Part shown: piece after piece, positions 1-56,792 of the stretch
Numbering within the stretch: position 1 is the stretch's first letter
How the letters are laid out: the number at the start of each line of letters is the position of its first letter
Notes under the pieces: generated by a model
What the model was told of the DNA's origin: nothing
Databases searched by the model: none
What the model saw: only the letters and a program-made list of their open reading frames with translations
Virus record (IMG/VR): IMGVR_UViG_3300045146_000225
Span: 64,001-120,792 of that record
DNA: 56,792 nt
Strand: one strand, 5' to 3'
Source: a virus
Lineage: Duplodnaviria; Heunggongvirae; Uroviricota; Caudoviricetes
Position numbers and translations under genes: made by a program

Positions 1-2
1 AG

Positions 3-305
3 TACAAGAGCGGTGCATCTAACTCCAAGGGTGAATCCCTTAAAACGGATTCTTGGACAAAGGATGGTGTGGAGTACGTGTGTGTCCTTAACCCCAACGC
101 TAGGACGCTGGCTGTAAAGGACACGTGTAGCAACGAGAATCCCAACGATATCTTCACCGGCAAGGTGTTCACGTATAACACCTTGGTTATGCTCAACGAG
201 AAGGTTATCAGACCCATGTTCAAGTACAGTTCGCACGACGATACCGCTGAGGATATAGCCGAACTAGTCAAGTCTTCCGAGTGTACTCCTGAAACAAATG
301 AATAA
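3..305 (+). CDS. Hypothetical protein, 5'-truncated by window edge
   Basis: Frame of ORF 69..305 is open back to position 3 (YKSGASNSKGESLK...); followed by a hairpin terminator. Confidence 0.6.
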   Translation, partial: YKSGASNSKGESLKTDSWTKDGVEYVCVLNPNARTLAVKDTCSNENPNDIFTGKVFTYNTLVMLNEKVIRPMFKYSSHDDTAEDIAELVKSSECTPETNE

Positions 306-323
306 ATTGCATTTATTTTAACA

Positions 324-363
324 ACAGCTTGGTCGCTTTGTGTTTGTGACCAAGCTGTATTTT
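324..363 (+). terminator. Intrinsic terminator
   Basis: 11-bp stem ACAGCTTGGTC (324-334) / GACCAAGCTGT (348-358) followed by ATTTTT. Confidence 0.7.
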
Positions 364-487
364 TCTAATACCTAAATTATCTTGAAAGATGGAAGTTGTT
401 AAAATTAAATTCGATGATGGTTCGGTGAGCGGCTCAACACCGTGTGAAAAAATAACACGGCGTTGTACAACATGTTGTTTTTAATGA

Positions 488-495
488 TATATTTG
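488..495 (+). promoter_or_regulatory. Bacteroidota-type -7 promoter box (TAnnTTTG)
   Basis: TATATTTG 21 nt upstream of the ATG at 517; same box recurs at 4844, 10422, 31774, 40265, 48813, 49267, 53452. Confidence 0.55.
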
Positions 496-516
496 TGTTA
501 ATAAAAAATAAATGAT

Positions 517-1065
517 ATGGGTGAAGTAGTTATAAGACCTTTGCATGACAGGATTATAGTCAGGATGGACGAGTGTGCCAGCGTGACGAGTGGTGGTATA
601 TTATTGACGGAAGATTCCGCTGATGTCCCCAACACGGCTACCGTTGTTGCTGTGGGTAACCTCGTTAACAGGGAAGGTTCTGACCTTAAACCCGGCGATA
701 GGGTCATGTTGATGGAACGCTGTGGGTTTAACGTCAAGGATGGTACCACTATAATCACGTGTAATGATGTTATAGGTGTTATCGGTGAATCTAGTTTCAA
801 ACCGATGCACGAGCGCGTGCTGGTGCTGATGGACGATGTTAATGACGTGACCGCAGGTGGCATCATATTGCCCGAAGATGGTGTCGATATAGTCAATACC
901 GGCACGGTGAAGGCGTATGGCTCGCTCGTGAACAAGCAGGGTGAAGACATTGAAGTGGGTGATACCGTTATGGTCACCAAGTACGCCGGGCTTAACGTCA
1001 ATGTCGGTGGTGTTGACCACAAGTTATTGTTGTGTAATGATATGATTGGTGTTATAGAACAATAA
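517..1065 (+). CDS. groES: Tandem double-domain co-chaperonin (GroES/Cpn10 x2, Cpn20-like)
   Basis: Two GroES units: IRPLHDRIIV..VTSGGILLT..VVAVG..KPGDRV..NDVIGV and FKPMHERVLV..VTAGGIILP..EVGDTVMVTKYAG..NDMIGV. Confidence 0.9.
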   Translation: MGEVVIRPLHDRIIVRMDECASVTSGGILLTEDSADVPNTATVVAVGNLVNREGSDLKPGDRVMLMERCGFNVKDGTTIITCNDVIGVIGESSFKPMHERVLVLMDDVNDVTAGGIILPEDGVDIVNTGTVKAYGSLVNKQGEDIEVGDTVMVTKYAGLNVNVGGVDHKLLLCNDMIGVIEQ

Positions 1066-1068
1066 TAT

Positions 1069-2466
1069 ATGCTTGTAGGTGTTGATTTAGAAGAAGACAA
1101 GTTGCGTGTATCGCATTACGATAGCGACGGAAGGCTGAAGTTCATAAAGAAGCAGATTAATGCTGACGACATGTTCAAATGGAACGTGACGGAACAGCCA
1201 ACAAGGTGGAAGACGTGGAACAACGCGTATATTTACCCGTCAATGACCAACAGGTTATCTAGGTTCAGGTTGGAGGAGCTGATGTTGAAGTACATCAAGG
1301 GTGATAGCCTCATGGTGCTAAATGAATTCAACAAGCCAAAGATAGCGTACCTCGATATAGAGAATTACGTTAACCAGAACAATGATTTTACAAAGCCGGA
1401 GCTTGCCGAGTTCCCTATAAACATCATATCCGTCCTTGTCGAGAATTGCGTGTACGTGCTGACTACATTGCCACAGATGTCGCCTGACGATATACGTAGG
1501 ATGGAATGCGAACTGAACGCTTACTTCAAGAAATACAACACGGCGTACACCATAAACTACCAGTTCTTCCAGAAGGAACTGCACTTGCTAACTTTTTTCT
1601 GCCACCACATGTTGCCTAAGCTTGGGTTCATCACCGGGTGGAACGTGCTAAACTACGACTGGCAGTATATAACCAACAGGTGCCAGAAGCTGGATATTGA
1701 TTTGACCAAGAAGTTACCATCGAGTGATCTCGGTATAAACAGGATACCGACGCATACAGCCATGATAGATTACATAGAGGCTGTCATGACGATGCGTTCA
1801 GTAAAGGACTTGGAGAACATGTCTCTGGAAACCGTGTCTAACAAGGTGCTCGATGTGGCCAAGTTGCACAACCCACATAAGTCGTTCTACGACTTCATCA
1901 ACGACACGTACATGTTCACGCTGTACAACATGATAGATAGCTGCCTTATACAGCTGATAGAGAACAAGACATCCACGCTAGACAGGTCTTTCGCAATAGC
2001 CAAGATAGCCAACATAGAGTTAAGCAGGACGTTCTCTTCGGTGTATATGACCGAGATGTTCCTTTGCCGGCAGTTCTACAACAACGGTATATTCTTGCCT
2101 GACATAAGGAAGAAGAAGGTGCAGAAAGACTTCAAGTACTCTGGTGCGTATGTCAAGCAGCCTATACCCGGGTTCTACGAGTACGTGTCGTGCTTCGACT
2201 TCAACTCGATGTACCCTAACATAGCGGTACAGTTCAACATATCGCCGGAGACGTATCTAGGCATGTGGGACAAGATAGATAAATCGACTTTACCTGCCAA
2301 TTACACGAGGACTGTAAAGGGTACCACGTTCGATAACACATATGATTCGGCAACTAGGTCGTTGCTCATAAAGTATTACGACACGAGGAAGATGTTCCAG
2401 AAGAACATGGCTGGTATAGAGGATGAGTTGAAGGAATTGCGTTCAAAATTACAGTGTGTGTCGTGA
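1069..2466 (+). CDS. Family B DNA polymerase, N-terminal part (3'-5' exonuclease + motif A); split enzyme
   Basis: ExoI YLDIE, ExoII GWNVLNYDW, ExoIII YNMIDS, YSGAYV and motif A FDFNSMYP; ends before motif B (KxxxNSxYG) and motif C (YGDTDS). Confidence 0.88.
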   Translation: MLVGVDLEEDKLRVSHYDSDGRLKFIKKQINADDMFKWNVTEQPTRWKTWNNAYIYPSMTNRLSRFRLEELMLKYIKGDSLMVLNEFNKPKIAYLDIENYVNQNNDFTKPELAEFPINIISVLVENCVYVLTTLPQMSPDDIRRMECELNAYFKKYNTAYTINYQFFQKELHLLTFFCHHMLPKLGFITGWNVLNYDWQYITNRCQKLDIDLTKKLPSSDLGINRIPTHTAMIDYIEAVMTMRSVKDLENMSLETVSNKVLDVAKLHNPHKSFYDFINDTYMFTLYNMIDSCLIQLIENKTSTLDRSFAIAKIANIELSRTFSSVYMTEMFLCRQFYNNGIFLPDIRKKKVQKDFKYSGAYVKQPIPGFYEYVSCFDFNSMYPNIAVQFNISPETYLGMWDKIDKSTLPANYTRTVKGTTFDNTYDSATRSLLIKYYDTRKMFQKNMAGIEDELKELRSKLQCVS

Positions 2467-2478
2467 ATATCTGCATAA

Positions 2479-3168
2479 TTGGTATGGCATAATGTAAAAA
2501 TATCATATATGTTAAAAAAAATAAAATCTATTATGGATGGTTTCGGGTTTAATTTAAGGTCTGTCGAGAAGCAGTACGTTGGTAAGAATTTCAAGCACAA
2601 GGTCGATACCAGTTACGATAAAGCCGGTAGTTACAACAAGTGTTCTGGTATTAGCAAGGGTGAACACGGGGAGTACATGTTGCAGATGGTTAACGGTGAA
2701 CCGATACCGTTGCGTAACGTCGATTACTACCTGGAGCCAATCAACTTCGACCCCGGTGAAGTTCCTGTTCTTGATGATTTCCAGTTCTCGGATGAAGAAA
2801 CAAAGCGCGAGTACGAGGTTGCTAAAATGAAGAAACTTGGTGTTGTCGCGCCACAGGAAATGTCACCGAACGTGCTTCTTGGTACACCAGTTGCCATTAC
2901 CAAACAACCTGTTGTTAATGCCGTAAGCGATGTTAAACCGATAGACATGTTCGGGAATCTAACGACATCCAAGACTAGCTTCAAGATGGCTGTCGATGTT
3001 GATATGCCCGACTTCATGCTAGTCAAGATGCTTTACAAGAACTCTGCAGATAAGGATAAATTCATAAACGACTTGTCTATCTACATAAAGAACGCTATGA
3101 CGATTGATGATATCAAGAGTTGCGTCGTGGCTAAACTAGGTGATTCGCAAGGCAAGAAGAGTATATAA
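2479..3168 (+). CDS. Hypothetical phage protein (start may be 2509 or 2533)
   Basis: Long ORF with backbone codon style between polB and helicase; no motif recognised. Confidence 0.7.
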   Translation: MVWHNVKISYMLKKIKSIMDGFGFNLRSVEKQYVGKNFKHKVDTSYDKAGSYNKCSGISKGEHGEYMLQMVNGEPIPLRNVDYYLEPINFDPGEVPVLDDFQFSDEETKREYEVAKMKKLGVVAPQEMSPNVLLGTPVAITKQPVVNAVSDVKPIDMFGNLTTSKTSFKMAVDVDMPDFMLVKMLYKNSADKDKFINDLSIYIKNAMTIDDIKSCVVAKLGDSQGKKSI

Positions 3169-3202
3169 TCATTTTTGTATTAACCTTTAATTTAGAAAAA
3201 TA

Positions 3203-4810
3203 GTGGTAACATTTTCGGAGAACATAGAGGTGTTCGAGAAGGCTATTCTCAAGTACTTGATAACGCAGGACGACGACTACGTTCTTGTTGATGAATTGAA
3301 CGTTGATGTTGATAAAGCTAGTATAATAAACCACATCCAGCCGTCGTTTTTCTCGATACAGGCGCACGCTGATTTGTTCAAGTGCATAAAGGACTTCTAC
3401 AAGTCGTACAATAACATCCCGAATAAGGACGAGTTGTTGAAGATGGTTGAACTGAAAGGTATAACAGTAGACCATAACGAGTTCAAGGAAATGATGCTGA
3501 TATCGCTGCACAAGTACTCCCCGGAATTCTTGTTCAAGTACTTGAAATCTTTCATACTCGTAAAGACGCTTAACAACCAGATTTCTAAGGTTGCCATCAA
3601 GTTGAAATCTACCAAGATAAACCCCGATAACATTAACGCTATATTCGATTACGTAAGGACATCGCTCGGTGAGGAAATTGACGTTGACTTGACCAATTCG
3701 AGCGATGGTCTCGATATATACGACCCCAAATCGCACATACAGCCTATAAAGAACACCAAATCGACAGGGTTCATGTACCTCGATACCGTTCTAGGTGGTG
3801 GGTGGGAGCCGAAGACATTCGTCGTGTTCGCTGGTCCACCCAAATGCGGTAAGTCTTTAACCCTTAGTAACCTGGCTGTACGTGCTGCTAACCTTGGTAA
3901 CAACGTCGGCGTGTTCACTGTGGAGCTTGGTGACAGGAAGTACACTAAACGTTTAGGTTCTAACCTTTTCAGCGTTCCGTACACCGAGTACAAGAATTAT
4001 TACGACGATAATAACCTCGGTAGCTTGAGGATGGCTATAAGCAGGTACAAGGAAGAGAACCCCAATGCAGGTGTCATCGACGTTAAGGAGTACCCGACTG
4101 GTTCGGCTAGTGTCATAGACATAGAGAACTACTTCTTGAAGATGCAGAAGAAGAAGAACATAAAGTACGACCTCGTAGTTGTTGATTATGTCAACCTTCT
4201 CAAACCAGAGGAGAACGACGAGGGTATGTACATGAAGATCAAGAAGATTTGCGAGGGATTGAGGAAGATAGCGCAGAGGAATAACTGGTGTGTTGTATCC
4301 GCGACGCAGGTTAAGCAGCAGTTCTTCACATCTAGTGATATGACTATGGATGCCGTGGCTGAATCGGCTGGTCTTGTCGCCACGGTCGATAGCTTGTTCA
4401 TGATAAGCGGTGATGAGCTTGGTTTGAAGTTCAAGAACGTCGCCAACCGGGACGAGGGTTACATGAATTCTTATGCTAATTACAAGAAGGTGTTCGATTA
4501 CTACAGGCTGGTTGAAGATGGTGATGGTTATTCGCACATGGAGCTTGGTTTATCATCTACGATAGATAAGTACAACCAGACCTATAACATAGGTGGTAAT
4601 ATTGGTAATGTTGGTAATACTAGTTTGAATTTAAACTTGAACTCTACTTCTACTGCTAGTGTTAATGTTAACGGTGGTGTCTCGAATCAACTATTGCAGC
4701 ATGCAGTGCAGCAACCAGTGATGCCTCAACAACAACCTATGTTTAATAACGGTGGTCACATCAACGTGAATGATGTTCTAAATAATATATCTTTGTCCCC
4801 GGTGAAATAA
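3203..4810 (+). CDS. Replicative helicase, DnaB/T4 gp41-like
   Basis: Walker A GPPKCGKS, FTVEL, Walker B VVVDYVNLL, VVSATQV, AES motif; N/Q-rich C-terminal tail. Confidence 0.88.
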   Translation: MVTFSENIEVFEKAILKYLITQDDDYVLVDELNVDVDKASIINHIQPSFFSIQAHADLFKCIKDFYKSYNNIPNKDELLKMVELKGITVDHNEFKEMMLISLHKYSPEFLFKYLKSFILVKTLNNQISKVAIKLKSTKINPDNINAIFDYVRTSLGEEIDVDLTNSSDGLDIYDPKSHIQPIKNTKSTGFMYLDTVLGGGWEPKTFVVFAGPPKCGKSLTLSNLAVRAANLGNNVGVFTVELGDRKYTKRLGSNLFSVPYTEYKNYYDDNNLGSLRMAISRYKEENPNAGVIDVKEYPTGSASVIDIENYFLKMQKKKNIKYDLVVVDYVNLLKPEENDEGMYMKIKKICEGLRKIAQRNNWCVVSATQVKQQFFTSSDMTMDAVAESAGLVATVDSLFMISGDELGLKFKNVANRDEGYMNSYANYKKVFDYYRLVEDGDGYSHMELGLSSTIDKYNQTYNIGGNIGNVGNTSLNLNLNSTSTASVNVNGGVSNQLLQHAVQQPVMPQQQPMFNNGGHINVNDVLNNISLSPVK

Positions 4811-4843
4811 TCCATATAGTGTTATTGGTATCATAGATATTTG

Positions 4844-4851
4844 TATATTTG
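4844..4851 (+). promoter_or_regulatory. Bacteroidota-type -7 box upstream of pepA
   Basis: TATATTTG 27 nt before ATG 4879. Confidence 0.5.
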
Positions 4852-4878
4852 TCGTGTAGTTTTTAATTTATAATTTAT

Positions 4879-6315
4879 ATGGTTAAAATTGGGTTTATAT
4901 CGAAAGTAGATGCTATTGGTAATATTCTGTATATAACAACAAAAGAGCTTGGGTTGCCTATTGAACTCACGGATGTTGAGCGATCATGGGTCGGGTCACA
5001 ATTTGAGCACAACAAGGATTTGGTGCATATTAACAGGTACGATAAACAAATTTATATCCTCTCTGTACCATCAAAGAAACAAGCGTGGCAAACATCAGAA
5101 TCATTGCGGTGTAGCGGTGCTGATGTGTTAAAGATGCTTAATACCTTGAAACAAGGATCTGTTTCAGTCGTCAACATGACTGGTGATTCTGGGGTGTTGG
5201 TTGATGTTGTCGAGGGTATGTACCTAGCTTCGTACCAGTTCATAAAGTATGTATCAGAGTATGACAAGAAATTAAACAGTGTTAAATTAATCAACGTCGT
5301 TGATGCAGATACTGATATATTTAATGGGTTGATAAATCTGTGGGATTCTGTTGGTGAAGTTAAAACTCTTGTTAATGAACCTGCCATATCATTATCAACC
5401 GTGGATTACGTGGATTATCTGCGTAAAATGTGTGGTAATTGTGGTATCACCCTCGATGTATTTGATAAGGAATGGCTCGTTGATAATGGTATGGGTGGTA
5501 TACTATCTGTAAATATGGGTAGTGTTGACCCGCCGTATTTATGTTCTATGGAGTGGAAGCCAGATGGACACATTAACAGTAAACCAATCGTTCTTATCGG
5601 TAAGGGTATCATGTACGATACGGGTGGATTAAGCCTCAAACCGTCTTCTTCTATGGAGACTATGAAGTCTGACATGGGTGGTTCAGCCGCTGTTACTGGT
5701 GTTATGAGGGCAATCGCGTTAAATAATATCCCACTAAACGTAATAGCTTTAATACCTATGACGGATAATATACCGGGTCCAAACGCGTATGCACCTGGTG
5801 ATGTTATAAAGATGCATAGTGGTATTTTTGTTGAGGTTCTTAATACTGATGCCGAAGGGAGGATGTTGCTTGCAGATGCGTTGAGTTTTGCTAAGAAATT
5901 CGACCCGCATATAGTTATTGATATTGCTACACTCACTGGTTCTGCTAGAGCTGCTGTTGGTGAAAATGCTTCTGTAATTATGGGTACTGCCGAGCAGAAG
6001 TATATAAACGACATCATCGAGTGTGGTCTATCCGTCCATGAGAGGCTTGTTCAGTTCCCATTATGGTATGATTACGGAGATATGATTAAATCTGATATTG
6101 CCGATATCAATAATACGGGTGGTCTTCTCGCCGGTGCGATTACTGCTGGTAAATTCCTAGAGAAGTTCACGTCATACCCTTGGATGCATATAGACATCGG
6201 TGGGTCAGCGTATAACACCAAGGGTGGTGATTACCGTGGTAAAGGTGCCACAGGAATGGGCGTTCGTCTCTTGTATTCATTCTTGAATACATGTGTTAGT
6301 GGTTTAAAAGGTTAA
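4879..6315 (+). CDS. pepA: Leucyl aminopeptidase (peptidase M17)
   Basis: IGKGIMYDTGGLSLK, MKSDMGG, NTDAEGRMLLADAL, DIATLTG, WMHIDI metal-binding motifs intact. Confidence 0.95.
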   Translation: MVKIGFISKVDAIGNILYITTKELGLPIELTDVERSWVGSQFEHNKDLVHINRYDKQIYILSVPSKKQAWQTSESLRCSGADVLKMLNTLKQGSVSVVNMTGDSGVLVDVVEGMYLASYQFIKYVSEYDKKLNSVKLINVVDADTDIFNGLINLWDSVGEVKTLVNEPAISLSTVDYVDYLRKMCGNCGITLDVFDKEWLVDNGMGGILSVNMGSVDPPYLCSMEWKPDGHINSKPIVLIGKGIMYDTGGLSLKPSSSMETMKSDMGGSAAVTGVMRAIALNNIPLNVIALIPMTDNIPGPNAYAPGDVIKMHSGIFVEVLNTDAEGRMLLADALSFAKKFDPHIVIDIATLTGSARAAVGENASVIMGTAEQKYINDIIECGLSVHERLVQFPLWYDYGDMIKSDIADINNTGGLLAGAITAGKFLEKFTSYPWMHIDIGGSAYNTKGGDYRGKGATGMGVRLLYSFLNTCVSGLKG

Positions 6316-6323
6316 TTATATTT

Positions 6324-6377
6324 TAAGATGCTATTGGTATGTTATTGTGAAATACTATAATAGCCAATAGCATCTTA
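6324..6377. terminator. Long hairpin after pepA, probable terminator
   Basis: Perfect 14-bp stem TAAGATGCTATTGG / CCAATAGCATCTTA with a 26-nt loop. Confidence 0.5.
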
Positions 6378-6463
6378 ATATTTCTCGGTGTATTAATTAT
6401 CTTTGTGTATCGCGCGTTCTTATATAAGAAATGGTGTAACCAGTTCAAAATAATTAAAAGCAC

Positions 6464-6940
6464 GTGACGCGTAAGAATAGCAAGAAGATACTAAATAACT
6501 CGTACACTAAGGGTGAAAACCTCAAGGGTGACGAATACGAGTTCGGTACAAAGTTGATTGTTGATGAGTCCCTTGTGTCGATGTACATGAAGGATACGTG
6601 TGGTATAAATGACATATTGTATTCGGATCTTGAATGTATTGTAGATGGTATAATGTGTTCTGACGATAGGGTCAAGACGATTGTTAATTCTGATGTTAAA
6701 GTGACGAGGATCGATATCAACTACGTGTTCGATGTCGTGTACGGTAAGTTCTCGACTGACATGAAGCTTGTTTCGAGTATAAATATATCGTACTTGTTCG
6801 ATATAATGGTTGGTTATCTTAGTATATCGCATGACTATATGTTCTCAATGTTGTCTTACCGCAATAAGGAAATAGTCGTATCATTGCTTATCAACGATGC
6901 TGATAATGATATAACTCGTAATGTTAAATTCATGGTTTAA
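6464..6940 (+). CDS. Hypothetical phage protein
   Basis: 158-aa ORF with backbone codon style. Confidence 0.6.
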   Translation: MTRKNSKKILNNSYTKGENLKGDEYEFGTKLIVDESLVSMYMKDTCGINDILYSDLECIVDGIMCSDDRVKTIVNSDVKVTRIDINYVFDVVYGKFSTDMKLVSSINISYLFDIMVGYLSISHDYMFSMLSYRNKEIVVSLLINDADNDITRNVKFMV

Positions 6941-6953
6941 AAATCGTGTATTC

Positions 6954-7127
6954 ATGGAAAATGTTGAATTTATTGATAGTATGTTTTATGGTGTCGGTAC
7001 TACTTTGTATTGGCTTGGCAAGTACCAGTTCACGCTAGACGAACTCGTGAGGGATAACGAGGGTAAACGTATTGTCGTCAATAAGAACTCGTTACCGGAG
7101 GTTTATTTTTGTATTATAAATGATTAA
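6954..7127 (+). CDS. Small hypothetical protein
   Basis: ATG at 6954, in frame with tracked ORF 6921..7127. Confidence 0.45.
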   Translation: MENVEFIDSMFYGVGTTLYWLGKYQFTLDELVRDNEGKRIVVNKNSLPEVYFCIIND

Positions 7128-7268
7128 CACGTAAAGTATATGTCGCGTATTTATAAATTATTATCCAAATTTAGTGATTTACATATAGTTGATTTGTATA
7201 TGGTTTACATGGTAATGATTGTTGTTTTGGTTTGTGTTCTTTATGCGTGGACTTATTGATTTTATATA

Positions 7269-8357
7269 ATGTTTAAAAACTGGCGCAGGATATACTTGGT
7301 ATCCGATTTGCACCTGGGGGTGCGTAACAATTCATTGTTCTGGAAGGACTCTATGGTTGGGTTCTTCGGTTGGTTCGTTGACGATATACGGTCTAAGGGG
7401 TTCGACCCCGACAAGGATGTTCTTTTCGTCCTCGGTGATGTGTTCAACTCGCGCGAGTCGGTGAACCTGATGCTTCTCGAAGAGTCCATAAACATATTCA
7501 CCAGGTTGTCGTCTGTTTTCAAGAACGGTGTGCATATAGTTGTGGGTAACCACGACACGTATTACGTGGACCACAACACTATTAATTCGGTTTCGTTCCT
7601 TAGCAGGATGGTGGATGGTGTCACGTGTTACCAGGACTCGTGTGTCCTCGATGTGAACGGTGTATCATTGAGGATATTGCCTTGGGTAACGTCGTTCGAT
7701 TCTATACATTCTACCCTCGGTGATGACACTTCGGACTACCTTTTCTGCCACATGGATATAAACGGCATGAAGTATTCTAGCGGTGTGGATATAGACAAGT
7801 GCGTAAGGCGTGACGTGCTTGATAAATACAAGGGTGTGTACTCCGGGCATATACACGTCAGGCAGTACAACGGTAACGTTGCCTATGTTGGTACACCTTA
7901 CCAGTTGGATACTGGCGATATAGGCAATTCAAGGGGGTACCATTACATTGATACCACGTGTGGTTGGGAGTTGAATTACGTCGAGAACACATTTTCGCCC
8001 AGGTTCACCATAATCACCATGGATAAGATGCTCGAGTTGTCTGTACCCGAGTTGAATGTGCTTATAGGTAACTCGTTCGTGGATGTGATATGCAATTCTA
8101 GGTTGTTCAACAAGATGGACCTTGTGCTTTTCAGGAAGAACCTATCCGAGCTGGGTGTATCTTTCTTGAAGATGGAGTTCACGGAACGCATGGATACGGA
8201 AGGCGTGGATACTGTCGAGGATATGCTAGGCAAGTTCACGTTCGATATATACGATTCCAGCATCTCCCTGTTGAAATCTAGCAAGAAGACGGATTCAGAG
8301 ATAGAAACCGTTATGGGTTACTTCGATATCCTGTACAAGAAGGTAAAAATGCAATGA
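7269..8357 (+). CDS. Mre11/SbcD/T4 gp47-like recombination nuclease
   Basis: Metallophosphoesterase motifs SDLHLG, GDVFN, VGNHD, CHMD, SGHIH, YVGTPYQ. Confidence 0.9.
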   Translation: MFKNWRRIYLVSDLHLGVRNNSLFWKDSMVGFFGWFVDDIRSKGFDPDKDVLFVLGDVFNSRESVNLMLLEESINIFTRLSSVFKNGVHIVVGNHDTYYVDHNTINSVSFLSRMVDGVTCYQDSCVLDVNGVSLRILPWVTSFDSIHSTLGDDTSDYLFCHMDINGMKYSSGVDIDKCVRRDVLDKYKGVYSGHIHVRQYNGNVAYVGTPYQLDTGDIGNSRGYHYIDTTCGWELNYVENTFSPRFTIITMDKMLELSVPELNVLIGNSFVDVICNSRLFNKMDLVLFRKNLSELGVSFLKMEFTERMDTEGVDTVEDMLGKFTFDIYDSSISLLKSSKKTDSEIETVMGYFDILYKKVKMQ

Positions 8358-8358
8358 T

Positions 8359-8667
8359 ATGGCTGAATATAATTTCCAACACGGTAGCTTCATAGTCCCC
8401 GATAATAATATAGGTTCTGGTTTCATATATTCGAGCGATTCTGTTTTATATGATGGAGTCGATTACAGGTTAGGTACACTTGACGAGTACTCGGTATTCT
8501 TCAAGACGGTCATGTCTGATATAAGGGAGACAAGCAACATGAACAAGTACATACATGATGGCATGAAGGTGGCGTCTGAACATACGAAAAGCAGGCAGAA
8601 GGAAGTCAATTATATCAATAAGATGTCTAATGTAGGTAAAAGAGTGGGCGGCGATGGAAAAAAATAG
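8359..8667 (+). CDS. Hypothetical protein
   Basis: Starts 1 nt after the upstream stop; operon packing. Confidence 0.6.
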   Translation: MAEYNFQHGSFIVPDNNIGSGFIYSSDSVLYDGVDYRLGTLDEYSVFFKTVMSDIRETSNMNKYIHDGMKVASEHTKSRQKEVNYINKMSNVGKRVGGDGKK

Positions 8668-9079
8668 AGTTGTCATGATTCCATCTGGATTCAGCAAAGG
8701 TAGGGAATCAATGGTGTTCTTCACATCCATACGCAGGATTATACGGGAGTACGAGGTGGAGTTCGGTATACATCCAGACACCATAATATGTAAAGGTAAC
8801 AGGTCTGATTTGATAGCTGGTACCATACGGAGTTTAATGAGTAATTACAACGTGTCGAACGCTGATGGTGATTATGATACTATAACATTGAAGTGTTCGA
8901 GTAAACCTACCATTAAGTGCATTGACAACGGTGGGGATATTCCGATGGGCAACTCGTTTGACGGTATGGTATGTAACGGTATACAACCACCAGATGTATC
9001 CAAGTATATGGACAGGTTTTCATATTTTATAGAACGAATGGTCAGTACCGATATGGAATTTGACGTGCTGGTGTTTTGA
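8654..9079 (+). CDS. Hypothetical protein
   Basis: Overlaps the upstream stop; operon packing. Confidence 0.6.
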   Translation: MEKNRVVMIPSGFSKGRESMVFFTSIRRIIREYEVEFGIHPDTIICKGNRSDLIAGTIRSLMSNYNVSNADGDYDTITLKCSSKPTIKCIDNGGDIPMGNSFDGMVCNGIQPPDVSKYMDRFSYFIERMVSTDMEFDVLVF

Positions 9080-9106
9080 TTAAATAAATAACAATAAACT
9101 TAACAT

Positions 9107-10381
9107 ATGCTTCGTGGGTATCCAGAAGGTATATACGTGTCGTTCAATCTCGATTTATTCAGCGATGTCCCCCGCAACAAGATAGCCAACATGGTGGCTG
9201 CTTCGACCAAGATGAACACTACCTACACGTCATCGTATAAGCCAAACGATGTTAAAGAAGGGTTCAGGGTATGCATGAACGAGGTCGGTGGTAGCAAGAT
9301 GTCGCAGTTACAATCGCAGTTCTTCAATTACGCCGAGGCTGTAAACGTTATGTTCAAGTTGTTCGATGTCATTTATTCTTGCGGGTACACAACGTCGAAG
9401 TGCGTTGCCGAGATGAGGGTTGTCTTCGATGGCGATATAACTAAACTAACAAAGTTGAAGGATATAAACACGATACGCCTCGTTAATGCAGTCGACGAGT
9501 GCTGTGTGAACAAGAGGTATTCTAGCGAGAAACACGTGTCCGAGTACGTCGGCAACTTGAAGTACATGCGCCGCAAGATGTCTGGTGTCGTGCCTAGTGG
9601 TGTTGGTTTCCACAACGAGTATTCTTTCCCAGCCAACAGGAAAACGCCGTTATACGTGCCTGATTTAGAGTCCAACGTGTTGACTATACGGTATAATAAG
9701 AACACTAACTACCAGAAGGAGAAACGAGGTGCGAGTGCTTTCCTGTCCGGTGTTATAAACGCCACCACATCAATACTCGGCTCCAACAACAAGTACAGCG
9801 TGGCTGAGATGTCAAAGGTAAACGATGTCGCGGTGGCTCAGAAACGGGTTGCCGACCTAGCGCATTCGTTCGATTTGTTCTCTGTTAAATTCCCCAACAT
9901 AGAGATATCGGTTGATTTGAAACAAGACGAGGCTGTTGTTAAATCAAGGTACAATGAATTCAGAGGCAAGTTGTTTGACCTCGTGTACTTCTGTGGTGTT
10001 GAGGATTGCCAGGTGAATTACGATTCTGAACGGGGTGCTTTACAGGTAAAGGAGGCTCATATCAAGAACGGGATGTTCATAAGCGACATGGAGATGTTCT
10101 ACTGCGACATAAGCGGTGATATCTCTGGGTGCGTATTGGTAGAATGTAACGTGAGTAAATCGAACATTAAGGATTGCGAGTTGATGTACGGGTGTGCTAT
10201 CAACGATTCCATAATAGAGAACACTTGGTTCCACGGCGTTGGTATTACCGTGTCAAACTCGTTCATCCGTAACCCTAATGATAAGCTCGTCGAAGCTGAA
10301 TTGAGGAACACCAAGGTTGCCGGTGTTGTTAATTATGGTTCCATCGTCGATGGTGGATGTGAGGTTTTCGCAGTCGTTTAA
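9107..10381 (+). CDS. Hypothetical protein with C-terminal beta-helix-like repeats
   Basis: 424 aa; C-terminus has short I/V-x-x-C/S periodicity (CDISGDISGCVLVECNVSKSNIKDCEL). Confidence 0.7.
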   Translation: MLRGYPEGIYVSFNLDLFSDVPRNKIANMVAASTKMNTTYTSSYKPNDVKEGFRVCMNEVGGSKMSQLQSQFFNYAEAVNVMFKLFDVIYSCGYTTSKCVAEMRVVFDGDITKLTKLKDINTIRLVNAVDECCVNKRYSSEKHVSEYVGNLKYMRRKMSGVVPSGVGFHNEYSFPANRKTPLYVPDLESNVLTIRYNKNTNYQKEKRGASAFLSGVINATTSILGSNNKYSVAEMSKVNDVAVAQKRVADLAHSFDLFSVKFPNIEISVDLKQDEAVVKSRYNEFRGKLFDLVYFCGVEDCQVNYDSERGALQVKEAHIKNGMFISDMEMFYCDISGDISGCVLVECNVSKSNIKDCELMYGCAINDSIIENTWFHGVGITVSNSFIRNPNDKLVEAELRNTKVAGVVNYGSIVDGGCEVFAVV

Positions 10382-10470
10382 AAAAAAATATTATTTTTGT
10401 TTTTGCGTTTAATTTTTTTTATACATTTGTACACGTAAAACTCATTTTTTAATTATAAAAAATAATACAG

Positions 10471-10731
10471 ATGCCCAAGTATAGGATGTATCTTGACCGT
10501 AAGGTCGTTTTATGGCAGCGTGATTACCTCAACATAGAGGCTGCTTCTAAGAAAGACGCTCAGAAAGAGATGGAGAAGTTCATAAAGTCTGGTTTGGTTA
10601 ACGACTCTCGGATATTTGATACCGATTTCTCCGATATAGAGAGTGTGGTTGAAGTCGGTGTTGATAACGAACCGACGGTGTTGTTGTATGATTCTGACGG
10701 TAATGAGCTTATTACCAACAGTGAAATGTGA
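10471..10731 (+). CDS. Hypothetical acidic phage protein
   Basis: 86-aa ORF downstream of a TACATTTG box at 10422. Confidence 0.65.
   Translation: MPKYRMYLDRKVVLWQRDYLNIEAASKKDAQKEMEKFIKSGLVNDSRIFDTDFSDIESVVEVGVDNEPTVLLYDSDGNELITNSEM
10479..10605 (+). repeat. Direct repeat copy 1 (127 bp)
   Basis: GTATAGGATGTATCTTGACCGTA...GGTTAACGAC, repeated at 11668-11795. Confidence 0.9.
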
Positions 10732-10988
10732 TGGATTGTTCATATTAACCGTCTTTTATATGTAAAGTAAATGATGAAAACAAAGCCATTAAGTATGTGA
10801 CTAAATTTAATACTATACTTGAAAAATGGAAGGAATATTACAGTCGGTTTGAAAAAAAATGACGAGCATGTTGAGAAACATTTCGGCCGGTGGTATAGTT
10901 TGAGCCGTGTGACAAGATGCTCCTACGATGTAGTTGATGTACGTTAAATTAAAAATATATTATTCATGGACATTTAATATTATTAAAA

Positions 10989-11600
10989 ATGGCATCAATT
11001 GATAAAACATATATAGACTCTTATAAAGATTATAAAGAGTTTAAAACTTGGGCAGACACCCAGGTGTTGACATTTTTCGATGGACATCAAAAATGTATAG
11101 GTGATTATGTTTGGCTATGCGAGGAAGAAGATTTTGAACATGGTGAGATTCCAATTATGAACACACCGACGTGGCTGGATATCTATCTGATTCAGAATTG
11201 CAAAAGTGAATTCGTCTTAGAACGAATGAAATGTATTTATGGTGATGAGCATTATGAAAAGTTTAAAACTGTTGATTTGACTTCTAAACCACCTGAAACG
11301 TTTAAACGAAAAAGGAAGATTTCTATCACTAAAAGCAAACCAACTAGCTTTGAATTTCATTCGAAACCTTACGGTGGTGGCGCGTGGTGGTTGCAATGTG
11401 ATGGCGATTTCTGGTATAACAGTGATACTAAGAAATGGGTACATCGTGATAGTTATTATCCACGTAATACGAATACTGCACACATAGCGAGCATTAAAGC
11501 ACTCATGAAACATCTAAGGAGACAATATTTACCAGCAGGTGTCGTGTTCACGCTCAAAGGGAGGTATATAGATGAAAATTATACCGTGAGTGTTTATTGA
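10989..11600 (+). CDS. Hypothetical protein
   Basis: 203-aa AT-rich ORF lying between the two repeat copies. Confidence 0.7.
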   Translation: MASIDKTYIDSYKDYKEFKTWADTQVLTFFDGHQKCIGDYVWLCEEEDFEHGEIPIMNTPTWLDIYLIQNCKSEFVLERMKCIYGDEHYEKFKTVDLTSKPPETFKRKRKISITKSKPTSFEFHSKPYGGGAWWLQCDGDFWYNSDTKKWVHRDSYYPRNTNTAHIASIKALMKHLRRQYLPAGVVFTLKGRYIDENYTVSVY

Positions 11601-11667
11601 TGTTGCTAATTTGTGATTGCGTATGGAAATGGCAACACCTGCTGAATATTAACATAAATGTACGCTG

Positions 11668-11795
11668 GTATAGGATGTATCTTGACCGTAGGGTCGTTTT
11701 TATGGTAGCGTGATTACTTCAACATAGAGGCTGCTTCTAAGAAAGACGATCAAAAAGAGATGGAGAAGTTCATAAAGTCTTGTTTGGTTAACGAC
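11668..11795 (+). repeat. Direct repeat copy 2 (128 bp, degenerate, frameshifted)
   Basis: Copy of 10479-10605 with a few substitutions and one extra T. Confidence 0.9.
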
Positions 11796-11799
11796 CAAC

Positions 11800-11949
11800 T
11801 GTGCTGGCTGCCAAGACACTCACCATCCCGGCGACATCATCCTCGTAGCAGGTAATGGACACGAGACATACCAGGAGGTGAACGGTGTGAAATCGCATTT
11901 CGATGACCGCGAGGTGGTGGTAGAACAATTTAATGGGAAAATTAAATAG
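11800..11949 (+). pseudogene. murE: C-terminal fragment of host MurE ligase
   Basis: 11821-11949 translates [42 protein letters not shown], matching the MurE tail GDxxLxAGKGHExYQ...HFDD; no upstream part. Confidence 0.8.
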
Positions 11950-11972
11950 TATAGAATAATTCTGAAAACATT

Positions 11973-12746
11973 ATGAATATCAATATACTAACTTGGAATA
12001 TCAACAAAAATGAATCTAAGTCTTTCTATGAGGAATTGCATAAACAACTTCTTATAGATGATATTCATATTGTTGTACTACAGGAGTGTTTTTATGATTT
12101 TTCTTCAAACGAGTTTGCCGAATTTGATGAAACAATCGATTATTTGTCTAAAAAAGGAAGGCGTTCGGTACGCATATTTATTAGAAAGTCAAGCGAATTA
12201 TCAACAAGTGATTTGACATATCATGCTGATGTTGACAACAAATTGGTTTGTATGAAAATTCATACTAAGAGTGGATGTATGTTCAACCTTGCAGGAATTC
12301 ACTTGTACAGTATATCTAATGTCACAAAAGAACAGCAAAACTATCTCAACAGCAAATTTCCTGAACTTATTTTCAGGTACGAGTCACGTATTAAAGAGAA
12401 AAAAACAATTATTGTTGGAGATTTTAACTACGGACCGTTTGATGATTTTTTTCAAAATCCAAAAATGTTTTTCACAAATAGTGATAGACGATTTGTTCGT
12501 CAATTTCCGGAGTTACAAAAGAAAGGAACCATGCGATTGTTTTATAACCCGATGTGGAATTTGGTTGATGGTGTAATTGGTAGTCCAGAGATCATGGATT
12601 GTATAGATGTAGGTTCAATTAAAATACTTGAATCATTAAACGGTAAACCATTAATCAAGCAGAGAATCAATAAATTATCAGAGTCATTTCTAGCAAATGG
12701 CTATTCAGACCATTTACCAGTTTCATTTACACTAAAATTAAATTAA
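11973..12746 (+). CDS. Endonuclease/exonuclease/phosphatase (EEP) family protein
   Basis: LTWNIN, VLQE, GIHL, IIVGDFN, SDHLPV motifs. Confidence 0.85.
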   Translation: MNINILTWNINKNESKSFYEELHKQLLIDDIHIVVLQECFYDFSSNEFAEFDETIDYLSKKGRRSVRIFIRKSSELSTSDLTYHADVDNKLVCMKIHTKSGCMFNLAGIHLYSISNVTKEQQNYLNSKFPELIFRYESRIKEKKTIIVGDFNYGPFDDFFQNPKMFFTNSDRRFVRQFPELQKKGTMRLFYNPMWNLVDGVIGSPEIMDCIDVGSIKILESLNGKPLIKQRINKLSESFLANGYSDHLPVSFTLKLN

Positions 12747-12752
12747 AAAAAT

Positions 12753-13175
12753 ATGGAAAAAGATGTTTGGTTATATGCTGATGGCACAGAAGATACAAGC
12801 AAAACCCCCTATGATTATTTGTTTGATTATTCCTCGAAGCTTGAAAAATTTACAAACGGAGACATTATAGGTGTTGTATCTGAATGGAGACCGGAACGGG
12901 AAAAAGAGGTAATCTATGGATTTACATTAGTTGCTCCAGCGTTAAATAACTACAGTTATAAATTGTTTGAAGTTGTTCAAAAAGATGCTTTTTCTCCATT
13001 TCCCGTAACGATGAGATTGTTTCGTGTAGATACTGAAGCGCCAGAGGAAAAGAATAATGTTTCAGAGCAAGATTTCGAGCAAGAACTAATAAAATTTATC
13101 CAGCATTCTTCAACACGAAGAGCATTAACTGCCTTGAAAACTCTTATTGGAAAAAAAAGACAATACGAGGTGTAG
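12753..13175 (+). CDS. Hypothetical protein, partner of the EEP gene
   Basis: Starts 6 nt after the EEP stop; 140 aa. Confidence 0.7.
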   Translation: MEKDVWLYADGTEDTSKTPYDYLFDYSSKLEKFTNGDIIGVVSEWRPEREKEVIYGFTLVAPALNNYSYKLFEVVQKDAFSPFPVTMRLFRVDTEAPEEKNNVSEQDFEQELIKFIQHSSTRRALTALKTLIGKKRQYEV

Positions 13176-13580
13176 GTGTATTTAAAAAAACAGGTTTTTA
13201 TTTCGTAATAAACTCAAAACTACTATGTTGTTCTACTTGTTCGAATTCTTAGAAAAACACCACGTTGCTTGACCTGCGTTGAAGCAATTGCATTAAAGTA
13301 TGTACATAGAAAAGCTTTAAGCTATTTGATAACTTTAGAGGAAAATGAAGCAAAAAGCGTAAAGGCAAAAATTAAAAGTGGAGATGTAATCTGTCTTGAT
13401 AACGTAATTGTTGCTACGAGTTCTGAATTTGATGAGCTTATCGCTGATTTAAAGAAATTTCAATTATCTGAACGCCATATCAACCGCAGTGTTGTATAAC
13501 GATTGTAGATATGAAACTGTTTCATCGTACAAACCTTAACACGTGATTGCATATATTTTTTATTGATAAAACGTAAAAAT

Positions 13581-13718
13581 ATGCCAAGAGAACGACTTCC
13601 ATTAAAAAGAGAAAACAAAGGTGTTGTGATTGTGAACATCGCTGACATTTTCAGGAATGAAGACATACAGAACGAAGTTATAAGTGCGTGTAAAAAACTA
13701 AAACCACGCAAAAAGTGA
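13581..13718 (+). CDS. Small hypothetical protein (45 aa)
   Basis: Read manually: MPRERLPLKRENKGVVIVNIADIFRNEDIQNEVISACKKLKPRKK; A-rich upstream. Confidence 0.3.
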   Translation: MPRERLPLKRENKGVVIVNIADIFRNEDIQNEVISACKKLKPRKK

Positions 13719-13938
13719 TGATATTTTTAAATACATAACTCTATGGTTAAATACGAACACGACGGTTAAACAGTTTCGTGGTTGTATAATATCATAAAAA
13801 AAATTATCATTGATATTATAAAATAATCGTATATTTGTGTGTTGTTTCTTTACACCTATGGTTTTAAAAATATCGTTTTTAAAATCACTAGAAACATGTA
13901 TTGGATACGCAGTTTTAGTTAGTATTAACATATTTAAT

Positions 13939-14370
13939 CTTAGATTCAAGTAGTAAATGCAACTTTGTGAAGGGTAATAAAAATCAAATATATCCATCAA
14001 AACAAAGATGGTAAGAAATTACCGCTTTGTCTTGATGGATATATTTGCTAAATTGCCCCCTAAGTCTCCCAAAACAAGTTGCGCTTTGGATCATATAACC
14101 GAACAACAAAGGTATCAAATTTCTTGTTTAGTACAAGCAGGGAAATCTCAGACTGAGATAGCTCAGCTAAAATGAGAATATGAATGGCTTGATTCGGTAG
14201 TATTTTCCCGAGAAACCATCTTTTGAAAATATCACTGATGAGGATATTAAGCGTGTTAAGGATAAACTTAATACACGACCGCGAAAAAAAACATAAATTT
14301 TCTTCGTACATTTAATTTTTAAATTATAAATTTGCACTTACTAAAGTTGCATTTGCAGCTTGAATCCGCC
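13939..14370 (+). mobile_element. IS30-family deletion derivative, long form (432 bp)
   Basis: Ends CTTAGATTCAAGTAGTAAATGCAAC ... GTTGCATTTGCAGCTTGAATCCGCC (imperfect IRs); 14086-14169 encodes the IS30 HTH start LDHITEQQRYQISCLVQAGKSQTEIAQL, joined to the NENMNGLIR C-terminal piece. Confidence 0.85.
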
Positions 14371-14426
14371 AAGGATTAACTATCGAACAAGCGAACAAAG
14401 CTATCGAGGTGCTTTTTTACGGTTGC

Positions 14427-14480
14427 ACCTAACGGTGGGGCTAAACCGTCGTTTTAATGCGGTTTTAGCCCGTGGTAGTA
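14427..14480 (-). other. attC-like site S1 (short, GTT altered to GGT)
   Basis: ACCTAAC-GGTG-GGGCTAAACC...GGTTTTAGCCC-GT-GGTAGTA; an upstream gene remnant (GLTIEQANKAIEVLFYGCT*) stops in the TAAC. Confidence 0.6.
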
Positions 14481-14512
14481 GCCGTTTTTTATTCATCTTT
14501 TAATTGATTTAT

Positions 14513-15136
14513 ATGATAGTATTGATAACACACGAAGAAAGCCAAACAGTAATGGAAGCGTTTTTAAATGCTGGACATGACGCATATAGTTGTGATTTAT
14601 TACCACCAAGCGGAAAGTACCCAGATAGACATTTACAAATAGATTGCTTTGAAGCAATAGAACTTATTAAGCCAGACTTTTTAGGGATGCACCCTGAATG
14701 CACGAGGTTAACAGTTGCAGCGAATAAGTATTATAAGCCTGAATATGCTGAACGCTTCCCAAATATACACGAACAAAGAGCCGAAGCAGTTGAACACTTT
14801 TTGAAATGTGCGGAAGCATTAGTGAAAGTTGGTAAAGGTTATATTGAAAACCCGATAGGGATAATGAGTAAACTCTATAAAAAGCCCACTCAAATAATAC
14901 AACCTTACCAATTTGGACATAAAGAACGCAAAAGCACTTGCTTATGGATTGAAGGATTATCAAAATTACAACCTACAAATATTGTAGAACCTGACATTAT
15001 AGTACATAAAAGCGGAAGAACTGACAGTAGATTGCACTATGAAACATTTAAGCTACCAAAAGAAGAACGAAGAAAAGCCCGTTCAAAAACCTTTACCGGA
15101 ATTGCCGAAGCGATGGCGTTGCAGTGGGGTTCTTAA
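14513..15136 (+). CDS. Cassette ORF: short phage-type DNA cytosine methyltransferase-like protein
   Basis: EESQTV..GHDAYSCDL, HPECT (PC-like), YIENPIG, IIQPYQFGH, TCLWIEGL, RSKTFTGIAEAMALQWG family pattern. Confidence 0.65.
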   Translation: MIVLITHEESQTVMEAFLNAGHDAYSCDLLPPSGKYPDRHLQIDCFEAIELIKPDFLGMHPECTRLTVAANKYYKPEYAERFPNIHEQRAEAVEHFLKCAEALVKVGKGYIENPIGIMSKLYKKPTQIIQPYQFGHKERKSTCLWIEGLSKLQPTNIVEPDIIVHKSGRTDSRLHYETFKLPKEERRKARSKTFTGIAEAMALQWGS

Positions 15137-15142
15137 AATGGC

Positions 15143-15273
15143 TACTAACGGTTGCAGGTATGGTTAGTGGCGGATTTGAAACCACAGACCTATCAAGCAG
15201 TACAAAAGTAAATGAATAGTAGAAATTTAATATTAACCACAGCACCCGCCATTAACTATACATATTGTTATGG
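15143..15273 (-). other. attC-like site S2
   Basis: AAC 15147-49, stem GTATGGTTAGTGGCGG / CCGCCATTAACTATAC, GTT 15267-69. Confidence 0.85.
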
Positions 15274-15297
15274 TTTCGTGCTTTAATTCAAATAATT

Positions 15298-15591
15298 ATG
15301 ACAATTCAATTTTATTTAAACAACGAAGAAGAAACTCACATATACTCTTTGTATGATATGAGTTCAAATCCATTTAAAATCGGTGATGTTATTAATTTAT
15401 CGGTTGATGATATTCCTCCAGTAAAATTAAAAGAATATAAGCCTGAATTTGCTAAAAAACTTGTCGAAGATAATAAGCAACAAAGAGCGATGTTTCATAA
15501 TAAAAAAATTAAAATTATTCATGAATGGAAATATATCGACATTGAAAGTGATATATTTACCATTGAATATCATTGCGATTTGGTTTCTTAG
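15298..15591 (+). CDS. Cassette ORF: hypothetical protein
   Basis: Single ORF filling the space between S2 and S3. Confidence 0.7.
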   Translation: MTIQFYLNNEEETHIYSLYDMSSNPFKIGDVINLSVDDIPPVKLKEYKPEFAKKLVEDNKQQRAMFHNKKIKIIHEWKYIDIESDIFTIEYHCDLVS

Positions 15592-15597
15592 TATGAA

Positions 15598-15727
15598 TCA
15601 TAACGGTCGGGTGTAGCACAAGTAAGGGATTGCGGAGTGCGAACCTATCAAACTACACAGACATAAAAGCGGACTACAATGCTTCAAAATTGTAGCAACC
15701 CCTTATTGGTGCTACACTTTGTTAGCC
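15598..15727 (-). other. attC-like site S3
   Basis: AAC 15602-04, stem GTGTAGCACAAGTAAGGG / CCCTTATTGGTGCTACAC, GTT 15721-23. Confidence 0.85.
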
Positions 15728-15768
15728 ACCGTATTTTATTGAATGTTATACTTTTAAATTATAAAAAT

Positions 15769-16077
15769 ATGTACACAAAAACTGAAAACAAATGGAGATA
15801 TTCGCAGGAATATCAAGAAGTAACTACCAGCAAAGATGGTATAATTGAAGGTTCAAAATCAATATGTGCAATTTCAACTTTTGACAAATCAAAAGAAGAA
15901 ATAGAATCAAATGGAAAACTTATTTCTGCTGCTCCTGAAATGTTTGAAGCATTAAAAAGAGTTGAAGCATATTTAGTAGCAAATGAAGATGTTTTAGCAC
16001 CATTTCCAACTCGAAGTGAGTTAGATAATATTCGTGCGGCAATGTTTAAAACGGGGCTGTACCAATATGGTGGCTAA
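15769..16077 (+). CDS. Cassette ORF: phage hypothetical protein with NxxLIxAAPE motif
   Basis: SNGKLISAAPEMFEAL; stop TAA lies inside the TAAC of S4. Confidence 0.7.
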   Translation: MYTKTENKWRYSQEYQEVTTSKDGIIEGSKSICAISTFDKSKEEIESNGKLISAAPEMFEALKRVEAYLVANEDVLAPFPTRSELDNIRAAMFKTGLYQYGG

Positions 16078-16156
16078 CTTACTTATATGCGTACCAAAGG
16101 TACGTATATACTACAGACGTTTGTTGTATATGCGTACCTTTTGTTGCCTAATATAG
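16072..16156 (-). other. attC-like site S4, interrupted by IS30 miniature element
   Basis: GGCTAAC then a 70-bp segment nearly identical to 19573-19642; the matching GTT appears at 16464 after the element. Confidence 0.55.
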
Positions 16157-16457
16157 CTTAGATTCAAGTAGTAAATGCAACTTTGGGAATGGTAATAAAA
16201 ATCAAATGTTTTTCAAAACAAAGGGGTAATTTCTTACCATTCATGGGAACGTGGAACAAATGAGAATATGAATGGCTTGATTCGGCAGTATTTTCCCAAG
16301 AAATCATCTTTTGGAAATATTACTGATGAGGATATTAAGCGTGTTAAGGATAAACTTAATACGCGACCGCGAAAAAAAACATAAATTTTCTTTGCATATT
16401 GAATTTTTAATTATAAATTTGGACTTGCTAAAGTTGCATTTGTAGCTTGAATCCGCC
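16157..16457 (+). mobile_element. IS30-derived miniature element (301 bp)
   Basis: Same ends as 13939-14370; interior encodes SYHSWERGTNENMNGLIRQYFPK (IS30 transposase C-terminus). Confidence 0.88.
16391..16421 (+). promoter_or_regulatory. Outward-facing Bacteroidota consensus promoter in the element's right end
   Basis: TTTG (16391-94) - 19 nt - TAAATTTG (16414-21); other copies read TTCG-N20-TAAATTTG (-7 boxes at 14327, 19899, 23813). Confidence 0.6.
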
Positions 16458-16485
16458 TTTGTTGTTAGCAAATCGTTTTAATGTT

Positions 16486-16616
16486 TGCTAACGGTTTGGC
16501 GGTATGAAACGGCAGGGATTAAGTGTGAAACTCTATCAGCCGAAACGAATGATGAATAGTAGCACAACGGTTAATTACGGCACATCAGCCCTGCTGTTTT
16601 ATACCGCTTGTTAGGG
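16486..16616 (-). other. attC-like site S5
   Basis: AAC 16490-92, 19-bp stem GCGGTATGAAACGGCAGGG / CCCTGCTGTTTTATACCGC, GTT 16610-12. Confidence 0.88.
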
Positions 16617-16637
16617 GCTGGTATTTATACAAATTTT

Positions 16638-16904
16638 ATGAATTTTTCTCAAGCATTAGAAAGCCTAAAATTAGGTAGTAAAGTTCAGCGTGGAGGCTGG
16701 AATGGTAAAGGAATGTATATTTTCCTTATCGGTACAGATTTGTCAAAAGTCGGCACAGGTGGATGGACTTACACAAATGGAGTAAACGATAATTATGAAT
16801 TACTTCCATTTATTGCAATGAAAACAGCCGATGAAAAAGTTGTTCCGTGGCTGGCTTCTCAAACAGATATTTTAGCAGAGGATTGGTGTATTCTTTTAGG
16901 CTAA
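16638..16904 (+). CDS. Cassette ORF: DUF2829 / Tad2-like protein (candidate nucleotide-signal sponge)
   Basis: FSQALESLKLGSKVQRGGWNGKGMYIFL ... PWLASQTDILAEDW, the DUF2829 signature. Confidence 0.8.
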   Translation: MNFSQALESLKLGSKVQRGGWNGKGMYIFLIGTDLSKVGTGGWTYTNGVNDNYELLPFIAMKTADEKVVPWLASQTDILAEDWCILLG

Positions 16905-16937
16905 ATTATCAAATGGGGTATGCCGTCTTATGCTTGT

Positions 16938-17068
16938 CCCTAACGAATGGCGGTATGGGCAGTTGGGGATTAGAAACCACTACACTATCCGCAAGTATAA
17001 ACTTAATAAAATGCAGAAATGATAAATGAACAGATAATACCCCAATTGCCTATGCCCGCTTGTTATGC
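16938..17068 (-). other. attC-like site S6
   Basis: AAC 16942-44, stem GCGGTATGGGCAGTTGGGG / CCCCAATTGCCTATGCCCGC, GTT 17062-64. Confidence 0.85.
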
Positions 17069-17825
17069 ACAGGTTATTTTAGGCGATTGCTTGGAGTTGT
17101 ATAAAAATATTGAACCTAAAAGCATAGACTTAATTTTAACCGATTTGCCTTATGGTACGACTGCGTGTAAATGGGACACTATAATTCCATTTGATAAACT
17201 TTGGGAAATGGTAAATTACTTACTAAAACCAAATGGAACATTTATTACAACAGCTTCACAACCTTTTACAAGTGCTTTAGTAATGAGTAACCCGAAAATG
17301 TTTAAGTATGAGTGGATTTGGGATAAAGTGCAACCTACTGGGGCATTTAATGCAAGCAAACAACCAATGAAGTTACATGAAAATATATTAGTGTTTTATA
17401 ATAACCAGCCTATTTATAATAGGCAAATGACAGATAGACCGCTAAAGGATTTAAGACCAAACCAAATAAAAACTACAAAAGAATTGGATAGGGTTGAATA
17501 TGAATATTTAGGAGGACAAAAGAAACAGTATTCATCAAATTGGGATTACACAAAAGTAAATCCGAAAACAATTATTCAGTTTCAAAAATCTGCCGAAAGA
17601 TTTAAAGAATTTAAACACCCCACCCAAAAACCAGTAGCATTATTTGAGTACCTACTTAAAACATACAGTAATGAAGGAATGACAATATTTGACCCTTGTA
17701 TGGGTTCTGGAACAACTGGAGTAGCATGTAAAAATCTAAACCGAAACTTCATCGGAATAGAAAAAGACGAGAACTATTTCAAAATAGCAGAGCAGCGAAT
17801 AAATGCACGGACGCTGTTTTCTTAA
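17019..17825 (+). CDS. Cassette ORF: beta-class N4C/N6A DNA methyltransferase
   Basis: GDCLE, LILTDLPYG (motif IV), HPTQKPVAL, FDPCMGSGTTG (motif I); start codon lies inside S6. Confidence 0.9.
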   Translation: MINEQIIPQLPMPACYAQVILGDCLELYKNIEPKSIDLILTDLPYGTTACKWDTIIPFDKLWEMVNYLLKPNGTFITTASQPFTSALVMSNPKMFKYEWIWDKVQPTGAFNASKQPMKLHENILVFYNNQPIYNRQMTDRPLKDLRPNQIKTTKELDRVEYEYLGGQKKQYSSNWDYTKVNPKTIIQFQKSAERFKEFKHPTQKPVALFEYLLKTYSNEGMTIFDPCMGSGTTGVACKNLNRNFIGIEKDENYFKIAEQRINARTLFS

Positions 17826-17830
17826 CTTGT

Positions 17831-17924
17831 GCATAACGGGCGAGTGTAGCCATCAGTAGGCTAACGCACCGACCTGTTAATTTAGTAATAACTTTCCGCC
17901 TATTGTGGCTACACTTTGTTAGCA
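17831..17924 (-). other. attC-like site S7 (short class)
   Basis: AAC 17835-37, stem AGTGTAGCCATCAGTAGGC / GCCTATTGTGGCTACACT, GTT 17918-20. Confidence 0.85.
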
Positions 17925-17948
17925 ACTTGGCGGGTAAAATAGAACGAA

Positions 17949-18161
17949 ATGACAATAGAAAACATTAAAAAAGAGATGCTAAAATACCGTGATTTTTACG
18001 GTGGCAATTTGCTTGAAGTAGGCGAAATCGAAAATGCAACTACAAAAGAAGAGCTTGAAAAAATTATTGAAAACCATAGAAGCCACATGGAAGCAATGTT
18101 AAGTGACGCTAATGGGCATCTCGATAATTTGAAAAGGAAATGCAAGTTAGGGTACTGTTAG
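17949..18161 (+). CDS. Cassette ORF: hypothetical protein
   Basis: 70-aa ORF between S7 and S8. Confidence 0.7.
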   Translation: MTIENIKKEMLKYRDFYGGNLLEVGEIENATTKEELEKIIENHRSHMEAMLSDANGHLDNLKRKCKLGYC

Positions 18162-18170
18162 TAGCCTTGT

Positions 18171-18265
18171 TGCTAACGTTCGAGGCTATGAGTAGTGCAG
18201 CCTTTCAAACCGTATCAATTTAGCACTACATTAAGTGGCTGCATTACTTATAGCCTTTGTTAGCC
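18171..18265 (-). other. attC-like site S8 (short class)
   Basis: AAC 18175-77, 20-bp stem AGGCTATGAGTAGTGCAGCC / GGCTGCATTACTTATAGCCT, GTT 18259-61. Confidence 0.88.
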
Positions 18266-18301
18266 ACATGTTTTTATTAATCATTTTAAAATTAAATAGA
18301 T

Positions 18302-18646
18302 ATGAGTACAATTTCAATTAATGGTAATACTTATTCAGGCAATAGTATTGTAGTGATAAATGGAAAAGTTATTGTAAATGGCAATGATGTTACACCTGAT
18401 AGTAAGGAAATAAACATTAAAGTTGATGGGAATATTAACAAATTAGAAGTTGATGCTTGTAATAAAGTAGAAATTACTGGAGATGTTTCAAGTATTAAAA
18501 CACAAAGCGGAGATGTTGAAATTACGGGAAATGTTACTGGTTCAATTCAAACAATGTCAGGCGATGTTGATTGTGGAACAGTCGAGGGTTCAATTTCAAC
18601 AATGAGTGGTGATATTAAGCACAAGCGTTCTCAAACTTGTGGCTAA
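18302..18646 (+). CDS. Cassette ORF: small beta-solenoid-like protein (T-x-S-G-D repeats)
   Basis: TQSGDV, TMSGDV, TMSGDI repeats; stop TAA inside the TAAC of S9. Confidence 0.7.
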   Translation: MSTISINGNTYSGNSIVVINGKVIVNGNDVTPDSKEINIKVDGNINKLEVDACNKVEITGDVSSIKTQSGDVEITGNVTGSIQTMSGDVDCGTVEGSISTMSGDIKHKRSQTCG

Positions 18647-18770
18647 CGTTACGTATATGGTAAGTTGGGGGATAGAATGCACAAACCTATCAACTTGCAA
18701 GAACTAAATAAATTGTGCTAATATAACAAGTTGGAACGACACCCCCAATTTGCTATATACATTGTTAGGG
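18641..18770 (-). other. attC-like site S9
   Basis: AAC 18645-47, stem GTATATGGTAAGTTGGGG / CCCCAATTTGCTATATAC, GTT 18764-66. Confidence 0.85.
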
Positions 18771-18789
18771 TGCGTTTATTTTTATCAAA

Positions 18790-19095
18790 ATGGAAAATTA
18801 CACACGAGTAAGAGTAGAATTAGATGTTATGGCTCAAAAATTAATTAGTCAATACATGATTAATAATGAACGAATTGAAAAAGATATTGAAGCTGGGATA
18901 AACCGAGCTTTTGAAACAATTGACTTAGAAAAAGAAGTTGAACGCTCCGTTAAAAATGCTATTGAAAAAGCAATAAAAGATTCCTCGGAATGGGGTAAAA
19001 TTCGAGATGCTGTAAAAAAGAAAACCGATGAAATTGTCGAAAGTTATATTGAAAAATCAATTTCTAAATTTAGACAGGATTTTCAAACGGAGTAA
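18790..19095 (+). CDS. Cassette ORF: hypothetical helical protein
   Basis: 101-aa ORF between S9 and S10. Confidence 0.7.
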   Translation: MENYTRVRVELDVMAQKLISQYMINNERIEKDIEAGINRAFETIDLEKEVERSVKNAIEKAIKDSSEWGKIRDAVKKKTDEIVESYIEKSISKFRQDFQTE

Positions 19096-19109
19096 AGTGT
19101 TTAAATGCA

Positions 19110-19240
19110 CCCTAACGGTGTCGCAGCTATGCAATGTGCGGGTGTACGAAGTGCTTTCGTATCCCACGTTACAGAACTTAGCTACGAGCTGAAAAGATTG
19201 CGTTTGCAGCACCCCGCATAGTGTATAGGTGCTGTTATAA
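19110..19240 (-). other. attC-like site S10
   Basis: AAC 19114-16, stem GCAGCTATGCAATGTGCGGG / CCCGCATAGTGTATAGGTGC, GTT 19234-36. Confidence 0.8.
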
Positions 19241-19272
19241 ACAGGCTTTTATTAACTTTCTAAATATAAATT

Positions 19273-19560
19273 ATGAAAAAAGAAAAACACACAGAAGGAA
19301 ATTGGAAATATAGACCAGATATAGTAGGCAATAGTTTTTATATTGAAACGGTTGACCAATCTCACGATAGAACATTTATTGGGGAAATAGGTGGAGGACT
19401 TCAATCTAAAATAGAAATTGAAGCTAATGCAAAACTTGTATCTACCGCACCCGAACTTTTAGAAGCATGTCAACGAGCTTTAGAAGTTTTTGAATCTGAA
19501 AATATAACAGGACAAGCAAGATTGTTGCTGGCAGTCGCTATCAAAAAGGCGGTTTTTTAG
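19273..19560 (+). CDS. Cassette ORF: phage hypothetical protein with NxxLxxxAPE motif
   Basis: HTEGNW...EANAKLVSTAPELLEAC; same family pattern as 15769..16077. Confidence 0.7.
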   Translation: MKKEKHTEGNWKYRPDIVGNSFYIETVDQSHDRTFIGEIGGGLQSKIEIEANAKLVSTAPELLEACQRALEVFESENITGQARLLLAVAIKKAVF

Positions 19561-19565
19561 CTTGT

Positions 19566-19642
19566 TTATAACTTACGTATATGCGTACCAAAGGTACGTA
19601 TATACTACAGACGTTTGTTGTATATGCGTACCTTTTGTTGCC
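19566..19642 (-). other. attC-like site S11, truncated by IS30 miniature element
   Basis: TTATAAC then the 70-bp segment shared with S4. Confidence 0.55.
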
Positions 19643-19942
19643 CTTAGATACAAGCAGTAAATGCAACTTTGGGAAGGGTAATAAAAATCAAATGTTTTCA
19701 AAACAAAGGGGTAATTTCTTACCCTTCATGGGAACGTGGAACAAATGAGAATATGAATGGCTTGATTCGGCAGTATTTTCCCGAGAAACCATCTTTTGAA
19801 AATATCACTGATGAGGATATTAAGCGTGTTAAGGATAAACTTAATACGCGACCGCGAAAAAAACATAAATTTTCTTCGCACATTGAATTTTTAAATTATA
19901 AATTTGCACTTGCTAAAGTTGCATTTGCAGCTTGAGTCCGCC
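19643..19942 (+). mobile_element. IS30-derived miniature element (300 bp)
   Basis: Near-identical to 16157-16457; tracked ORF 19669..19935 is its transposase remnant. Confidence 0.88.
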
Positions 19943-20064
19943 TTGGCTAATCTTGTAACCACTTTGCGCGAAGAAGATAAACTTTGCATCATTAACACAG
20001 GCGATGAAGAACACCGAGAACCACAAATTATTTGTTCAATGGGATTAACTAATGTTCAATAAGT

Positions 20065-23000
20065 ATGGCTAAGTTAAATATAGAAAATACACGAAAAGCA
20101 TTACAGTCATTCGACTTTAAAACCTTGTTTATTGAGGAATTGGGATGGAGTAACCCTTCTTCTTCGAAAGTAATTAATGAAACGATAAAGGATATTGTTA
20201 TAATTCGTAAACCCATTGCCGAATTGAGCGGTGCTGTGGTTTTTGAGATTACAACACCAACTGGTATTGTTCCCGAACCAAAAGAACGGGCAGCGATTGC
20301 AAAAGAAATACAAAAACAGCATTTTGAACATGTTTTGATTTTTGTTGACAGCGACCGTAAACAAAGCATTTGGTACTGGCTGAAACATCAGGACAAAAAA
20401 CTGTTGAGTAGGGAGCATTTTTATTTCCGACACCAACCAGGCGATGTGTTTATTGCCAAAATAGCCTCTTTGGTTGTTGACATAAGTGAATTCGACCGTG
20501 AAGGGAATATTGCTATTGCCGAAGTAGCAAGCCGTATAAAATCGGCTTTGGATATCGAACGGGTGGTTAAAAAATTCTTCCGCGAATACCAACAGGAATA
20601 TATTGTTTTTCTCGACCTTATCGAAGGCATTGACAATGAAGCCGACCGCCGCTGGTATGCATCGGTTATCCTTAACAGGCTCATGTTTATATATTTTCTA
20701 CAAAAGAAATTGTTTGTTGACAATGCTAACGCTAACTACCTTAACAGCAAACTTGAATTCTCGAAAAAAGAACTGGGTAAAAACAAATTTTACGAGGTTT
20801 TCTTAAGTAAATTGTTTTTCGAAGGTTTTGCCAAAAACGAAAGCCAGCGAAGCCCCGAAACCAATAAGCTGATAGGTAAGATTAAATACCTTAATGGTGG
20901 CTTGTTCATGAAACATAAAATTGAGATAAAGTACGATGGTAAAATAAAAATTGCTGACGAAGCATTTGTAACCATATTCGATTTATTCGACCGTTACAGC
21001 TGGACATTGAACGATACGCCCGGTGGTGCCGACAACGAAATGAACCCCGATGTACTTGGTTATATTTTTGAAAAATACATTAACCAAAAAGCATTTGGGG
21101 CATATTATACACGAACAGAGATTACCGAATACCTCTGCGAACAAACGGTTTATAAACTTATTCTTGATGCTATAAATGAACCCGAAATCGACCCTGAATT
21201 ATTTAAAAAAACAGGCTTGGATAAATTTGGAAACCCCAAACGTTACGATTCTATAGCTGAACTTTTACTGAACCTCGATGCTGCCAATTGCAAAAAGTTG
21301 GTTATGGGCGATGATGCTATTTTGCCAAACCTTAGTTTGCTCGACCCTGCCTGTGGTTCGGGTGCATTTTTGGTGGCAGCTATGAAAACGCTTATTAACG
21401 TATATGCTGTCGTGCTGGGCAAAATTGATTTTCTGGGCGATAAAAAGCTAACCGAATGGAAACAACAAATTGAAACCGACCACCCGAGCATTAACTATTA
21501 CATTAAAAAACAAATTATTACCAACAACCTGTATGGGGTTGACCTGATGGAGGAAGCTACCGAAATAGCCAAACTACGCCTGTTCCTTGCATTAGTGGCA
21601 AGTGCCGACACGGTTGACCAGTTGGAACCCCTGCCCAATATTGTTTTTAATATAATGAATGGCAACTCGCTTATAGGATTGATGCGGGTTGATGCCGGAA
21701 GATTTGAAAAACATCAGGGACAAAACCTCTTCCGTAAAAGTTATGCCGACTTGTTACGTGAAAAAAACATTGCTATTCAGTTGTACAAAAACCCGAAAGG
21801 TATTGACGATATACAACTGTTGAAAAACAATATTGAACGCCACCGCGAGGAAGTCATACCCATTCTCGACGATATGCTCATGAACGAGTTTGGAAACCTT
21901 GGTATTAAATATGAACAGATAACCTGGGACGAGAATAAAAACAAGGAAGGCAAGCCCGTTAAACGCAGCCTGAACATTAACGACATAAAAGCTCTTGAAC
22001 CTTTCCATTGGGGTTACGAGTTTTCTGAAATTTTCAGGAAAAAGGACGGGTTTGATGCTATTATTACAAATCCACCTTGGGAGGTGTTTAAACCAAACTC
22101 AAAAGAGTTTTTTCTTGCCTACTCAAATATTGTTTCGAGAAAAAGAATGAGCATTAAAGATTTTGAGCAGGAACAGGAAAAAATTTTACAAGACCAGGAA
22201 ATAAAAGAAGCATGGATAAATTATTTAAGCAGCTATCCCCATGTGAGTTCATATTTCAGAAGTGCAAAGCAATTCGAAAATCAAATATCAATAGTTAATG
22301 GTAAAAAAGCTGGTTCGGATATAAACCTTTACAAACTTTTCACAGAGCAATGTTTTAATTTGTTAAGGAAAGGTGGTTATAGTGGAATTGTTATACCAAG
22401 TGGAATTTATACTGATTTAGGTACAAAGCAATTACGAAAATTATTATTTGAACAAAATAAAGTAACAGGCTTGTTCTGTTTTGAAAACCGTAAAGAAATT
22501 TTTGAGGGTGTTCACCGTAGCTTTAAATTTGTTGTTTTAAGTTTTGAGAAAGGAGGGAACACTAAATCATTCCCTGCTGCTTTTATGCGCCACGATGTGG
22601 ATGAATTAACTAGCTTTCCAAAATATGGAGCTTCGGAGATAAGTCTTAATTTTATCACAAAACAAAGTCCTGAAAGTCTTTCAGTTACAGAAGTGAAAAA
22701 TGATATTGATTTTAGTATTTTACAAAAAACCATATCATTCCCCTTTGTAAGTGACAAAATATATGGCACATGGAACATTGAGTTGGGTAATGAATTTCAC
22801 ATGACAAACGATAGTAAAATATTTTTAACAAAACCAGATAAGAACGCATTCGCATTATATGAGGGTAAAATGATATGGCAATTTTATCATAGATATAGCG
22901 AACCAAGATATTGGATTAATGAAAATACGGGAAGGAAGTCAATTTTAGGTAAGCAAAAAGATGATGGTCAGATTTTAAATTATCAAAATTATAGACTTGC

Positions 23001-23544
23001 ATTTAGGGATATAACTTCACCAACAAATGAGCGGTCGATGATTAATACAATTGTTCCCAAAAATATCTTTGCCGGTAATACTCTTGTTTTATCAAAAAAC
23101 AATATTTCATCAGCAGATTTGTTATGTATTACTTCATTTTTAAATGGATATACAAATGATTATTTAATTCGTCAAAAAATTACTTCACACTGTAATTTAT
23201 TTTATGTCTATCAACTTCCCGTACCTCGCCTCAAACCCACCGACAAATGGTTCAAGCCTATTATTGAACGTGCAGCCAAACTTATTTGCACCACCGAAGA
23301 ATATGCCGATTTATGGGAAGAAACCATGCAAACCAAATGGAGCGAAAAAGTTGCAGCAACCAATGAATATGAACGTAACAAACTACGGGCAGAACTTGAT
23401 GGCATTATTGCCCATATTTACGGGCTTACCGAAGAAGAATTTACTTACATTTTAAGTACATTTCCTATTGTACCACAACCACAGAAAGTGGCAGTACAGA
23501 ATGCTTATAGGGATGTGATAAATGGGTTTATTAAACCTGAATAA
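20065..23544 (+). CDS. Large N6-adenine DNA methyltransferase (Eco57I/type IIG-like or DISARM DrmMI-like)
   Basis: GAYYT, LDPACGSGAFL (motif I), NLYGVD, IITNPPW (motif IV), C-terminal TRD-like region; no nuclease motif recognised. Confidence 0.85.
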   Translation: MAKLNIENTRKALQSFDFKTLFIEELGWSNPSSSKVINETIKDIVIIRKPIAELSGAVVFEITTPTGIVPEPKERAAIAKEIQKQHFEHVLIFVDSDRKQSIWYWLKHQDKKLLSREHFYFRHQPGDVFIAKIASLVVDISEFDREGNIAIAEVASRIKSALDIERVVKKFFREYQQEYIVFLDLIEGIDNEADRRWYASVILNRLMFIYFLQKKLFVDNANANYLNSKLEFSKKELGKNKFYEVFLSKLFFEGFAKNESQRSPETNKLIGKIKYLNGGLFMKHKIEIKYDGKIKIADEAFVTIFDLFDRYSWTLNDTPGGADNEMNPDVLGYIFEKYINQKAFGAYYTRTEITEYLCEQTVYKLILDAINEPEIDPELFKKTGLDKFGNPKRYDSIAELLLNLDAANCKKLVMGDDAILPNLSLLDPACGSGAFLVAAMKTLINVYAVVLGKIDFLGDKKLTEWKQQIETDHPSINYYIKKQIITNNLYGVDLMEEATEIAKLRLFLALVASADTVDQLEPLPNIVFNIMNGNSLIGLMRVDAGRFEKHQGQNLFRKSYADLLREKNIAIQLYKNPKGIDDIQLLKNNIERHREEVIPILDDMLMNEFGNLGIKYEQITWDENKNKEGKPVKRSLNINDIKALEPFHWGYEFSEIFRKKDGFDAIITNPPWEVFKPNSKEFFLAYSNIVSRKRMSIKDFEQEQEKILQDQEIKEAWINYLSSYPHVSSYFRSAKQFENQISIVNGKKAGSDINLYKLFTEQCFNLLRKGGYSGIVIPSGIYTDLGTKQLRKLLFEQNKVTGLFCFENRKEIFEGVHRSFKFVVLSFEKGGNTKSFPAAFMRHDVDELTSFPKYGASEISLNFITKQSPESLSVTEVKNDIDFSILQKTISFPFVSDKIYGTWNIELGNEFHMTNDSKIFLTKPDKNAFALYEGKMIWQFYHRYSEPRYWINENTGRKSILGKQKDDGQILNYQNYRLAFRDITSPTNERSMINTIVPKNIFAGNTLVLSKNNISSADLLCITSFLNGYTNDYLIRQKITSHCNLFYVYQLPVPRLKPTDKWFKPIIERAAKLICTTEEYADLWEETMQTKWSEKVAATNEYERNKLRAELDGIIAHIYGLTEEEFTYILSTFPIVPQPQKVAVQNAYRDVINGFIKPE

Positions 23545-23555
23545 TGGAAAGATTG

Positions 23556-23856
23556 CTTAGATTCAAGTAGTAAATGCAACTTTGGGAATGGTAATAAAAA
23601 TCAAATATTTTTCAAAACAAAGGGGTAATTTCTTACCCTTCATGGGAACGTGGAACAAATGAGAATATGAATGGCTTGATTCGGCAGTATTTTCCCGAGA
23701 AATCATCTTTTGAAAATATTACTGATGAGGATATTAAGCGTGTTCAGGATAAACTTAATACGCGACCACGAAAAAAACATAAATTTTCTTCGTACATTGA
23801 ATTTTTAAATTATAAATTTGCACTTACTAAAGTTGCATTTGCAGCTTGAATCCGCC
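23556..23856 (+). mobile_element. IS30-derived miniature element (301 bp)
   Basis: Near-identical to the other copies; ends 6 nt before the leuS ATG. Confidence 0.88.
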
Positions 23857-23862
23857 AGATAA

Positions 23863-26643
23863 ATGGAATACAACTTCAAAGAACTAGAGCCAAAGTGGCG
23901 TAAATACTGGGCACAGAACAAGACCTACAAGGTAGAGATAGACCAGAATAAACCGAAATACTACGTGCTCGACATGTTCCCCTACCCTAGTGGCGCAGGT
24001 TTGCACGTAGGTCACCCGCTCGGGTACATTGCCGGCGACATTTTCTCGCGTTACAAACGGATGAACGGTTTCAACGTGTTGCACCCCATGGGCTACGATG
24101 CATTCGGGCTTCCGGCAGAACAATACGCCATCCAAACAGGTCAACATCCCGCTGTTACTACCGAACAGAATATCAACCGCTACCGAGAACAACTCGACAA
24201 AATCGGCTTTTCTTACGACTGGGACCGCGAGGTTCGTACCTGCGACCCTGCTTATTACCATTGGACTCAATGGGTGTTCATCAGGATGTTCAACCACTGG
24301 TACAACAATAAAACCCAGAAAGCAGAACCAATTTCCGAACTCGTCAAAACATTCGAGAACCTCGGTAACGCCTCCATCGATGCCCCAAACAACCAGCCGG
24401 AAATCTTCACGGCAGAGCAGTGGAACTCGATGAACGACCATGCCAAACAAGGAACTCTCCTCAACTACCGCCTGGCATACTTGGCGAATATGATGGTGAA
24501 CTGGTGCCCTAAACTCGGTACCGTATTGGCCAACGACGAAGTGAAAGATGGACTCTCCGTGCGAGGAGGTCACCCTGTCGAACAGAAAGAGATGAGCCAG
24601 TGGTGTTTGCGTATTTCTGCCTATGCACAACGCTTACTCGATGGTCTCGACACTATCGACTGGAGCGAGAGTATCAAGGAAGTTCAACGCAACTGGATAG
24701 GTCGCTCAGAAGGTACCGAGATGAAGTTCCCGGTTAAAGGGTCTAGCGAGGTAATCGAGATTTTCACCACCCGTGCCGACACTGTTTTTGGCGTCACCTT
24801 CATGGTTCTTGCCCCAGAAAGCAAGCTCGTGGATCAACTTACAACACCCGAACACCGTGCTGCCGTCGACCAATACATCGAGGAAACCAAGAAACGAACG
24901 CAACGAGAACGAATGTCCGATGTCAAGCGAATATCAGGCGTTTTCACTGGTGCCTACGCTATCAACCCGCTCACCAACAAAGAAATCCCCGTGTGGGTAA
25001 GCGATTACGTGCTGGCATGTTACGGAACTGGCGCTATCATGGCTGTGCCTGCTCACGATAGCCGCGACTTCGCCTTCGCAAAACACTTCAAACTTCCCAT
25101 AACCCAAGTGGTTGTTCATCCTGGCGAAGAAGCCAGCAACCCGCTAGACTGGAGCGAATCCAAAGGCTCCAAGGAAGGGACCATGATAAACTCTGGCTTC
25201 ATCACTGGTATGGACGTGAAAGAGGCTATCGAGAAGACAAAACAATTTGTAAAGGAACAAAACATAGGTCAAGTTAAGGTCAACTATCGCCTGCGCGATG
25301 CAATTTTCAGCCGCCAGAGGTACTGGGGTGAACCCTTCCCAATTTATTTCAAAGATGGACTGCCACAAGTTATCGCCGACGAAAATCTCCCCCTCGAACT
25401 GCCTGCGGTCGACAAATACCTCCCAACCGAAGACGGGCAACCTCCTCTCGGACGTGCCAAGAACTGGGCTTCCCTCGATGGCTTCCCCTTCGAGATGAAC
25501 ACCATGCCCGGGTTTGCAGGCTCCAGCGCATACTATTTTCGCTACATGGACCCCAAAAACCCGAATGCCCTCGCATCTCCCGAAGCCCTCGACTACTGGA
25601 AAGATGTTGACCTGTACCTTGGTGGCAACGAACACGCTACCGGTCACCTCATTTACAGCCGTTTCTGGTGTAAGTTCCTCTTCGACATAGGCATAGCTCC
25701 CGTGCAAGAGCCGTTTAAGAAGCTCATTAACCAAGGTATGATACAAGGGCAATCGAAGTTCGTGTACCGTATCATCAACACGAACACATTCGTTTCATAC
25801 AACCTTCGCAAGCAATACGACACCCAGGAGCTTCACGTTGATGTAAATATCGTCGAGAACGACACCCTCGATACCGACGCCTTCCGCAAATGGCTACCCG
25901 ACTACCACAATGCCGAGTTTATCCTCGAAAACGATAAATATATTTGTGGCACGGCTGTCGAGAAAATGTCTAAGTCTATGTACAATGTGGTGAACCCCGA
26001 TATGATAGTCGACAAATACGGTGCCGACACTCTCCGCATGTACGAGATGTTCCTAGGTACTCTCGAGATGAGCAAGCCCTGGGATACGCAAGGAATTGAC
26101 GGTGTGTTTAAATTCTTGCGCCGGTTCTGGAACCTGTTTTTCAACGGTGGAACATTCTCTGTTAGCGATGCGCAACCCACTGCCGACGAGCTTAAAGTTC
26201 TCCACAAAACCATCAAGAAAATAACCAACGACATAGAGCAATTCTCGTTCAACACCTCGGTAAGTGCCTTCATGATTTGCCTCAACGAGCTTCAAGTCCT
26301 AAAGTGCAACAAGAAAATCATACTCGAACAAGTTGTTGTTCTCCTCGCTCCATTTGCACCCCACATCTCCGAAGAATTGTGGCAGCTTCTTGGAAATACT
26401 TCAACCATCTGCGATGCACCATGGCCCGTATTCGACGAGAAATACCTTGTCGAGAACTCGGTGAAATACCCCGTTTTTTTCAATGGGAAAGTTCGTTTCA
26501 CGCTCGAGGTTGCTGCCGACACCAACGCAGTGGAAGTAGAAAAACTCGCTCTTTCAAACGAACAGACTACCAAATATTTGGATGGGAAGACCCCGAAAAA
26601 AATCATCGTCATACAAGGCAAAATTGTTAACGTGGTGTTTTGA
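23863..26643 (+). CDS. leuS: Leucyl-tRNA synthetase, Bacteroidota-type, full length
   Basis: [15 protein letters not shown] (HIGH), editing-domain TTRADT and [27 protein letters not shown]; visibly GC-richer than its neighbours. Confidence 0.97.
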
Positions 26644-26723
26644 TAAACCAAATGAAATAAAATCTTTATCAATGAGTTTTTAATTACTCATTTTCAAGAA
26701 CAAAAACTATTACAGTATTTATT

Positions 26724-28238
26724 ATGGTAATGTTAGCAGAAGCAAGGAAATATCAAGCATTTTACACCAAATCAACTCCAATAGTTGATTATATGGTTCG
26801 TAAACTAAATCTTAAAACAACTGATAAGATTTTTGAACCCTGTGGTGGTGACGGTGTTTTCATTGATGCAATTGTTTCTGACAATGAGTTTGCAAACATA
26901 GACGTTTGCGAATTGAATGAAAGTGCTTTTAAAACGTTGATTAGTAAATTCTCATCTTACCATACAATAAAAGTTAGGCAATGTGATACTTTACTTGACA
27001 ACGATTTAATATTTAATTCAGGTTTTGGAGGAGTTTACGATAAAATAATTGCCAATCCACCATACGGTGCTTGGCAGGAATTAGATAAAAGAGCCGCTCT
27101 AAAAAAAATATACTCTGACCTTTACGTAAAAGAAACATATGCTTTGTTTTTATATCGTTGTATTGAACTGTTAAAAGATGACGGAATTTTAAGTTTTATA
27201 ATTCCTGATACTTTCTTGAACCTTCATATGCACAAGGCTATAAGAAAACATATTCTCACTAAGGCAAGAATATTAGAGCTTGCTTTGTTTCCTTCTTCAT
27301 TTTTCCCTGGTGTTAATTTTGGCTATGCAAATCTTTCTATTATTACACTTCAAAAGACAAAAAATCTTAATGACAATTTGAATAATGAATTTAAAGTTCT
27401 CAATTCATTTAAGACTGTTGAGCAATTGGCAAATATAAACGAGAACGAACTGAAAGTTTTCAGTTTCACTCAAAAAGAAATATTATCTAATCCAGACCAC
27501 GCCTTTTTAATTTCAGACAACACTGATATTGCGTTAGCTATAAATAATTCAAAACTAAAAGTTGGTGATATAGCCAATTGCGTTACTGGCTTTTATTCGG
27601 GCGATGATAAAACATTTTTACAAGTTAATAGTCCAGATTTAAAGAATGGTAAAAACTACGACTTGGTAGAAGTTAATTCTGTAAATAGAAACTACGAAAA
27701 TATTTCCGACATCTTAGACGGAATAGAAGGAGAAAAACACTTTCTGCCTATTGTAAAAGGCGGAAATGTGAAATTCTTGAAACCCGAAGGTTGGTTTATG
27801 AATTGGAGTAAGAAAGCTGTAACTCATTATAAAAGGGACAAAAAATCAAGGTTTCAAAATTCTCAATATTATTTCAAATATGGAATTGGTGTTCCTATGA
27901 TTAGTTCATCAAGTATTACAGCTTCATTAATTGAAAACAAATTATTTGACCAATCAATAGTCGGCATTTTCCCTAAGGACAAAGCGTTAACTTTTTACTT
28001 ACTTGCATTTTTCAATTCACCGACTTGCAATAAATTAATTAGGACGATTAATCCCTCGGTAAATAATCCTGCTAACTATATTAAAAAAATACCTTTTTTT
28101 CAACCAACAGACAAACAATTAAAACACATTGATAAAACAGTTGGTGAAATAATAAACAGCATTAAAAAGACAGGTAGTTATAACGAAGAACTTGAAAAAG
28201 AATTAAACGAAATAATAAAAACAGTTTACGGATTTTAG
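26724..28238 (+). CDS. Gamma-class N6-adenine DNA methyltransferase (TaqI/Eco57I-like) with C-terminal TRD
   Basis: AFYT, FEPCGGDGVF (motif I), IIANPPYG (motif IV), FIIPDTFL. Confidence 0.88.
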   Translation: MVMLAEARKYQAFYTKSTPIVDYMVRKLNLKTTDKIFEPCGGDGVFIDAIVSDNEFANIDVCELNESAFKTLISKFSSYHTIKVRQCDTLLDNDLIFNSGFGGVYDKIIANPPYGAWQELDKRAALKKIYSDLYVKETYALFLYRCIELLKDDGILSFIIPDTFLNLHMHKAIRKHILTKARILELALFPSSFFPGVNFGYANLSIITLQKTKNLNDNLNNEFKVLNSFKTVEQLANINENELKVFSFTQKEILSNPDHAFLISDNTDIALAINNSKLKVGDIANCVTGFYSGDDKTFLQVNSPDLKNGKNYDLVEVNSVNRNYENISDILDGIEGEKHFLPIVKGGNVKFLKPEGWFMNWSKKAVTHYKRDKKSRFQNSQYYFKYGIGVPMISSSSITASLIENKLFDQSIVGIFPKDKALTFYLLAFFNSPTCNKLIRTINPSVNNPANYIKKIPFFQPTDKQLKHIDKTVGEIINSIKKTGSYNEELEKELNEIIKTVYGF

Positions 28239-28318
28239 CCAACGCTTCGTAATCAAGCACATTGGCTGGTCGCACAAAAAGCCAACACACGACCAAAACC
28301 AGCCAAAGAGCTTGCCTA

Positions 28319-28354
28319 CCATTCCCAAAGTTGCATTTACTACTTGAATCTAAG
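28319..28354 (-). mobile_element. Isolated IS30 left end in inverted orientation
   Basis: Reverse complement reads CTTAGATTCAAGTAGTAAATGCAACTTTGGGAATGG, as at the left end of the other copies; the backbone resumes right after. Confidence 0.8.
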
Positions 28355-28394
28355 CTGTCTCACACCATTACAGTTTAAAGTTTCCTCATAAGTA

Positions 28395-29045
28395 TCACTC
28401 GTTGTATCCCCACTCGTGTATGCTATTGCCATCGGTGTATAATTTGTCGGCTGTCGTTTTCTTAGAAAGAATTTTGAACATACCGTTTAGTACATGTACA
28501 CCGTGTGACACAGCATAGTCTTTAGTTAAAGTAACCCAATCTCCATTGTTGATCGTGTCGATCTCTTTTAAATTGGAGTTTTTTAATTCCTCTATGTTGT
28601 TCTTAATGATGTCATATGTTTTCTGTCCTACCTCTTCGTAGTTCATACCGCTGTCTAGCAACGAATACAAGATACTCCTTGATATTTTGTCTTTCATAGG
28701 GAAGGAGCCGAACTTGTCGTAGTACAATAGTATCTTTTTAAGCTCGTTTATCTTCTTCTTGTTTTCAATGTTCTGTTTTGGTACCGGTACAGCCCTGTAC
28801 ATTGTGACGTTAAACTTTGGGTTGTTGCGTGCTGCTCTGATTATGTACAACGCTTGATCATCGCTGTAATCGTTGCTATGGTCTCCGTAATATGATGCAG
28901 CTTTACTAGAGTAAATATCTTCTTGATATGCCCCCGATAAATTGTATAACGGTGCGGTGTTTTCTTTCCCAGGTGCGGTGTGTCCTGTTTGATAAGATTC
29001 TTGTTCTAATATCATCTCGAACAAGTTATCGTTGAGTAATTCCAT
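28395..29045 (-). CDS. Hypothetical protein, possible ADP-ribosyltransferase-like fold
   Basis: MYRAVP...GDWVTLTKDYAVSHG...NSIHEWGY resembles the R / S-T-S / E arrangement of ART domains. Confidence 0.55.
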   Translation of the reverse strand: MELLNDNLFEMILEQESYQTGHTAPGKENTAPLYNLSGAYQEDIYSSKAASYYGDHSNDYSDDQALYIIRAARNNPKFNVTMYRAVPVPKQNIENKKKINELKKILLYYDKFGSFPMKDKISRSILYSLLDSGMNYEEVGQKTYDIIKNNIEELKNSNLKEIDTINNGDWVTLTKDYAVSHGVHVLNGMFKILSKKTTADKLYTDGNSIHEWGYNE

Positions 29046-29047
29046 GT

Positions 29048-29293
29048 CTAGTTAAATCTTTTGTCGTTTTTATCCCTCGATATACCGTAAAAACCACGGA
29101 TTGTTTTTATGTTCTCGAACCCGTTGTATATTATGTTGTCTAGTTTGACCAGGTAATCGTGTAATAGCTCGTTGCTCGTGAACATCTTGGACGACATTGT
29201 TTTCTTCAATATCTTGCCCTTGTAATCGAACCCCCTGTGCTTGTTGGTGTTGTTTGATTCAAGCGGCTTCCTGAACACGCTATCGGGGTGCAT
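29048..29293 (-). CDS. Small hypothetical protein
   Basis: 81-aa ORF packed between two minus-strand genes. Confidence 0.5.
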   Translation of the reverse strand: MHPDSVFRKPLESNNTNKHRGFDYKGKILKKTMSSKMFTSNELLHDYLVKLDNIIYNGFENIKTIRGFYGISRDKNDKRFN

Positions 29294-30075
29294 TACTTAG
29301 CATATTTTTTTATGATGCTCGGGTCGTTCATGAACAGCAGCTTTATACCGAAGTGTATGTCGTCACTCTTTATATCCTCGATGTCTTTAAGGCTGAACCA
29401 CTTGCTTTCGGTGTGTTCACTGTTGAGCATAGGTTCGAACTCGTTCTCGAAAAGACCGATGAAGTTGTAGAACTTGAACGTGCCGTTGGGGGTGGCGTAC
29501 ACGTAAGTCGGTACTATGCTGTAATAGTCCTTGAACGCTGTTTCCTCGCAGAACTCGCGCTTGGCTATCTCCATCACGTCTTCCTCCGATTCGCCGTACT
29601 TCTCCTCTAGTTTACCGCCGAAACCAGCCCACACGTTCGGTTGGCTTATGTTGCCGGCACGTTTTGCCATCAGTATCCTCCCCGTGTTCTTGCATATCGG
29701 TAACACGCCAGCACCTATCTCTATCTTGTCCCTCTGCGTGTTTATGTAGTTGACGTAAGTGCTGAAATATACGGCACTATCGAGTGATTCCCGTATCGTC
29801 TTCTTCTTCTTGTTGATGATATCCGTGTAGTATTTCGGGTTCTCCCTCAAGTTGCCTATGACGAGCTTCAATGTAGGTTGTGGTTGGTCGCCGGTAACGT
29901 TCACGTCGTTGCCGTGCTTGGAGCCGTGTTTAGTTTCGACGCGCATACCAAGTATGACGTTCTTGTAGTCGTACTTGGATAGATTTATGCCTATGTCGTT
30001 TGCGGCACGTATTATGTCCTCACGCGTGAACTTGCCAACCATCTTCTTCTCCAGTATGTAATCTACGAAATCCAT
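29293..30075 (-). CDS. NUDIX hydrolase fused to a small N-terminal phage domain
   Basis: Nudix box-like FGGKLEE..GES....IAKREFCEET and LNSEHTESKWF; N-terminal GMRVETKH..LRENPKYYT resembles DUF5661. Confidence 0.8.
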   Translation of the reverse strand: MDFVDYILEKKMVGKFTREDIIRAANDIGINLSKYDYKNVILGMRVETKHGSKHGNDVNVTGDQPQPTLKLVIGNLRENPKYYTDIINKKKKTIRESLDSAVYFSTYVNYINTQRDKIEIGAGVLPICKNTGRILMAKRAGNISQPNVWAGFGGKLEEKYGESEEDVMEIAKREFCEETAFKDYYSIVPTYVYATPNGTFKFYNFIGLFENEFEPMLNSEHTESKWFSLKDIEDIKSDDIHFGIKLLFMNDPSIIKKYAK

Positions 30076-30080
30076 CTCGC

Positions 30081-31703
30081 TTATTTTTTTATTATAATGT
30101 TCACGGCACCTATACCACCGTCTGTCCTGTACGTCGTGTCGTAGTGGTTGCCGTACCTGTCGCCCCAGCCACCGCGTATAACGGCGAGTTCGTTTTTCGA
30201 TATTATGATGTCGTTCATGTCGTCAACGCCAATGTCGGGGTTGTTTATGTTCTTCTTCTTGGATATCTCGTTCTTTTCAGATACCACCCTGACGTTCACA
30301 GAATCTACACCTTCCACGTCTTCCAGTATCCTGATGATGTCGCTCCTTGGTATCCTGTCCTGCCTCGACGTGGTGAGGAAGTAATTGCTTATGGCAGATA
30401 TGGCATCCTTGCGTATGTTGTTGTCGTCGTGATCGCCTATCTTTATGATGGTGATGTTCAGTATGTATTTACTTATTATCGGGTCTATCGCCTTTATATC
30501 AGACGATATTGTCTTTGTACCCATCTTCTCCATGTAGCGCAGCAGCTCGTTCTTCTTCTTCTCCGACATCGTGAACTTGTCGAGCGGTATGCTGAAGTAA
30601 TCCATGTTGCCGCTTATGAGGACGTTGATGTCGGGTATCAGGAACATGTTGAACACCCTGTCGTTGGTTGAATCCCTGAAGACACGCACCATGGAGAACA
30701 CCTGCATCCTTCTCAGCAGAAGTTCGTAATCGGTTTCGGTCATCAACCTGTCGTTCGATTTAGATAGCATCAACCTCGTCAACTCTATCGGTTCAGGGTT
30801 CGACCCGAAGTTCGGTATTACAACCGTCGTTATGTCGAACACCTCGTTTAGGTCAACCTCGTTCCCGACTGCATCGTATCCAGTTTCCGAGAACTCCCAC
30901 TGCACGTCGTCGGGATTAGACGAGTTGACGTTGCCGGAATAGCCGTCCGTGACAAGGTACTCGACCTTCACTTCAGCACCTAGCTGCGGGTAGCTACCGA
31001 ACTTGCCGTTACCGAAGAATATGTCTATACCTGACGTTATCCCCGATTTAACCATGCAACCGGGTGAACCAGCCGGCACTTTGAGCAGGTTATCGTACAG
31101 CGGTTGTATCACGTTGTTGACGTACACCTTCACCCACTTGTTATCTATGTGGTAGTTCTTGGGGAAGTTCACGGCGTAGCTCGCGTAAGGTGTGCCGTAG
31201 CCCTTGTCAAGTATCTGGTCTTCGACGTAACCCTGTGTCACGTTTATGTTCGTGTTGGATGAACTCGACACGTCTAGTTTTATATCGTCCCTCGTGAGTT
31301 CCACTATGAATGAAGCGTTGTTGTTTATGCACTTAAGCCTGGTGTAATTGGGGATGTTGACCACGTTGCCGACTATCTCGGCGGTTACTGATGGTTTAAC
31401 CCTCAGAGATACCTGCCCCATTGCGGCGACAGCCCTCGATGGCCTGTACCCGGCGAGGTCGGCTAGACCGTACACGGATGAATCACGGGACGCTTCCCTT
31501 GCCGATAGCTCGGTTATAGAATCCTCTATGTAGTAGTTGTTTAACTGCTGTATGTTCTCCTGTACGAAAAGGGTCTGCCCGTAGGGGGATGATATCGTGA
31601 ACAACTTGTTCGACTGCGCGAACTTGTCGGTAAGGAACGTGATCGTGTCCCTTAGCAACTCGTTTGTGCGTATCCTGTTAAGAGAGAATATGTTGAGTTT
31701 CAA
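30081..31703 (-). CDS. Baseplate wedge protein (T4 gp6 / baseplate J-like)
   Basis: SVYGLADLAGYRP, IDIFFGNGKFG, VKVEYLVTDGYSGN, GSNPEPIEL, TETDYE pattern of myovirus wedge proteins. Confidence 0.78.
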   Translation of the reverse strand: MKLNIFSLNRIRTNELLRDTITFLTDKFAQSNKLFTISSPYGQTLFVQENIQQLNNYYIEDSITELSAREASRDSSVYGLADLAGYRPSRAVAAMGQVSLRVKPSVTAEIVGNVVNIPNYTRLKCINNNASFIVELTRDDIKLDVSSSSNTNINVTQGYVEDQILDKGYGTPYASYAVNFPKNYHIDNKWVKVYVNNVIQPLYDNLLKVPAGSPGCMVKSGITSGIDIFFGNGKFGSYPQLGAEVKVEYLVTDGYSGNVNSSNPDDVQWEFSETGYDAVGNEVDLNEVFDITTVVIPNFGSNPEPIELTRLMLSKSNDRLMTETDYELLLRRMQVFSMVRVFRDSTNDRVFNMFLIPDINVLISGNMDYFSIPLDKFTMSEKKKNELLRYMEKMGTKTISSDIKAIDPIISKYILNITIIKIGDHDDNNIRKDAISAISNYFLTTSRQDRIPRSDIIRILEDVEGVDSVNVRVVSEKNEISKKKNINNPDIGVDDMNDIIISKNELAVIRGGWGDRYGNHYDTTYRTDGGIGAVNIIIKK

Positions 31704-31737
31704 GTTAACGAGTGTTTACATTATTTATTTAAAAAAT

Positions 31738-32043
31738 AATGTATGTATTGGATGCTTGTTTATTAAAAATTGTTATATTTGCGGTGATCGTACATTTACT
31801 GGTCGTGTTTACATTGATGATAAGAACTTTGAGAAAATAGGTAGTTGCCAATATGTTAGACTGCCATTCAAACCCAATACATTTTATGTTGATGTCGTCG
31901 ATGTTCTTATTTCAAAAGAAGATGCTGAACAAAGGGGAATAGATTACTATGAAGGTGATGATGGTGTGTGTTATTACACTGTTTTGAAAGACCCGGCGCA
32001 ATTGGATGAGGTTTTCAAATATTACGATAGGTTTTATGTTTAA
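31738..32043 (+). pseudogene. Probable 5'-truncated phage gene remnant
   Basis: Frame of tracked ORF 31597..32043 gives a protein-like tail (YVRLPFKPNTFYVDV...LDEVFKYYD) but no in-frame ATG outside the opposite-strand baseplate gene. Confidence 0.3.
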
Positions 32044-32054
32044 TTTGTTTGGTT

Positions 32055-32456
32055 ATGAAATGTAAAAAAAATAAGGTGGAGGTAGGTGATACTGTTTATA
32101 TGGTCGATTCCAAAAATGACGTTATAAATCCGTACACCGTGTCTAATGTGCAAAAAAACATTGCCGAACTTTCTAACTCCCCTATTATAATTAAATCTAT
32201 ACCGAATGGTGATGGTGTTCTGCATATAGTTAATGCAGACGAATTGGATGGATTTTATAAAGATATTAAACGGTGTTACTTTGTGTTTGAAGATATGGAA
32301 GTCTTGGGCAAGATTATGAAGCGCAATATTATACGTAGGATAACATGGTATTATAATCTGGAGAATATTTCCGTCGAACATCTTGTCGAGATAGATGTTC
32401 TAATGTGTAAATACATGGATGAAGCTAAACATGATGCTAAAAATATAGTATATTAG
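32055..32456 (+). CDS. Hypothetical protein
   Basis: ATG 32055 in frame with tracked ORF 32049..32456. Confidence 0.6.
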   Translation: MKCKKNKVEVGDTVYMVDSKNDVINPYTVSNVQKNIAELSNSPIIIKSIPNGDGVLHIVNADELDGFYKDIKRCYFVFEDMEVLGKIMKRNIIRRITWYYNLENISVEHLVEIDVLMCKYMDEAKHDAKNIVY

Positions 32457-32477
32457 CACTATCATAAAAAATTTAAA

Positions 32478-35042
32478 ATGGGTAAGATAAAGAGTCTTAA
32501 ATTCAAAAACATCAGGAGTTACGGGAACACTATGTCGGAGCTACCGTTCGACGGTGATAGTGGTCTCGTGCTTATAACAGGCGAGAACGGTCACGGCAAG
32601 ACATCAATAGAAGAGGCTCTTGAGTTCTCGATATACGGTAAGTCAACGCGTGTAGCGACTAAGGACCTAGCCAACTGGTTCAATGATAACGGTTATACGG
32701 AGGTGGAGTTCGATACAAGCGACGGTAGGTCTGTTAAGGTTTGTCGTGGTATAGCACCAGAGTTCTACGATCTGGAAGTTATGTCAGGTGACGGTTCTAA
32801 AATACGCGAGAACAAGAAGGAGAACAAGGCTAACAAGGTAAAGGTAGACCAGATGGTCGAGGACGAGCTGTTCGGCATCCCGCACGAGGTTTTCTCTAAC
32901 AACATACTTCTGTCGATACATGATTTCAAGTCGTTCATAAAGATGAAGTCTGCCGACAAGCGCAAGATTATAGACAAGATATTCCAGACCGACGTTTTCA
33001 ACGACATGAACGAGTTGTTGAAGAAGGATTTGAAGGAATACAGAGACAAGCTGATGGTTCAGGATTCTCTATACAATTCTAAGAAATCCAGTTTAGATTC
33101 GATTATAGCCCGTATAAACGAGTTAAAATCAACGATAGATGATGGTATCGACAACAAGATAGATTCGCTTAAAAACGACCTCCTTTCGCTATCTCAGGGG
33201 TTAATAAACAAGGATGCCGAGTACACATCAATAACGACACAGCTTGCATCTTTGAACAAAGAACTAACCGAGTACTTGTCAAAGGTCTCTGGTGTCGAGT
33301 CGATGGTCATGACAGAGTACAACACGCTCGTCTCTAATATAACCTATAGTGACAAGGCGACAAGGAATTCGGTTGTATCCAGCATGGTGGGTAAGCGTGA
33401 TGCCGGCGTCAAGGAATTGAACGATACATTATCCGCTTATATAGCTAGTCTTGGTGATGTGATGTCTGGTGTGAAGCAAACCGTTTCGGTACTGCAATCA
33501 GAGATAGATGTTTTGACCGCATCAATCAACACGGAAAAGGCAAACCACGACAAGATGCTTAACTATAGCCTAGAGTCGTTGAAAGCAACCCACGATTCAA
33601 ACATGAAATTGTTGCACGATAAGTACAAGTTGGACTTGGGTGTTATAAATGACAAGATATTGTCGAACTCGTTAGAGGTAAATAGGCTGAATGCCGAAAT
33701 GAAGGTAGGGTCGGACGAGTACATAAGCGTGTCATCGGCTTTATCTGTTTTGAAGAACAAGCTGTCGCTGTACGATAACGATAAGTGCGTGTCGTGTGGT
33801 GTCGATTTGAAGCACACCGAGTTCCACGTCAAGGAACACGAGAAACTCGTAAATGATGTAGCGTCTACCGAGTCGAAGCTCGCGTATATAACCAGCACGT
33901 GTAATGCTTTATCCGAGAGTTTAAAGACTTTCAACGTCAACGCCATGTCCTTGTCTAACGAGTTGCGTGATCTGGATACCAAGTGTAACAACGATTCTAA
34001 CACATTGTTGATAATATACAACGGTGACGTTTCTTCTGAACGCAACAGGGTGGGGACACTTCTCAACAACAGGGTTAACGAGATTAACAACGAGATATCG
34101 CGGCGAAAAACTGACATAATCGCCGCAGAAAGCGCGGCTAAAACGAGGTACGATGGTCTCGTCAACACGGAGAGGGAGAAATGCACGTCTGGTATCAACA
34201 AGCTGTATTCCGACCACGATGCTTTCTTGTCAGGTTACAACGCCTCGTGTGATGCCGAGTTAAATAATAAGCTATCCGCTGCTAGATCCGACATGGATGC
34301 CAAGATGGCGGCTATCAATGCTAAATCAGAATCGAAGATAACATCGTTGAATACCTCTATAGAGTACTCCGGTAGCATGTTGCAGGTTGTCGAGTCTGGT
34401 AGGAAGGTGATACGTGATTCCATAAACGAGTGTAACGTGAAGATAGCGGAGTTGTCCAACGGTGATATCCTGAAATCAATAAGCGAGCTTGAATCAATGG
34501 CAAACGTGTACGAGTCGGAGATAAGCGTGTTGTACGCGGATAAGCTAGTTCTCGAAGGACAAGTCAAGAAGTGCGAGGACACGCAGTTCCTCATAGGTGA
34601 GAACGGGTTGAAGCGTTTGATAATGAACAAGGTCATACCTTCTTTCAACGCCACCATACAGCAGATAACGTCTATGTTCGACTTCAAGTACAGGTTCATG
34701 TTCGACAACAACTTCGATGTCGAGCTGTACTATTGCGGCAGGCAGATACCGATAACAGTGTCGAGGGGCGAGGGTAGTATCATGGACATAATCGTCATAC
34801 TTGCGACATTGCAGATAATACTCATGAAGCACCAGAACATAAACGTCCTTTTCCTAGACGAGATATTCAGCAACTTGGACGTTAACAACATAGCGAAAGC
34901 CGTGGCTATCTTGAAGGAATACTCGAGGAAGTACAACCTCACCATATTCGTCATGTCGCACACGCAGGTACCGTACGAGCTTTTCGACAAGATAATAGAT
35001 GTGAAAAACGATGGTAATTTTTCAACGCTTTGTGTTAGGTGA
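32478..35042 (+). CDS. Rad50/SbcC/T4 gp46-like ABC ATPase
   Basis: Walker A GENGHGKT, coiled coils with CVSC zinc hook, signature variant VSRGE, Walker B FLDEIF, H-loop MSH. Confidence 0.92.
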   Translation: MGKIKSLKFKNIRSYGNTMSELPFDGDSGLVLITGENGHGKTSIEEALEFSIYGKSTRVATKDLANWFNDNGYTEVEFDTSDGRSVKVCRGIAPEFYDLEVMSGDGSKIRENKKENKANKVKVDQMVEDELFGIPHEVFSNNILLSIHDFKSFIKMKSADKRKIIDKIFQTDVFNDMNELLKKDLKEYRDKLMVQDSLYNSKKSSLDSIIARINELKSTIDDGIDNKIDSLKNDLLSLSQGLINKDAEYTSITTQLASLNKELTEYLSKVSGVESMVMTEYNTLVSNITYSDKATRNSVVSSMVGKRDAGVKELNDTLSAYIASLGDVMSGVKQTVSVLQSEIDVLTASINTEKANHDKMLNYSLESLKATHDSNMKLLHDKYKLDLGVINDKILSNSLEVNRLNAEMKVGSDEYISVSSALSVLKNKLSLYDNDKCVSCGVDLKHTEFHVKEHEKLVNDVASTESKLAYITSTCNALSESLKTFNVNAMSLSNELRDLDTKCNNDSNTLLIIYNGDVSSERNRVGTLLNNRVNEINNEISRRKTDIIAAESAAKTRYDGLVNTEREKCTSGINKLYSDHDAFLSGYNASCDAELNNKLSAARSDMDAKMAAINAKSESKITSLNTSIEYSGSMLQVVESGRKVIRDSINECNVKIAELSNGDILKSISELESMANVYESEISVLYADKLVLEGQVKKCEDTQFLIGENGLKRLIMNKVIPSFNATIQQITSMFDFKYRFMFDNNFDVELYYCGRQIPITVSRGEGSIMDIIVILATLQIILMKHQNINVLFLDEIFSNLDVNNIAKAVAILKEYSRKYNLTIFVMSHTQVPYELFDKIIDVKNDGNFSTLCVR

Positions 35043-35105
35043 GATGGTAAACCGCCGTTAAGGTTCCCGGCATTTAAAACAGTAATTAGTTAAATATTTT
35101 TATAT

Positions 35106-35339
35106 ATGGGTGAAGTTTTTAACCACGTTAACAGGAGTGAGCGCAGGAAGTACAGCGACAGGAAGTCGATGAAGGGTCTATCTTTGAGCAAGCGTGCCGA
35201 GATAACAAGCAAGAACATAGAACAGGGGTTGAAACGGCACATGTTGTTCTGCGAGGAGGTGAAGCTGATTCAAGATGAATCGCGATCATCAAAGATGGAT
35301 GGTGGGTCGCTGGCGGATGCAGGTGGCGATGTGATATAG
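35106..35339 (+). CDS. Small hypothetical protein
   Basis: 77-aa ORF, backbone codon style. Confidence 0.55.
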   Translation: MGEVFNHVNRSERRKYSDRKSMKGLSLSKRAEITSKNIEQGLKRHMLFCEEVKLIQDESRSSKMDGGSLADAGGDVI

Positions 35340-35364
35340 TGGTTTAATTAAATATAGTAATATC

Positions 35365-36756
35365 ATGGTTGATTTAAATTTCAAGTTAAAATCTATGGTG
35401 TTGACCATCGGTCCATCTCATTGTGGTAAAACGTATTTCTGCAAGAATGTGTTGCTACCTTCATTGAAGAGTGACCCTTCGCTCAACGTCCAGTACATTT
35501 CATCCGACGATACACGAAGGGAACTCCTAGGTGTTGACTTGTCAAATATGGATAAGAAGATGATGTACGTGTCTGAACCGGCTTTCAGGTTCATGGAATA
35601 CAAGGTCGCATCTATGATGAAGTTCCCTGTAATGGCTGACTTCATCGTTGTTGATGCGACATTGTTGGATGAGAAGACACGTGATGCTTTCATCAGCGTG
35701 GCGCGTGATAACTGCTACAACGTGTACGCCATAAAGTTCGATTACGATAGCAGGGATGAGTACATGTCCTTCGTCCCGGATTCAAAAGAGATTGTTCGTG
35801 TCGTTAATAACCACGTGACTAAGTTCAAGAAGGAACTGAGGTCTATATCTAGGATAAGCAAGCACGGTGTCCTGTACAGGATTAAATCGCGTGACTTGTC
35901 CGGTGTTAGTGTTTCTATCGACCCGTGTGATGTTAAGAAGCGAGACGAGACCACGTTGCCAGATGATGATGTCGTCGTTATATCAGACATACACGGGTGC
36001 TACGATTCATTGGTAGAGTTGTTGTACAAGTGCGGGTTCGGTATATCGGGTGGTAAGATAGTTGATAATTCAGGTTACAAGAGGACGCTCGTCATAAATG
36101 GTGATTTCATAGACAAGGGGGATAAGGTACTTGATGTCGTTGGGTTGTTGTACGACAACATCGGTAACGACATCGTCAAGGTCATCAAGGGGAACCACGA
36201 GAATTTCGTGTACAAGTACCTTAAAGGTGAAATAGACGAGTCTGGTGATATGCTTGATTACTTCGATTCTATAAACATGTACAAGGATGCAGGTTGTGGT
36301 GAAATCGGTAAGTTCTTCTCCGTTATAGAATCGTGTGTTGATTTCTGTCACAATAACTTCGTGTACGTTACGCATGCACCTTGTCGGAACAAGCATGTTG
36401 GTAAGTTCGACATCAAGTCGATACGGGGCATGAGGTCGTTCTCTTACAATATAGATGGTAGTGTTGAGGATAAGGACAAGCACCTAGAGGGTATGCTGTC
36501 GTTCATCGTTGATGAATCTGTTTGCAGGCAGCCGTACCATTGCTTCGGGCATATAGCCGTGAGCAACCCACGTGCTTTGGGGAACAAGGTGTTCCTCGAT
36601 GGTGGTGCAGTGTACGGCGGTAAGCTTGTGGCCGCCACGTTCACGCCTGATATGCGTGTCAAGTTCGCCAGCGTGCGCTGTGATGTTAAGCGAGAAGGTA
36701 GGTTGTACGATTTGTTCGGGGTTGATAACTGCATGTTAAATAATATACATTATTAG
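35365..36756 (+). CDS. pnkP: Pnkp N-terminal part: polynucleotide kinase + metallophosphatase; truncated by IS607 insertion
   Basis: P-loop GPSHCGKT, ISSDDTR, VVDAT; SDIHG, GDFIDKG, GNHE, FGH, DGGAVYGG; last residues (NCMLNNIHY) come from AT-rich element sequence. Confidence 0.85.
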   Translation: MVDLNFKLKSMVLTIGPSHCGKTYFCKNVLLPSLKSDPSLNVQYISSDDTRRELLGVDLSNMDKKMMYVSEPAFRFMEYKVASMMKFPVMADFIVVDATLLDEKTRDAFISVARDNCYNVYAIKFDYDSRDEYMSFVPDSKEIVRVVNNHVTKFKKELRSISRISKHGVLYRIKSRDLSGVSVSIDPCDVKKRDETTLPDDDVVVISDIHGCYDSLVELLYKCGFGISGGKIVDNSGYKRTLVINGDFIDKGDKVLDVVGLLYDNIGNDIVKVIKGNHENFVYKYLKGEIDESGDMLDYFDSINMYKDAGCGEIGKFFSVIESCVDFCHNNFVYVTHAPCRNKHVGKFDIKSIRGMRSFSYNIDGSVEDKDKHLEGMLSFIVDESVCRQPYHCFGHIAVSNPRALGNKVFLDGGAVYGGKLVAATFTPDMRVKFASVRCDVKREGRLYDLFGVDNCMLNNIHY

Positions 36757-36807
36757 AAGAAATTGGAAAAAATTACCAACTTTTATAAACTAATAGGAAA
36801 GCAGGAA

Positions 36808-36921
36808 ATGAAACGAATGAAAGTAGTGCGTGTAGAGGATATGCTTACATTGATGGCTTCATTCTCTGCTAAAATATACGGCAAGTGTAGTCACAAAACA
36901 AAGAAGTCAGTGAGAAAATAA
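36808..36921 (+). pseudogene. IS607 TnpA (serine recombinase) C-terminal remnant
   Basis: Read manually: VEDMLTLMASFSAKIYGKCSHK, matching the IS607 TnpA tail EDLxxIxxSFSARxYGxRS. Confidence 0.7.
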
Positions 36922-36934
36922 ATAGCTCGAGGAA

Positions 36935-38119
36935 ATGAAATACACCAGATCATCAAAATGCCATTTCAGCAAGTGGATAACAGAATCGAAGTTGACTTCG
37001 ATCCGTGAATTCATATCTGAGATGCATAGAGTTGTGACCTGGGCTATCGAGCATCACGAATCTGATATATTGGGTGGAATGAAGAGACCATCTTTGTTGT
37101 TAGCAGAGAATCTATCCAGATGTGAATCGTGGTTGACAGCTAGAGCAAAGAAGAATGCATTCGCTGAAGCACATGCTTTGGTTCTGGGAACCAAACGCAG
37201 TGCTGATGAATTGAACAAACCATATTCACGACCGCATCATAATTCGAGTCGTATTCTACTTAGCTGTACGAATGTAGATATTAAACTGAATCCAGAACTG
37301 AAAGGATTCGATCTGTTGGTTGATTTGCGTTGTTTTGATTCACGTGAGAGAGCAGTTTCTGTGGCAATTCCATTGAAAAAGAACAAGATGTTCAACAAAT
37401 GGAAATCTAAAGGGACGCTGTGTACATCGGTTATATTGACAGATAAATATGTCCAGTTTTCATTTGAATGTGAAAAAGGAAAGAATACGGAAGGAAACAT
37501 CATTGGTGTAGATCCCGGTGCTGTACATGTCGTCAATGACGATGAAGGAAACCACTACGGGTCAAAAATGATGTCACTGCTTCAAAAACTGAAACGAAAG
37601 AAACGAAATTCAACAGCATGGAATGCGTGTAGAGAGGAGATCCTTGAATACATAGATCATTCCATAAAGCAGATTCCATTTGATACTTTACGGTTGCTTG
37701 TCCTAGAGGACAACAGGAAAATCAAAAACAAGAGTAAACTAAAAAACAAGAGTAAACTCAGAGGTCGCCTGAGTAAAAATATGCGGTCTGTTCTCACTGG
37801 TTGGTCTATTGGTAGAATAAACAGCAGGATTCAAATGCTAACTGAGGAGAACGGTGTCTCTCTTCGGAGAGTTCCCGCTTATGGTAATTCTATTACATGT
37901 CCATACTGTAGCCACAGTGAGAAGGCGAACCGAGCAAGTCAGGGAGAATTTGTTTGTGTGAAGTGTGGTGTTTCACTCAATGCCGATACTGTCGGTGCGA
38001 CAAATTCACTGGCTCGGTTCGCTTTGGGTACTTACGGTTCCCAATACAAACAAATGTTCTTGGTGAAACATCCTTATTACCACTCAGGTGATAAGGTAAT
38101 TTCTTCCAATTTCATTTGA
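36935..38119 (+). CDS. tnpB: TnpB (RuvC RNA-guided endonuclease family)
   Basis: RuvC-I GVDPG, RuvC-II LVLED, zinc finger CPYC...CVKC, RuvC-III NADTVGATN. Confidence 0.88.
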   Translation: MKYTRSSKCHFSKWITESKLTSIREFISEMHRVVTWAIEHHESDILGGMKRPSLLLAENLSRCESWLTARAKKNAFAEAHALVLGTKRSADELNKPYSRPHHNSSRILLSCTNVDIKLNPELKGFDLLVDLRCFDSRERAVSVAIPLKKNKMFNKWKSKGTLCTSVILTDKYVQFSFECEKGKNTEGNIIGVDPGAVHVVNDDEGNHYGSKMMSLLQKLKRKKRNSTAWNACREEILEYIDHSIKQIPFDTLRLLVLEDNRKIKNKSKLKNKSKLRGRLSKNMRSVLTGWSIGRINSRIQMLTEENGVSLRRVPAYGNSITCPYCSHSEKANRASQGEFVCVKCGVSLNADTVGATNSLARFALGTYGSQYKQMFLVKHPYYHSGDKVISSNFI

Positions 38120-38988
38120 ACGGTTTGATTGAACGTGATTTCATAGGGTATTCGTCGGCTATACGCAACGAGAGCATGCTTCTTCACGAACATGGTTACA
38201 ACAACGCGGTGCTTAAAGTGCTTGACGGTATCAAGGCGGCTAGTGGTTTCGGGGCTATGTCGAAGGAGCAAGGTGTATCCGAGCTTGGTAATGCGGTGTA
38301 CAACACGTTCTCGTCAACCATGTCGTTCGGTGTTGATAACATGATGGTGGACCACCACGGCACGATGCGTGGTTTACATTTGTTCGATAAGCAGGTTGAG
38401 CTGTATGGTTCGGAAGGTGAACTCGGTATACAGGCTTTCGATATATTGAAGCTCGTGTATAAAGATGGTACGGAACGTGTCAATTACGATAACAGTTGTT
38501 TCTCGAGCATTAACGATAACTTGCACCTCGTGGTTGATTTCGATAAACCTAGCATCGCGTACAGGTCGCGTGGATGTAATGATATCACCGTGGCTTTGCG
38601 TAATGCTGACGATATACTGGCACACGTGAACGAGTTTTACATTAGGTTGACACGCATTAACATGATGGAAGGTGTTGTTATAAAACCCCTGAACGATGAG
38701 GTATGCTTGACGAGCAATATAGCCCCTTGTTTGAAATGCAGGAACACGGAATACTTGCGTATCATCTACGGTCACGATTACGATATGGGGGAGAAGTACG
38801 ATGCCCTCATCAAGAACAAGAGTATATCTAAGAAGGTGCGATTATCTATAAGCGAGTTCAGGTTGGGTCACGACATGTTGAATATACCGTATGGTTCGCT
38901 TGATGGTGGTGATGAGTCGCAACTCGTTAAGGTATGCAAGTTGATAGGCGAGGTTGAGTCGGAGAAGGAATTGGACCCAAGATTATAA
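38116..38988 (+). pseudogene. pnkP: Pnkp C-terminal RNA ligase fragment (5' part missing)
   Basis: GLIERDF, AFDILK, EGVVIKP, LKCRNTEYLRIIYG, SISEFRLG, LDPRL; no ATG start and no motif I KxxGS. Confidence 0.75.
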
Positions 38989-39006
38989 TATTTAAAAAAT
39001 ATTTTT

Positions 39007-40251
39007 ATGGCAACTATAGTAATAAAATCTAATAACCCGGATATATCGTACGTCCTGTGTAAAAATCCTAACGGTATGCCGCTCGTCAAGAGTATCAGAG
39101 ATGGTATAGGTGTTGGCTGGTACAGCGACGATACGACTTACTGCATCAATTTCAGGGATGGTAAGAGGACCATATCGTTCAAGGAATACGAGGGTCAGCA
39201 GCACGAGTACCTCACGTACACGTCGTATAACTCTCCGTTTGCGTACCTGTCATTACTCAACGAGTTCTTGAGGGTTAATTCTACCCATAAGGATGATGTT
39301 AGCGGTTACGAGTACGAGATGTATTTCTCGTGTGTCAGTATAAAGGGTAAGATGTGGTTGGGCATGTTGATATCCTTTATCAAGGATGCTACCGTTGAGC
39401 TAGGTGAGGTATCAGTTGGTAATTATTCTGTGCGTGTTAAATCGACGCTTGGGTTCAATGTCCTGTTGAGCATATCCCAGTTCATTATATTCATGGTTTC
39501 GGTCAGGAACGGTGATGACATGTACATAGATGTCAATTTGAAGCGCAAGTACATCAATTTGATGAGGAAGTTGCGTGTCCCGTATTCCGTCAGGAACATA
39601 TTCAAGTCCAACCTCCTTGTTGAAGGTAGTGGTCAGCTCATAAAGGAATTGCAGGAAGATTGCGATGATGTGCTATTGTTGCAGCCGGGTAATTCTAATA
39701 GCAGCAGGATGTCGTTCGTGATGGGCAACAGGTGGTTGTGTGAACGTGATGTTGTCGATATAGGTTGTGGTGAGGGTAAGTACAGTTTTAAAATAGCCGG
39801 TAGGACAGAACGTACGGTACACGCTGTTGATATAGACGAGGATGCCATCGCTTATGTATCCACTAAAGCCAAGAACGCGAAATACGGTAATGTGGTCACG
39901 TATGATTCTGTTGAGTCGTGTGTCGATAACATGTCAACGGAGTTCGACGTGCTTGTTGTCGAGGTTATAGAACACATGGAGTACGATGACGCGGTGGATA
40001 TGGTAAGAAGATTGACGTCTAACAATCTTGTAAATAAAATAATATTAACTACACCGAACAGGATGTTCAATGTTTATTACGGTATGGTTGATGGTGAGAT
40101 GCGGCATGATGATCACAAGTTCGAGTTGTCACCCGGCGAGTTTGATGATTTCATTAAATCTGTACGTGGTGATATGAATTTTAGCCACCACGGTGTAGGT
40201 GATAAAGTGAATGAAGAATACACGACTCTCGGTTGTATATTGTACCGGTGA
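39007..40251 (+). CDS. hen1: Hen1 3'-terminal RNA ribose 2'-O-methyltransferase
   Basis: DIGCGEG, EVIEHM, TTPN, RHDDHKFE; adjacent to Pnkp. Confidence 0.88.
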   Translation: MATIVIKSNNPDISYVLCKNPNGMPLVKSIRDGIGVGWYSDDTTYCINFRDGKRTISFKEYEGQQHEYLTYTSYNSPFAYLSLLNEFLRVNSTHKDDVSGYEYEMYFSCVSIKGKMWLGMLISFIKDATVELGEVSVGNYSVRVKSTLGFNVLLSISQFIIFMVSVRNGDDMYIDVNLKRKYINLMRKLRVPYSVRNIFKSNLLVEGSGQLIKELQEDCDDVLLLQPGNSNSSRMSFVMGNRWLCERDVVDIGCGEGKYSFKIAGRTERTVHAVDIDEDAIAYVSTKAKNAKYGNVVTYDSVESCVDNMSTEFDVLVVEVIEHMEYDDAVDMVRRLTSNNLVNKIILTTPNRMFNVYYGMVDGEMRHDDHKFELSPGEFDDFIKSVRGDMNFSHHGVGDKVNEEYTTLGCILYR

Positions 40252-40296
40252 TTTGTTTTTTTGGTATATTTGGTTCACTTATAAAAAAATAATTAA

Positions 40297-40812
40297 ATGA
40301 TGGACGGGTTAAATGTATATGAGGATGATTTATACAGTGTCGATGTAATTGATTGTTGTGATGACGATGAATACACTCGTATCGGTTGTAAATCAACAGA
40401 AAGGGAGTGTAAGAAAATAAAAGTACATTTCGCTACTAGTATAAAGCACATAATAAACAAAACAAGGTTGAAGCAAAGGAGCGATTACGTTCTGAGTGTC
40501 GATCTTATTATGAGGAACAAGATGGAAAAGATGCCATCTGTTCTTAACTCCATGCAGCTGCTGTTGTTGAATTACGAGGTGAACAAGTTGATAAACAAGG
40601 TCATATCAAGTAACACCACCAACTATACCGACATAATGCATATAAACTCGAACATGTCTGTTACCAGCGTTTTGAACACGGCATCCTTGCTGCGTAGTAC
40701 TTACAAGAATGTCAACTTCACGTTTACCGTTTACCATGATCTGGAAGAAGAGGATATGGCGGAGTCTATTTGCTCTCACGATAGCGTGTTTAGTAAAGTG
40801 ACTGTTTTATGA
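40297..40812 (+). CDS. Hypothetical protein
   Basis: 171-aa ORF after a TATATTTG box (40265). Confidence 0.65.
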   Translation: MMDGLNVYEDDLYSVDVIDCCDDDEYTRIGCKSTERECKKIKVHFATSIKHIINKTRLKQRSDYVLSVDLIMRNKMEKMPSVLNSMQLLLLNYEVNKLINKVISSNTTNYTDIMHINSNMSVTSVLNTASLLRSTYKNVNFTFTVYHDLEEEDMAESICSHDSVFSKVTVL

Positions 40813-40814
40813 TA

Positions 40815-40853
40815 AAAACAAAAGCCTGTTTGATTTAAACAGGCTTTTGTTTT
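40815..40853. terminator. Bidirectional terminator between convergent genes
   Basis: AAAACAAAAGCCTGTTT-GATTT-AAACAGGCTTTTGTTTT perfect inverted repeat. Confidence 0.8.
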
Positions 40854-41328
40854 ATTTTATATCGTTGATGTCGAACGGTCCTTCCAGCCCGAACATCCGG
40901 TAGTTGTTGCCGAATATCTCGTGCATGAACAACTCGTGACGCTTCGCCTTTAGCTTGTGCTTGGCTATCGGGTCGTTGTTCTTGTCGAATTTTATGACTT
41001 TTGAAACGTTGTCGAACACCTTGCTGAAATCCTCGAATGATGTCAGAGCGTTTCTCGTCTTGAGGTCATATGTCGACATCTCGTACACCATCTTCACGTA
41101 GTCTTCTTGCTCCTCGTTGACTGCTTGTACTTTGTTAAGGAACTCGAACTGGTCTTTGTTCGTAACGTCTATGGAGTTGTCCTTGATGTAGTCCTGTATG
41201 CTCTGCATTGCGTCAGCCTGTGTTATGTCATCCTTGAACGGGAACGGCACATCACCGGCGTTATCCACGCGAAGCACGTACATGTTGTCAAGCACGTCAA
41301 TTACTGCTGTATTCTTGAAATCTGACAT
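40852..41328 (-). CDS. Hypothetical protein in the virion gene block
   Basis: 158-aa ORF directly downstream of the tail tube gene. Confidence 0.7.
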   Translation of the reverse strand: MSDFKNTAVIDVLDNMYVLRVDNAGDVPFPFKDDITQADAMQSIQDYIKDNSIDVTNKDQFEFLNKVQAVNEEQEDYVKMVYEMSTYDLKTRNALTSFEDFSKVFDNVSKVIKFDKNNDPIAKHKLKAKRHELFMHEIFGNNYRMFGLEGPFDINDIK

Positions 41329-41346
41329 ATAGCGTGGTGTATGTTT

Positions 41347-41946
41347 TTAGATAATGTCCGATAGGTCGTATGCACCGTTGCGGAGTTCTTCCCAGTTGTC
41401 TGAAACGAATTTAGCGGTGAGGGAATATATACCGTCCTTGCTGCCGTAATCGAGATCCATAGAGTTCAATGGATCCATCATGAAAGCGGTCTTGAAGTTG
41501 AACGAGCGGTATATTTCCTGTGCCTTGTTCGAGATCGCGACGTATATGGACCCGGCGTAATCGCGTTTAAGGCCCTGCGACCCCCTGTTAGGGTTGTAGT
41601 GTATGTTAGCCCACTGGCGCAACGTGTTGTACGTGTACATCGAGTTAGAATCGTCCAAGTTCACCTCGAATTCTATCGTGAATTCGGCGTGTGTTTTCTC
41701 TGGTGCTGCGTTAGCGTACACGCGTTCCGCGAACTTGTACTTCTGTGTCACTATACCAGTAGGTGTTATCTCTGGTAAACCTTTAACCGTTTTAACTTGT
41801 TCTAGTAACAGGTCAACGCCACCGATTACAGCGGGTGGTGTGAATATAACCTCGTACTGGTTCAAGTACAATGGTTCCCAGTTGTTCACGGCTGCCGCAG
41901 AGTTAGAGAAGTGGGGCAATCCGCTAGTTAATCTTGCCATGTTCAA
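41347..41946 (-). CDS. Tail tube protein (T4 gp19-like)
   Basis: EPLYLNQYEVIF, FTIEFEVN, LRQW...NPNRGSQGLKRDYAG, LDYGS pattern of gp19-like tubes. Confidence 0.78.
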   Translation of the reverse strand: MNMARLTSGLPHFSNSAAAVNNWEPLYLNQYEVIFTPPAVIGGVDLLLEQVKTVKGLPEITPTGIVTQKYKFAERVYANAAPEKTHAEFTIEFEVNLDDSNSMYTYNTLRQWANIHYNPNRGSQGLKRDYAGSIYVAISNKAQEIYRSFNFKTAFMMDPLNSMDLDYGSKDGIYSLTAKFVSDNWEELRNGAYDLSDII

Positions 41947-41989
41947 TCTTTTTTTTTATTTATTCGAGGTTGTGTGTTAACATGTTGTG

Positions 41990-42943
41990 TTATAACACTA
42001 CCTTCAACTTTATACTAGGTAAGAACACCTTCAGGAATCCCATTTCCTCTTTTGGGCGTAACTCGACGTTGTTCACGATTATCTTACCCTTCTTGGCTTC
42101 CGTGTGTGATATCAATGTCTCCTCGATGAACTTGGGGTCTATGTTGAACACCACATCTTCACCGGTGAACTTTATGGTCTTGTGGAGTATAAGGTTGTTT
42201 ATTATCACGGATACCTCTGATGTTTCCGAAAACTTGTTTATGTTCTTGAACAAAGATATTTCCCTTCCCTTGTAGATGTCATCCGATTCGATGTTATCTG
42301 GTTTCGTTCTCCTCACGCTCACCTTTTGTTCTGGAACATCCTGTATGTCATCTAGCTCTATGCCGGCTTTCTTGATGAACACGTTGAAATTGCCGTTGAA
42401 CACGTCGTTGCTAGATGCTTCCACTTTCTTGACCATGGTTTCGGTAACGTCGCTGCGTACCTCCGACGGGTCTATCATCCCTTTCTTGACGACGAACGCG
42501 TTCTTGGATGGTCTGTAAACGGTGAAGCCCGTGTACTCGTTGTTGTTTATGTTGGACACGAGGAAGTAATCGCCGTCCAACATCTTGTACACGCGGTTCT
42601 TTTCTATTTTAGATGGTTTCTCACCTTCTTCCTGTATGTCGTTATCTACACCCGCACCTTCCTGTATCAGCTTGTTCATCTTATCCCGTGCTTCGCCGAG
42701 AGCATCGTCGACTGTCTTGACTATATCGTCGCCGTCGTGATCGCATAGTATATCTATCTGTTTGAAATTCAAAGCAGGGAATACATTGAATCCACTCAAC
42801 GATGCTTTCTGGTTGTGCTTAACGTAATAAAGCCTACCACCCGACAAAGTGAAGTTGAAGTTCACGTTGACCTGCGTGTTCAACGTGACCAGGTTGTGTG
42901 CCGAATTATACCTCGAAATCTCCTCTATCTCGCGTGTTTCCAT
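41990..42943 (-). CDS. Hypothetical protein in the virion gene block
   Basis: 317-aa ORF in the structural operon. Confidence 0.7.
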   Translation of the reverse strand: METREIEEISRYNSAHNLVTLNTQVNVNFNFTLSGGRLYYVKHNQKASLSGFNVFPALNFKQIDILCDHDGDDIVKTVDDALGEARDKMNKLIQEGAGVDNDIQEEGEKPSKIEKNRVYKMLDGDYFLVSNINNNEYTGFTVYRPSKNAFVVKKGMIDPSEVRSDVTETMVKKVEASSNDVFNGNFNVFIKKAGIELDDIQDVPEQKVSVRRTKPDNIESDDIYKGREISLFKNINKFSETSEVSVIINNLILHKTIKFTGEDVVFNIDPKFIEETLISHTEAKKGKIIVNNVELRPKEEMGFLKVFLPSIKLKVVL

Positions 42944-42946
42944 ATG

Positions 42947-44332
42947 CTATTGTTTTGGTGGTGTCTTTTTCTTGCGACCGCCTTTGGGTACCATCTTGTT
43001 CCCTTCGTGCGAGCCTGTCCTGAACTGCGACATCACGTGGCTTTGTAATTTAGACAAGAACCCGCTGACTATCGCGTTGAATATAGGGCAAGAACTCCCC
43101 ATGAACGATACGAGACCGATGTAATAGCCCCTTTCGTCTTCGTCCATTGATTTTATCGAGCTTGCTATGGAACCTAGGTCACCGACGTCAAGGTCATCGC
43201 CTTTTGATTTACCGACGAGTTCCTTCAAACCACCCTTACCGTTATCCCTTTCGATACGTATGGCTGCCTTCGTAGCGCTATCGTAGCTGTTGCCCTTGCG
43301 TTCTGTTATGCTCGGTACAGGTACTTCGGGGTCGGGTATGCCGTTCAGTTTAAGCATGTCGTTGAAATCCATGTCGCTTGGTTCCCTGTCCAACAGCGAG
43401 TGGTCGTAATCGGCTATATCGTTATCGATGTTTGCTATATCAAGGTCTGACAACCTGCTTAGAACCGATGCGATAACCTTCACGAAATCCTCCATGTTGA
43501 GGTACCCGATAGCCTTCTTTATTTTGGTCCGTGTTTCAGATTGTCCGCCACCGATTGTTTCGGCTGGTATCTGTATATCCGGTCTGCTTGGCTGGATGAA
43601 TGACGTGACGTTATCCTCGGTGAGTACATCGACACTATCATCGAAGAACTCTATCCTGTGTGCTAGTTGTAATTCTGGCACGACATCCTTGTCGTTTGCA
43701 GTTTCCTTTCCTTGTTTCTTTGACGGTGATACGGCCTTGAATGGCTTCGCTTCTACCGTCTGTTTCTTTTCTGGTTTTGGTTTAACCTCCTTCTTGGGGT
43801 TGAACGTGCGTTTCGCTTGTCTCCTGTATTCATTGCCGAGCTTGTTGACGAGGTACTTCTGCATCCAGCATGACGTGCTGAGGAAGTTCATCATGCCGAC
43901 GTAATCACGCTTGTTGTATCCTTCCATGTCGGCTATTATCTCGCCAACACGCTTCCAGTCAGTTGTGGTTATGTCGGTTGAATCTCCCGATTTACCGATT
44001 AGTTTTTTAAGCGAATCCTTGCCGGTGGAGTTTGCTATCTTGGTGTCATTGTATCCCTTGTTGAACTTGTTGCCTGACCACTCGTTTATGCTGTGTAACA
44101 CACTCTCGTTAACAGTGCCTTCCTTCACCATCTCGTGTTGTGCTATCGCATCTATAACGTAGCCGTAATCGAGAGTGTTCTGTATGCACTGGCACAACGT
44201 CTCGTCGCTTGCTTTATCGATGACCATATTAAAGATTAATGCTGGGTCTTCGTGTTCCAGCATTAATCTAAGAATATCTAACCTACATAGCCCTGATTCG
44301 TCGATTGTGTTATTGAATTCAGCAATGTACAT
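42947..44332 (-). CDS. Hypothetical protein in the virion gene block
   Basis: 461-aa ORF in the structural operon. Confidence 0.7.
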   Translation of the reverse strand: MYIAEFNNTIDESGLCRLDILRLMLEHEDPALIFNMVIDKASDETLCQCIQNTLDYGYVIDAIAQHEMVKEGTVNESVLHSINEWSGNKFNKGYNDTKIANSTGKDSLKKLIGKSGDSTDITTTDWKRVGEIIADMEGYNKRDYVGMMNFLSTSCWMQKYLVNKLGNEYRRQAKRTFNPKKEVKPKPEKKQTVEAKPFKAVSPSKKQGKETANDKDVVPELQLAHRIEFFDDSVDVLTEDNVTSFIQPSRPDIQIPAETIGGGQSETRTKIKKAIGYLNMEDFVKVIASVLSRLSDLDIANIDNDIADYDHSLLDREPSDMDFNDMLKLNGIPDPEVPVPSITERKGNSYDSATKAAIRIERDNGKGGLKELVGKSKGDDLDVGDLGSIASSIKSMDEDERGYYIGLVSFMGSSCPIFNAIVSGFLSKLQSHVMSQFRTGSHEGNKMVPKGGRKKKTPPKQ

Positions 44333-44409
44333 AGTGTTGTTGTTTTTGAATCGTTTCTATATTGACTGCCCGATGTAGGTTGTTTTGTTTCTATTTCGGT
44401 TAGGGTGTG

Positions 44410-44568
44410 TTACTTGCCTTGCATCTCTACCTTGCCAACAGGTCTGTCGGTCCCCTTGGCATCATTAGCCTTTGGTGAATCTTCAGTTTTTGGTGTAGAT
44501 AGTTCAGCGTTAGCCGAGATAAACTCCTTGAATGTCTTTGCTTTGCTAGTGAATGTCTTGATTTCCAT
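44410..44568 (-). CDS. Small protein (52 aa) missed by the ORF track
   Basis: Read manually: MEIKTFTSKAKTFKEFISANAELSTPKTEDSPKANDAKGTDRPVGKVEMQGK*. Confidence 0.55.
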   Translation of the reverse strand: MEIKTFTSKAKTFKEFISANAELSTPKTEDSPKANDAKGTDRPVGKVEMQGK

Positions 44569-44590
44569 ACTAACACTTATATTTTTTTTT

Positions 44591-44627
44591 AAAAAAGAAA
44601 GCAGGAGTTTAATCCCCCTGCTTTCTT
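44591..44627 (-). terminator. Intrinsic terminator after the major capsid gene
   Basis: Stem AAGAAAGCAGG / CCTGCTTTCTT with a T-run on the minus strand. Confidence 0.75.
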
Positions 44628-44644
44628 GTTAGAGATTCATGTTA

Positions 44645-46381
44645 CTAAACAGATGCAACAACGTTTTGCAAGCCACTCACATTAAGTGTGATGTACTGTG
44701 TCTCTGGGTGCCATCCTGCGTCAACTACTTTGTAGCGTGACTTGATGAATAATTTTGGAGAACCAGTTGACTCGCTGGTAGTCTGGATGGTTTCTGCCAT
44801 GATGTAAGGCATGAACTTGATACCGGGTTCTTCGTCTTTACCACGACGACCTATAACTATCTTGCTGTCACCCCACTTAGCGTTAGGATCAACGTACACT
44901 TTCATACCGTACACTTCGCAAGATGGGAACAATTGTCCACCAGTTGCGGGTGCTTTGATGTTGAAAGGCGAGATAGAATAGTTTGATATGTCAGCCAAAG
45001 CAGCAGCTACGCGACCGTTTGTAACAACATATTCACCTGACCCCCAACGTGACCTGTGGTAAATCAAGTTGGACATCTCTGCAAGCTTGGTACCGAGTCT
45101 GCGTTGTAGTGTAGACACATTATCGAAAGTTCCACCTGCAACTGCACCAAGATTTATTGATGCGACGTTAGCACCTTCAACGCGGTTGATGTTAGCGGTG
45201 TGTACTGATCCGAGTTCGGTAATACGTGCGGTGATTTTCTTAGACATTGTTTGTGCAAGCTCGTTGATACCGAGGTTTTCCAACATCTTGATAGCATCGA
45301 AGTTCATTACTCTGTTGAAGTCTTGAATCTGCTCAACAGTTGCCGATAGACCAACCTGGTCGGTTTCTGCCTCAACGAACTTGGTGAACATCTTGATACC
45401 CATCTGACGGTATTGTGCTTTCTCACCTTCAGCTCTGTTCATTGACAAAGGTAGGTTGATAGCATCAGTTGTAGGATCAGGGTCTGGTGTGTAGTTTCCT
45501 ACCCATGGGTGTGTTTCGTTGCTAGTGGTGAAGCCAGAGATGTGGTTCTCCAATGCAGATGTCAATTGTGCTTTGTGGATATCTGCATCGACAGTTATTG
45601 CATATCCTGCAACAGGCACGCCTGCAACATTTATGGGTGTATCAGTTACGGCTTGGATTGAATATCCATCTCCCAACGCAGCATTAATAGTGGTTGCTGA
45701 AATATCATTAACACGGAATATAGCGTTACCATCTATACGTGACCATCCAACGAAACGTAAATCCAATTGTTCAACTGGAGTAGTAGCAGTATTGTACACT
45801 ATAAAGCGTTGGTTCTTGCTGATTGCGCCAGTAGAAATAGCTGTACCGAAAGTAACACCTGTTGCAGTTGCAATAATGGTATTAGCGTTGATGCCGTTGA
45901 TTGTGATGGTGAACGGAGCGAAATCAGTATCAACATTACCTCCTTGGTACACATAGTCAAGGTAAGGGATGAATCCAACTGGTGAATCCATATTGATTGT
46001 TGATACTAGGTCGAATGCTATTGTTTTAGCAGCTGCCTGGATAGAGATAGGTAACAACGATGGGAACCTGTCGCCTGAACCCGAATTAGCAACTGTTGTT
46101 TTAACAACACCGTTGTAAGGAGTTTGAAATGGTGTTGGGGCTATTGGTGCACCCATAGCAGAGATTGAACCAGGTTGTTGGAAGAACATACCGGGTGTTG
46201 TAGTCGCCTCTGTAAGGTATGTGTTGTCGAACATAGCTTGGTTATGAGCCATCTCGGCTAGGAATTTGTACTTGTCAGCACTGGTGTTGCTTTCGGTAAT
46301 ACCGTACTCTGATAGGAATCCAGCCCAATCCGAGAGCATCTGCCTATCTTCACTTTTTTGAAAAATTTTCATACCTGCCAT
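44645..46381 (-). CDS. Major capsid protein (T4 gp23-like)
   Basis: LLPISIQAAAKTIAFDLVSTINMDSPVG and GIKFMPY...FIKSRY correspond to gp23 conserved blocks; high-expression codon style. Confidence 0.85.
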   Translation of the reverse strand: MAGMKIFQKSEDRQMLSDWAGFLSEYGITESNTSADKYKFLAEMAHNQAMFDNTYLTEATTTPGMFFQQPGSISAMGAPIAPTPFQTPYNGVVKTTVANSGSGDRFPSLLPISIQAAAKTIAFDLVSTINMDSPVGFIPYLDYVYQGGNVDTDFAPFTITINGINANTIIATATGVTFGTAISTGAISKNQRFIVYNTATTPVEQLDLRFVGWSRIDGNAIFRVNDISATTINAALGDGYSIQAVTDTPINVAGVPVAGYAITVDADIHKAQLTSALENHISGFTTSNETHPWVGNYTPDPDPTTDAINLPLSMNRAEGEKAQYRQMGIKMFTKFVEAETDQVGLSATVEQIQDFNRVMNFDAIKMLENLGINELAQTMSKKITARITELGSVHTANINRVEGANVASINLGAVAGGTFDNVSTLQRRLGTKLAEMSNLIYHRSRWGSGEYVVTNGRVAAALADISNYSISPFNIKAPATGGQLFPSCEVYGMKVYVDPNAKWGDSKIVIGRRGKDEEPGIKFMPYIMAETIQTTSESTGSPKLFIKSRYKVVDAGWHPETQYITLNVSGLQNVVASV

Positions 46382-46412
46382 TTTGTAAGAAATGTTTTTT
46401 TAAATTTGCATT

Positions 46413-48725
46413 TTAATGTATCGCAGCGTGGCGTGTCAACGACTTGATGTAGTCAAGTGAGTAACCGCGCTTGTAATCGACGAATTGGCTCTGGGTTATT
46501 ATTCCTTCTGTACTTTGGCATTGTTTACCCTCGGTTATTATCGTTTGTCCTTGTTCTAGTTTTTCTGCGTGTTCGTTTAGAGTCGCTAGGTCTAAGTTGA
46601 GCGAGTTCCAAAAAGTCCTTACTTGTGGGGCTGTGTTCAACTTGTAGAACCCTTTGGCTGCTTTCTTACCTATCTCCGCTTTCTGTGCTTCGCTGAGAAC
46701 ACTGTAAGCTTTCTTGTACATGTCTGGCATGAACTTGATGTAGTTAGGTAATTCCTTGTGTTTGCTTTCCATTATACCTTGGATGGTGTTGATCACATCA
46801 CCCTCGCTGAAGTAAACACCAGCGTTCAATGTGTGTACAATTTCCTTCTTCAACTCGTTGTCCAGCCCGTAGAACAAGTTCTTGTTGTTCTCGCTTAGTA
46901 GTTGTAGGAATGGGTATTTAGATTCCAACACGGTTGTGTTAGCACGCTCGTTTACTTTTGTCAGAACCTTGTCCAAGTCTGCCATCAACGTGTCTACGCC
47001 TTCTGTGATGCTTGATATGTTAGAAGATAGGTTCCTATCTTCAACGCCGCTTACTTTACCTGTCTTGAAGTCCTCGGTGTTTATCACGTTTGCCAACATG
47101 TTGGTGTGCCCGATGTGCTCGTTGATTATCTCCGCGTTGAAGTCGATAGCCTTGATGGCTTGCTCGGTTCTCTCTGAAATCACGTTCGAGTGTTGTATGC
47201 TCTCGTTTAGTGTCTTGCCCAGCAGCTTGGTGTATTTGATAACGCTCTCGGTAACTATACCGTTCTCGTTTATTACCCTAGCTAGGTCGTCAGAGTGGCG
47301 GATCGACTCGTTGATTGCCTTTGATTGCACGTTAACGAAGTTCACCAGCTCGTTTGTTGTTTGCCCTAGGGTCTCGGCGTACCCGATTAATCTGTTGTGT
47401 TGCTCTGTCATGATAGACGAGTGGTTCATCACTGTTTGCAGTTGTTTTGCCAACACGTTGATGTACTCGATGAGCGATGCTATCGTGGCTGCTTGGTCAC
47501 CTGCTGGCTGTGCTGCTGAAACCTGTTGCGTTGGTATCAATGGTGATGTTGGTTGTGCGAGCTGGTTACCCAGACCACCGCTTACTGGTTGTACCAGACC
47601 ACCGCTTACTGGTTGTGCCATGGCACCGTCTGCTGTTACACCAGGTACGCCTGCTGCTTGCGCTGCTACACCAGAAGGTTGTGTTGCACCAAGTGTCGAT
47701 ACCGCTGGTTGTGCTTGTACTTGTGGTTGAACCTCAATCTGAACTTGAACCTGAGCTTGTGCCTGTGGTTGAACTTGTGCTTGTGCTTGTACCTGTGGTT
47801 GAACCTGAGCTTGCTCCTGTGGTTGAACCTGTGCTTGTACCTGCGCGGCTTGAGCTTGTACATGCTGTGCTTTCTTCTCGAGAACCGCTTTTGTCTCGTG
47901 CTGGATACCCTCGAGAATACCCCTCAGTTCGCCGAATTGCTTCTGCATCATCTTGCTGTACTCATCGAATTCCACTTTAGAAATCGAACTCATCCCGTCA
48001 TCATTATTTTTATTAGGTGTGTGCTTGTTGAGCACTTTCTCGAACGATGCTAGATCGCTCTCATTTACTTTATATATCTTAGCTTCTCCACCGAAAAAAT
48101 TAAATTCGTCAACAAGCATCATCGTGTTGGTGATGTTGTTCACTCTTATGTTATCTAGCGATTCGGTTAACATCGAGAAATTCTCCTGCATCTTCTCCGG
48201 GATGTTGTTCTGCAACACGGCTTGCGAGAAACCTGGTTCGGCAACGAGGTCGAACGTGAATATCTTGAACAGCGTGACGCGACCTTGACCGTCGACCTTG
48301 CCAGCGCTCCTCGATGATGTTGATAACTGGACACCCGAATCTATTAGCGTCCTCGCTATGTTTCCGTAAGGGGTGTTGAGTACCTCTATCTTTATCTTCA
48401 CCGTGTCGTCGGTCTCGTCGTACCATATGTCGGTGATTATGTGCGAGACGTTCTTTAACGACGTGTCGTACCCCTGCGGGTGGTCGAGTTCGCCCATCAG
48501 TTGCCTTCTGTCTATCCTTTTCTTAAGTTCAGGTATGTGCTTGATGTAATCCTCGCGCATGTACTCCCTGCCGTTGTTGTTGGTTATGCCGAATTTTGCA
48601 ACAATGGCTATGAACTCGTACTTGGTGTTGTTCTGCGGTGCTTGTATCAATGGCGAGTTGATGCTCTCTACAATGAACACGTAATCACCACCTACCGTAC
48701 CGTTTATGACCTTGGGTGAACCCAT
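46413..48725 (-). CDS. Prohead protease (T4 gp21-like) fused to a long scaffold-like region
   Basis: NNNGREY, MGELDHP, NVSHII, NTPYG, STSSRSAG, TFDLVAEPGF in the N-terminus; Q/A/P-rich linker and helical C-terminus. Confidence 0.85.
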   Translation of the reverse strand: MGSPKVINGTVGGDYVFIVESINSPLIQAPQNNTKYEFIAIVAKFGITNNNGREYMREDYIKHIPELKKRIDRRQLMGELDHPQGYDTSLKNVSHIITDIWYDETDDTVKIKIEVLNTPYGNIARTLIDSGVQLSTSSRSAGKVDGQGRVTLFKIFTFDLVAEPGFSQAVLQNNIPEKMQENFSMLTESLDNIRVNNITNTMMLVDEFNFFGGEAKIYKVNESDLASFEKVLNKHTPNKNNDDGMSSISKVEFDEYSKMMQKQFGELRGILEGIQHETKAVLEKKAQHVQAQAAQVQAQVQPQEQAQVQPQVQAQAQVQPQAQAQVQVQIEVQPQVQAQPAVSTLGATQPSGVAAQAAGVPGVTADGAMAQPVSGGLVQPVSGGLGNQLAQPTSPLIPTQQVSAAQPAGDQAATIASLIEYINVLAKQLQTVMNHSSIMTEQHNRLIGYAETLGQTTNELVNFVNVQSKAINESIRHSDDLARVINENGIVTESVIKYTKLLGKTLNESIQHSNVISERTEQAIKAIDFNAEIINEHIGHTNMLANVINTEDFKTGKVSGVEDRNLSSNISSITEGVDTLMADLDKVLTKVNERANTTVLESKYPFLQLLSENNKNLFYGLDNELKKEIVHTLNAGVYFSEGDVINTIQGIMESKHKELPNYIKFMPDMYKKAYSVLSEAQKAEIGKKAAKGFYKLNTAPQVRTFWNSLNLDLATLNEHAEKLEQGQTIITEGKQCQSTEGIITQSQFVDYKRGYSLDYIKSLTRHAAIH
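47570..47860 (-). repeat. Coding repeats in the protease-scaffold gene
   Basis: QVQPQ(E/A/V)QAQ repeats, plus a 23-nt unit CCAGACCACCGCTTACTGGTTGT repeated with period 24 (47570, 47594). Confidence 0.75.
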
Positions 48726-48789
48726 TATCGTCAGAAATTATTTACATTTATTTATTTAAAGTGTCGTGTTGTTTTTTTAAAAAAAAAAT

Positions 48790-49163
48790 GCTTTTTGTTT
48801 TAATTTTTTTTGTATATTTGCAGTGCATATTGGATTGCATGAAGCATGGTGGGAGTCCTGTACTTTCATATATCCTCTGTGTACAGATCCTTGATGACAA
48901 TGTTGTTTCTTAACACGAGTTAGGGTCTAGCGTGGCTTGGTGTTGCAGACACTAGCGTTTTCTACATAGATATCCGTCCTGTCTATATGCGTTATATCCT
49001 CGTTCTTCTTGAAATAAGCCCACGTGAAATCAGGTCTCATCTTCGCCGAGAAGTATGACCCGTGGATGTCGTCGTCAATGGTTATCTCGGCGTAAAGCAA
49101 CTTCTATATGAAGCCGCTGCTCTTCGACTTGTATAAATCGTGTAAACTCTTTATCCCGCTCAT
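48790..49163 (-). pseudogene. Decayed backbone-type gene
   Basis: ATG 49163 MSGIKSLHDLYKSKSSGFI*KLLYAEITI...; in-frame TAG at 49104-06 and 48927-29, then a frame change. Confidence 0.4.
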
Positions 49164-49244
49164 AAGTGTTATTTATTCTTTCGTATGTAACGCTTTACGA
49201 TGTTATCCCCGTATTATTTTAAGAGAAATATTAACATCGTTGTA

Positions 49245-49274
49245 TTGCATTTCAAAAAAAAGGTTATATATTTG
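49245..49274 (+). promoter_or_regulatory. Bacteroidota-type promoter
   Basis: TTG (49245-47) - 19 nt - TATATTTG (49267-74), upstream of the LRR gene. Confidence 0.6.
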
Positions 49275-49326
49275 CGGTGTTATTGAAAGTATAATTGTAA
49301 AATAACCGTTAAAAAAATTTAAAATT

Positions 49327-50394
49327 ATGGGCGTGTTTGGTGATTGTAGTGAAGTAATCGTAATGGCTGCGCGTAGAGTTGTTAGTAATGTATTTAAATC
49401 ACATTTTAAATCTAAAACTGTCAAAGTTGGCGATCTCGTGTTGAGCTGGGATAAAAAGACTCTTATTGGTGTAAGTAATAAAAATATAGAAACAGTTACC
49501 ATCCCTAGTTATGTAACTAGGATAGGTGATGATGTTTTCGATTATTGTGTTTGTTTAAAATCAATAACTATACCGTATTCTGTTACCAGTATAGGTAAAT
49601 GTGCTTTCTATAATTGTTATAGTTTAACATCTATTGTTATTCCTGATTCGGTAAAGAGTATAGGTGATTTTGCTTTCTATAATTGTTATAGTTTAACATC
49701 TATTGTTATTCCTGATTCGGTAAAGAGTATAGGTGGTTTTGCTTTTTATGGATGTAAAGGTTTAACATCTATAACTATTCCAGATTCTGTAACTAATATA
49801 GGCGGTTGTTCTATTGTTTGTGGTAAAGTTTTTCATGGATGTAAAGGTTTAACATCAATCACTATACGTGGTATCAAGTACAAAACTGTTATGGGTGATG
49901 ACGGTGATTTATGCGTTTATGACAAGTCATACAAACATGCTGTTGACCATGAAGTATTTTCTAAAATAAAAGTATATACTGGTGTAAGGTGGTTTTATGG
50001 TGTTGAAGATGGTAAAATAAAGCTATCCGATGAACTTGTAATGGTATGTGATGAATTTAGGTCGTTGTGTGCACATGCTGATACGCTTGAACAAGCGATA
50101 GAAGATTTGATAAGGAAATACGATACACTTAAACAAGATGTATCAAATCTTGAAGTATTAACATTAGATACAATCATAACAGAGCAAATGTATATGGATT
50201 ATACGGGTGCTTGTTCTGGTGGTGTTGATAGTTTCAAGAGGTTATACAAGGAAAGGTACAAAGATGATATCAAACATAAATTAACTCTAAGAGAACTCCT
50301 ACCTCTTTTGAAATCAATAAGAAACTACAACATGCCGAGGTTGTTGTGCTGTATGGATGATGAAGCCGTGAAATTCTGGAATGAATTGGCATAA
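49327..50394 (+). CDS. BspA-type leucine-rich repeat (LRR_5) protein with a non-repeat C-terminal domain
   Basis: Repeats of IPxSVxxIGxxAFxxCxxLxSI; C-terminal YMDYTGACSGG region. Confidence 0.88.
   Translation: MGVFGDCSEVIVMAARRVVSNVFKSHFKSKTVKVGDLVLSWDKKTLIGVSNKNIETVTIPSYVTRIGDDVFDYCVCLKSITIPYSVTSIGKCAFYNCYSLTSIVIPDSVKSIGDFAFYNCYSLTSIVIPDSVKSIGGFAFYGCKGLTSITIPDSVTNIGGCSIVCGKVFHGCKGLTSITIRGIKYKTVMGDDGDLCVYDKSYKHAVDHEVFSKIKVYTGVRWFYGVEDGKIKLSDELVMVCDEFRSLCAHADTLEQAIEDLIRKYDTLKQDVSNLEVLTLDTIITEQMYMDYTGACSGGVDSFKRLYKERYKDDIKHKLTLRELLPLLKSIRNYNMPRLLCCMDDEAVKFWNELA
49602..49735 (+). repeat. Exact 65-bp tandem duplication (period 69 nt = one LRR)
   Basis: TGCTTTCTATAATTGTTATAG...GAGTATAGGTG at 49602 and 49671. 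Confidence 0.9.
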
Positions 50395-50540
50395 TTAATT
50401 TCATTGGTGTAACCAAATAATGAACGAGCCAACAATACATAAGTGCATGGTTTGGTATGCGCAAGGCGTTGAAACTTTCTAACGACATGAATAAGAACAT
50501 AGAATTGTGGTACTTGTACAAATAGTAAAAATGCGGTAAC

Positions 50541-50801
50541 ATGGAAGAATTTTTCATTAAAATATTCAGTTGTTTATCATCTAGTAAACCAAACTCGTGT
50601 GGTGATGTATTGTACACCAACAGTGATGGTAGTCTAGTGTACGTTTACAACATGTACGAAGATGACATCACGTACTCGTACATAGGTGTGTATTCCTTGT
50701 TCGAGAAGGAGTTCGGTATACCCTACAACGATATACGTGATTTCATATCCTCGATGGAGGAGAAGTACTTGAACGTTGATAAGTTTAACTTTAACGAGTA
50801 A
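50541..50801 (+). CDS. Small hypothetical protein
   Basis: 86-aa ORF. Confidence 0.6.
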   Translation: MEEFFIKIFSCLSSSKPNSCGDVLYTNSDGSLVYVYNMYEDDITYSYIGVYSLFEKEFGIPYNDIRDFISSMEEKYLNVDKFNFNE

Positions 50802-50818
50802 AAAAAAATACAGTTTGG

Positions 50819-51709
50819 ATGAATCATTACGAGGTTCTCGGTGTTAGCGATTATGCGGTGGTTGAAGATGTCAAGAAGGCGTACAAGACGCTCGCTAAGA
50901 AATACCACCCCGATGCTAACATTGATGTCGACGCTTCAACAAAAGCGGCGAATGATGTTAAGATGAAGGAAATAAACGATGCGTACTCGGTGCTTAGTGA
51001 CGAGGGTAAGAAGAAGCAGTACGACCATAATCTGAGGCATGGTTTCCAGAACCCGAACAATTTCAACCCGTTCGATGGTACTGGGTTCAACTTCGGCGGG
51101 TTTAACTTCACGTTCGGCAACATGCGGAACCAGACCGCCGTCATCGAGTACAGGTTCCACATACAGGAGTTGAGGGATCTCGATGTGAGGAAGGAGTTCT
51201 ACGTGTCTGATGTGACTAACAACAAGCGTATATCCGACACGATAGACATAAAGATGACGTATGATAATATAATAACGAAGGACATACGCATACACCAGGC
51301 AAACCACAGGATGTACGTAATGTCGCAGAGCCATATCCCCGGCAAGGGTCATAGCTACAACGGCACTCGTGGTATGCTTGAACTGGTGTTGTTGTTCGAG
51401 TTGCCTAGTAATGTTATCATGGACGAGCGTGCCAACATCATCCACTCTGAATCCGTGAGCCTGCACGATGTTGTATGTGGTGATGGTATCGAGTTGAAGA
51501 CTTGTTTCGGCAACACGTACAAGGTTAAGGTGAACAAGATGTCTTCGTTGAGCGATGTCAAGTGCGTGCTTAAAGATAAGGGTCTTGGTTTTAACGGAAC
51601 GTCTAGGCGCGATTATGTGTTCGATTTGAAAGTTAACGCCCCGGATATATCCAAGTTGAACGAGAGCGAGAAAGCCGAGTTGTCTAATTTGTTGTTGAAA
51701 TGTAAATGA
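50819..51709 (+). CDS. dnaJ: DnaJ-class co-chaperone without zinc finger (type II/CbpA-like)
   Basis: NHYEVLGV, KKYHPD, INDAYSVLSD J-domain; G/F-rich linker; C-terminal peptide-binding-like region. Confidence 0.88.
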   Translation: MNHYEVLGVSDYAVVEDVKKAYKTLAKKYHPDANIDVDASTKAANDVKMKEINDAYSVLSDEGKKKQYDHNLRHGFQNPNNFNPFDGTGFNFGGFNFTFGNMRNQTAVIEYRFHIQELRDLDVRKEFYVSDVTNNKRISDTIDIKMTYDNIITKDIRIHQANHRMYVMSQSHIPGKGHSYNGTRGMLELVLLFELPSNVIMDERANIIHSESVSLHDVVCGDGIELKTCFGNTYKVKVNKMSSLSDVKCVLKDKGLGFNGTSRRDYVFDLKVNAPDISKLNESEKAELSNLLLKCK

Positions 51710-52284
51710 TGTTTATGGGAAATTCGAGATGCAAGGTGTATGCGCATGGTGAAGATGTGTCTGGTGATGTGCTGGTGTCAACCGGCTTGTTCGATGCTAA
51801 CGGTGTCGAGATATTCGATGGTGATATCATACGGTGTGATGGTGTTGGTGACTTAGATGTGATCATGGATACCGATATCGGGTCGTGGGTGATAGGTGGT
51901 CGGTTGTTGTTTAATGAATTATCTAGGTATAATTGCGTCGTCATTGGTAATTCTTTCGAAAATAGTAGTGGTTGTCACGAGCGTGCTTGCGCGAGCGGCC
52001 ACATAAATACACACACTTTACGTGCGGCTATCGACAAGTGGGGTGTCGACGCGCAGGTGGAGATGGTCGAGGAGGAATGCATCGAGTTGGCCCTCGCCAT
52101 ACACAAGTTGAGGCGCAAGAGAGGTGATTTCGTTGAGAAGACGAACGCCGTTATAGACGAGATAGCCGATGCCATCATAATGTTGGAGCAAGCCAAGTTG
52201 ATATTCGATATTGACGCTATAAACGCTAGGGTTTGTTTCAAGATGGACCGGTTGAAATCGAGGATAGAAGAAGGTGTTGCTTAA
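51706..52284 (+). CDS. YopX-like domain fused to a MazG-like NTP pyrophosphatase domain
   Basis: TGLFDANGVEIFDGDII...VIGNSFEN (YopX) then WGVDAQVEMVEEECIEL...DEIADAIIM (MazG-like). Confidence 0.7.
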   Translation: MMFMGNSRCKVYAHGEDVSGDVLVSTGLFDANGVEIFDGDIIRCDGVGDLDVIMDTDIGSWVIGGRLLFNELSRYNCVVIGNSFENSSGCHERACASGHINTHTLRAAIDKWGVDAQVEMVEEECIELALAIHKLRRKRGDFVEKTNAVIDEIADAIIMLEQAKLIFDIDAINARVCFKMDRLKSRIEEGVA

Positions 52285-52312
52285 TATAACAAACTGTATT
52301 TTTTTATAATTT

Positions 52313-52804
52313 ATGAAAATTCTTATTATAGGACACGCGAGGCACGGCAAGGATACGGTCGCGGGTATCATCGGTGGTTTAACTGGCATGAGGTTCGAGA
52401 GTTCGTCAATGGCGGCTTGCCGGATATTCATATTCGACATGTTGAAGCACAAGTACGCGTACAGGAACGTCGCGGAATGCTTCGAGGACAGGTTCAACCA
52501 CAGGTCTGAATGGTACGAGCTTATATGCTGGTACAACAGGAATGACAGGGCAAGGTTGGCAAAGAACATACTTGCTGAAAACGATATCTACGTCGGTATG
52601 CGCGACAGGGAAGAGATACGCGAGTGTATCAAGCAGGGCGTGTTCGATGTCGTGGTTGGTGTTTTCGACCCGAGGGAGGAACTGGAACAAAGCGACTCTT
52701 TCAACATAGACGTGTGGGAAGAAAGTGATATAGTCATAATGAATAATTCAACGCTCGATGACCTCGAGAAGCGCGTTAAGCTTCTGGTCTGTGGCATGGT
52801 GTGA
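52313..52804 (+). CDS. dNMP kinase-like P-loop protein
   Basis: IIGHARHGKDTVA; ends with SDIVIMNNSTLDDL. Confidence 0.7.
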   Translation: MKILIIGHARHGKDTVAGIIGGLTGMRFESSSMAACRIFIFDMLKHKYAYRNVAECFEDRFNHRSEWYELICWYNRNDRARLAKNILAENDIYVGMRDREEIRECIKQGVFDVVVGVFDPREELEQSDSFNIDVWEESDIVIMNNSTLDDLEKRVKLLVCGMV

Positions 52805-52831
52805 TATAAATAACAAAAACATCACGGTTGT

Positions 52832-53365
52832 ATGTATTTAGGTGAGTTCAAGAAACACGTCCCGAGTTTAAAATCATATCTTAGCGAGAGCTTGTTCCGC
52901 GATAACTGGAGGAATTACGCCAACGATACGTATCTGACAACAGATTCGCCATCCAAGGAAACGCTGTCGGTCATGGAGGTTATGGTGAAGATATTCGGTG
53001 TAGGTGGTGCGGATGAACTCATATTCACGACCAACGACATCTCTTTCGGTGAGGATTACCTTCAGATAACCGACAAGGTCAAGATGTTGCAACCTAAGAT
53101 TGTCAAGACAGTCAACCTACCCGGTCGTTACATCCTGTACATAACGCTTTACGATCTGGAAGGTGTTACAGTGTCTTGTGTTGATATGGTGTCAGATGAA
53201 AGCACAAACGGTTTCGTGTTCATAAAGGATGTCGATTTCGACAAGATAAGCGGTGAGGAAGATGACGAGGACATAGATGTTGACGATGATGGAGCAACCG
53301 AGGGAGCAGATGGAGGTGGTACGGGAGAAGATACTAAGGCTCAGGATGATTTCTCTGATTTGTAA
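52832..53365 (+). CDS. Hypothetical protein with acidic tail
   Basis: 177-aa ORF with a D/E/G-rich C-terminus. Confidence 0.7.
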   Translation: MYLGEFKKHVPSLKSYLSESLFRDNWRNYANDTYLTTDSPSKETLSVMEVMVKIFGVGGADELIFTTNDISFGEDYLQITDKVKMLQPKIVKTVNLPGRYILYITLYDLEGVTVSCVDMVSDESTNGFVFIKDVDFDKISGEEDDEDIDVDDDGATEGADGGGTGEDTKAQDDFSDL

Positions 53366-53373
53366 ATTTATTA

Positions 53374-53406
53374 AACCCAACTAGTTATAATAAGATTAGT
53401 TGGGTT
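53374..53406 (+). terminator. Probable terminator hairpin
   Basis: AACCCAACTA / TAGTTGGGTT stem just after the stop at 53365. Confidence 0.55.
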
Positions 53407-53494
53407 GATGATTTTTACACTAAAAATATCTCGAGTTGTTGTTTTTTTGTGTAAATTTGTAAAGTTGATAATTCTAATATTAATTTAATCATAT

Positions 53495-55687
53495 ATGAAA
53501 ACGACATTAAATGGACTCTATTCGCAGAGTATTGAAAAGCAGCAAGCATTGCCACAGGTAACGGGTGTTAATTACTACGTTGTTGTTGACGTTAGTGGTA
53601 GCATGTCCGGCGAGTTGCATAAAATCCGCGCGCAGTTAAAGAACAAGGTGTCTTCGTTGCTCCGTGATGATGATACACTAACAATAGTGTGGTTCTCTTC
53701 AGATTCACAATGTGGTGTGTTGAAGGAGAACGTGAAGGTTACAAACCTGGTACAGCTTAATGATTTACACGCTGCGATCGACAGGTTCTTGAAGCCAATG
53801 AGTTGCACCGCGTTCAGGAAACCTCTTGAACTTGTCAAGAGCATCATAGACAATTACGGTTCTAGTAATCCCAACGTGCTTATATTCCTAACGGACGGGT
53901 ACAACAACGATTGTAGCTGGAAGGACGTGATGCAAAACCTGTCCGTGTTGAACGGTAGCCTTGCATCTTCGATGTTCGTCGAGTATGGTTATTACGCTGA
54001 TTCGTCTAGGCTGTCTGAAATGGCATCGCTTGTTGGTGGCGAGAAGGTCACTTCATCGTCGTTCGATGATTACGATAGTGCCTTTACTAGGAAATTATCA
54101 ACGCCGCTGTTGTCAACGAAGAAAATCAAGGTTGCCTTGGATAAAACACCGTCACGTGATTTCGTTTATAGCATCGACAACGGCGAGGTTATACTGTACA
54201 GCATCGTTGACGGGCATGTGCTGGTTGGGCAGGATATTGATAAGGTTTATTACACTATTGATGGTTCTGGTAATACAAATGCACCACAGGCTATGTACGC
54301 GCTGGCTTTCCTGTTGTCAGACAAGATGCGCGTCGAGGATACCGAGGACGTGTTGTCCAGTATAGGTGATGTCAGGATGATCAACATGTACGCCAACGCG
54401 TTCGGCAAGCAAAAGTTGTTCGAGTTCAAGTCAGAGCTGAAGAAGTGTATTTACGATGATTCGTATCGTTTCAATGAAGGTATGAACACGAGTCACATGA
54501 TAGATGACGAGAAGTACTGTGTTGTTGAACTCATAGAGGATTTACAGGATCACGGTGCATTGTTCCACCCGTTGAGTGAGCATTTCGAGTACAACAGGAT
54601 TTCAGCCGCCATGGAGGACAAGGACGAGTTCACGGATGAACAGAAGCAGCTCGTGGAGAATGCAAGTTCGGTTAATGAGCTTGAGGCTATATTGGAGAAA
54701 ATCAAGAAGGAGAACTTCAAGTTGAAGTTCGTACCTAACAATAAGAACAAGGGGTACACGTTCGACGACCTTGTTTACCATGAGGATAGGGCTAATATAT
54801 CGGTTCGTGTCAGGATTGATGGTCACGTCATGCTTCCAAATAACGAGTATGGTATAGATATCGTCAACACGTTCGTGTACCGCACGTACAACATCATCAA
54901 GGATGGTATCGTTAACATAACCAAGATACCTGTATCTTTTGTCGGTAACATCGGTTTCAATTTATCATCGAGGTTGTTTTCGAACGGTGTTATGGTTTTT
55001 GTCCCAGACCCCAATTCAAATATAATGGTTATTGATTTCAGCAGTTTGCCGACTATAAACCGTTCGATGTACAAGAATATGTCCGCTGTTAAACTTGCTA
55101 AATTATCGTTCGATTTGTGCAGGATGCAGGCGATGAACAAGGTGTTCAAGGCATCTAAGGATAGTAAGAGCGTATCGATGGTGGAGAAATACGGGGAGGA
55201 AGCCACTAACTGGTTGAACGGTCTAGGGTTCACCGATTTCTCTGGTTTCTCGCCTAAGTTGAAGAAAGCTGAACCTAAAGATTCATACGTTGCCATCGAG
55301 TTGCTCGTTAAGATTAAAGGGTTGTCAAGCCTTCCGAAGGTCGATGATGTTGTGAAGAAAGTTGCCACCGGTAAACCGCTCACCATATCAGAATCGTTGA
55401 TTAACGAGGCTATATTTGATTATAACACGATGATCCGACTGACAGAATCGCTCAAAAAGTCTAACCCTGGGGTTTGTGATGATTTTATAGCAGCGAAGGT
55501 CAAGGAGGTTAACGACAATAAGAAGAATCTCATGAGGGAGATATCCAAGCAGAAGTTCTCTATGATACTGTCTAGGAAATGGTTCCACGAGTTTAAGTCT
55601 ATGGACGAGAATACCATTGATATCGTTGTTGATGGTAAGACGGTTGCTGTTACATTTGAATATGCGGAAACTACTATCGAAATTTAA
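53495..55687 (+). CDS. von Willebrand factor A (vWA) domain protein
   Basis: [20 protein letters not shown]; long C-terminal region of unknown fold. Confidence 0.85.
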
Positions 55688-55688
55688 T

Positions 55689-56369
55689 ATGAATTACGAG
55701 ATTATTAAAGACGAGAAACTCCTTCTGGAGTTCATAGACTGGTTGCCTGAATTGGAGGAAGGAGAGTGTTATTACTGTGGTTTGTTCGCTAGGTCGAAGT
55801 ATTGCAAGGATGTGTTGCATATCAATTCAGACAAGCAACAGCTCAAAAGGTTCACGACAACCAAGGAGTTCTTGTTCGAGAAGATTCAGCAACTTGAATG
55901 TGAAGTTGGTACATATTACCAGAAACACGTTAAAATACCACAGGAAGCACTCGCGTTGTATATCAACATTAACCCCAGAAGTTATGAAAAGGCTGCCAAG
56001 ATGTGCTTGGTTAAACTTGCCGAATTAATCACGAGACCTTACGGTGGGTATAACCCACACCAGGAGATGTTGAGCTGTATCCACAAATCAATTAGCAGGA
56101 AGGTTTTCTTCGATGTTGATTTCGATGGTGTTGATTTCGATACCGTGAGTGGTAAGGTTGAGGATGTGCTTAACAAGGATTGTGTCAGCTACTTGAAAAC
56201 ACGTGGTGGATTCCACGTGCTTGTCGATATCGGCAAAATACAGGATGAGTACAAGAAAACATGGTACAAGGGTATAACTTCGATAGAAGGTGTGGATTGT
56301 AAAGGTGATAACATGATTCCTGTACCAGGTACGTACCAAGGTGGGTTCATTCCACATTTCATCCGTTAG
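55689..56369 (+). CDS. AEP (primase-polymerase) superfamily-like protein
   Basis: FFDVDFD (DxD), KTRGGFHVL (sxH), DNMIPVPGT; ATG at 55689, in frame with tracked 55617. Confidence 0.6.
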
Positions 56370-56445
56370 TGTTTCTTGTATTATGTTATTGATGTTAAAC
56401 GTGTTGAGTTATAGGTTTAAATAAAAATACTTTCAAAATAAAATT

Positions 56446-56730
56446 ATGGAAATGGTAAAAGGTATTGACTTTAAATTAAGTGAAGATGGTAAAACATTGT
56501 TGCGTGTTGATAAAGATGTTGTCGAGTTTGTAATCCCAGATTCAGTAACGAGTATAGGGAATTATGCTTTTATGGATTGTGCTAGTTTAAAATCAATAAC
56601 TATCCCTAGTTCTGTAACGAGTATAGGGTATAATGCTTTTAGTGATTGTTCTAGTTTAAAATCAATAACTATTTACCACCCCCGAAGGTCATGTAAATCA
56701 TACAACAAAAACCAGACAATCTCGTACTAG
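56446..56730 (+). CDS. Second BspA-type LRR protein, apparently truncated
   Basis: Two-plus LRR_5 repeats, then an abrupt switch at about 56673 to unrelated sequence. Confidence 0.7.
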
Positions 56731-56792
56731 GAGAAAAAAAGCCATGACAACAACGCCCAAATCGATAGAAGAAGCAATACAGTCAGAATTGA

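Follow-up and report, generated by a model that had tools for sequence, protein, structure and literature searches.

PeSLs, reportedly described by Arbiol et al. in 2010, are promoter-early stem-loop cassettes of T4-type phages. They are promoter-plus-terminator modules, thought to recombine by homology, and are not known to have a recombinase dedicated to them, an AAC/GTT core or cassette ends that are self-complementary. With the phage locus analyzed here they share small accessory genes of large phages that lie between repeated stem-loops and are shuffled among phages. In integrons of the Treponema denticola type, intI is flipped and located upstream of canonical ORF-attC cassettes. Recombinase and cassette genes point in the same direction in these integrons, as in the phage system; in the latter, however, it is the genes that are flipped, recombinase and sites keep the canonical geometry, and the recombinase follows the array.

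Classical integrons, especially the sedentary chromosomal ones with near-uniform attC families, share with the phage system an Xer/IntI-branch tyrosine recombinase that has an N-terminal SAM-like domain, a polar array whose cassettes each hold a single gene and have self-closing ends, imperfect hairpins with conserved AAC/GTT cores and variable, covarying stems, a crossover at the AAC triplet (inferred here), a folded strand that is the recombinase sense strand, a fixed insertion box beside the recombinase gene and the existence of recombinase-less satellite arrays. The phage system differs in that its recombinase, shorter by about 50 aa, has no IntI-specific insert to read the extrahelical bases, its genes lie on the folded strand, each 3' of its hairpin and pointing in the same direction as the recombinase, the core-side spacer is asymmetric (5-6/2-3 nt) and placed on the AAC arm, an invariant G·T pair replaces the bulged G/T bases, and both carrier and cargo are of phage type. 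In this regard, Qi et al. (2023) reported phages with IntegronFinder-type attC clusters only (PMC9892861). Common to their CALINs and our locus are integrase-less attC-like clusters in virulent phages, among them one that infects a flavobacterial host, and DNA methyltransferase cassettes, read there as counter-restriction cargo. Those CALINs were, however, treated as bacterial integron components recognized by IntI1, without a phage-encoded recombinase, an adjacent insertion box, inverted polarity or arrays as long (PMC9892861). In the literature we found no paper that describes the phage system analyzed here.

The DNA analyzed here (the window, 56,792 nt) covers positions 64,001-120,792 of the 120,792-bp IMG/VR contig IMGVR_UViG_3300045146_000225. 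This contig is a large phage from lake water, as read from the replication and head genes that flank the array on both sides (DNA polymerase, DnaB-type helicase, SbcC, major head protein, prohead protease). Eleven TAAC...GTTA hairpin sites on the + strand, interspersed with nine small ORFs on the same strand, were observed at 14427-19642 (Table 1), confirming the initial annotation, which had listed eleven AAC...GTT sites between small ORFs and no integrase in view. The latter point extends to the whole 120,792-bp contig, where searches with PF00589 and TIGR02249 gave no tyrosine recombinase match and no attI-like box was found, and therefore activity on the window array is only inferred. About 55% of the phage genome is unassembled. 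We consider it probable that the array is a recombinase-less satellite of a phage-borne, integron-like gene-capture system; in its organization it operates as a bacterial integron would under another enzyme, because the hairpins match those beside an Xer/IntI-like recombinase in related phages.

Table 1. Features of the cassette array and its borders (window positions).
Feature	Position	Strand	Evidence and remarks
IS30-derived miniature element, copy 1	13939..14374	+	longest copy; internally deleted transposase remnant; left array edge
s1, short degenerate hairpin	14427..14484	+	5' box CACCTAAC; 3' box mutated to GTGGTAG; sequence, fold
Cassette gene 1, DNA methyltransferase-like, 207 aa	14513..15136	+	phrog_757, E 2.8e-55
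s2, hairpin, 125 nt	15146..15270	+	model R1, 115.8 bits
Cassette gene 2, orphan, 97 aa	15298..15591	+	ORF list; without Pfam or PHROG match
s3, hairpin, 124 nt	15601..15724	+	model R1, 107.5 bits
Cassette gene 3, phrog_1273 protein, 102 aa	15769..16077	+	TAA at the AAC box serves as stop codon
s4, short hairpin, TAAC...GTTGCC	16075..16148	+	repeat D5, fold; 99% identical to s11
IS30-derived miniature element, copy 2	16157..16461	+	immediately 3' of s4
ORF-less mini-unit, GTTAGCAAA...TTTGCTAAC	16464..16492	+	sequence
s5, hairpin, 125 nt	16489..16613	+	model R1, 105.8 bits
Cassette gene 4, Tad2-like (DUF2829), 88 aa	16638..16904	+	PF11195, 93.8 bits, E 9e-27
s6, hairpin, 125 nt	16941..17065	+	model R1, 97.3 bits; 3' arm has next gene's probable ATG (17049)
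Cassette gene 5, N6/N4 DNA methyltransferase	17049..17825	+	PF01555, E 3.6e-33; phrog_67, E 9e-73
s7, hairpin, 88 nt	17834..17921	+	model R1, 38.8 bits, E 7e-8
Cassette gene 6, orphan, 70 aa	17949..18161	+	ORF list; without Pfam or PHROG match
s8, hairpin, 89 nt	18174..18262	+	model R1, 55.6 bits
Cassette gene 7, phrog_3163 protein, 114 aa	18302..18646	+	stop codon inside AAC box
s9, hairpin, 124 nt	18644..18767	+	model R1, 95.2 bits
Cassette gene 8, orphan, 101 aa	18790..19095	+	ORF list; without Pfam or PHROG match
s10, hairpin, 125 nt	19113..19237	+	model R1, 77.8 bits
Cassette gene 9, phrog_1273 protein, 95 aa	19273..19560	+	PHROG match
s11, short hairpin, copy of s4	19569..19642	+	repeat D5
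IS30-derived miniature element, copy 3	19643..19945	+	right array edge

Three IS30-derived miniature elements and one ORF-less mini-unit had been absent from the initial annotation. The former are a three-copy repeat family (D1-D4) with terminal inverted repeats that flanks and interrupts the array, and copy 3 encodes the C terminus of a transposase of the IS30 family (NF033563, E 1.1e-17). The products of genes 3 and 9 are paralogues (36% identical). On either side of the array, metagenome contigs end at the IS30 copy and, as a consequence, no short contig bridges array and backbone, which leaves room for an assembly chimera in which host or other DNA was joined to the phage at the IS30 repeats. 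Such an artifact is extremely improbable, given that the depths of array and backbone co-vary in four metagenome runs from different studies and years (about 193/66/30/4 versus 193/61/33/2.5), that further sites of the same family lie outside the array in the same phage contig (genome positions 34842-35770 and 52701-52824), and that the architecture is also present in cultured, complete phage genomes.

Regarding the cassette ends, the sequence after each GTT had been said to pair with that before the next AAC and not with its own left flank. The six flank pairs quoted are all correct, and over 16 nt the post-GTT sequence of one site matches the reverse complement of the pre-AAC sequence of the next at a mean of 12.2 positions, compared to 7.2 when a site's own flanks are used and 7.5 across 102 non-cognate pairs, of which the best reaches 11 and none 13. 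At s1, TAGTAGCC 3' of the box pairs with GGCTACTA preceding the next AAC. This pairing rule is symmetric and is silent on which strand or box recombines. The inner stems, as had also been proposed, diverge in sequence and still pair: in 19 family members (6 window sites and 13 from other contigs) we observed 96.6% of stem cells paired versus 68.9% in shuffles, a covariation score of 0.68 versus 0.14, and compensatory changes in 16/19 stem pairs. The custom covariance model suggested as a check matched eight array sites, each on the + strand, and missed the remaining three of the eleven; elsewhere in the window it gave no convincing match, with a single weak one at 14942-15010 (E 0.72).

The 13-15-nt inverted ends on each segment could alternatively define small transposable units, each with its own ends (GTTAGCCAC...GTGGCTAAC), the hairpins being targets or left-overs, while the IS30-derived elements on both flanks could point to an inert IS30 composite. 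Both notions seem very unlikely. Except for GTTA/TAAC, the inverted ends vary between units and therefore no single transposase could read them all, whereas it is the hairpins that are conserved and covary; in addition, the ends of the IS30 elements show no evident target duplication, and array variants differ within the array and not at the IS30 copies.

A strand bias was observed directly. The + strand gives the better fold at 10/11 sites (with a tie at s1), the summed fold energies being -181.8 versus -153.9 kcal/mol for the - strand and the G:T pairs 34 versus 12; one G·T pair is invariant (19/19 sequences) and a second is present in 13/19. The extra unpaired bases (5-6 nt vs 2-3 nt) are located on the AAC arm of the better-folding strand, an arrangement that in classical attC sites marks the non-recombined top strand (PMC5027507), and thus the geometry is not simply that of a mirrored attC. 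Site and downstream leader are conserved as one segment across contigs, and four model-supported sites of a cultured Flavobacterium phage each include the start annotated for the gene that follows. Cassette polarity is inverted with respect to classical integrons: the coding strand folds better, crossovers map to the 5' AAC box and the hairpin heads its gene. The G·U-type bias is equally compatible with a role in RNA, because genes and hairpins lie on one strand.

With a pattern built from the window sites, arrays were recovered from about a dozen IMG/VR contigs, two of which are complete genomes (265,845 bp and 76,236 bp). Each of these two encodes exactly one tyrosine recombinase, immediately 3' of a same-strand array, and this 267-aa enzyme is Xer/IntI-like and lacks the IntI-specific insert. 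Its relatives, 62-100% identical, occur at about 29 viral loci, and wherever the locus extends 1.5 kb or more upstream, same-strand sites were observed 5' of the recombinase. A simple scan around these loci counted about 100 sites upstream versus 3 downstream, and the model gave 131 hits at E<=0.001; five loci with distant recombinases had no upstream sites. A conserved YAAC-TATNATATATA box lies ~45 nt upstream of every recombinase gene. As for the window sites, s2 with its leader is 82.5% identical to the recombinase-proximal site of one complete genome (G002), s3 with its leader is 84-87% identical in three contigs (L006, L012, L021), the homology beginning at TAAC, and s5 is 82-86% identical to sites of five others (L003, L008, L010, L015, L020). 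An integrase acting in trans, as postulated in the initial annotation, is supported by these related viral contigs, where same-family sites immediately precede a tyrosine recombinase, whereas its candidate enzyme, an IntI with the I2 insertion, has to give way to the shorter recombinase without insert. The insert is considered essential for integron recombination (PMC8138268), and its absence from the 267-aa enzyme counts against integron-like activity.

Cultured relatives of the recombinase, the Freya and Ingeline enzymes, have been read as lysogeny integrases (PMC8776804). The enzyme might then be an unrelated lysogeny or dimer-resolution recombinase, and the hairpins RNA-level elements (terminators, processing sites or stabilizing stem-loops), with the cassettes shuffled in PeSL-like fashion only by homology or microhomology between these repeats, which would suit the folds on the transcribed strand, the conserved G·U-type pairs and the co-orientation of all genes; the hairpins have no Rfam match, yet a new RNA is not excluded. 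We find this explanation unlikely, since the sites lie nearly all upstream of the recombinase and lead into a conserved AAC-bearing box, breakpoints recur in a 3-6-nt AAC box and not along the 125-nt repeats, unit ends are complementary over 13-15 nt, as a closed circle junction predicts, and genomes of 265-362 kb with the 267-aa enzyme are unlikely lysogens.

Cassette variants were observed in lake metagenomes, for which the data are per-run contigs and not raw reads, the array contigs breaking at repeats. In three runs (X4, X7 and X9) the same phage lacks 16813-18615. The contig joint 16072->18172 lies inside a shared GCTAAC and places s8 directly after gene 3 in the variant populations, and another breakpoint coincides with the C of the AAC box in s11, from where an s5-like hairpin replaces s11 onward. 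Three near-identical contigs (L030, L034, L035) carry the same cassettes in differing orders. Beside the integrase of the cultured Polaribacter phage Freya_1 the sequence reads ...GTTTACAAC|ACCCC..., and in Freya_10 about 4.9 kb of small ORFs are inserted between the two points of Freya_1, with the end ...GCTAAC|ACCCC. The comparison of cassette order in related phages proposed earlier hence revealed whole-cassette loss and reordering, with joints within AAC boxes. The claim of site-specific recombination finds support in these joints; that units existed as circles is an inference, no circular cassettes having been seen in the per-run contigs.

The array could also be a CALIN (attC cluster without integrase) from a host integron, whose IntI would recombine the non-coding strand at the GTT box. 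TAAC/GTTA boxes, hairpins and complementary cassette ends are attC-like, and on the - strand the extra unpaired bases face the AAC triplet, as they do in classical bottom strands. CALINs with N6_N4 methylase cargo have been published for virulent phages, a Polaribacter phage among them, and IntI1 recombines some of these CALINs (PMC9892861). The joints, however, are seen at + strand AAC boxes and not at GTT boxes, the fold-energy and G:T bias is opposite to that of classical sites, in viral contigs this family of sites is linked to a recombinase other than IntI, the cargo has its matches among phage families, and a weak scan of species-representative bacterial genomes turned up no close recombinase relative. 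A host-derived CALIN is thus quite improbable.

In the phage-borne gene-capture system that we favor, the mobile unit would extend from the C of one YTAAC box through the TAA of the next and would consist of an imperfect hairpin of 60-125 nt, then a GTTA box, a short leader and a single small gene, and finally a tail with complementarity to the bases 3' of its own GTTA. In related phages, such units are stacked on one strand and lead into the YAAC-TATNATATATA box beside the recombinase. The 267-aa enzyme is inferred to exchange strands at the AAC box of a hairpin folded from the gene-coding strand, which, as classical integrons also show, is the recombinase sense strand; a single-stranded substrate and A|C cleavage are likewise inferences. 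Strand exchange would then excise units as circles, intermediates that remain hypothetical, and insert them at the recombinase-side box or at other hairpins. For the window array the enzyme, whose identity is only inferred, has to act in trans, and could be supplied by the unassembled ~55% of the genome or by a co-infecting phage.

The cargo, which had been likened to phage accessory genes, finds its matches among phage protein families (PHROGs); it contains two orphan DNA methyltransferases, small phage proteins and a Tad2-like protein recognized via PF11195. The core of the initial annotation, namely integron-like cassettes, site-specific recombination, phage-type cargo and an enzyme in trans, is supported. 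Gene 1 shows 81-83% nucleotide identity to gp005 of cultured Flavobacterium phages, which are 38-kb siphoviruses, and is flanked by sites both in these and in the window phage. The homology of the gene-1 segment with another contig (L018) ends at both boxes and, therefore, neither flanking hairpin moved along with it. The product of gene 4 is a candidate anti-Thoeris sponge. Although their function is inferred, these cassettes suggest a shuffled store of counter-defence and accessory genes.

In the window, eleven YTAAC-hairpin-GTTA sites (s1-s11, in order) alternate with small ORFs between positions 14427 and 19642, as the initial annotation had described; the ORFs number nine (genes 1-9), and sites and ORFs are all on the + strand. 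The array is flanked on both sides by phage genes, including those for a DNA polymerase, a DnaB-type helicase, SbcC, a major head protein and a prohead protease, and the contig, a 120,792-bp IMG/VR virus record of which the window is bases 64001-120792, has a CheckV completeness of 45%. The earlier claim that the sequence after each GTT pairs with the sequence before the next AAC also holds, and the ends of the cassettes pair beyond chance: the 16 nt 3' of GTT and the reverse complement of the 16 nt 5' of the next AAC agree at a mean of 12.2 positions, against 7.2 for the two flanks of one and the same site and 7.5 (maximum 11) for 102 non-cognate pairs. This pairing rule is symmetric, however, and therefore gives no information on which box is cut.

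The inner stems, which differ in sequence and were proposed to keep pairing, indeed covary. In an alignment of 19 sequences, six of them from the window and 13 from elsewhere, pairing in the 19-bp stem reaches 96.6% (68.9% in shuffles), with compensatory changes at 16 stem pairs and a covariation score of 0.68 (0.14 in shuffles, 0.07-0.20 in slid controls). A covariance model built from this alignment recovers eight window sites, all on the + strand, and its sole further match within the window is weak (E 0.72, 14942-15010); s1, s4 and s11 are shorter derivatives of the family. The YTAAC and GTTAR cores are invariant, but only 4-5 nt of the 7-nt attC consensus (RYYYAAC / GTTRRRY) are retained. 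When 13500-20200 was compared with Rfam (E<=1), only chance matches of the microRNA type came up. The conserved TTTGTTA of the 3' site ends was also considered as a Bacteroidota -7 promoter box and dropped, as it keeps no consistent spacing to any -33 TTTG. Further sites of the contig and the features neighbouring the array are listed in the table, among them three IS30-family copies and an ORF-less mini-unit that the initial annotation had left out.

Features in and around the array (window positions, except where G000, the whole contig, is indicated)
Feature	Position	Strand	Remarks
Second mini-array	G000 34842-35770	+	upstream of the window; three sites, two small ORFs; start GTTATGGTTTCG as in the s2 unit
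Lone site	G000 52701-52824	+	upstream of the window; start codon of the next ORF inside the loop
ORF-less mini-unit	16464-16492		
IS30-family element, internally deleted, copies 1-3	13939-14374, 16157-16461, 19643-19945		NF033563, E 1.1e-17
IS30-family element, fourth copy	~23554-23830		flanked by the genes for the restriction enzyme and leucyl-tRNA synthetase
52-aa ORF fragment	19904-20062		abuts IS30 copy 3
Single-chain Eco57I/MmeI-type restriction-modification enzyme	20065-23544		intact, 1159 aa; directly right of the array
Leucyl-tRNA synthetase gene	23863-26643		full length; ~51% G+C within a ~35% G+C region
Direct duplication, ~130 nt of a small-ORF start	10479-10606 and 11668-11796		

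Regarding the polarity of the units, four lines agree: where the joints fall, which strand folds better, which strand is the sense strand for the recombinase found in other viral contigs, and the joint conservation of hairpin and leader. We therefore define the mobile unit as beginning at the C of an AAC box, with the hairpin ahead of the gene, and as ending with the TAA of the following box. The joints that were observed fall within AAC boxes of the + (coding) strand. This strand folds better at ten of the eleven sites, with a tie at s1 (summed energies of -181.8 vs -153.9 kcal/mol), and carries 34 G:T pairs against 12, one G·T pair being invariant in 19/19 sequences; in classical attC sites, a better fold and G:T richness mark the recombined bottom strand (PMC5027507). 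The better-folding strand is, moreover, the sense strand of the recombinase gene, which lies on its 3' side as in classical integrons. Finally, the hairpin and the leader downstream of it are conserved together between contigs, with homology beginning at TAAC. The probable start codon of the methylase gene (17049) falls within s6, and in a cultured Flavobacterium phage four model-supported sites enclose the annotated start of the next gene. The four lines thus indicate a geometry that is canonical relative to the enzyme, with the genes inverted, whereas a classical cassette consists of a gene followed by its own attC, with crossover between G and TT on the coding strand. The initial reading of integron-like recombination is supported, with a correction to the cassette polarity, and circular intermediates remain inferred.

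One feature of the sites is still unexplained. The additional unpaired bases (5-6 vs 2-3 nt) are located on the AAC arm of the better-folding + strand. In classical attC sites, by contrast, the strand that recombines is the bottom strand, which folds better and is rich in G:T pairs, and its extrahelical bases lie on the arm opposite the AAC; unpaired bases on the AAC arm correspond to the top-strand arrangement (PMC5027507). The sites of this family consequently clash with a simple mirror image of attC, although a different site grammar would be unsurprising with a recombinase that has no insert.

Profile searches of the whole 120,792-bp contig with PF00589 and the integron integrase model TIGR02249 gave no match, in agreement with the earlier remark that no integrase was in view. 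Elsewhere, the site family is tied to a recombinase. A DNA pattern derived from the window sites matched 20 viral contigs, about a dozen of which bear arrays of the same 124-127-nt family, and the two complete genomes among them (265,845 bp, with terminal repeats, and 76,236 bp) both encode a single tyrosine recombinase of 267-268 aa immediately after an array and on the same strand. A protein search with this recombinase yielded 29 loci, with relatives 62-100% identical on contigs of up to 362 kb, and wherever a locus extends 1.5 kb or more upstream of the gene, same-strand sites precede it. A simple scan of these loci counted about 100 sites upstream vs 3 downstream, and a model from window and foreign sites matched 131 times at E<=0.001; among five loci with only distantly related recombinases, none has sites. 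The hairpin family of the window is the one that abuts the recombinases, on the same strand as the genes, and s2, taken together with its leader, shares 82.5% identity with the site nearest the recombinase in the 76-kb genome. In addition, each recombinase ATG is preceded, at a distance of about 45 nt, by a conserved YAAC-TATNATATATA box, so that an attI-type insertion site beside the recombinase gene is a property of the family loci and not of the window, where this box was sought without success, as it was in the whole contig.

The 76-kb genome also has sites away from its recombinase, which indicates that detached arrays coexist with the enzyme, and the recombinase occurs together with 13 sites on a 180-kb contig that encodes a major head protein with 52% identity to that of the window. 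We read the array in the window as belonging to a phage integron-like system, with no recombinase on this contig, itself 45% complete. Detached arrays of this kind would be supplied with recombinase in trans; activity on the window array, circular intermediates and a single-stranded substrate are all inferred. A search of viral contigs with the 424-aa backbone protein (9107-10381) found no relatives, precluding a synteny comparison by that route, and no synteny was found between this contig and the array-flanking genes of recombinase loci L033, L040, L041, L043 and L055, which gave one distant methyltransferase match (L055), one distant match near the L033 recombinase and none for the other three. 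In a scan for the recombinase, two N-terminal peptide patterns retrieved only 23-33% identical proteins from bacterial species-representative genomes, too insensitive a test to show that bacteria lack it.

The type of enzyme departs from what had been expected, since an IntI with the I2 insertion was what the initial annotation had proposed to look for. No such enzyme is present on the contig, and the family-linked recombinase contains domains PF00589 and PF13495 but scores below the cut-offs of its best NCBIfam models (XerA, 177 bits, cut-off 220; integron integrase TIGR02249, 157 bits, cut-off 265), the latter match being split in two. It has 37 residues where VchIntIA (structure 2a3v) has 85, which points to the absence of the IntI-specific insert, and its nearest solved relative is a Pyrococcus XerA-type protein. 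The additional domain of classical integron integrases, the I2 helix insert, is thus lacking. These data bear on the possibility that the array is a classical CALIN derived from a host. CALINs were reportedly defined by Cury and colleagues in 2016 as clusters of attC sites lacking an integrase, and the corresponding criteria (at least two attC sites, no integrase nearby) are fulfilled by eleven sites with no recombinase within 120.8 kb, a classification that presupposes that the sites count as attC-type. The location of the joints, the bias between strands and a partner enzyme other than IntI all contradict a host-derived CALIN.

Natural variation provides evidence for movement of the cassettes. 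The phage is found in lake-water metagenomes, of which run X1 agrees with the window. In runs X4, X7 and X9, from other studies and years, the backbone is identical at 98-99% and the depth falls to about zero across 16813-18615. Each of these runs has one contig in which 16072 is connected to 18172 by a shared GCTAAC, which is the AAC box for s4 as well as for s8. From the end of s8 these contigs then return directly to s4, and after gene 9 they change to an s5-like hairpin precisely at the C of the AAC box. An artefact of assembly is unlikely: the depths of array and backbone go together in all four runs, evidence against a chimeric assembly. A further variant, seen in X4, X7 and X9 and at about 4% in X1 (16064-16078, 18164-18268), has the s8 hairpin followed by GTTAGCCACA fused directly to GTGGCTAAC, that is, cassette 7 minus its gene, between gene 3 and s4. 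This suggests that inverted cassette ends can collapse, as in the ORF-less unit of the reference.

Other phages vary in the same manner. Three near-identical contigs (L030, L034, L035) carry the same cassettes in different orders, and a 38-kb cultured Flavobacterium siphovirus shows the same architecture with a site family of its own. In the cultured Polaribacter phage Freya_1, GTTTACAAC is joined to ACCCC beside the integrase, and a stretch of about 4.9 kb of small ORFs separates the same two points in Freya_10 and ends in GCTAAC followed by ACCCC. The ten cultured isolates of this phage, Freya_1 to Freya_10 (MT732463-MT732472; L070/L071/L074), range from 43,978 to 48,920 bp, a difference residing mostly in those small ORFs, which are stacked at an AAC box that precedes the annotated integrase gene by 50 nt. 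A search of 181 units from all loci for one cassette beside different hairpins found only wholly identical duplicate contigs. In this phage, its relatives and cultured phages, then, the presence, absence and order of cassettes vary with breakpoints at the AAC box; that the units moving in this way are of a transposon type is unlikely. It could also be argued that the hairpins act purely at the RNA level and that the cassettes are shuffled by homology, which would fit the strand bias, but does not explain why sites accumulate on one side of the recombinase, why an AAC-bearing box lies next to it or why breakpoints are limited to the core.

The proposal that the cargo is of a phage accessory type is sustained in part by PHROG and Pfam matches. 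Gene 1 encodes a methyltransferase-like protein (phrog_757) and is shared with the 38-kb Flavobacterium siphovirus at 81-83% nucleotide identity; gene 4 encodes a Tad2-like DUF2829 protein (PF11195, 93.8 bits), gene 5 an N6/N4 methyltransferase (PF01555) and gene 7 a phrog_3163 member, and genes 3 and 9 are phrog_1273 paralogues with 36% identity. Three cassette genes are orphans, and a role in counter-defence or as accessory genes is inferred from family names only.

Other mobile or imported DNA is found nearby. At least four copies of the IS30-family element, with inverted ends of about 27 bp, are present in the window; copies 2 and 3 each lie directly 3' of an identical short hairpin, s4/s11 (GTTGCC end), which the elements may target or travel with, and the fourth copy shows a 3-fold depth excess in metagenomes. 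The leucyl-tRNA synthetase gene looks recently imported into the phage. The second copy of the direct duplication stops at GGTTAACGAC; a short foreign stretch rich in G+C starts there, and this junction is possibly the left border of a mosaic island.

Altogether, we favor, with some reservation, a model in which large phages of Bacteroidota run an integron analogue of their own, based on a minimal, I2-less Xer/IntI-like recombinase that would act on coding-strand hairpins at an AAC core. Hairpin-headed cassettes, with methylases and a Tad2-type sponge among the cargo, would be captured at a fixed box beside the recombinase gene and traded between unrelated phages, and detached arrays, like the one in the window, would rely on an enzyme supplied in trans.

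In the prevailing view, integrons are cellular devices and need the special insert of IntI. A full-text literature search found no account of a phage-encoded integron analogue. CALINs of the IntegronFinder type, with methylase cassettes, have been described in virulent phages (Qi et al., 2023; PMC9892861), and the paper on the Freya and Ingeline phages takes the integrases as signs of lysogeny and leaves the cassettes unmentioned (PMC8776804). The system is directly testable, given a small enzyme, sites defined to the nucleotide and cultured flavobacterial phages that carry the module, among which the Freya isolates would be a ready experimental system; public lake metagenomes also contain natural variants whose joints are exact. 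If the phage analogue is confirmed, cassette capture through folded hairpins evolved, or persists, without the IntI insert, and there would be a mechanism for the way in which large phages shuffle their small accessory genes, a phenomenon that is well known but has lacked an explanation. The arrays would likewise offer a ready-sorted catalogue of candidate counter-defence genes, and would be the viral equivalent of the stores of defence genes that bacterial integrons hold.

Follow-up and report, generated by a model that had tools for sequence, protein, structure and literature searches.

A large phage from lake water, with Flavobacterium-type bacterial hosts, probably carries an integron-like array of gene cassettes whose polarity is mirrored relative to that of bacterial integrons. 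The window, which is the whole stretch of 56,792 nt that was analysed (positions 64,001 to 120,792 of the viral record IMGVR_UViG_3300045146_000225), contains ten small genes between positions 14430 and 19642. All of them lie on the + strand, with hairpin sites of the form TAACG...TTGTTA in between, and each appears to move together with the site that precedes it.

Integron biology assumes one geometry, in which attC comes after the gene, the bottom strand serves as substrate and newly acquired cassettes are placed beside the promoter. A naturally occurring system of reversed geometry would separate the necessary features of integrons from historical accident. It would also supply a second, simpler enzyme acting on structured single-stranded DNA, without the domain thought essential for folded sites, and would explain how methyltransferases, Tad2-like sponges and other anti-defence genes are swapped as single units among phages of Bacteroidota.

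Layout of the array

The sites were 124-125 nt (six sites), 88-89 nt (two sites) or short (three sites). The first-pass annotation had placed eight full sites here, and all eight were recovered as TAAC..TGTTA spans (S1, S2 and S4-S9). The array consists of the following features, given in window coordinates.

14430-14477, + strand: S0, a short degenerate site (TAACGG...GTGGTA) that heads the first cassette
14433-15148, + strand: cassette 1, S0 and a gene of 210 aa (14504-15136)
15149-15603, + strand: cassette 2, S1 (15146-15270) and an ORF ending at 15591
15604-16077, + strand: cassette 3, S2 (15601-15724) and an ORF (15769-16077)
16075-16148, + strand: S3s, a short site (TAAC...GTTGCC)
16150-16465, no strand assigned: remnant of an IS30-like MITE, inserted immediately after S3s
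16466-16491: 'empty' cassette remnant, directly after the MITE remnant
16492-16943, + strand: cassette 5, S4 (16489-16613) and a Tad2-like anti-Thoeris gene (16638-16904; PF11195, 9e-27)
16944-17836, + strand: cassette 6, S5 (16941-17065) and an N6/N4 DNA methyltransferase gene (17019-17825; PF01555, 4e-33)
17837-18176, + strand: cassette 7, the 88-nt S6 (17834-17921) and an ORF of 70 aa (17949-18161)
18177-18646, + strand: cassette 8, the 89-nt S7 (18174-18262) and an ORF of 114 aa (18302-18646)
18647-19115, + strand: cassette 9, S8 (18644-18767) and an ORF of 101 aa (18790-19095)
19116-19571, + strand: cassette 10, S9 (19113-19237) and an ORF of 95 aa (19273-19560)
19569-19642, + strand: S10s, a short site that ends the array
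about 19643-19945: IS30-like MITE after S10s

The gene of cassette 1 showed 83% nucleotide identity to genes of Flavobacterium phages annotated as DNA methyltransferase, while the ORF of cassette 2 matched no Pfam family. The stop codon of the cassette 3 ORF lies within the following TAAC, and the ORF of cassette 10 is a paralogue of the cassette 3 gene with 36% identity. In cassette 6, the methyltransferase frame starts at 17019, within S5, so that its first 15 codons are inside the site; a start of the form MI(D/E/N) is common to the homologous cassette methyltransferases. The two short sites S3s and S10s are identical exactly from TAAC on, and a third copy was found at L120:8603-8687. They are possibly similar to a docking site, and an exact search of viral contigs with their core gave no match. 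Many sites were followed by a run of T. Inspection by eye for the Bacteroidota -33/-7 promoter motifs after the sites revealed no convincing case.

Fold, strand bias and covariation of the sites

The hairpin has an outer stem of 6 bp (TAACGG/TTGTTA) that includes two G·T pairs; a 5'-arm bulge of 3-5 nt separates it from an inner stem of about 18-20 bp, which is closed by a loop. Both arms of the inner stem are equally long, and this 5'-arm bulge of the + strand is the only asymmetry apart from the fixed G·T pairs. The structure is conserved by covariation, far above chance: paired cells amounted to 95.4%, compared with 68.6% in shuffles, compensatory double changes were found in 331 cells (100 in shuffles), and the covariation score was 0.61, against 0.13 in shuffles and at most 0.105 when the partners were slid. 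TAAC and GTTA were invariant, and 17 of the 18 inner-stem pairs showed compensatory changes. The sites are therefore imperfect inverted repeats with RYYYAAC / GTTRRRY cores in which structure, not sequence, is conserved. The loop motifs GGGATT and CTATCA were also conserved, and start codons can sit in the loop.

The + strand had the lower free energy in 10 of the 11 window sites, with RNA and DNA parameters alike. In the wider family it folded better in 50 of 59 sites with RNA parameters and in 54 of 59 with DNA parameters. This agrees with the first-pass annotation, in which the sites were claimed to fold on the + strand on the basis of 16 G-T wobbles and no A-C mismatch in the inner stems, with further G-T pairs in the outer arms. 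Its count was essentially right: in the seven window sites that could be parsed, we found 19 G·T/T·G pairs in the inner stems, 10 in the outer stems and a single 1x1 A·C mismatch. Over the 59 family sites, the pairs comprised 1110 Watson-Crick, 204 G·T/T·G and 11 A·C/C·A. Of these wobbles, 182 occupy four fixed positions, two of them in the inner stem and the other two formed by the two G residues following TAAC with the TT preceding GTTA, and are therefore conserved features rather than independent events; seen from the minus strand, they could be taken just as well for fixed A·C mismatches. Outside the four positions, the ratio of G·T to A·C was only about 22 to 7-10.

The polarity and wobble bias were compared with one canonical site, the attC of aadA7 (Qi et al. 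2023 Table S3, PMC9892861). Its bottom strand reads TAACG...TTGTTAG; the printed strand was taken to be the bottom strand because two extra bases are present on its 3' arm. The resemblance of this strand to the + strand of the array bears out the claim that the minus strand of the array reads like a canonical attC. The likeness to a mirror image needs qualification, since the folded + strand bulges on its 5' arm, whereas the canonical extrahelical bases belong to the 3' arm of the folded bottom strand.

GC skew reaches a minimum near 44-47 kb in the record; on this basis, the window's + strand would serve as the lagging-strand template. We did not rely on this argument because a second small array at 35 kb, on the other side, has the same orientation.

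Ends of the mobile unit

In 9 of 9 cassettes, the flank that follows GTTA of one site was complementary, over 5-11 leading bases, to the flank ahead of the next TAAC, whereas the two flanks of one and the same site shared only 0-2 paired bases. For example, the right flank of S0 (GTAGCC) pairs with GGCTAC preceding S1, and the flanks of the empty remnant, GCAAAT and GTTTGC, matched by eye over 6 bases. Other arrays likewise contained such matched cassette ends, which make each site chimeric and are the footprint of a circular form in integrons.

Blocks shared at 95-100% identity start at the TAAC of a site and finish at the TAAC of the next site. In locus L028, the segment 8399-8792 is duplicated as 11401-11794 with 100% identity, from TAAC to TAAC, and the second copy adjoins the docking site described below. 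A methyltransferase cassette of 788 nt was 100% identical across three Muminvirus species, where it was found in three different left contexts and two right contexts, always from TAAC to TAAC. The cultured Flavobacterium phage isolates mumin6-1 and mumin6-3 differ by a unit of 506 bp bounded by repeated TAACGTT. The cassette missing from mumin6-3 carries a degenerate site, and its loss could for this reason have been mediated by microhomology; three further mumin isolates showed no new indel within the array. The same junctions were observed for the window array: S2 with 39 nt downstream was 86.7% identical to L062, with the identity beginning at TAAC, and contigs from lake metagenomes fused 16072 to 18172 (cassette 3 to an S7-like site) within the common GCTAAC, or carried an S4-like site after the TAAC at 19572.

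When distinct breakpoints of blocks with at least 95% identity were counted, 11 left ends were at TAAC. Among the right ends, 10 were at TAAC, about 4 reached a few bases into the following site and none fell at GTTA; none of the approximately 15 informative right ends takes in the downstream site up to G|TT. The location of the boundaries in the left TAAC, with none at G|TT, indicated that the site travels with the downstream gene. This had been predicted from the window alone, together with a crossover at AA|C, and the methyltransferase cassette given as its example (16944-17836) begins precisely at the C of one TAAC and closes with the AA of the following TAAC. A smaller set of shared blocks begins past the upstream site, examples being mumin 3635 / snusm 4722, L137 3799 / L141 2863 and two blocks that begin at the ORF itself, suggesting that sites and genes are sometimes uncoupled by another route.

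It was also considered whether the hairpins act as RNA, being 5' leaders of the cistrons that control stability, processing or translation through G·U pairing, with cassette exchange as a by-product of recombination between leaders. The sites are always on the sense strand, their G·U pairs and loop motifs are conserved, and both the start codons that may lie in the loop and the T run after many sites would suit such a role. This explanation leaves the exact TAAC-to-TAAC units and the complementarity of flanks across each gene unaccounted for, as well as the conserved docking site beside a tyrosine recombinase and the 100% duplicated cassette at that site, and Rfam at gathering thresholds gave zero matches in the window. 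We regard it as quite unlikely. Folding of RNA, proposed earlier as an alternative, is not needed to explain the array, and may be a second role of the sites.

Recombinase, docking site and comparison with known systems

In 80 related phage loci, all sites (210/210) were upstream of, and co-oriented with, a gene for an Xer/IntI-like recombinase of 269 aa. The ORF content of these loci was 122.7 kb on the recombinase strand vs 22.5 kb on the opposite strand. Downstream of the array and about 50 nt ahead of the recombinase ATG, there is a conserved docking site, TAAC|TATnATATAT. The first-pass annotation had expected any attI toward higher coordinates, and the docking site and recombinase of the relatives are indeed on that side. 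The genes of these arrays face the docking site, and no promoter-proximal attI and integrase with genes read away from them were found.

The recombinases of the related arrays scored 153-167 bits against the integron integrase family TIGR02249 (cut-off 265), and their best family was NF040815 (XerA / integron integrase), with 168-193 bits (cut-off 220). They were nearest to XerA and XerC/D. Alignment to VchIntIA (2A3V) was in two parts, query 19-179 vs 16-180 and query 213-268 vs 261-316, indicating that the 269-aa protein has no counterpart of about 47 IntI residues; the IntI-specific additional domain is absent. The likely enzyme is therefore not an IntI, which further qualifies the mirror image.

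These data bear on the reading of the array as an ordinary integron or CALIN, in which the gene owns the downstream site, the minus strand is the folded substrate and strands cross over at the right-end G|TT. The AAC/GTT cores and the attC-like size and architecture of the sites suit this reading. Qi et al. 2023 (PMC9892861) filed a homologous site of Polaribacter phage P12002L, called by HattCI, as a phage CALIN; this P12002L_attC1 is homologous to S0 and lies between methyltransferase genes. In that study the sites were taken as canonical attC borrowed from bacteria and tested with IntI1, and P12002L_attC1 failed to recombine. 'Divergent directions' were ascribed to mosaicism and the methyltransferase cargo was remarked upon; a dedicated recombinase, a docking site or a reversed unit was not described. 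The boundary data already contradict the ordinary reading: 0 of about 15 shared blocks end at the right GTTA, compared with 10-14 at the left TAAC, and no gene with its attC downstream and a crossover at G|TT of the right core was observed. The duplicated cassette and the isolate indel both run from TAAC to TAAC, a gene starts within its upstream site, the docking site and recombinase are downstream of the arrays, and the + strand is the better folder. What standard tools call the 'bottom' strand is the sense strand in the phage array. We consider this reading extremely improbable. Tools for calling attC will give such arrays wrong cassette boundaries. Literature searches on wobble bias in attC, on hairpins or cassettes in the paper on Baltic Flavobacterium phages, and on integron-like systems of phages turned up no account of the reversed unit.

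For the mirrored array, we propose the following mechanism, by analogy with attC recombination. The mobile unit, delimited by the C of one TAAC and the AA of the following TAAC, comprises a 5' hairpin site and, after it, one gene on the same strand. The sense (+) strand would fold into the hairpin, and a tyrosine recombinase would cut AA|C on its 5' arm. The DNA between two sites would be excised as a circle, in which the matching flanks of the cassette could rebuild a longer outer stem, and would be inserted at the docking site, at the downstream end of the array and directly before the recombinase gene in related phages. Single-stranded + DNA is the putative substrate, judged by how the two strands fold and by where the crossover lies, and we infer that the 269-aa recombinase is the acting enzyme. 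Neither an integron integrase nor any Xer-like recombinase was found in the 120.8-kb record of this phage, in which the enzyme would presumably act in trans, and no recombinase was found in three complete array-bearing phages of about 40 kb; the link between enzyme and sites is therefore associative.

On balance, we lean towards the broader view that Bacteroidota phages own a gene-capture platform, a 'mirror integron', built on sense-strand hairpins and an Xer-like recombinase devoid of the IntI domain. In such a platform, genes would be added at the promoter-distal end, beside the recombinase gene, and the site would give the following gene its leader and sometimes its first codons. The platform, used to trade anti-defence genes among phages, would have arisen independently or else represent a deep sister of integrons.

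The phages without a recombinase raise the question of whether any dedicated machinery exists, or whether homologous or microhomology-mediated exchange between TAAC cores and flanks during co-infection is sufficient. Many arrays, including those of the window phage and the three complete 40-kb phages, lack the gene, one indel has a degenerate site and a repeat of 7 bp, and some blocks break outside the core. We find this very improbable, because a core of 4-7 bp is too short for efficient homologous exchange, and the conserved, covarying 125-nt hairpin, the polar arrays and the docking site beside the recombinase in 80 loci point to a dedicated system.

Compared with integrons (IntI, attI and attC; class 1 and Vibrio chromosomal), the phage array is alike in its single promoterless genes between imperfect hairpin sites, AAC/GTT cores, conservation of structure instead of sequence, chimeric sites with matching cassette ends, docking site beside a tyrosine recombinase of the Xer/IntI clade, and duplicated cassettes at the docking position. 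It differs in that the site precedes the gene, the crossover is at the 5' end of the site on the sense strand, and the genes face the docking site and recombinase, whereas integron genes point away. The IntI-specific insertion is absent from the recombinase, the hairpin bulges on its 5' arm and the two extrahelical bases expected on the 3' arm are missing; the carrier is a phage and the cargo consists of anti-defence genes (DNA methyltransferases, Tad2-like). In the inverted-integrase integrons of Treponema and other Spirochaetes, the integrase gene is co-oriented with the cassettes, the cassette is canonical (gene, then attC) and a true IntI is upstream of the array. The phage array shares the co-oriented recombinase, but its cassette is reversed and the recombinase is downstream.

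The PeSL of T4-type phages are reportedly mobile regulatory cassettes, short elements made of a promoter and a stem-loop, exchanged by homologous recombination, and are said to have no AAC/GTT cores, matched cassette ends, docking site or recombinase. They resemble the phage array in that small early or accessory genes are each preceded by a stem-loop that travels with them and mediates shuffling among phages.

Xer/dif and pdif modules are alike in their Xer-like enzyme and in gene modules placed between recombinase sites. This raises the alternative of duplex recombination in the manner of Xer/dif at a short core, TAACG(T/G), with the inverted repeats being accessory or cruciform and no single strand being the substrate. 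The affinity of the enzyme to XerA and XerC/D, without the IntI insertion that reads extrahelical bases, is consistent with this alternative, as is the Muminvirus core TAACGTT, which includes the palindrome AACGTT; simple excision would also yield units bounded by directly repeated cores. It appears unlikely nonetheless, since the stems co-vary while the sequence drifts, which fits a folded substrate and not sequence-specific duplex arms, and the strand asymmetry (G·T and a one-sided bulge) would serve no function in duplex DNA. A distance of 50-60 nt separates the arms, compared with dif sites of 28-30 bp. Whereas pdif modules have duplex sites of 28 bp in alternating orientation, the phage sites lack the dif type of core, in which two 11-bp arms and a spacer of 6-8 bp make up about 28 bp, and are covarying hairpins of 72-125 nt with loops of 50-60 nt, all in one orientation.

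The site array and its probable folded strand

The array of hairpin sites was confirmed. The window belongs to a 120.8-kb virus record that is roughly half complete. Lake-water metagenomes contain it almost unchanged, and in the array region its closest relatives in culture are Flavobacterium phages of the Baltic Sea and the Polaribacter phage P12002L. The array carries ten small genes with structured sites between them, numbered S0 to S10s from left to right.

Features of the arrays (window coordinates, or L120 for another region of the same phage genome)
14430-19642, + strand: ten small genes with structured sites between them
S0: short degenerate copy of the site
S3s and S10s: 72-nt short sites, identical to each other
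16466-16491: 'empty' cassette without a gene, made of the right-hand core and flank TTGTTA GCAAAT, about 8 nt, the left flank that matches the right one, and the TAAC that follows
13930-14375, 16150-16465, 19643-19945, 23550-23857 and L120 about 8690-9242: IS30-like miniature element, present five times
L120:7197-7326, 7643-7774 and 8603-8687: a further array with sites of this family, smaller than the main one, at 35.2-36.7 kb of the genome

Each site starts with TAACG and finishes with TTGTTA, and the length from TAAC to TGTTA is 124 or 125 nt in six sites and 88 or 89 nt in two. The recognisable cargo consists of a Tad2-like protein and an N6/N4 DNA methyltransferase, and one further gene is annotated as a DNA methyltransferase in cultured phages. 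Pfam assigned no family to the remaining cassette genes.

In the outer stem, 6 bp long, TAACGG pairs with TTGTTA, and two of the pairs are G·T. Next come 3-5 bulged nt, confined to the 5' side, then an inner stem of roughly 18-20 bp, and finally a loop of 50-60 nt in which the patches GGGATT and CTATCA are conserved. A covariance model made from seven sites matched this hairpin family widely in viral contigs. In an alignment of 59 family sites, 95.4% of cells were paired and compensatory changes were found at 17 of the 18 inner-stem pairs, while shuffle and slide controls were all far lower than the real alignment.

The excess of G-T wobbles over A-C mismatches on the + strand, reported in the first-pass annotation, was reproduced: in the window sites, 19 wobbles were counted in inner stems and 10 in outer stems, against a single A·C, and the 59 family sites contain 204 wobbles versus 11 A·C. 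Four fixed positions account for 182 of the 204 wobbles, which are thus conserved features and not many independent votes; outside these positions the ratio is about 22 versus 7-10. On the other strand, the fixed wobbles could be taken for fixed A·C mismatches. In 10 of 11 window sites, and with DNA parameters in 54 of 59 family sites, the + strand folded more stably than the minus strand, in line with the proposal that the sites fold on this strand. A role of the hairpins as RNA, beside a role as DNA, is possible.

Cassette boundaries and the position of the crossover

The sequence that follows one site's GTTA is the reverse complement (counting G·T as a pair) of the sequence preceding the next TAAC. 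This pairing extended over 5 to 11 leading bases in the nine cassettes measured and, by eye, over 6 bases in the empty remnant at 16466-16491, whereas the two flanks of one same site pair over 0-2 bases only. The same pattern was seen in other arrays. Flank complementarity across a gene is the classical footprint of cassettes with a circular stage. This puts the crossover in either TAAC or GTTA, and the flanks alone do not tell which.

Five independent kinds of evidence agree and point to the left TAAC. A 208-kb phage contig carries a 394-nt cassette twice with 100% identity; each copy starts at TAAC, comprises the site and a gene for 76 aa, and extends to the following TAAC, and the second copy abuts the array end. 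At 99.9% identity, the cultured Flavobacterium phage isolates mumin6-1 and mumin6-3 differ by one 506-bp unit, a leader plus gene flanked by repeated TAACGTT. Across three Muminvirus species, a 788-nt methyltransferase cassette with 100% identity occurs in three left and two right contexts with both ends always at TAAC, and in one species an additional, inserted cassette separates the last one from the array terminus. In a census of every block of at least 95% identity among 97 loci, TAAC was the position of 10 right and 11 left block ends, about four other right ends lay a few bases inside the following site, and no right end coincided with GTTA. In contigs of other lake samples, position 16072 is joined to 18172 inside a common GCTAAC, and after the TAAC at 19572 an S4-like site replaces S10s.

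The crossover had been predicted at AA|C, with each site travelling with its downstream gene, and the duplicate, the isolates, the Muminvirus cassettes, the census and the lake variants all agree with this. Homologous cassettes elsewhere that keep the downstream site were not observed. The methyltransferase frame in the window opens at 17019, inside S5 and 15 codons ahead of GTTA. Its start MI(D/E/N) is shared with homologous cassette methyltransferases, whose frames likewise open inside their upstream sites. A few shared blocks start after the upstream site or at an ORF start, so a second route of exchange exists.

Proposed docking site, recombinase and comparison with attC

In two arrays of the first scan, the last cassette ends in NNN TAAC followed by TAT(A/T)ATATAT, and about 40 bases later a tyrosine recombinase of 269-273 aa starts on the same strand. 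A search with the two recombinase proteins as queries yielded 80 phage loci. All 210 model matches lay upstream of the recombinase gene and on its strand, with none in the flanks downstream of it, and the upstream ORFs amounted to 122.7 kb on the same strand versus 22.5 kb on the opposite strand. About 50 nt ahead of the recombinase start codon lies a conserved docking sequence, TAAC|TATnATATAT. Docking site and recombinase thus lie 3' of the arrays in the related loci, at the end toward which any attI had been expected. No such recombinase gene was found in the window's own 120.8-kb record or in three complete 40-kb array-bearing phages.

The recombinase has a SAM-like N-terminal domain and a catalytic domain. 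Its best models were XerA/integron-integrase and integron-integrase, with scores under the cut-off. Compared with the Vibrio IntIA structure, about 47 residues are absent at the position of the IntI-specific insertion.

Qi et al. 2023 printed both strands of the standard aadA7 attC in Table S3. The bottom strand, with two extra bases in its 3' arm, reads TAACG...TTGTTAG and resembles the + strand of the window, as the proposed polarity predicts. The same authors called a site of P12002L attC, and it was the only one of six sites not recombined by IntI1. Flanked by methyltransferase genes, this homologue of S0 has TAACGG...TTGTTAG on its sense strand.

Sequence, fold, crossover position and docking place together support the reading of reversed-polarity cassettes, in which the sense strand would stand in for the bottom strand of integrons and each gene would be inverted relative to its site. 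The mirror relation to integron attC is imperfect. The phage sites have a 5'-arm bulge and fixed G·T pairs, whereas canonical attC has two extrahelical 3'-arm bases, and the likely enzyme of the phage arrays, unlike that of integrons, is not an IntI. In our literature search, neither the reversed unit nor the docking site nor the short recombinase was found described.

P12002L_attC2 of Qi et al. 2023 (L208:4320-4390) was called on the strand opposite to attC1. It lies at the array terminus, directly after the GCC TAAC of the last cassette, and may be the docking region of P12002L rather than an attC.

Short sites and neighbouring genes

At the end of the window array stands the short site S10s, with a MITE behind it. 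A MITE also follows S3s and the third copy of the short site in this genome, at L120:8603-8687, which ends the smaller array. The terminal repeat GGCGGATTCAAGCTNCAAATGCAACTTT and a C-terminal transposase fragment are present in the five IS30-like elements, three of which lie 1-9 nt from a short site, in either orientation, as if the short site were a preferred target. The short site may be a diverged docking site. Two paralogous cassette genes (15769-16077 and 19273-19560, 36% identical) are each the last before the identical short site, by coincidence or by preference.

Directly downstream of the array, a three-gene group (20065-23544, 23863-26643 and 26724-28238) contains a phage-encoded leucyl-tRNA synthetase flanked by a 1159-aa type IIG (Eco57I/MmeI-like) restriction-modification enzyme and by another methylase gene of the Eco57I-like type. 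Shortly before the array region, 11973-12746 encodes a 257-aa protein of the endonuclease/exonuclease/phosphatase family with weak Pfam matches, adjoined by several genes that have no family. The first part of a small ORF, about 130 nt, is repeated almost exactly 1.2 kb apart (10474-10730 and 11668-11800), the second copy being truncated.

Follow-up and report, generated by a model that had tools for sequence, protein, structure and literature searches.

Is the small gene at positions 16638-16904 of this phage DNA a counter-defence gene of the Tad2 family, and is it carried as a recombination cassette? We addressed this question in the window, by which we mean the whole 56,792-nt stretch analysed (IMG/VR virus record IMGVR_UViG_3300045146_000225, positions 64,001 to 120,792). 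The window forms the second half of a 120,792-bp record whose CheckV completeness is about 45%. An earlier note had answered yes on both counts from the letters of the sequence. Our analysis points the same way. We consider it likely, taking the explanation as a whole, that the gene encodes a Tad2 sponge, probably for 3'cADPR, held in an attC-like cassette that is moved by a host or phage recombinase.

Genome context of the gene

The contig encodes a family-B DNA polymerase (PolB), a DnaB-like helicase, a gp23-type major capsid protein and a prohead protease, together with SbcC-like and Mre11-like proteins. Because of the first four, the element is, judged by its gene content, a large phage genome and not a bacterial integron. 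Here the earlier note, which implied a bacterial-integron context, has to be corrected; in a phage, anti-defence cargo is expected. The capsid protein is closest to those of the Lak megaphages of Prevotella (31-34% identity), and the phage host is probably a member of the Bacteroidota.

Three lake-water metagenome runs, one of which may be the source sample, contain the stretch, with contigs that tile positions 9000-24500 at 0-3 differences. Within each run, read depth (about 45x, 193x and 10x, respectively) was even over the backbone, the cassette array described below, leuS and the large methylase. Such evenness, together with further sites of the same kind at two other loci of the contig, speaks against a chimeric assembly, which we reject.

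A candidate Tad2-family sponge

16638..16904, + strand: Tad2-family gene (88 aa; ATG at 16638, stop at 16902-16904; PF11195), predicted sponge for TIR-derived ADP-ribose signals

The open reading frame is intact from ATG to stop. Over practically its whole length (positions 1-72 of 73), the Pfam profile PF11195, 'Thoeris anti-defense 2-like' (the earlier DUF2829), is matched by the product at 94.4 bits (E 6.2e-27), well over the 25-bit cut-off. In a profile search of the whole contig the gene scored 93.2 bits. A phmmer search of the sequences of solved structures in the PDB matched Tad2 proteins only (E 2e-17 to 3e-15), namely ModTad2 (8V3E, 9EIB), SPO1 Tad2 gp34.65 (8SME, 8WJE), HgmTad2/AcrIIA7 (8KBI) and SptTad2 (8WJD). 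An AlphaFold2 model built from an alignment of 77 relatives reached a mean pLDDT of 93.9 and a pTM of 0.83, and its modelled elements (H3-11, E16-18, E27-31, E58-62, E68-70, H75-79, E83-85) follow the helix-sheet-helix order of those in Tad2. When the model was compared with the PDB by Foldseek, the best 24 matches were all Tad2 chains (E 1e-7 to 2e-6, TM 0.7-0.8, 37-46% identity), and the 25th match already had an E-value of 0.9. The earlier note had claimed the DUF2829 signature and called for HMM and Foldseek comparisons with Tad2; the signature lies far beyond chance, and both comparisons returned Tad2.

The family itself is large, with more than 7,000 PF11195/Tad2 members at E <1e-5, and relatives are carried by 324 isolated phages and found at over 560 IMG/VR loci. 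A Tad2 gene is therefore ordinary phage cargo, and the protein adds one more member to a family already well known. We also considered, and rejected, a TTG start at 16608, which falls inside a recombination-site box and gains no support from the profile or from the relatives, which begin at the ATG. The reading of DUF2829 as an anti-CRISPR (AcrIIA7) was rejected because Li et al. could not reproduce the anti-CRISPR label.

Binding pocket, predicted assembly and ligand

In SPO1 Tad2, 1''-3' gcADPR or waters are held by W25, N26, I63, T65, D67, H71, W73, S76, T78 and D79 (Yirmiya et al.). The positions aligned with these by HMMER are W21, N22, M61, T63, D65, V69, W71, S74, T76 and D77, eight of the ten being identical to SPO1 Tad2. 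The remaining two are a conservative change (I63 to M) and a change at a water-coordinating position (H71 to V). The earlier note had named missing pocket residues as part of the outcome that would speak against a Tad2 function, and it is these eight identical contacts that were found when the pocket was checked. Across the 77 aligned subfamily members, conservation at each of these ten positions is 90% or more, up to full invariance, and every family-invariant residue is retained in the 88-aa protein. The local motifs KTAD and SQTD match SPO1 Tad2; ModTad2 has KTVD and SVSD instead. Most pocket residues are common to ModTad2 too.

Co-folding of four copies predicted a homotetramer with an ipSAE of 0.92 in three runs, against 0.11 for the best control. 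The three runs had at least 97% of contacts in common, and partner pLDDT was at least 91. Of the proteins used to calibrate such co-folds, 20 of the 30 solved as pairs attained the mark, as did one of the 23 solved as single chains. Because Tad2 tetramers have already been solved, the score measures likeness to them and is no independent proof of assembly or binding. The predicted interfaces involve helix 1, loop 37-50 and residues 66-79. Within the predicted dimer interface lies loop 43-52, which is near-invariant in the subfamily (W43, T46, G48, D51, N52), and this conserved loop (W43...D51-N52) could form a second functional site. The profile match, the modelled fold, the pocket residues and the predicted tetramer together support membership of the Tad2 family.

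Which signal the protein would bind is a separate matter, as Tad2 proteins differ in ligand (gcADPR/3'cADPR, His-ADPR, N7-cADPR, cUMP/cCMP, cGG), and single Tad2 proteins may cover three Thoeris types or take cUMP or cGG at a second site. The closest parallel in pocket motifs is SPO1 Tad2 (gp34.65; 8SME/8SMF/8SMG, 8WJE), which has 89 aa against 88 here, the same fold (44-46% identity in the structural alignment), no long insertion and the same kind of interfaces as in the predicted tetramer. Besides the two pocket changes, our protein differs from it in having G41 aligned to SPO1 F44 and in the subfamily's beta2-beta3 loop motif, WTYTNGxNDN. The setting also differs, SPO1 being a Bacillus phage, whereas the gene described here has a probable Bacteroidota host and is surrounded by attC-like sites.

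On these pocket features, 1''-3' gcADPR (3'cADPR), the type I Thoeris signal, is most likely the ligand. We make this call softly because Tad2 ligands vary, because the pocket residues are mostly shared with ModTad2, and because Hadary et al. tested 84 homologues, not one of which has the subfamily's motifs. A Tad2 sponge for another signal, whether His-ADPR (type II), N7-cADPR (type IV) or a cyclic nucleotide at a second, intra-dimer pocket, is the alternative that survives best, though we consider it unlikely. It gains from the multi-ligand Tad2 proteins already known, from the near-invariant loop in the predicted dimer interface, which hints at a second functional surface, and from ModTad2/MoTad2 (Myroides odoratus prophage; 8V3E, 9EIB). 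The last is a His-ADPR binder of Bacteroidota phage origin that matches our protein as well as SPO1 Tad2 does (E 1.9e-17 versus 2.6e-17; about 40% identity). However, the ligands of ModTad2 are His-ADPR and cUMP, type I Thoeris is not blocked by it, and the KTAD and SQTD motifs are those of the gcADPR binder SPO1 Tad2. HgmTad2 (=AcrIIA7; 104 aa) and SptTad2 (101 aa) (8KBI-8KBM, 8WJC, 8WJD) belong to the same family and share the gcADPR pocket (W21/N22, S..TD). Unlike our protein, they carry a long beta2-beta5 insertion that binds cGG and cGAMP. This insertion, which holds the cyclic-dinucleotide pocket (R31, S47, F70, N85), is absent from the 88-aa protein, and HMMER breaks the HgmTad2 match into two stretches on either side of it, which argues against a cyclic dinucleotide.

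Taking 3'cADPR sequestration as the preferred reading, we infer a mechanism in which the gene, once expressed, yields a protein that would assemble in vivo as a homotetramer, a dimer of dimers. The pockets at the inter-dimer interface would then sequester an ADP-ribose-derived alarm molecule made by a TIR protein, most likely 1''-3' gcADPR; the host effector would stay off, and the phage could replicate. The gene itself would have been gained, and could be lost or moved, by site-specific recombination through a host or phage recombinase lying outside the view of the contig.

An array of attC-like sites around the gene

The Tad2 gene lies in an array of short structured sites. To describe them we use R1, a covariance model built on the eight long sites of the window.

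14427..19643, + strand: cassette array of 11 sites (A, B, C, J', D, E, F, G, H, I, J) that alternate with single small genes, every one on +
16486..16616, + strand: attC-like site D, 131 nt, upstream of the Tad2 gene; boxes TGCTAAC...GTTAGGG; read on the folding (bottom) strand; R1 92.9 bits
16938..17068, + strand: attC-like site E, 131 nt, downstream of the Tad2 gene; boxes CCCTAAC...GTTATGC; R1 113.3 bits (+) versus 24 (-)
16492..16943, + strand: putative Tad2 cassette, 452 bp, made of site D and the gene; crossovers between AA and C of both AAC boxes on the bottom-strand reading

The array region, from 14.4 to 19.6 kb, is low in G+C. Eight of the 11 sites measure 94-131 nt; TAAC closes the box at their start, and GTTA followed by three bases forms their end. 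Over the whole array the sites range from 78 to 131 nt, with conserved AAC/GTT boxes. Sites D and E are imperfect palindromes whose outer boxes have the attC form RYYYAAC / GTTRRRY. The folded sites have an outer helix of 6 bp and an inner one of 16 bp, and for site D the DNA fold reaches -24.1 kcal/mol on the + strand versus -16.9 on the - strand. Covariation supports this structure. Across 12 aligned matches, 92.4% of cells were paired versus 73.3% in shuffles and 35-49% with partners slid, and compensatory changes occurred at 13 of the 22 pairs.

The boxes also carry information across neighbouring sites. The GTT-side box of a site pairs with the AAC-side box of the next at 5-8 of the 9 positions beyond GTT (8 of 9 agree at six of the ten junctions, 6 of 9 at the Tad2 cassette), whereas the two boxes of one and the same site pair less well (1-7 of 9). 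At the Tad2 cassette, for example, CCCTAAC of site E pairs with GTTAGGG of site D. Such pairing to the next site is the footprint of circles integrated by site-specific recombination. Since nothing else lies between sites D and E, Tad2 forms a single-gene cassette, and the earlier note's description of the gene as cassette-borne holds: it stands between two attC-like sites with a circle-junction signature, in an array of structured, covarying sites. A tyrosine recombinase (TIGR02249, PF00589), attI and Pc were all missing from the 120.8-kb contig, which covers about 45% of the genome by CheckV. As seen in the contig, the phage array is a CALIN, an attC cluster without an integrase.

The same site family in phages and Bacteroidota

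R1 found three more sites in the same contig, none of them part of its training set, at two other loci (contig positions 35196, 35642 and 52698). One of the three is solitary and lies in the replication module. Beyond the contig, a scan with a degenerate site pattern returned at least 120 stretches in species genomes and at least 117 in IMG/VR, although by a rough estimate, made without a tool, about as many genome matches are expected by chance. Among the genome matches listed, nearly all fell in Bacteroidota or allied phyla, with Psychroserpens, Winogradskyella, Polaribacter, Tenacibaculum, Draconibacterium, many Bacteroidales and some Marinimicrobia and Chlorobiota represented.

Across 100 bacterial loci the covariance model confirmed these with 217 matches (E <1e-3), frequently with 5-10 on the same strand within 8 kb; across 100 IMG/VR loci of viruses it gave 215. 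In the three genomes searched whole, the bacterial arrays extend to more than 100 kb and end 3-5 kb from a tyrosine recombinase of 376-382 aa. The best curated model for these array-adjacent recombinases was NF040815, 'site-specific tyrosine recombinase/integron integrase' (198-223 bits, cut-off 220). Against TIGR02249 they scored 188-192 bits, below the cut-off of 265, and the match was split at the IntI-specific region. We therefore call the site system integron-like. Because the same site family fills Bacteroidota arrays beside Xer/IntI-like tyrosine recombinases, gain of the Tad2 gene by site-specific recombination is the most likely route.

Opposite gene polarity in phage and bacterial cassettes

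We compared the direction of cassette genes with that of their sites in arrays picked by hand from the match lists. In seven bacterial arrays, the longest open reading frame between sites ran opposite to the R1 strand in 34 of 35 cassettes, and the cassette genes were co-directional with the neighbouring recombinase gene. The viral arrays showed the reverse. All genes of the window array lie on the R1 strand, as do those of 48 of the 49 cassettes in 16 other viral arrays. Relative to the site, the gene of a phage cassette is thus inverted when compared with bacterial cassettes of this family, and turning round a segment captured from a host array could not yield the phage polarity.

The R1 strand gives the better DNA fold in 10 of the 11 window sites and holds 31 G-T pairs versus 12 on the other strand, several of them at fixed positions. 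Taking the bacterial genes as lying on the conventional top strand, we assign the R1 strand as the bottom, folding strand. Given how genes are oriented in the bacterial arrays of this family, and given this G-T wobble bias, the mobile unit is most likely the upstream site D together with the Tad2 gene (16492-16943), rather than the gene with the downstream site E. The conventional top-strand reading would give a Tad2 cassette at 16611-17062. The next gene in the array, for a methyltransferase, has its start codon inside site E, which fits a unit made of an upstream site and a gene.

The same data bear on a different account of the hairpins, in which they are sense-strand RNA or DNA elements of the phage (terminators, mRNA stabilisers or PeSL-like joints) and the gene moves by homologous recombination. 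In its favour are the sites on the coding strand in 48 of 49 phage cassettes, the better fold on that strand with conserved G-U/G-T pairs, which an RNA element would lead one to expect, and a contig that holds no recombinase. This account is nevertheless improbable, since the right box pairs with the left box of the next site, unlike in homologous exchange, and since the same sites fill Bacteroidota arrays of more than 100 kb beside IntI-like recombinases, where they stand on the non-coding strand. Moreover, Qi et al. 2023 (PMC9892861) described CALINs in phages both virulent and temperate, among them a phage of Polaribacter (Bacteroidota), and in their experiments IntI1 recombined phage attC sites, those of the Polaribacter phage included. 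We found no intrinsic-terminator-like sites. The PeSL cassettes of T4-type phages have a short early promoter and a stem-loop at their joints; in contrast, the sites here are 78-131 nt long, have AAC/GTT boxes and come with no sigma-70 promoter or terminator signal above chance. Recombination at attC-like sites stays our preferred reading.

Expression of the cassette

16157..16457, + strand: IS30-derived miniature element, copy 2 of four (about 300 bp), directly upstream of site D; repeat families D1/D2, terminal inverted repeats

At its right end the miniature element upstream of site D contains the Bacteroidota promoter pattern TTTG-N19-TAnnTTTG (16391-16421), directed toward the Tad2 cassette. 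The pattern is a weak signal, with four matches in the window versus 2.05 expected, which is not above chance. A scan for sigma-70 promoters and terminators likewise gave nothing above chance. The array genes share the direction of the flanking phage genes, which makes read-through the simpler route to expression. Since viral cassettes systematically have gene and site on the same strand, we argue that selection acts on their expression in phages. An exact scan of the species genomes for the inverted repeat of the miniature element gave 0 matches. In the contigs of the lake-water runs, joints with short sides (22-34 letters) were considered as cassette excisions and discarded, as they look like repeat or k-mer artefacts at miniature elements.

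That the Tad2 gene is a silent passenger, unexpressed in the phage and conferring nothing, is highly improbable: distal integron cassettes are often silent (Darracq et al.), no integron promoter is in view and the promoter-like match upstream does not exceed chance, but the open reading frame is intact with all family-invariant residues kept, the array genes follow the surrounding phage genes in a way that allows read-through, and the same-strand polarity of viral cassettes points to selection on expression.

Cargo, relatives and mobility

14504-15136, + strand: DNA methyltransferase cassette (phrog_757)
17052..17825, + strand: N6/N4 DNA methyltransferase of the next cassette (PF01555 E 3.6e-33; phrog_67 E 8.8e-73), start codon in site E; counter-defence candidate

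Six of the nine window cassettes match phage protein families (PHROG), and three of the cassettes are counter-defence candidates, namely Tad2 and the two DNA methyltransferases. The 48 cassette proteins taken from the 16 other viral arrays included no second Tad2. R1 detected no site beside the nine nearest Tad2 relatives (83-75% identity) and none beside 80 IMG/VR Tad2 loci, in searches that are blind to other attC families; the genes of these nine and 80 relatives are embedded in compact phage or prophage operons. Tad2 in a cassette is thus a single case so far. As no Tad2 relative examined adjoins an R1 site, the movement of this cassette is not documented by its relatives, and it is the anatomy of the sites from which we infer it.

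The earlier note had pictured the locus as the mirror image of integron-borne anti-phage defences. A host array of the same site family lends this idea some support. In a 13-kb piece of a Draconibacterium R1 array, we found two cassettes encoding TIR-domain proteins (PF13676 E 1e-17 and 2e-13), with weak matches to ThsB models. Other cassettes of this array encode PDC-S04 (E 3e-163), PDC-S31 (E 1e-45) and DUF4238 proteins. No ThsA-type effector was seen adjoining the TIR genes in the 13-kb piece, and by sequence these TIR and PDC cassettes are defence candidates only. The support comes from the TIR-domain cassettes of this bacterial array. On the other side, methyltransferase cassettes of phages had already been published, so counter-defence in a phage cassette is not in itself the novelty of the image.

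Relation to known cassettes

Known beforehand are phage CALINs, methylase cargo, defence cassettes and Tad2 in phages. Among the cargo of phage CALINs, Qi et al. 2023 (PMC9892861) found N6_N4 DNA methyltransferases, for which they proposed a function in counter-defence. Their work contains neither a signal sponge nor a contrast in polarity between phages and bacteria. On the single phage contig described here, at least 14 sites are spread over three loci. The defence cassettes of integrons (Darracq et al. 2025; Kieffer et al. 2025) are likewise single-gene attC units in the arms race between phage and bacterium. They are bacterial and defensive and have the gene on the top strand, whereas the Tad2 cassette is phage-borne, predicted to be counter-defensive, and has its gene on the bottom strand. 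Neither Tad2 nor any cassette-borne anti-defence appears in Darracq et al., and in the literature searched we found no paper joining DUF2829 with an integron. A sponge carried as an attC cassette and the split in polarity were likewise not found there and appear to be new.

These observations suggest that phages trade counter-defence genes as cassettes, and a sponge in an attC cassette would offer a concrete mechanism by which phages gain and swap such genes singly. Within one site family, gene polarity is almost perfectly opposed between the cassettes of phages and those of bacteria. Tentatively, it is possible that Bacteroidota phages have a cassette branch of their own, which uses the attC family of their hosts with genes on the bottom strand, and in which counter-defence genes, such as this Tad2 sponge and orphan methyltransferases, are shuttled between phage genomes by the IntI-like recombinases of hosts that themselves stock TIR and other defence cassettes. 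If true, both sides of the arms race would share one recombination currency, with their pools kept apart by strand polarity.

R1 finds hundreds of phage and Bacteroidota cassettes, and the arrays can therefore be mined, those of phages for anti-defence genes and those of hosts for defences. In the other viral arrays, the cargo included MT-A70 and other methyltransferases, a PAPS reductase and DUF4326, alongside what were mostly proteins of unknown function.

A shared attC family with opposite cassette polarity in phages and Bacteroidota

A single family of attC sites, R1, defined by a covariance model built from eight long attC-like sites of the window array (14427–19643), was common to chromosomal arrays of Bacteroidota (loci L212–L311) and many IMG/VR phage contigs (loci L095–L194). 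In arrays picked by hand, gene and site lay on opposite strands in 34 of 35 bacterial cassettes and on the same strand in 48 of 49 viral ones, the gene-to-site polarity of R1 cassettes being reversed between these bacterial and viral arrays.

The phage contig (G000) carries three further R1 sites outside the window, at loci L094 and L093:

35196–35325 of the contig, R1 site
35642–35773 of the contig, R1 site
52698–52827 of the contig, R1 site

Two of them flank a 91-aa ORF that adjoins another IS30 miniature element, and one is solitary, with a 448-aa Q-rich ORF on one side and small genes near thymidylate synthase on the other. In alignment A4, window sites B, C, D, E and H and the L094 sites showed a CTATCA motif conserved approximately 25–30 nt into an otherwise variable loop, and G-T pairs conserved at fixed stem positions. 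The loop motif and the fixed pairs are possible protein-recognition features of the family.

Defence-type cargo in a Draconibacterium array

The R1-family chromosomal array of Draconibacterium (L346, G005:C2:2740000–2753000) includes two TIR-domain cassettes:

L346 5141–6205, TIR-domain cassette ORF
L346 6367–6780, TIR-domain cassette ORF

Further cassettes of this array encode PDC-S04 (Bro-N/Fic), PDC-S31 (DUF2971) and DUF4238 proteins which, together with the TIR cassettes, constitute candidate defence cargo of a Bacteroidota integron-like array.

Short sites and IS30 miniature elements

Two window sites, 99% identical to each other, are of a different kind from the rest, and each terminates a phrog_1273 paralogue cassette. 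An IS30-derived miniature element, which has terminal inverted repeats and includes part of the transposase C-terminus, occurs in the window four times as well:

16072–16149, short site, 78 nt, perfect 16-bp stem
19566–19643, short site, 78 nt, perfect 16-bp stem
13939–14369, miniature element, copy 1
16157–16457, miniature element, copy 2
19643–19942, miniature element, copy 3
23556–23856, miniature element, copy 4

A miniature element directly follows each short site, and these sites may be its preferred target. Its exact inverted repeat had no matches in the species-genome collection.

Other genes and repeats of the window

A few bases past copy 4 starts a full-length leucyl-tRNA synthetase gene (23863–26643; 926 aa), with 50.6% G+C compared with approximately 42% for the phage. 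It sits between a 1159-aa, type IIG-like protein containing an Eco57I/MmeI-type methylase (20065–23544) and a second, 504-aa Eco57I-domain ORF (26724–28238); these two phage-borne flanking ORFs are restriction-modification-type genes. At its left edge, the low-G+C island has a 98-nt direct repeat with 95% identical copies (10508–10605 and 11698–11795). An M17 leucyl aminopeptidase (4879–6315; PF00883, E 1e-103) lies amid phage replication genes, and the phage backbone carries a 394-aa TnpB/Cas12f-like ORF (36935–38119) whose product combines a zinc ribbon with a Cas12f1-like TNB domain.
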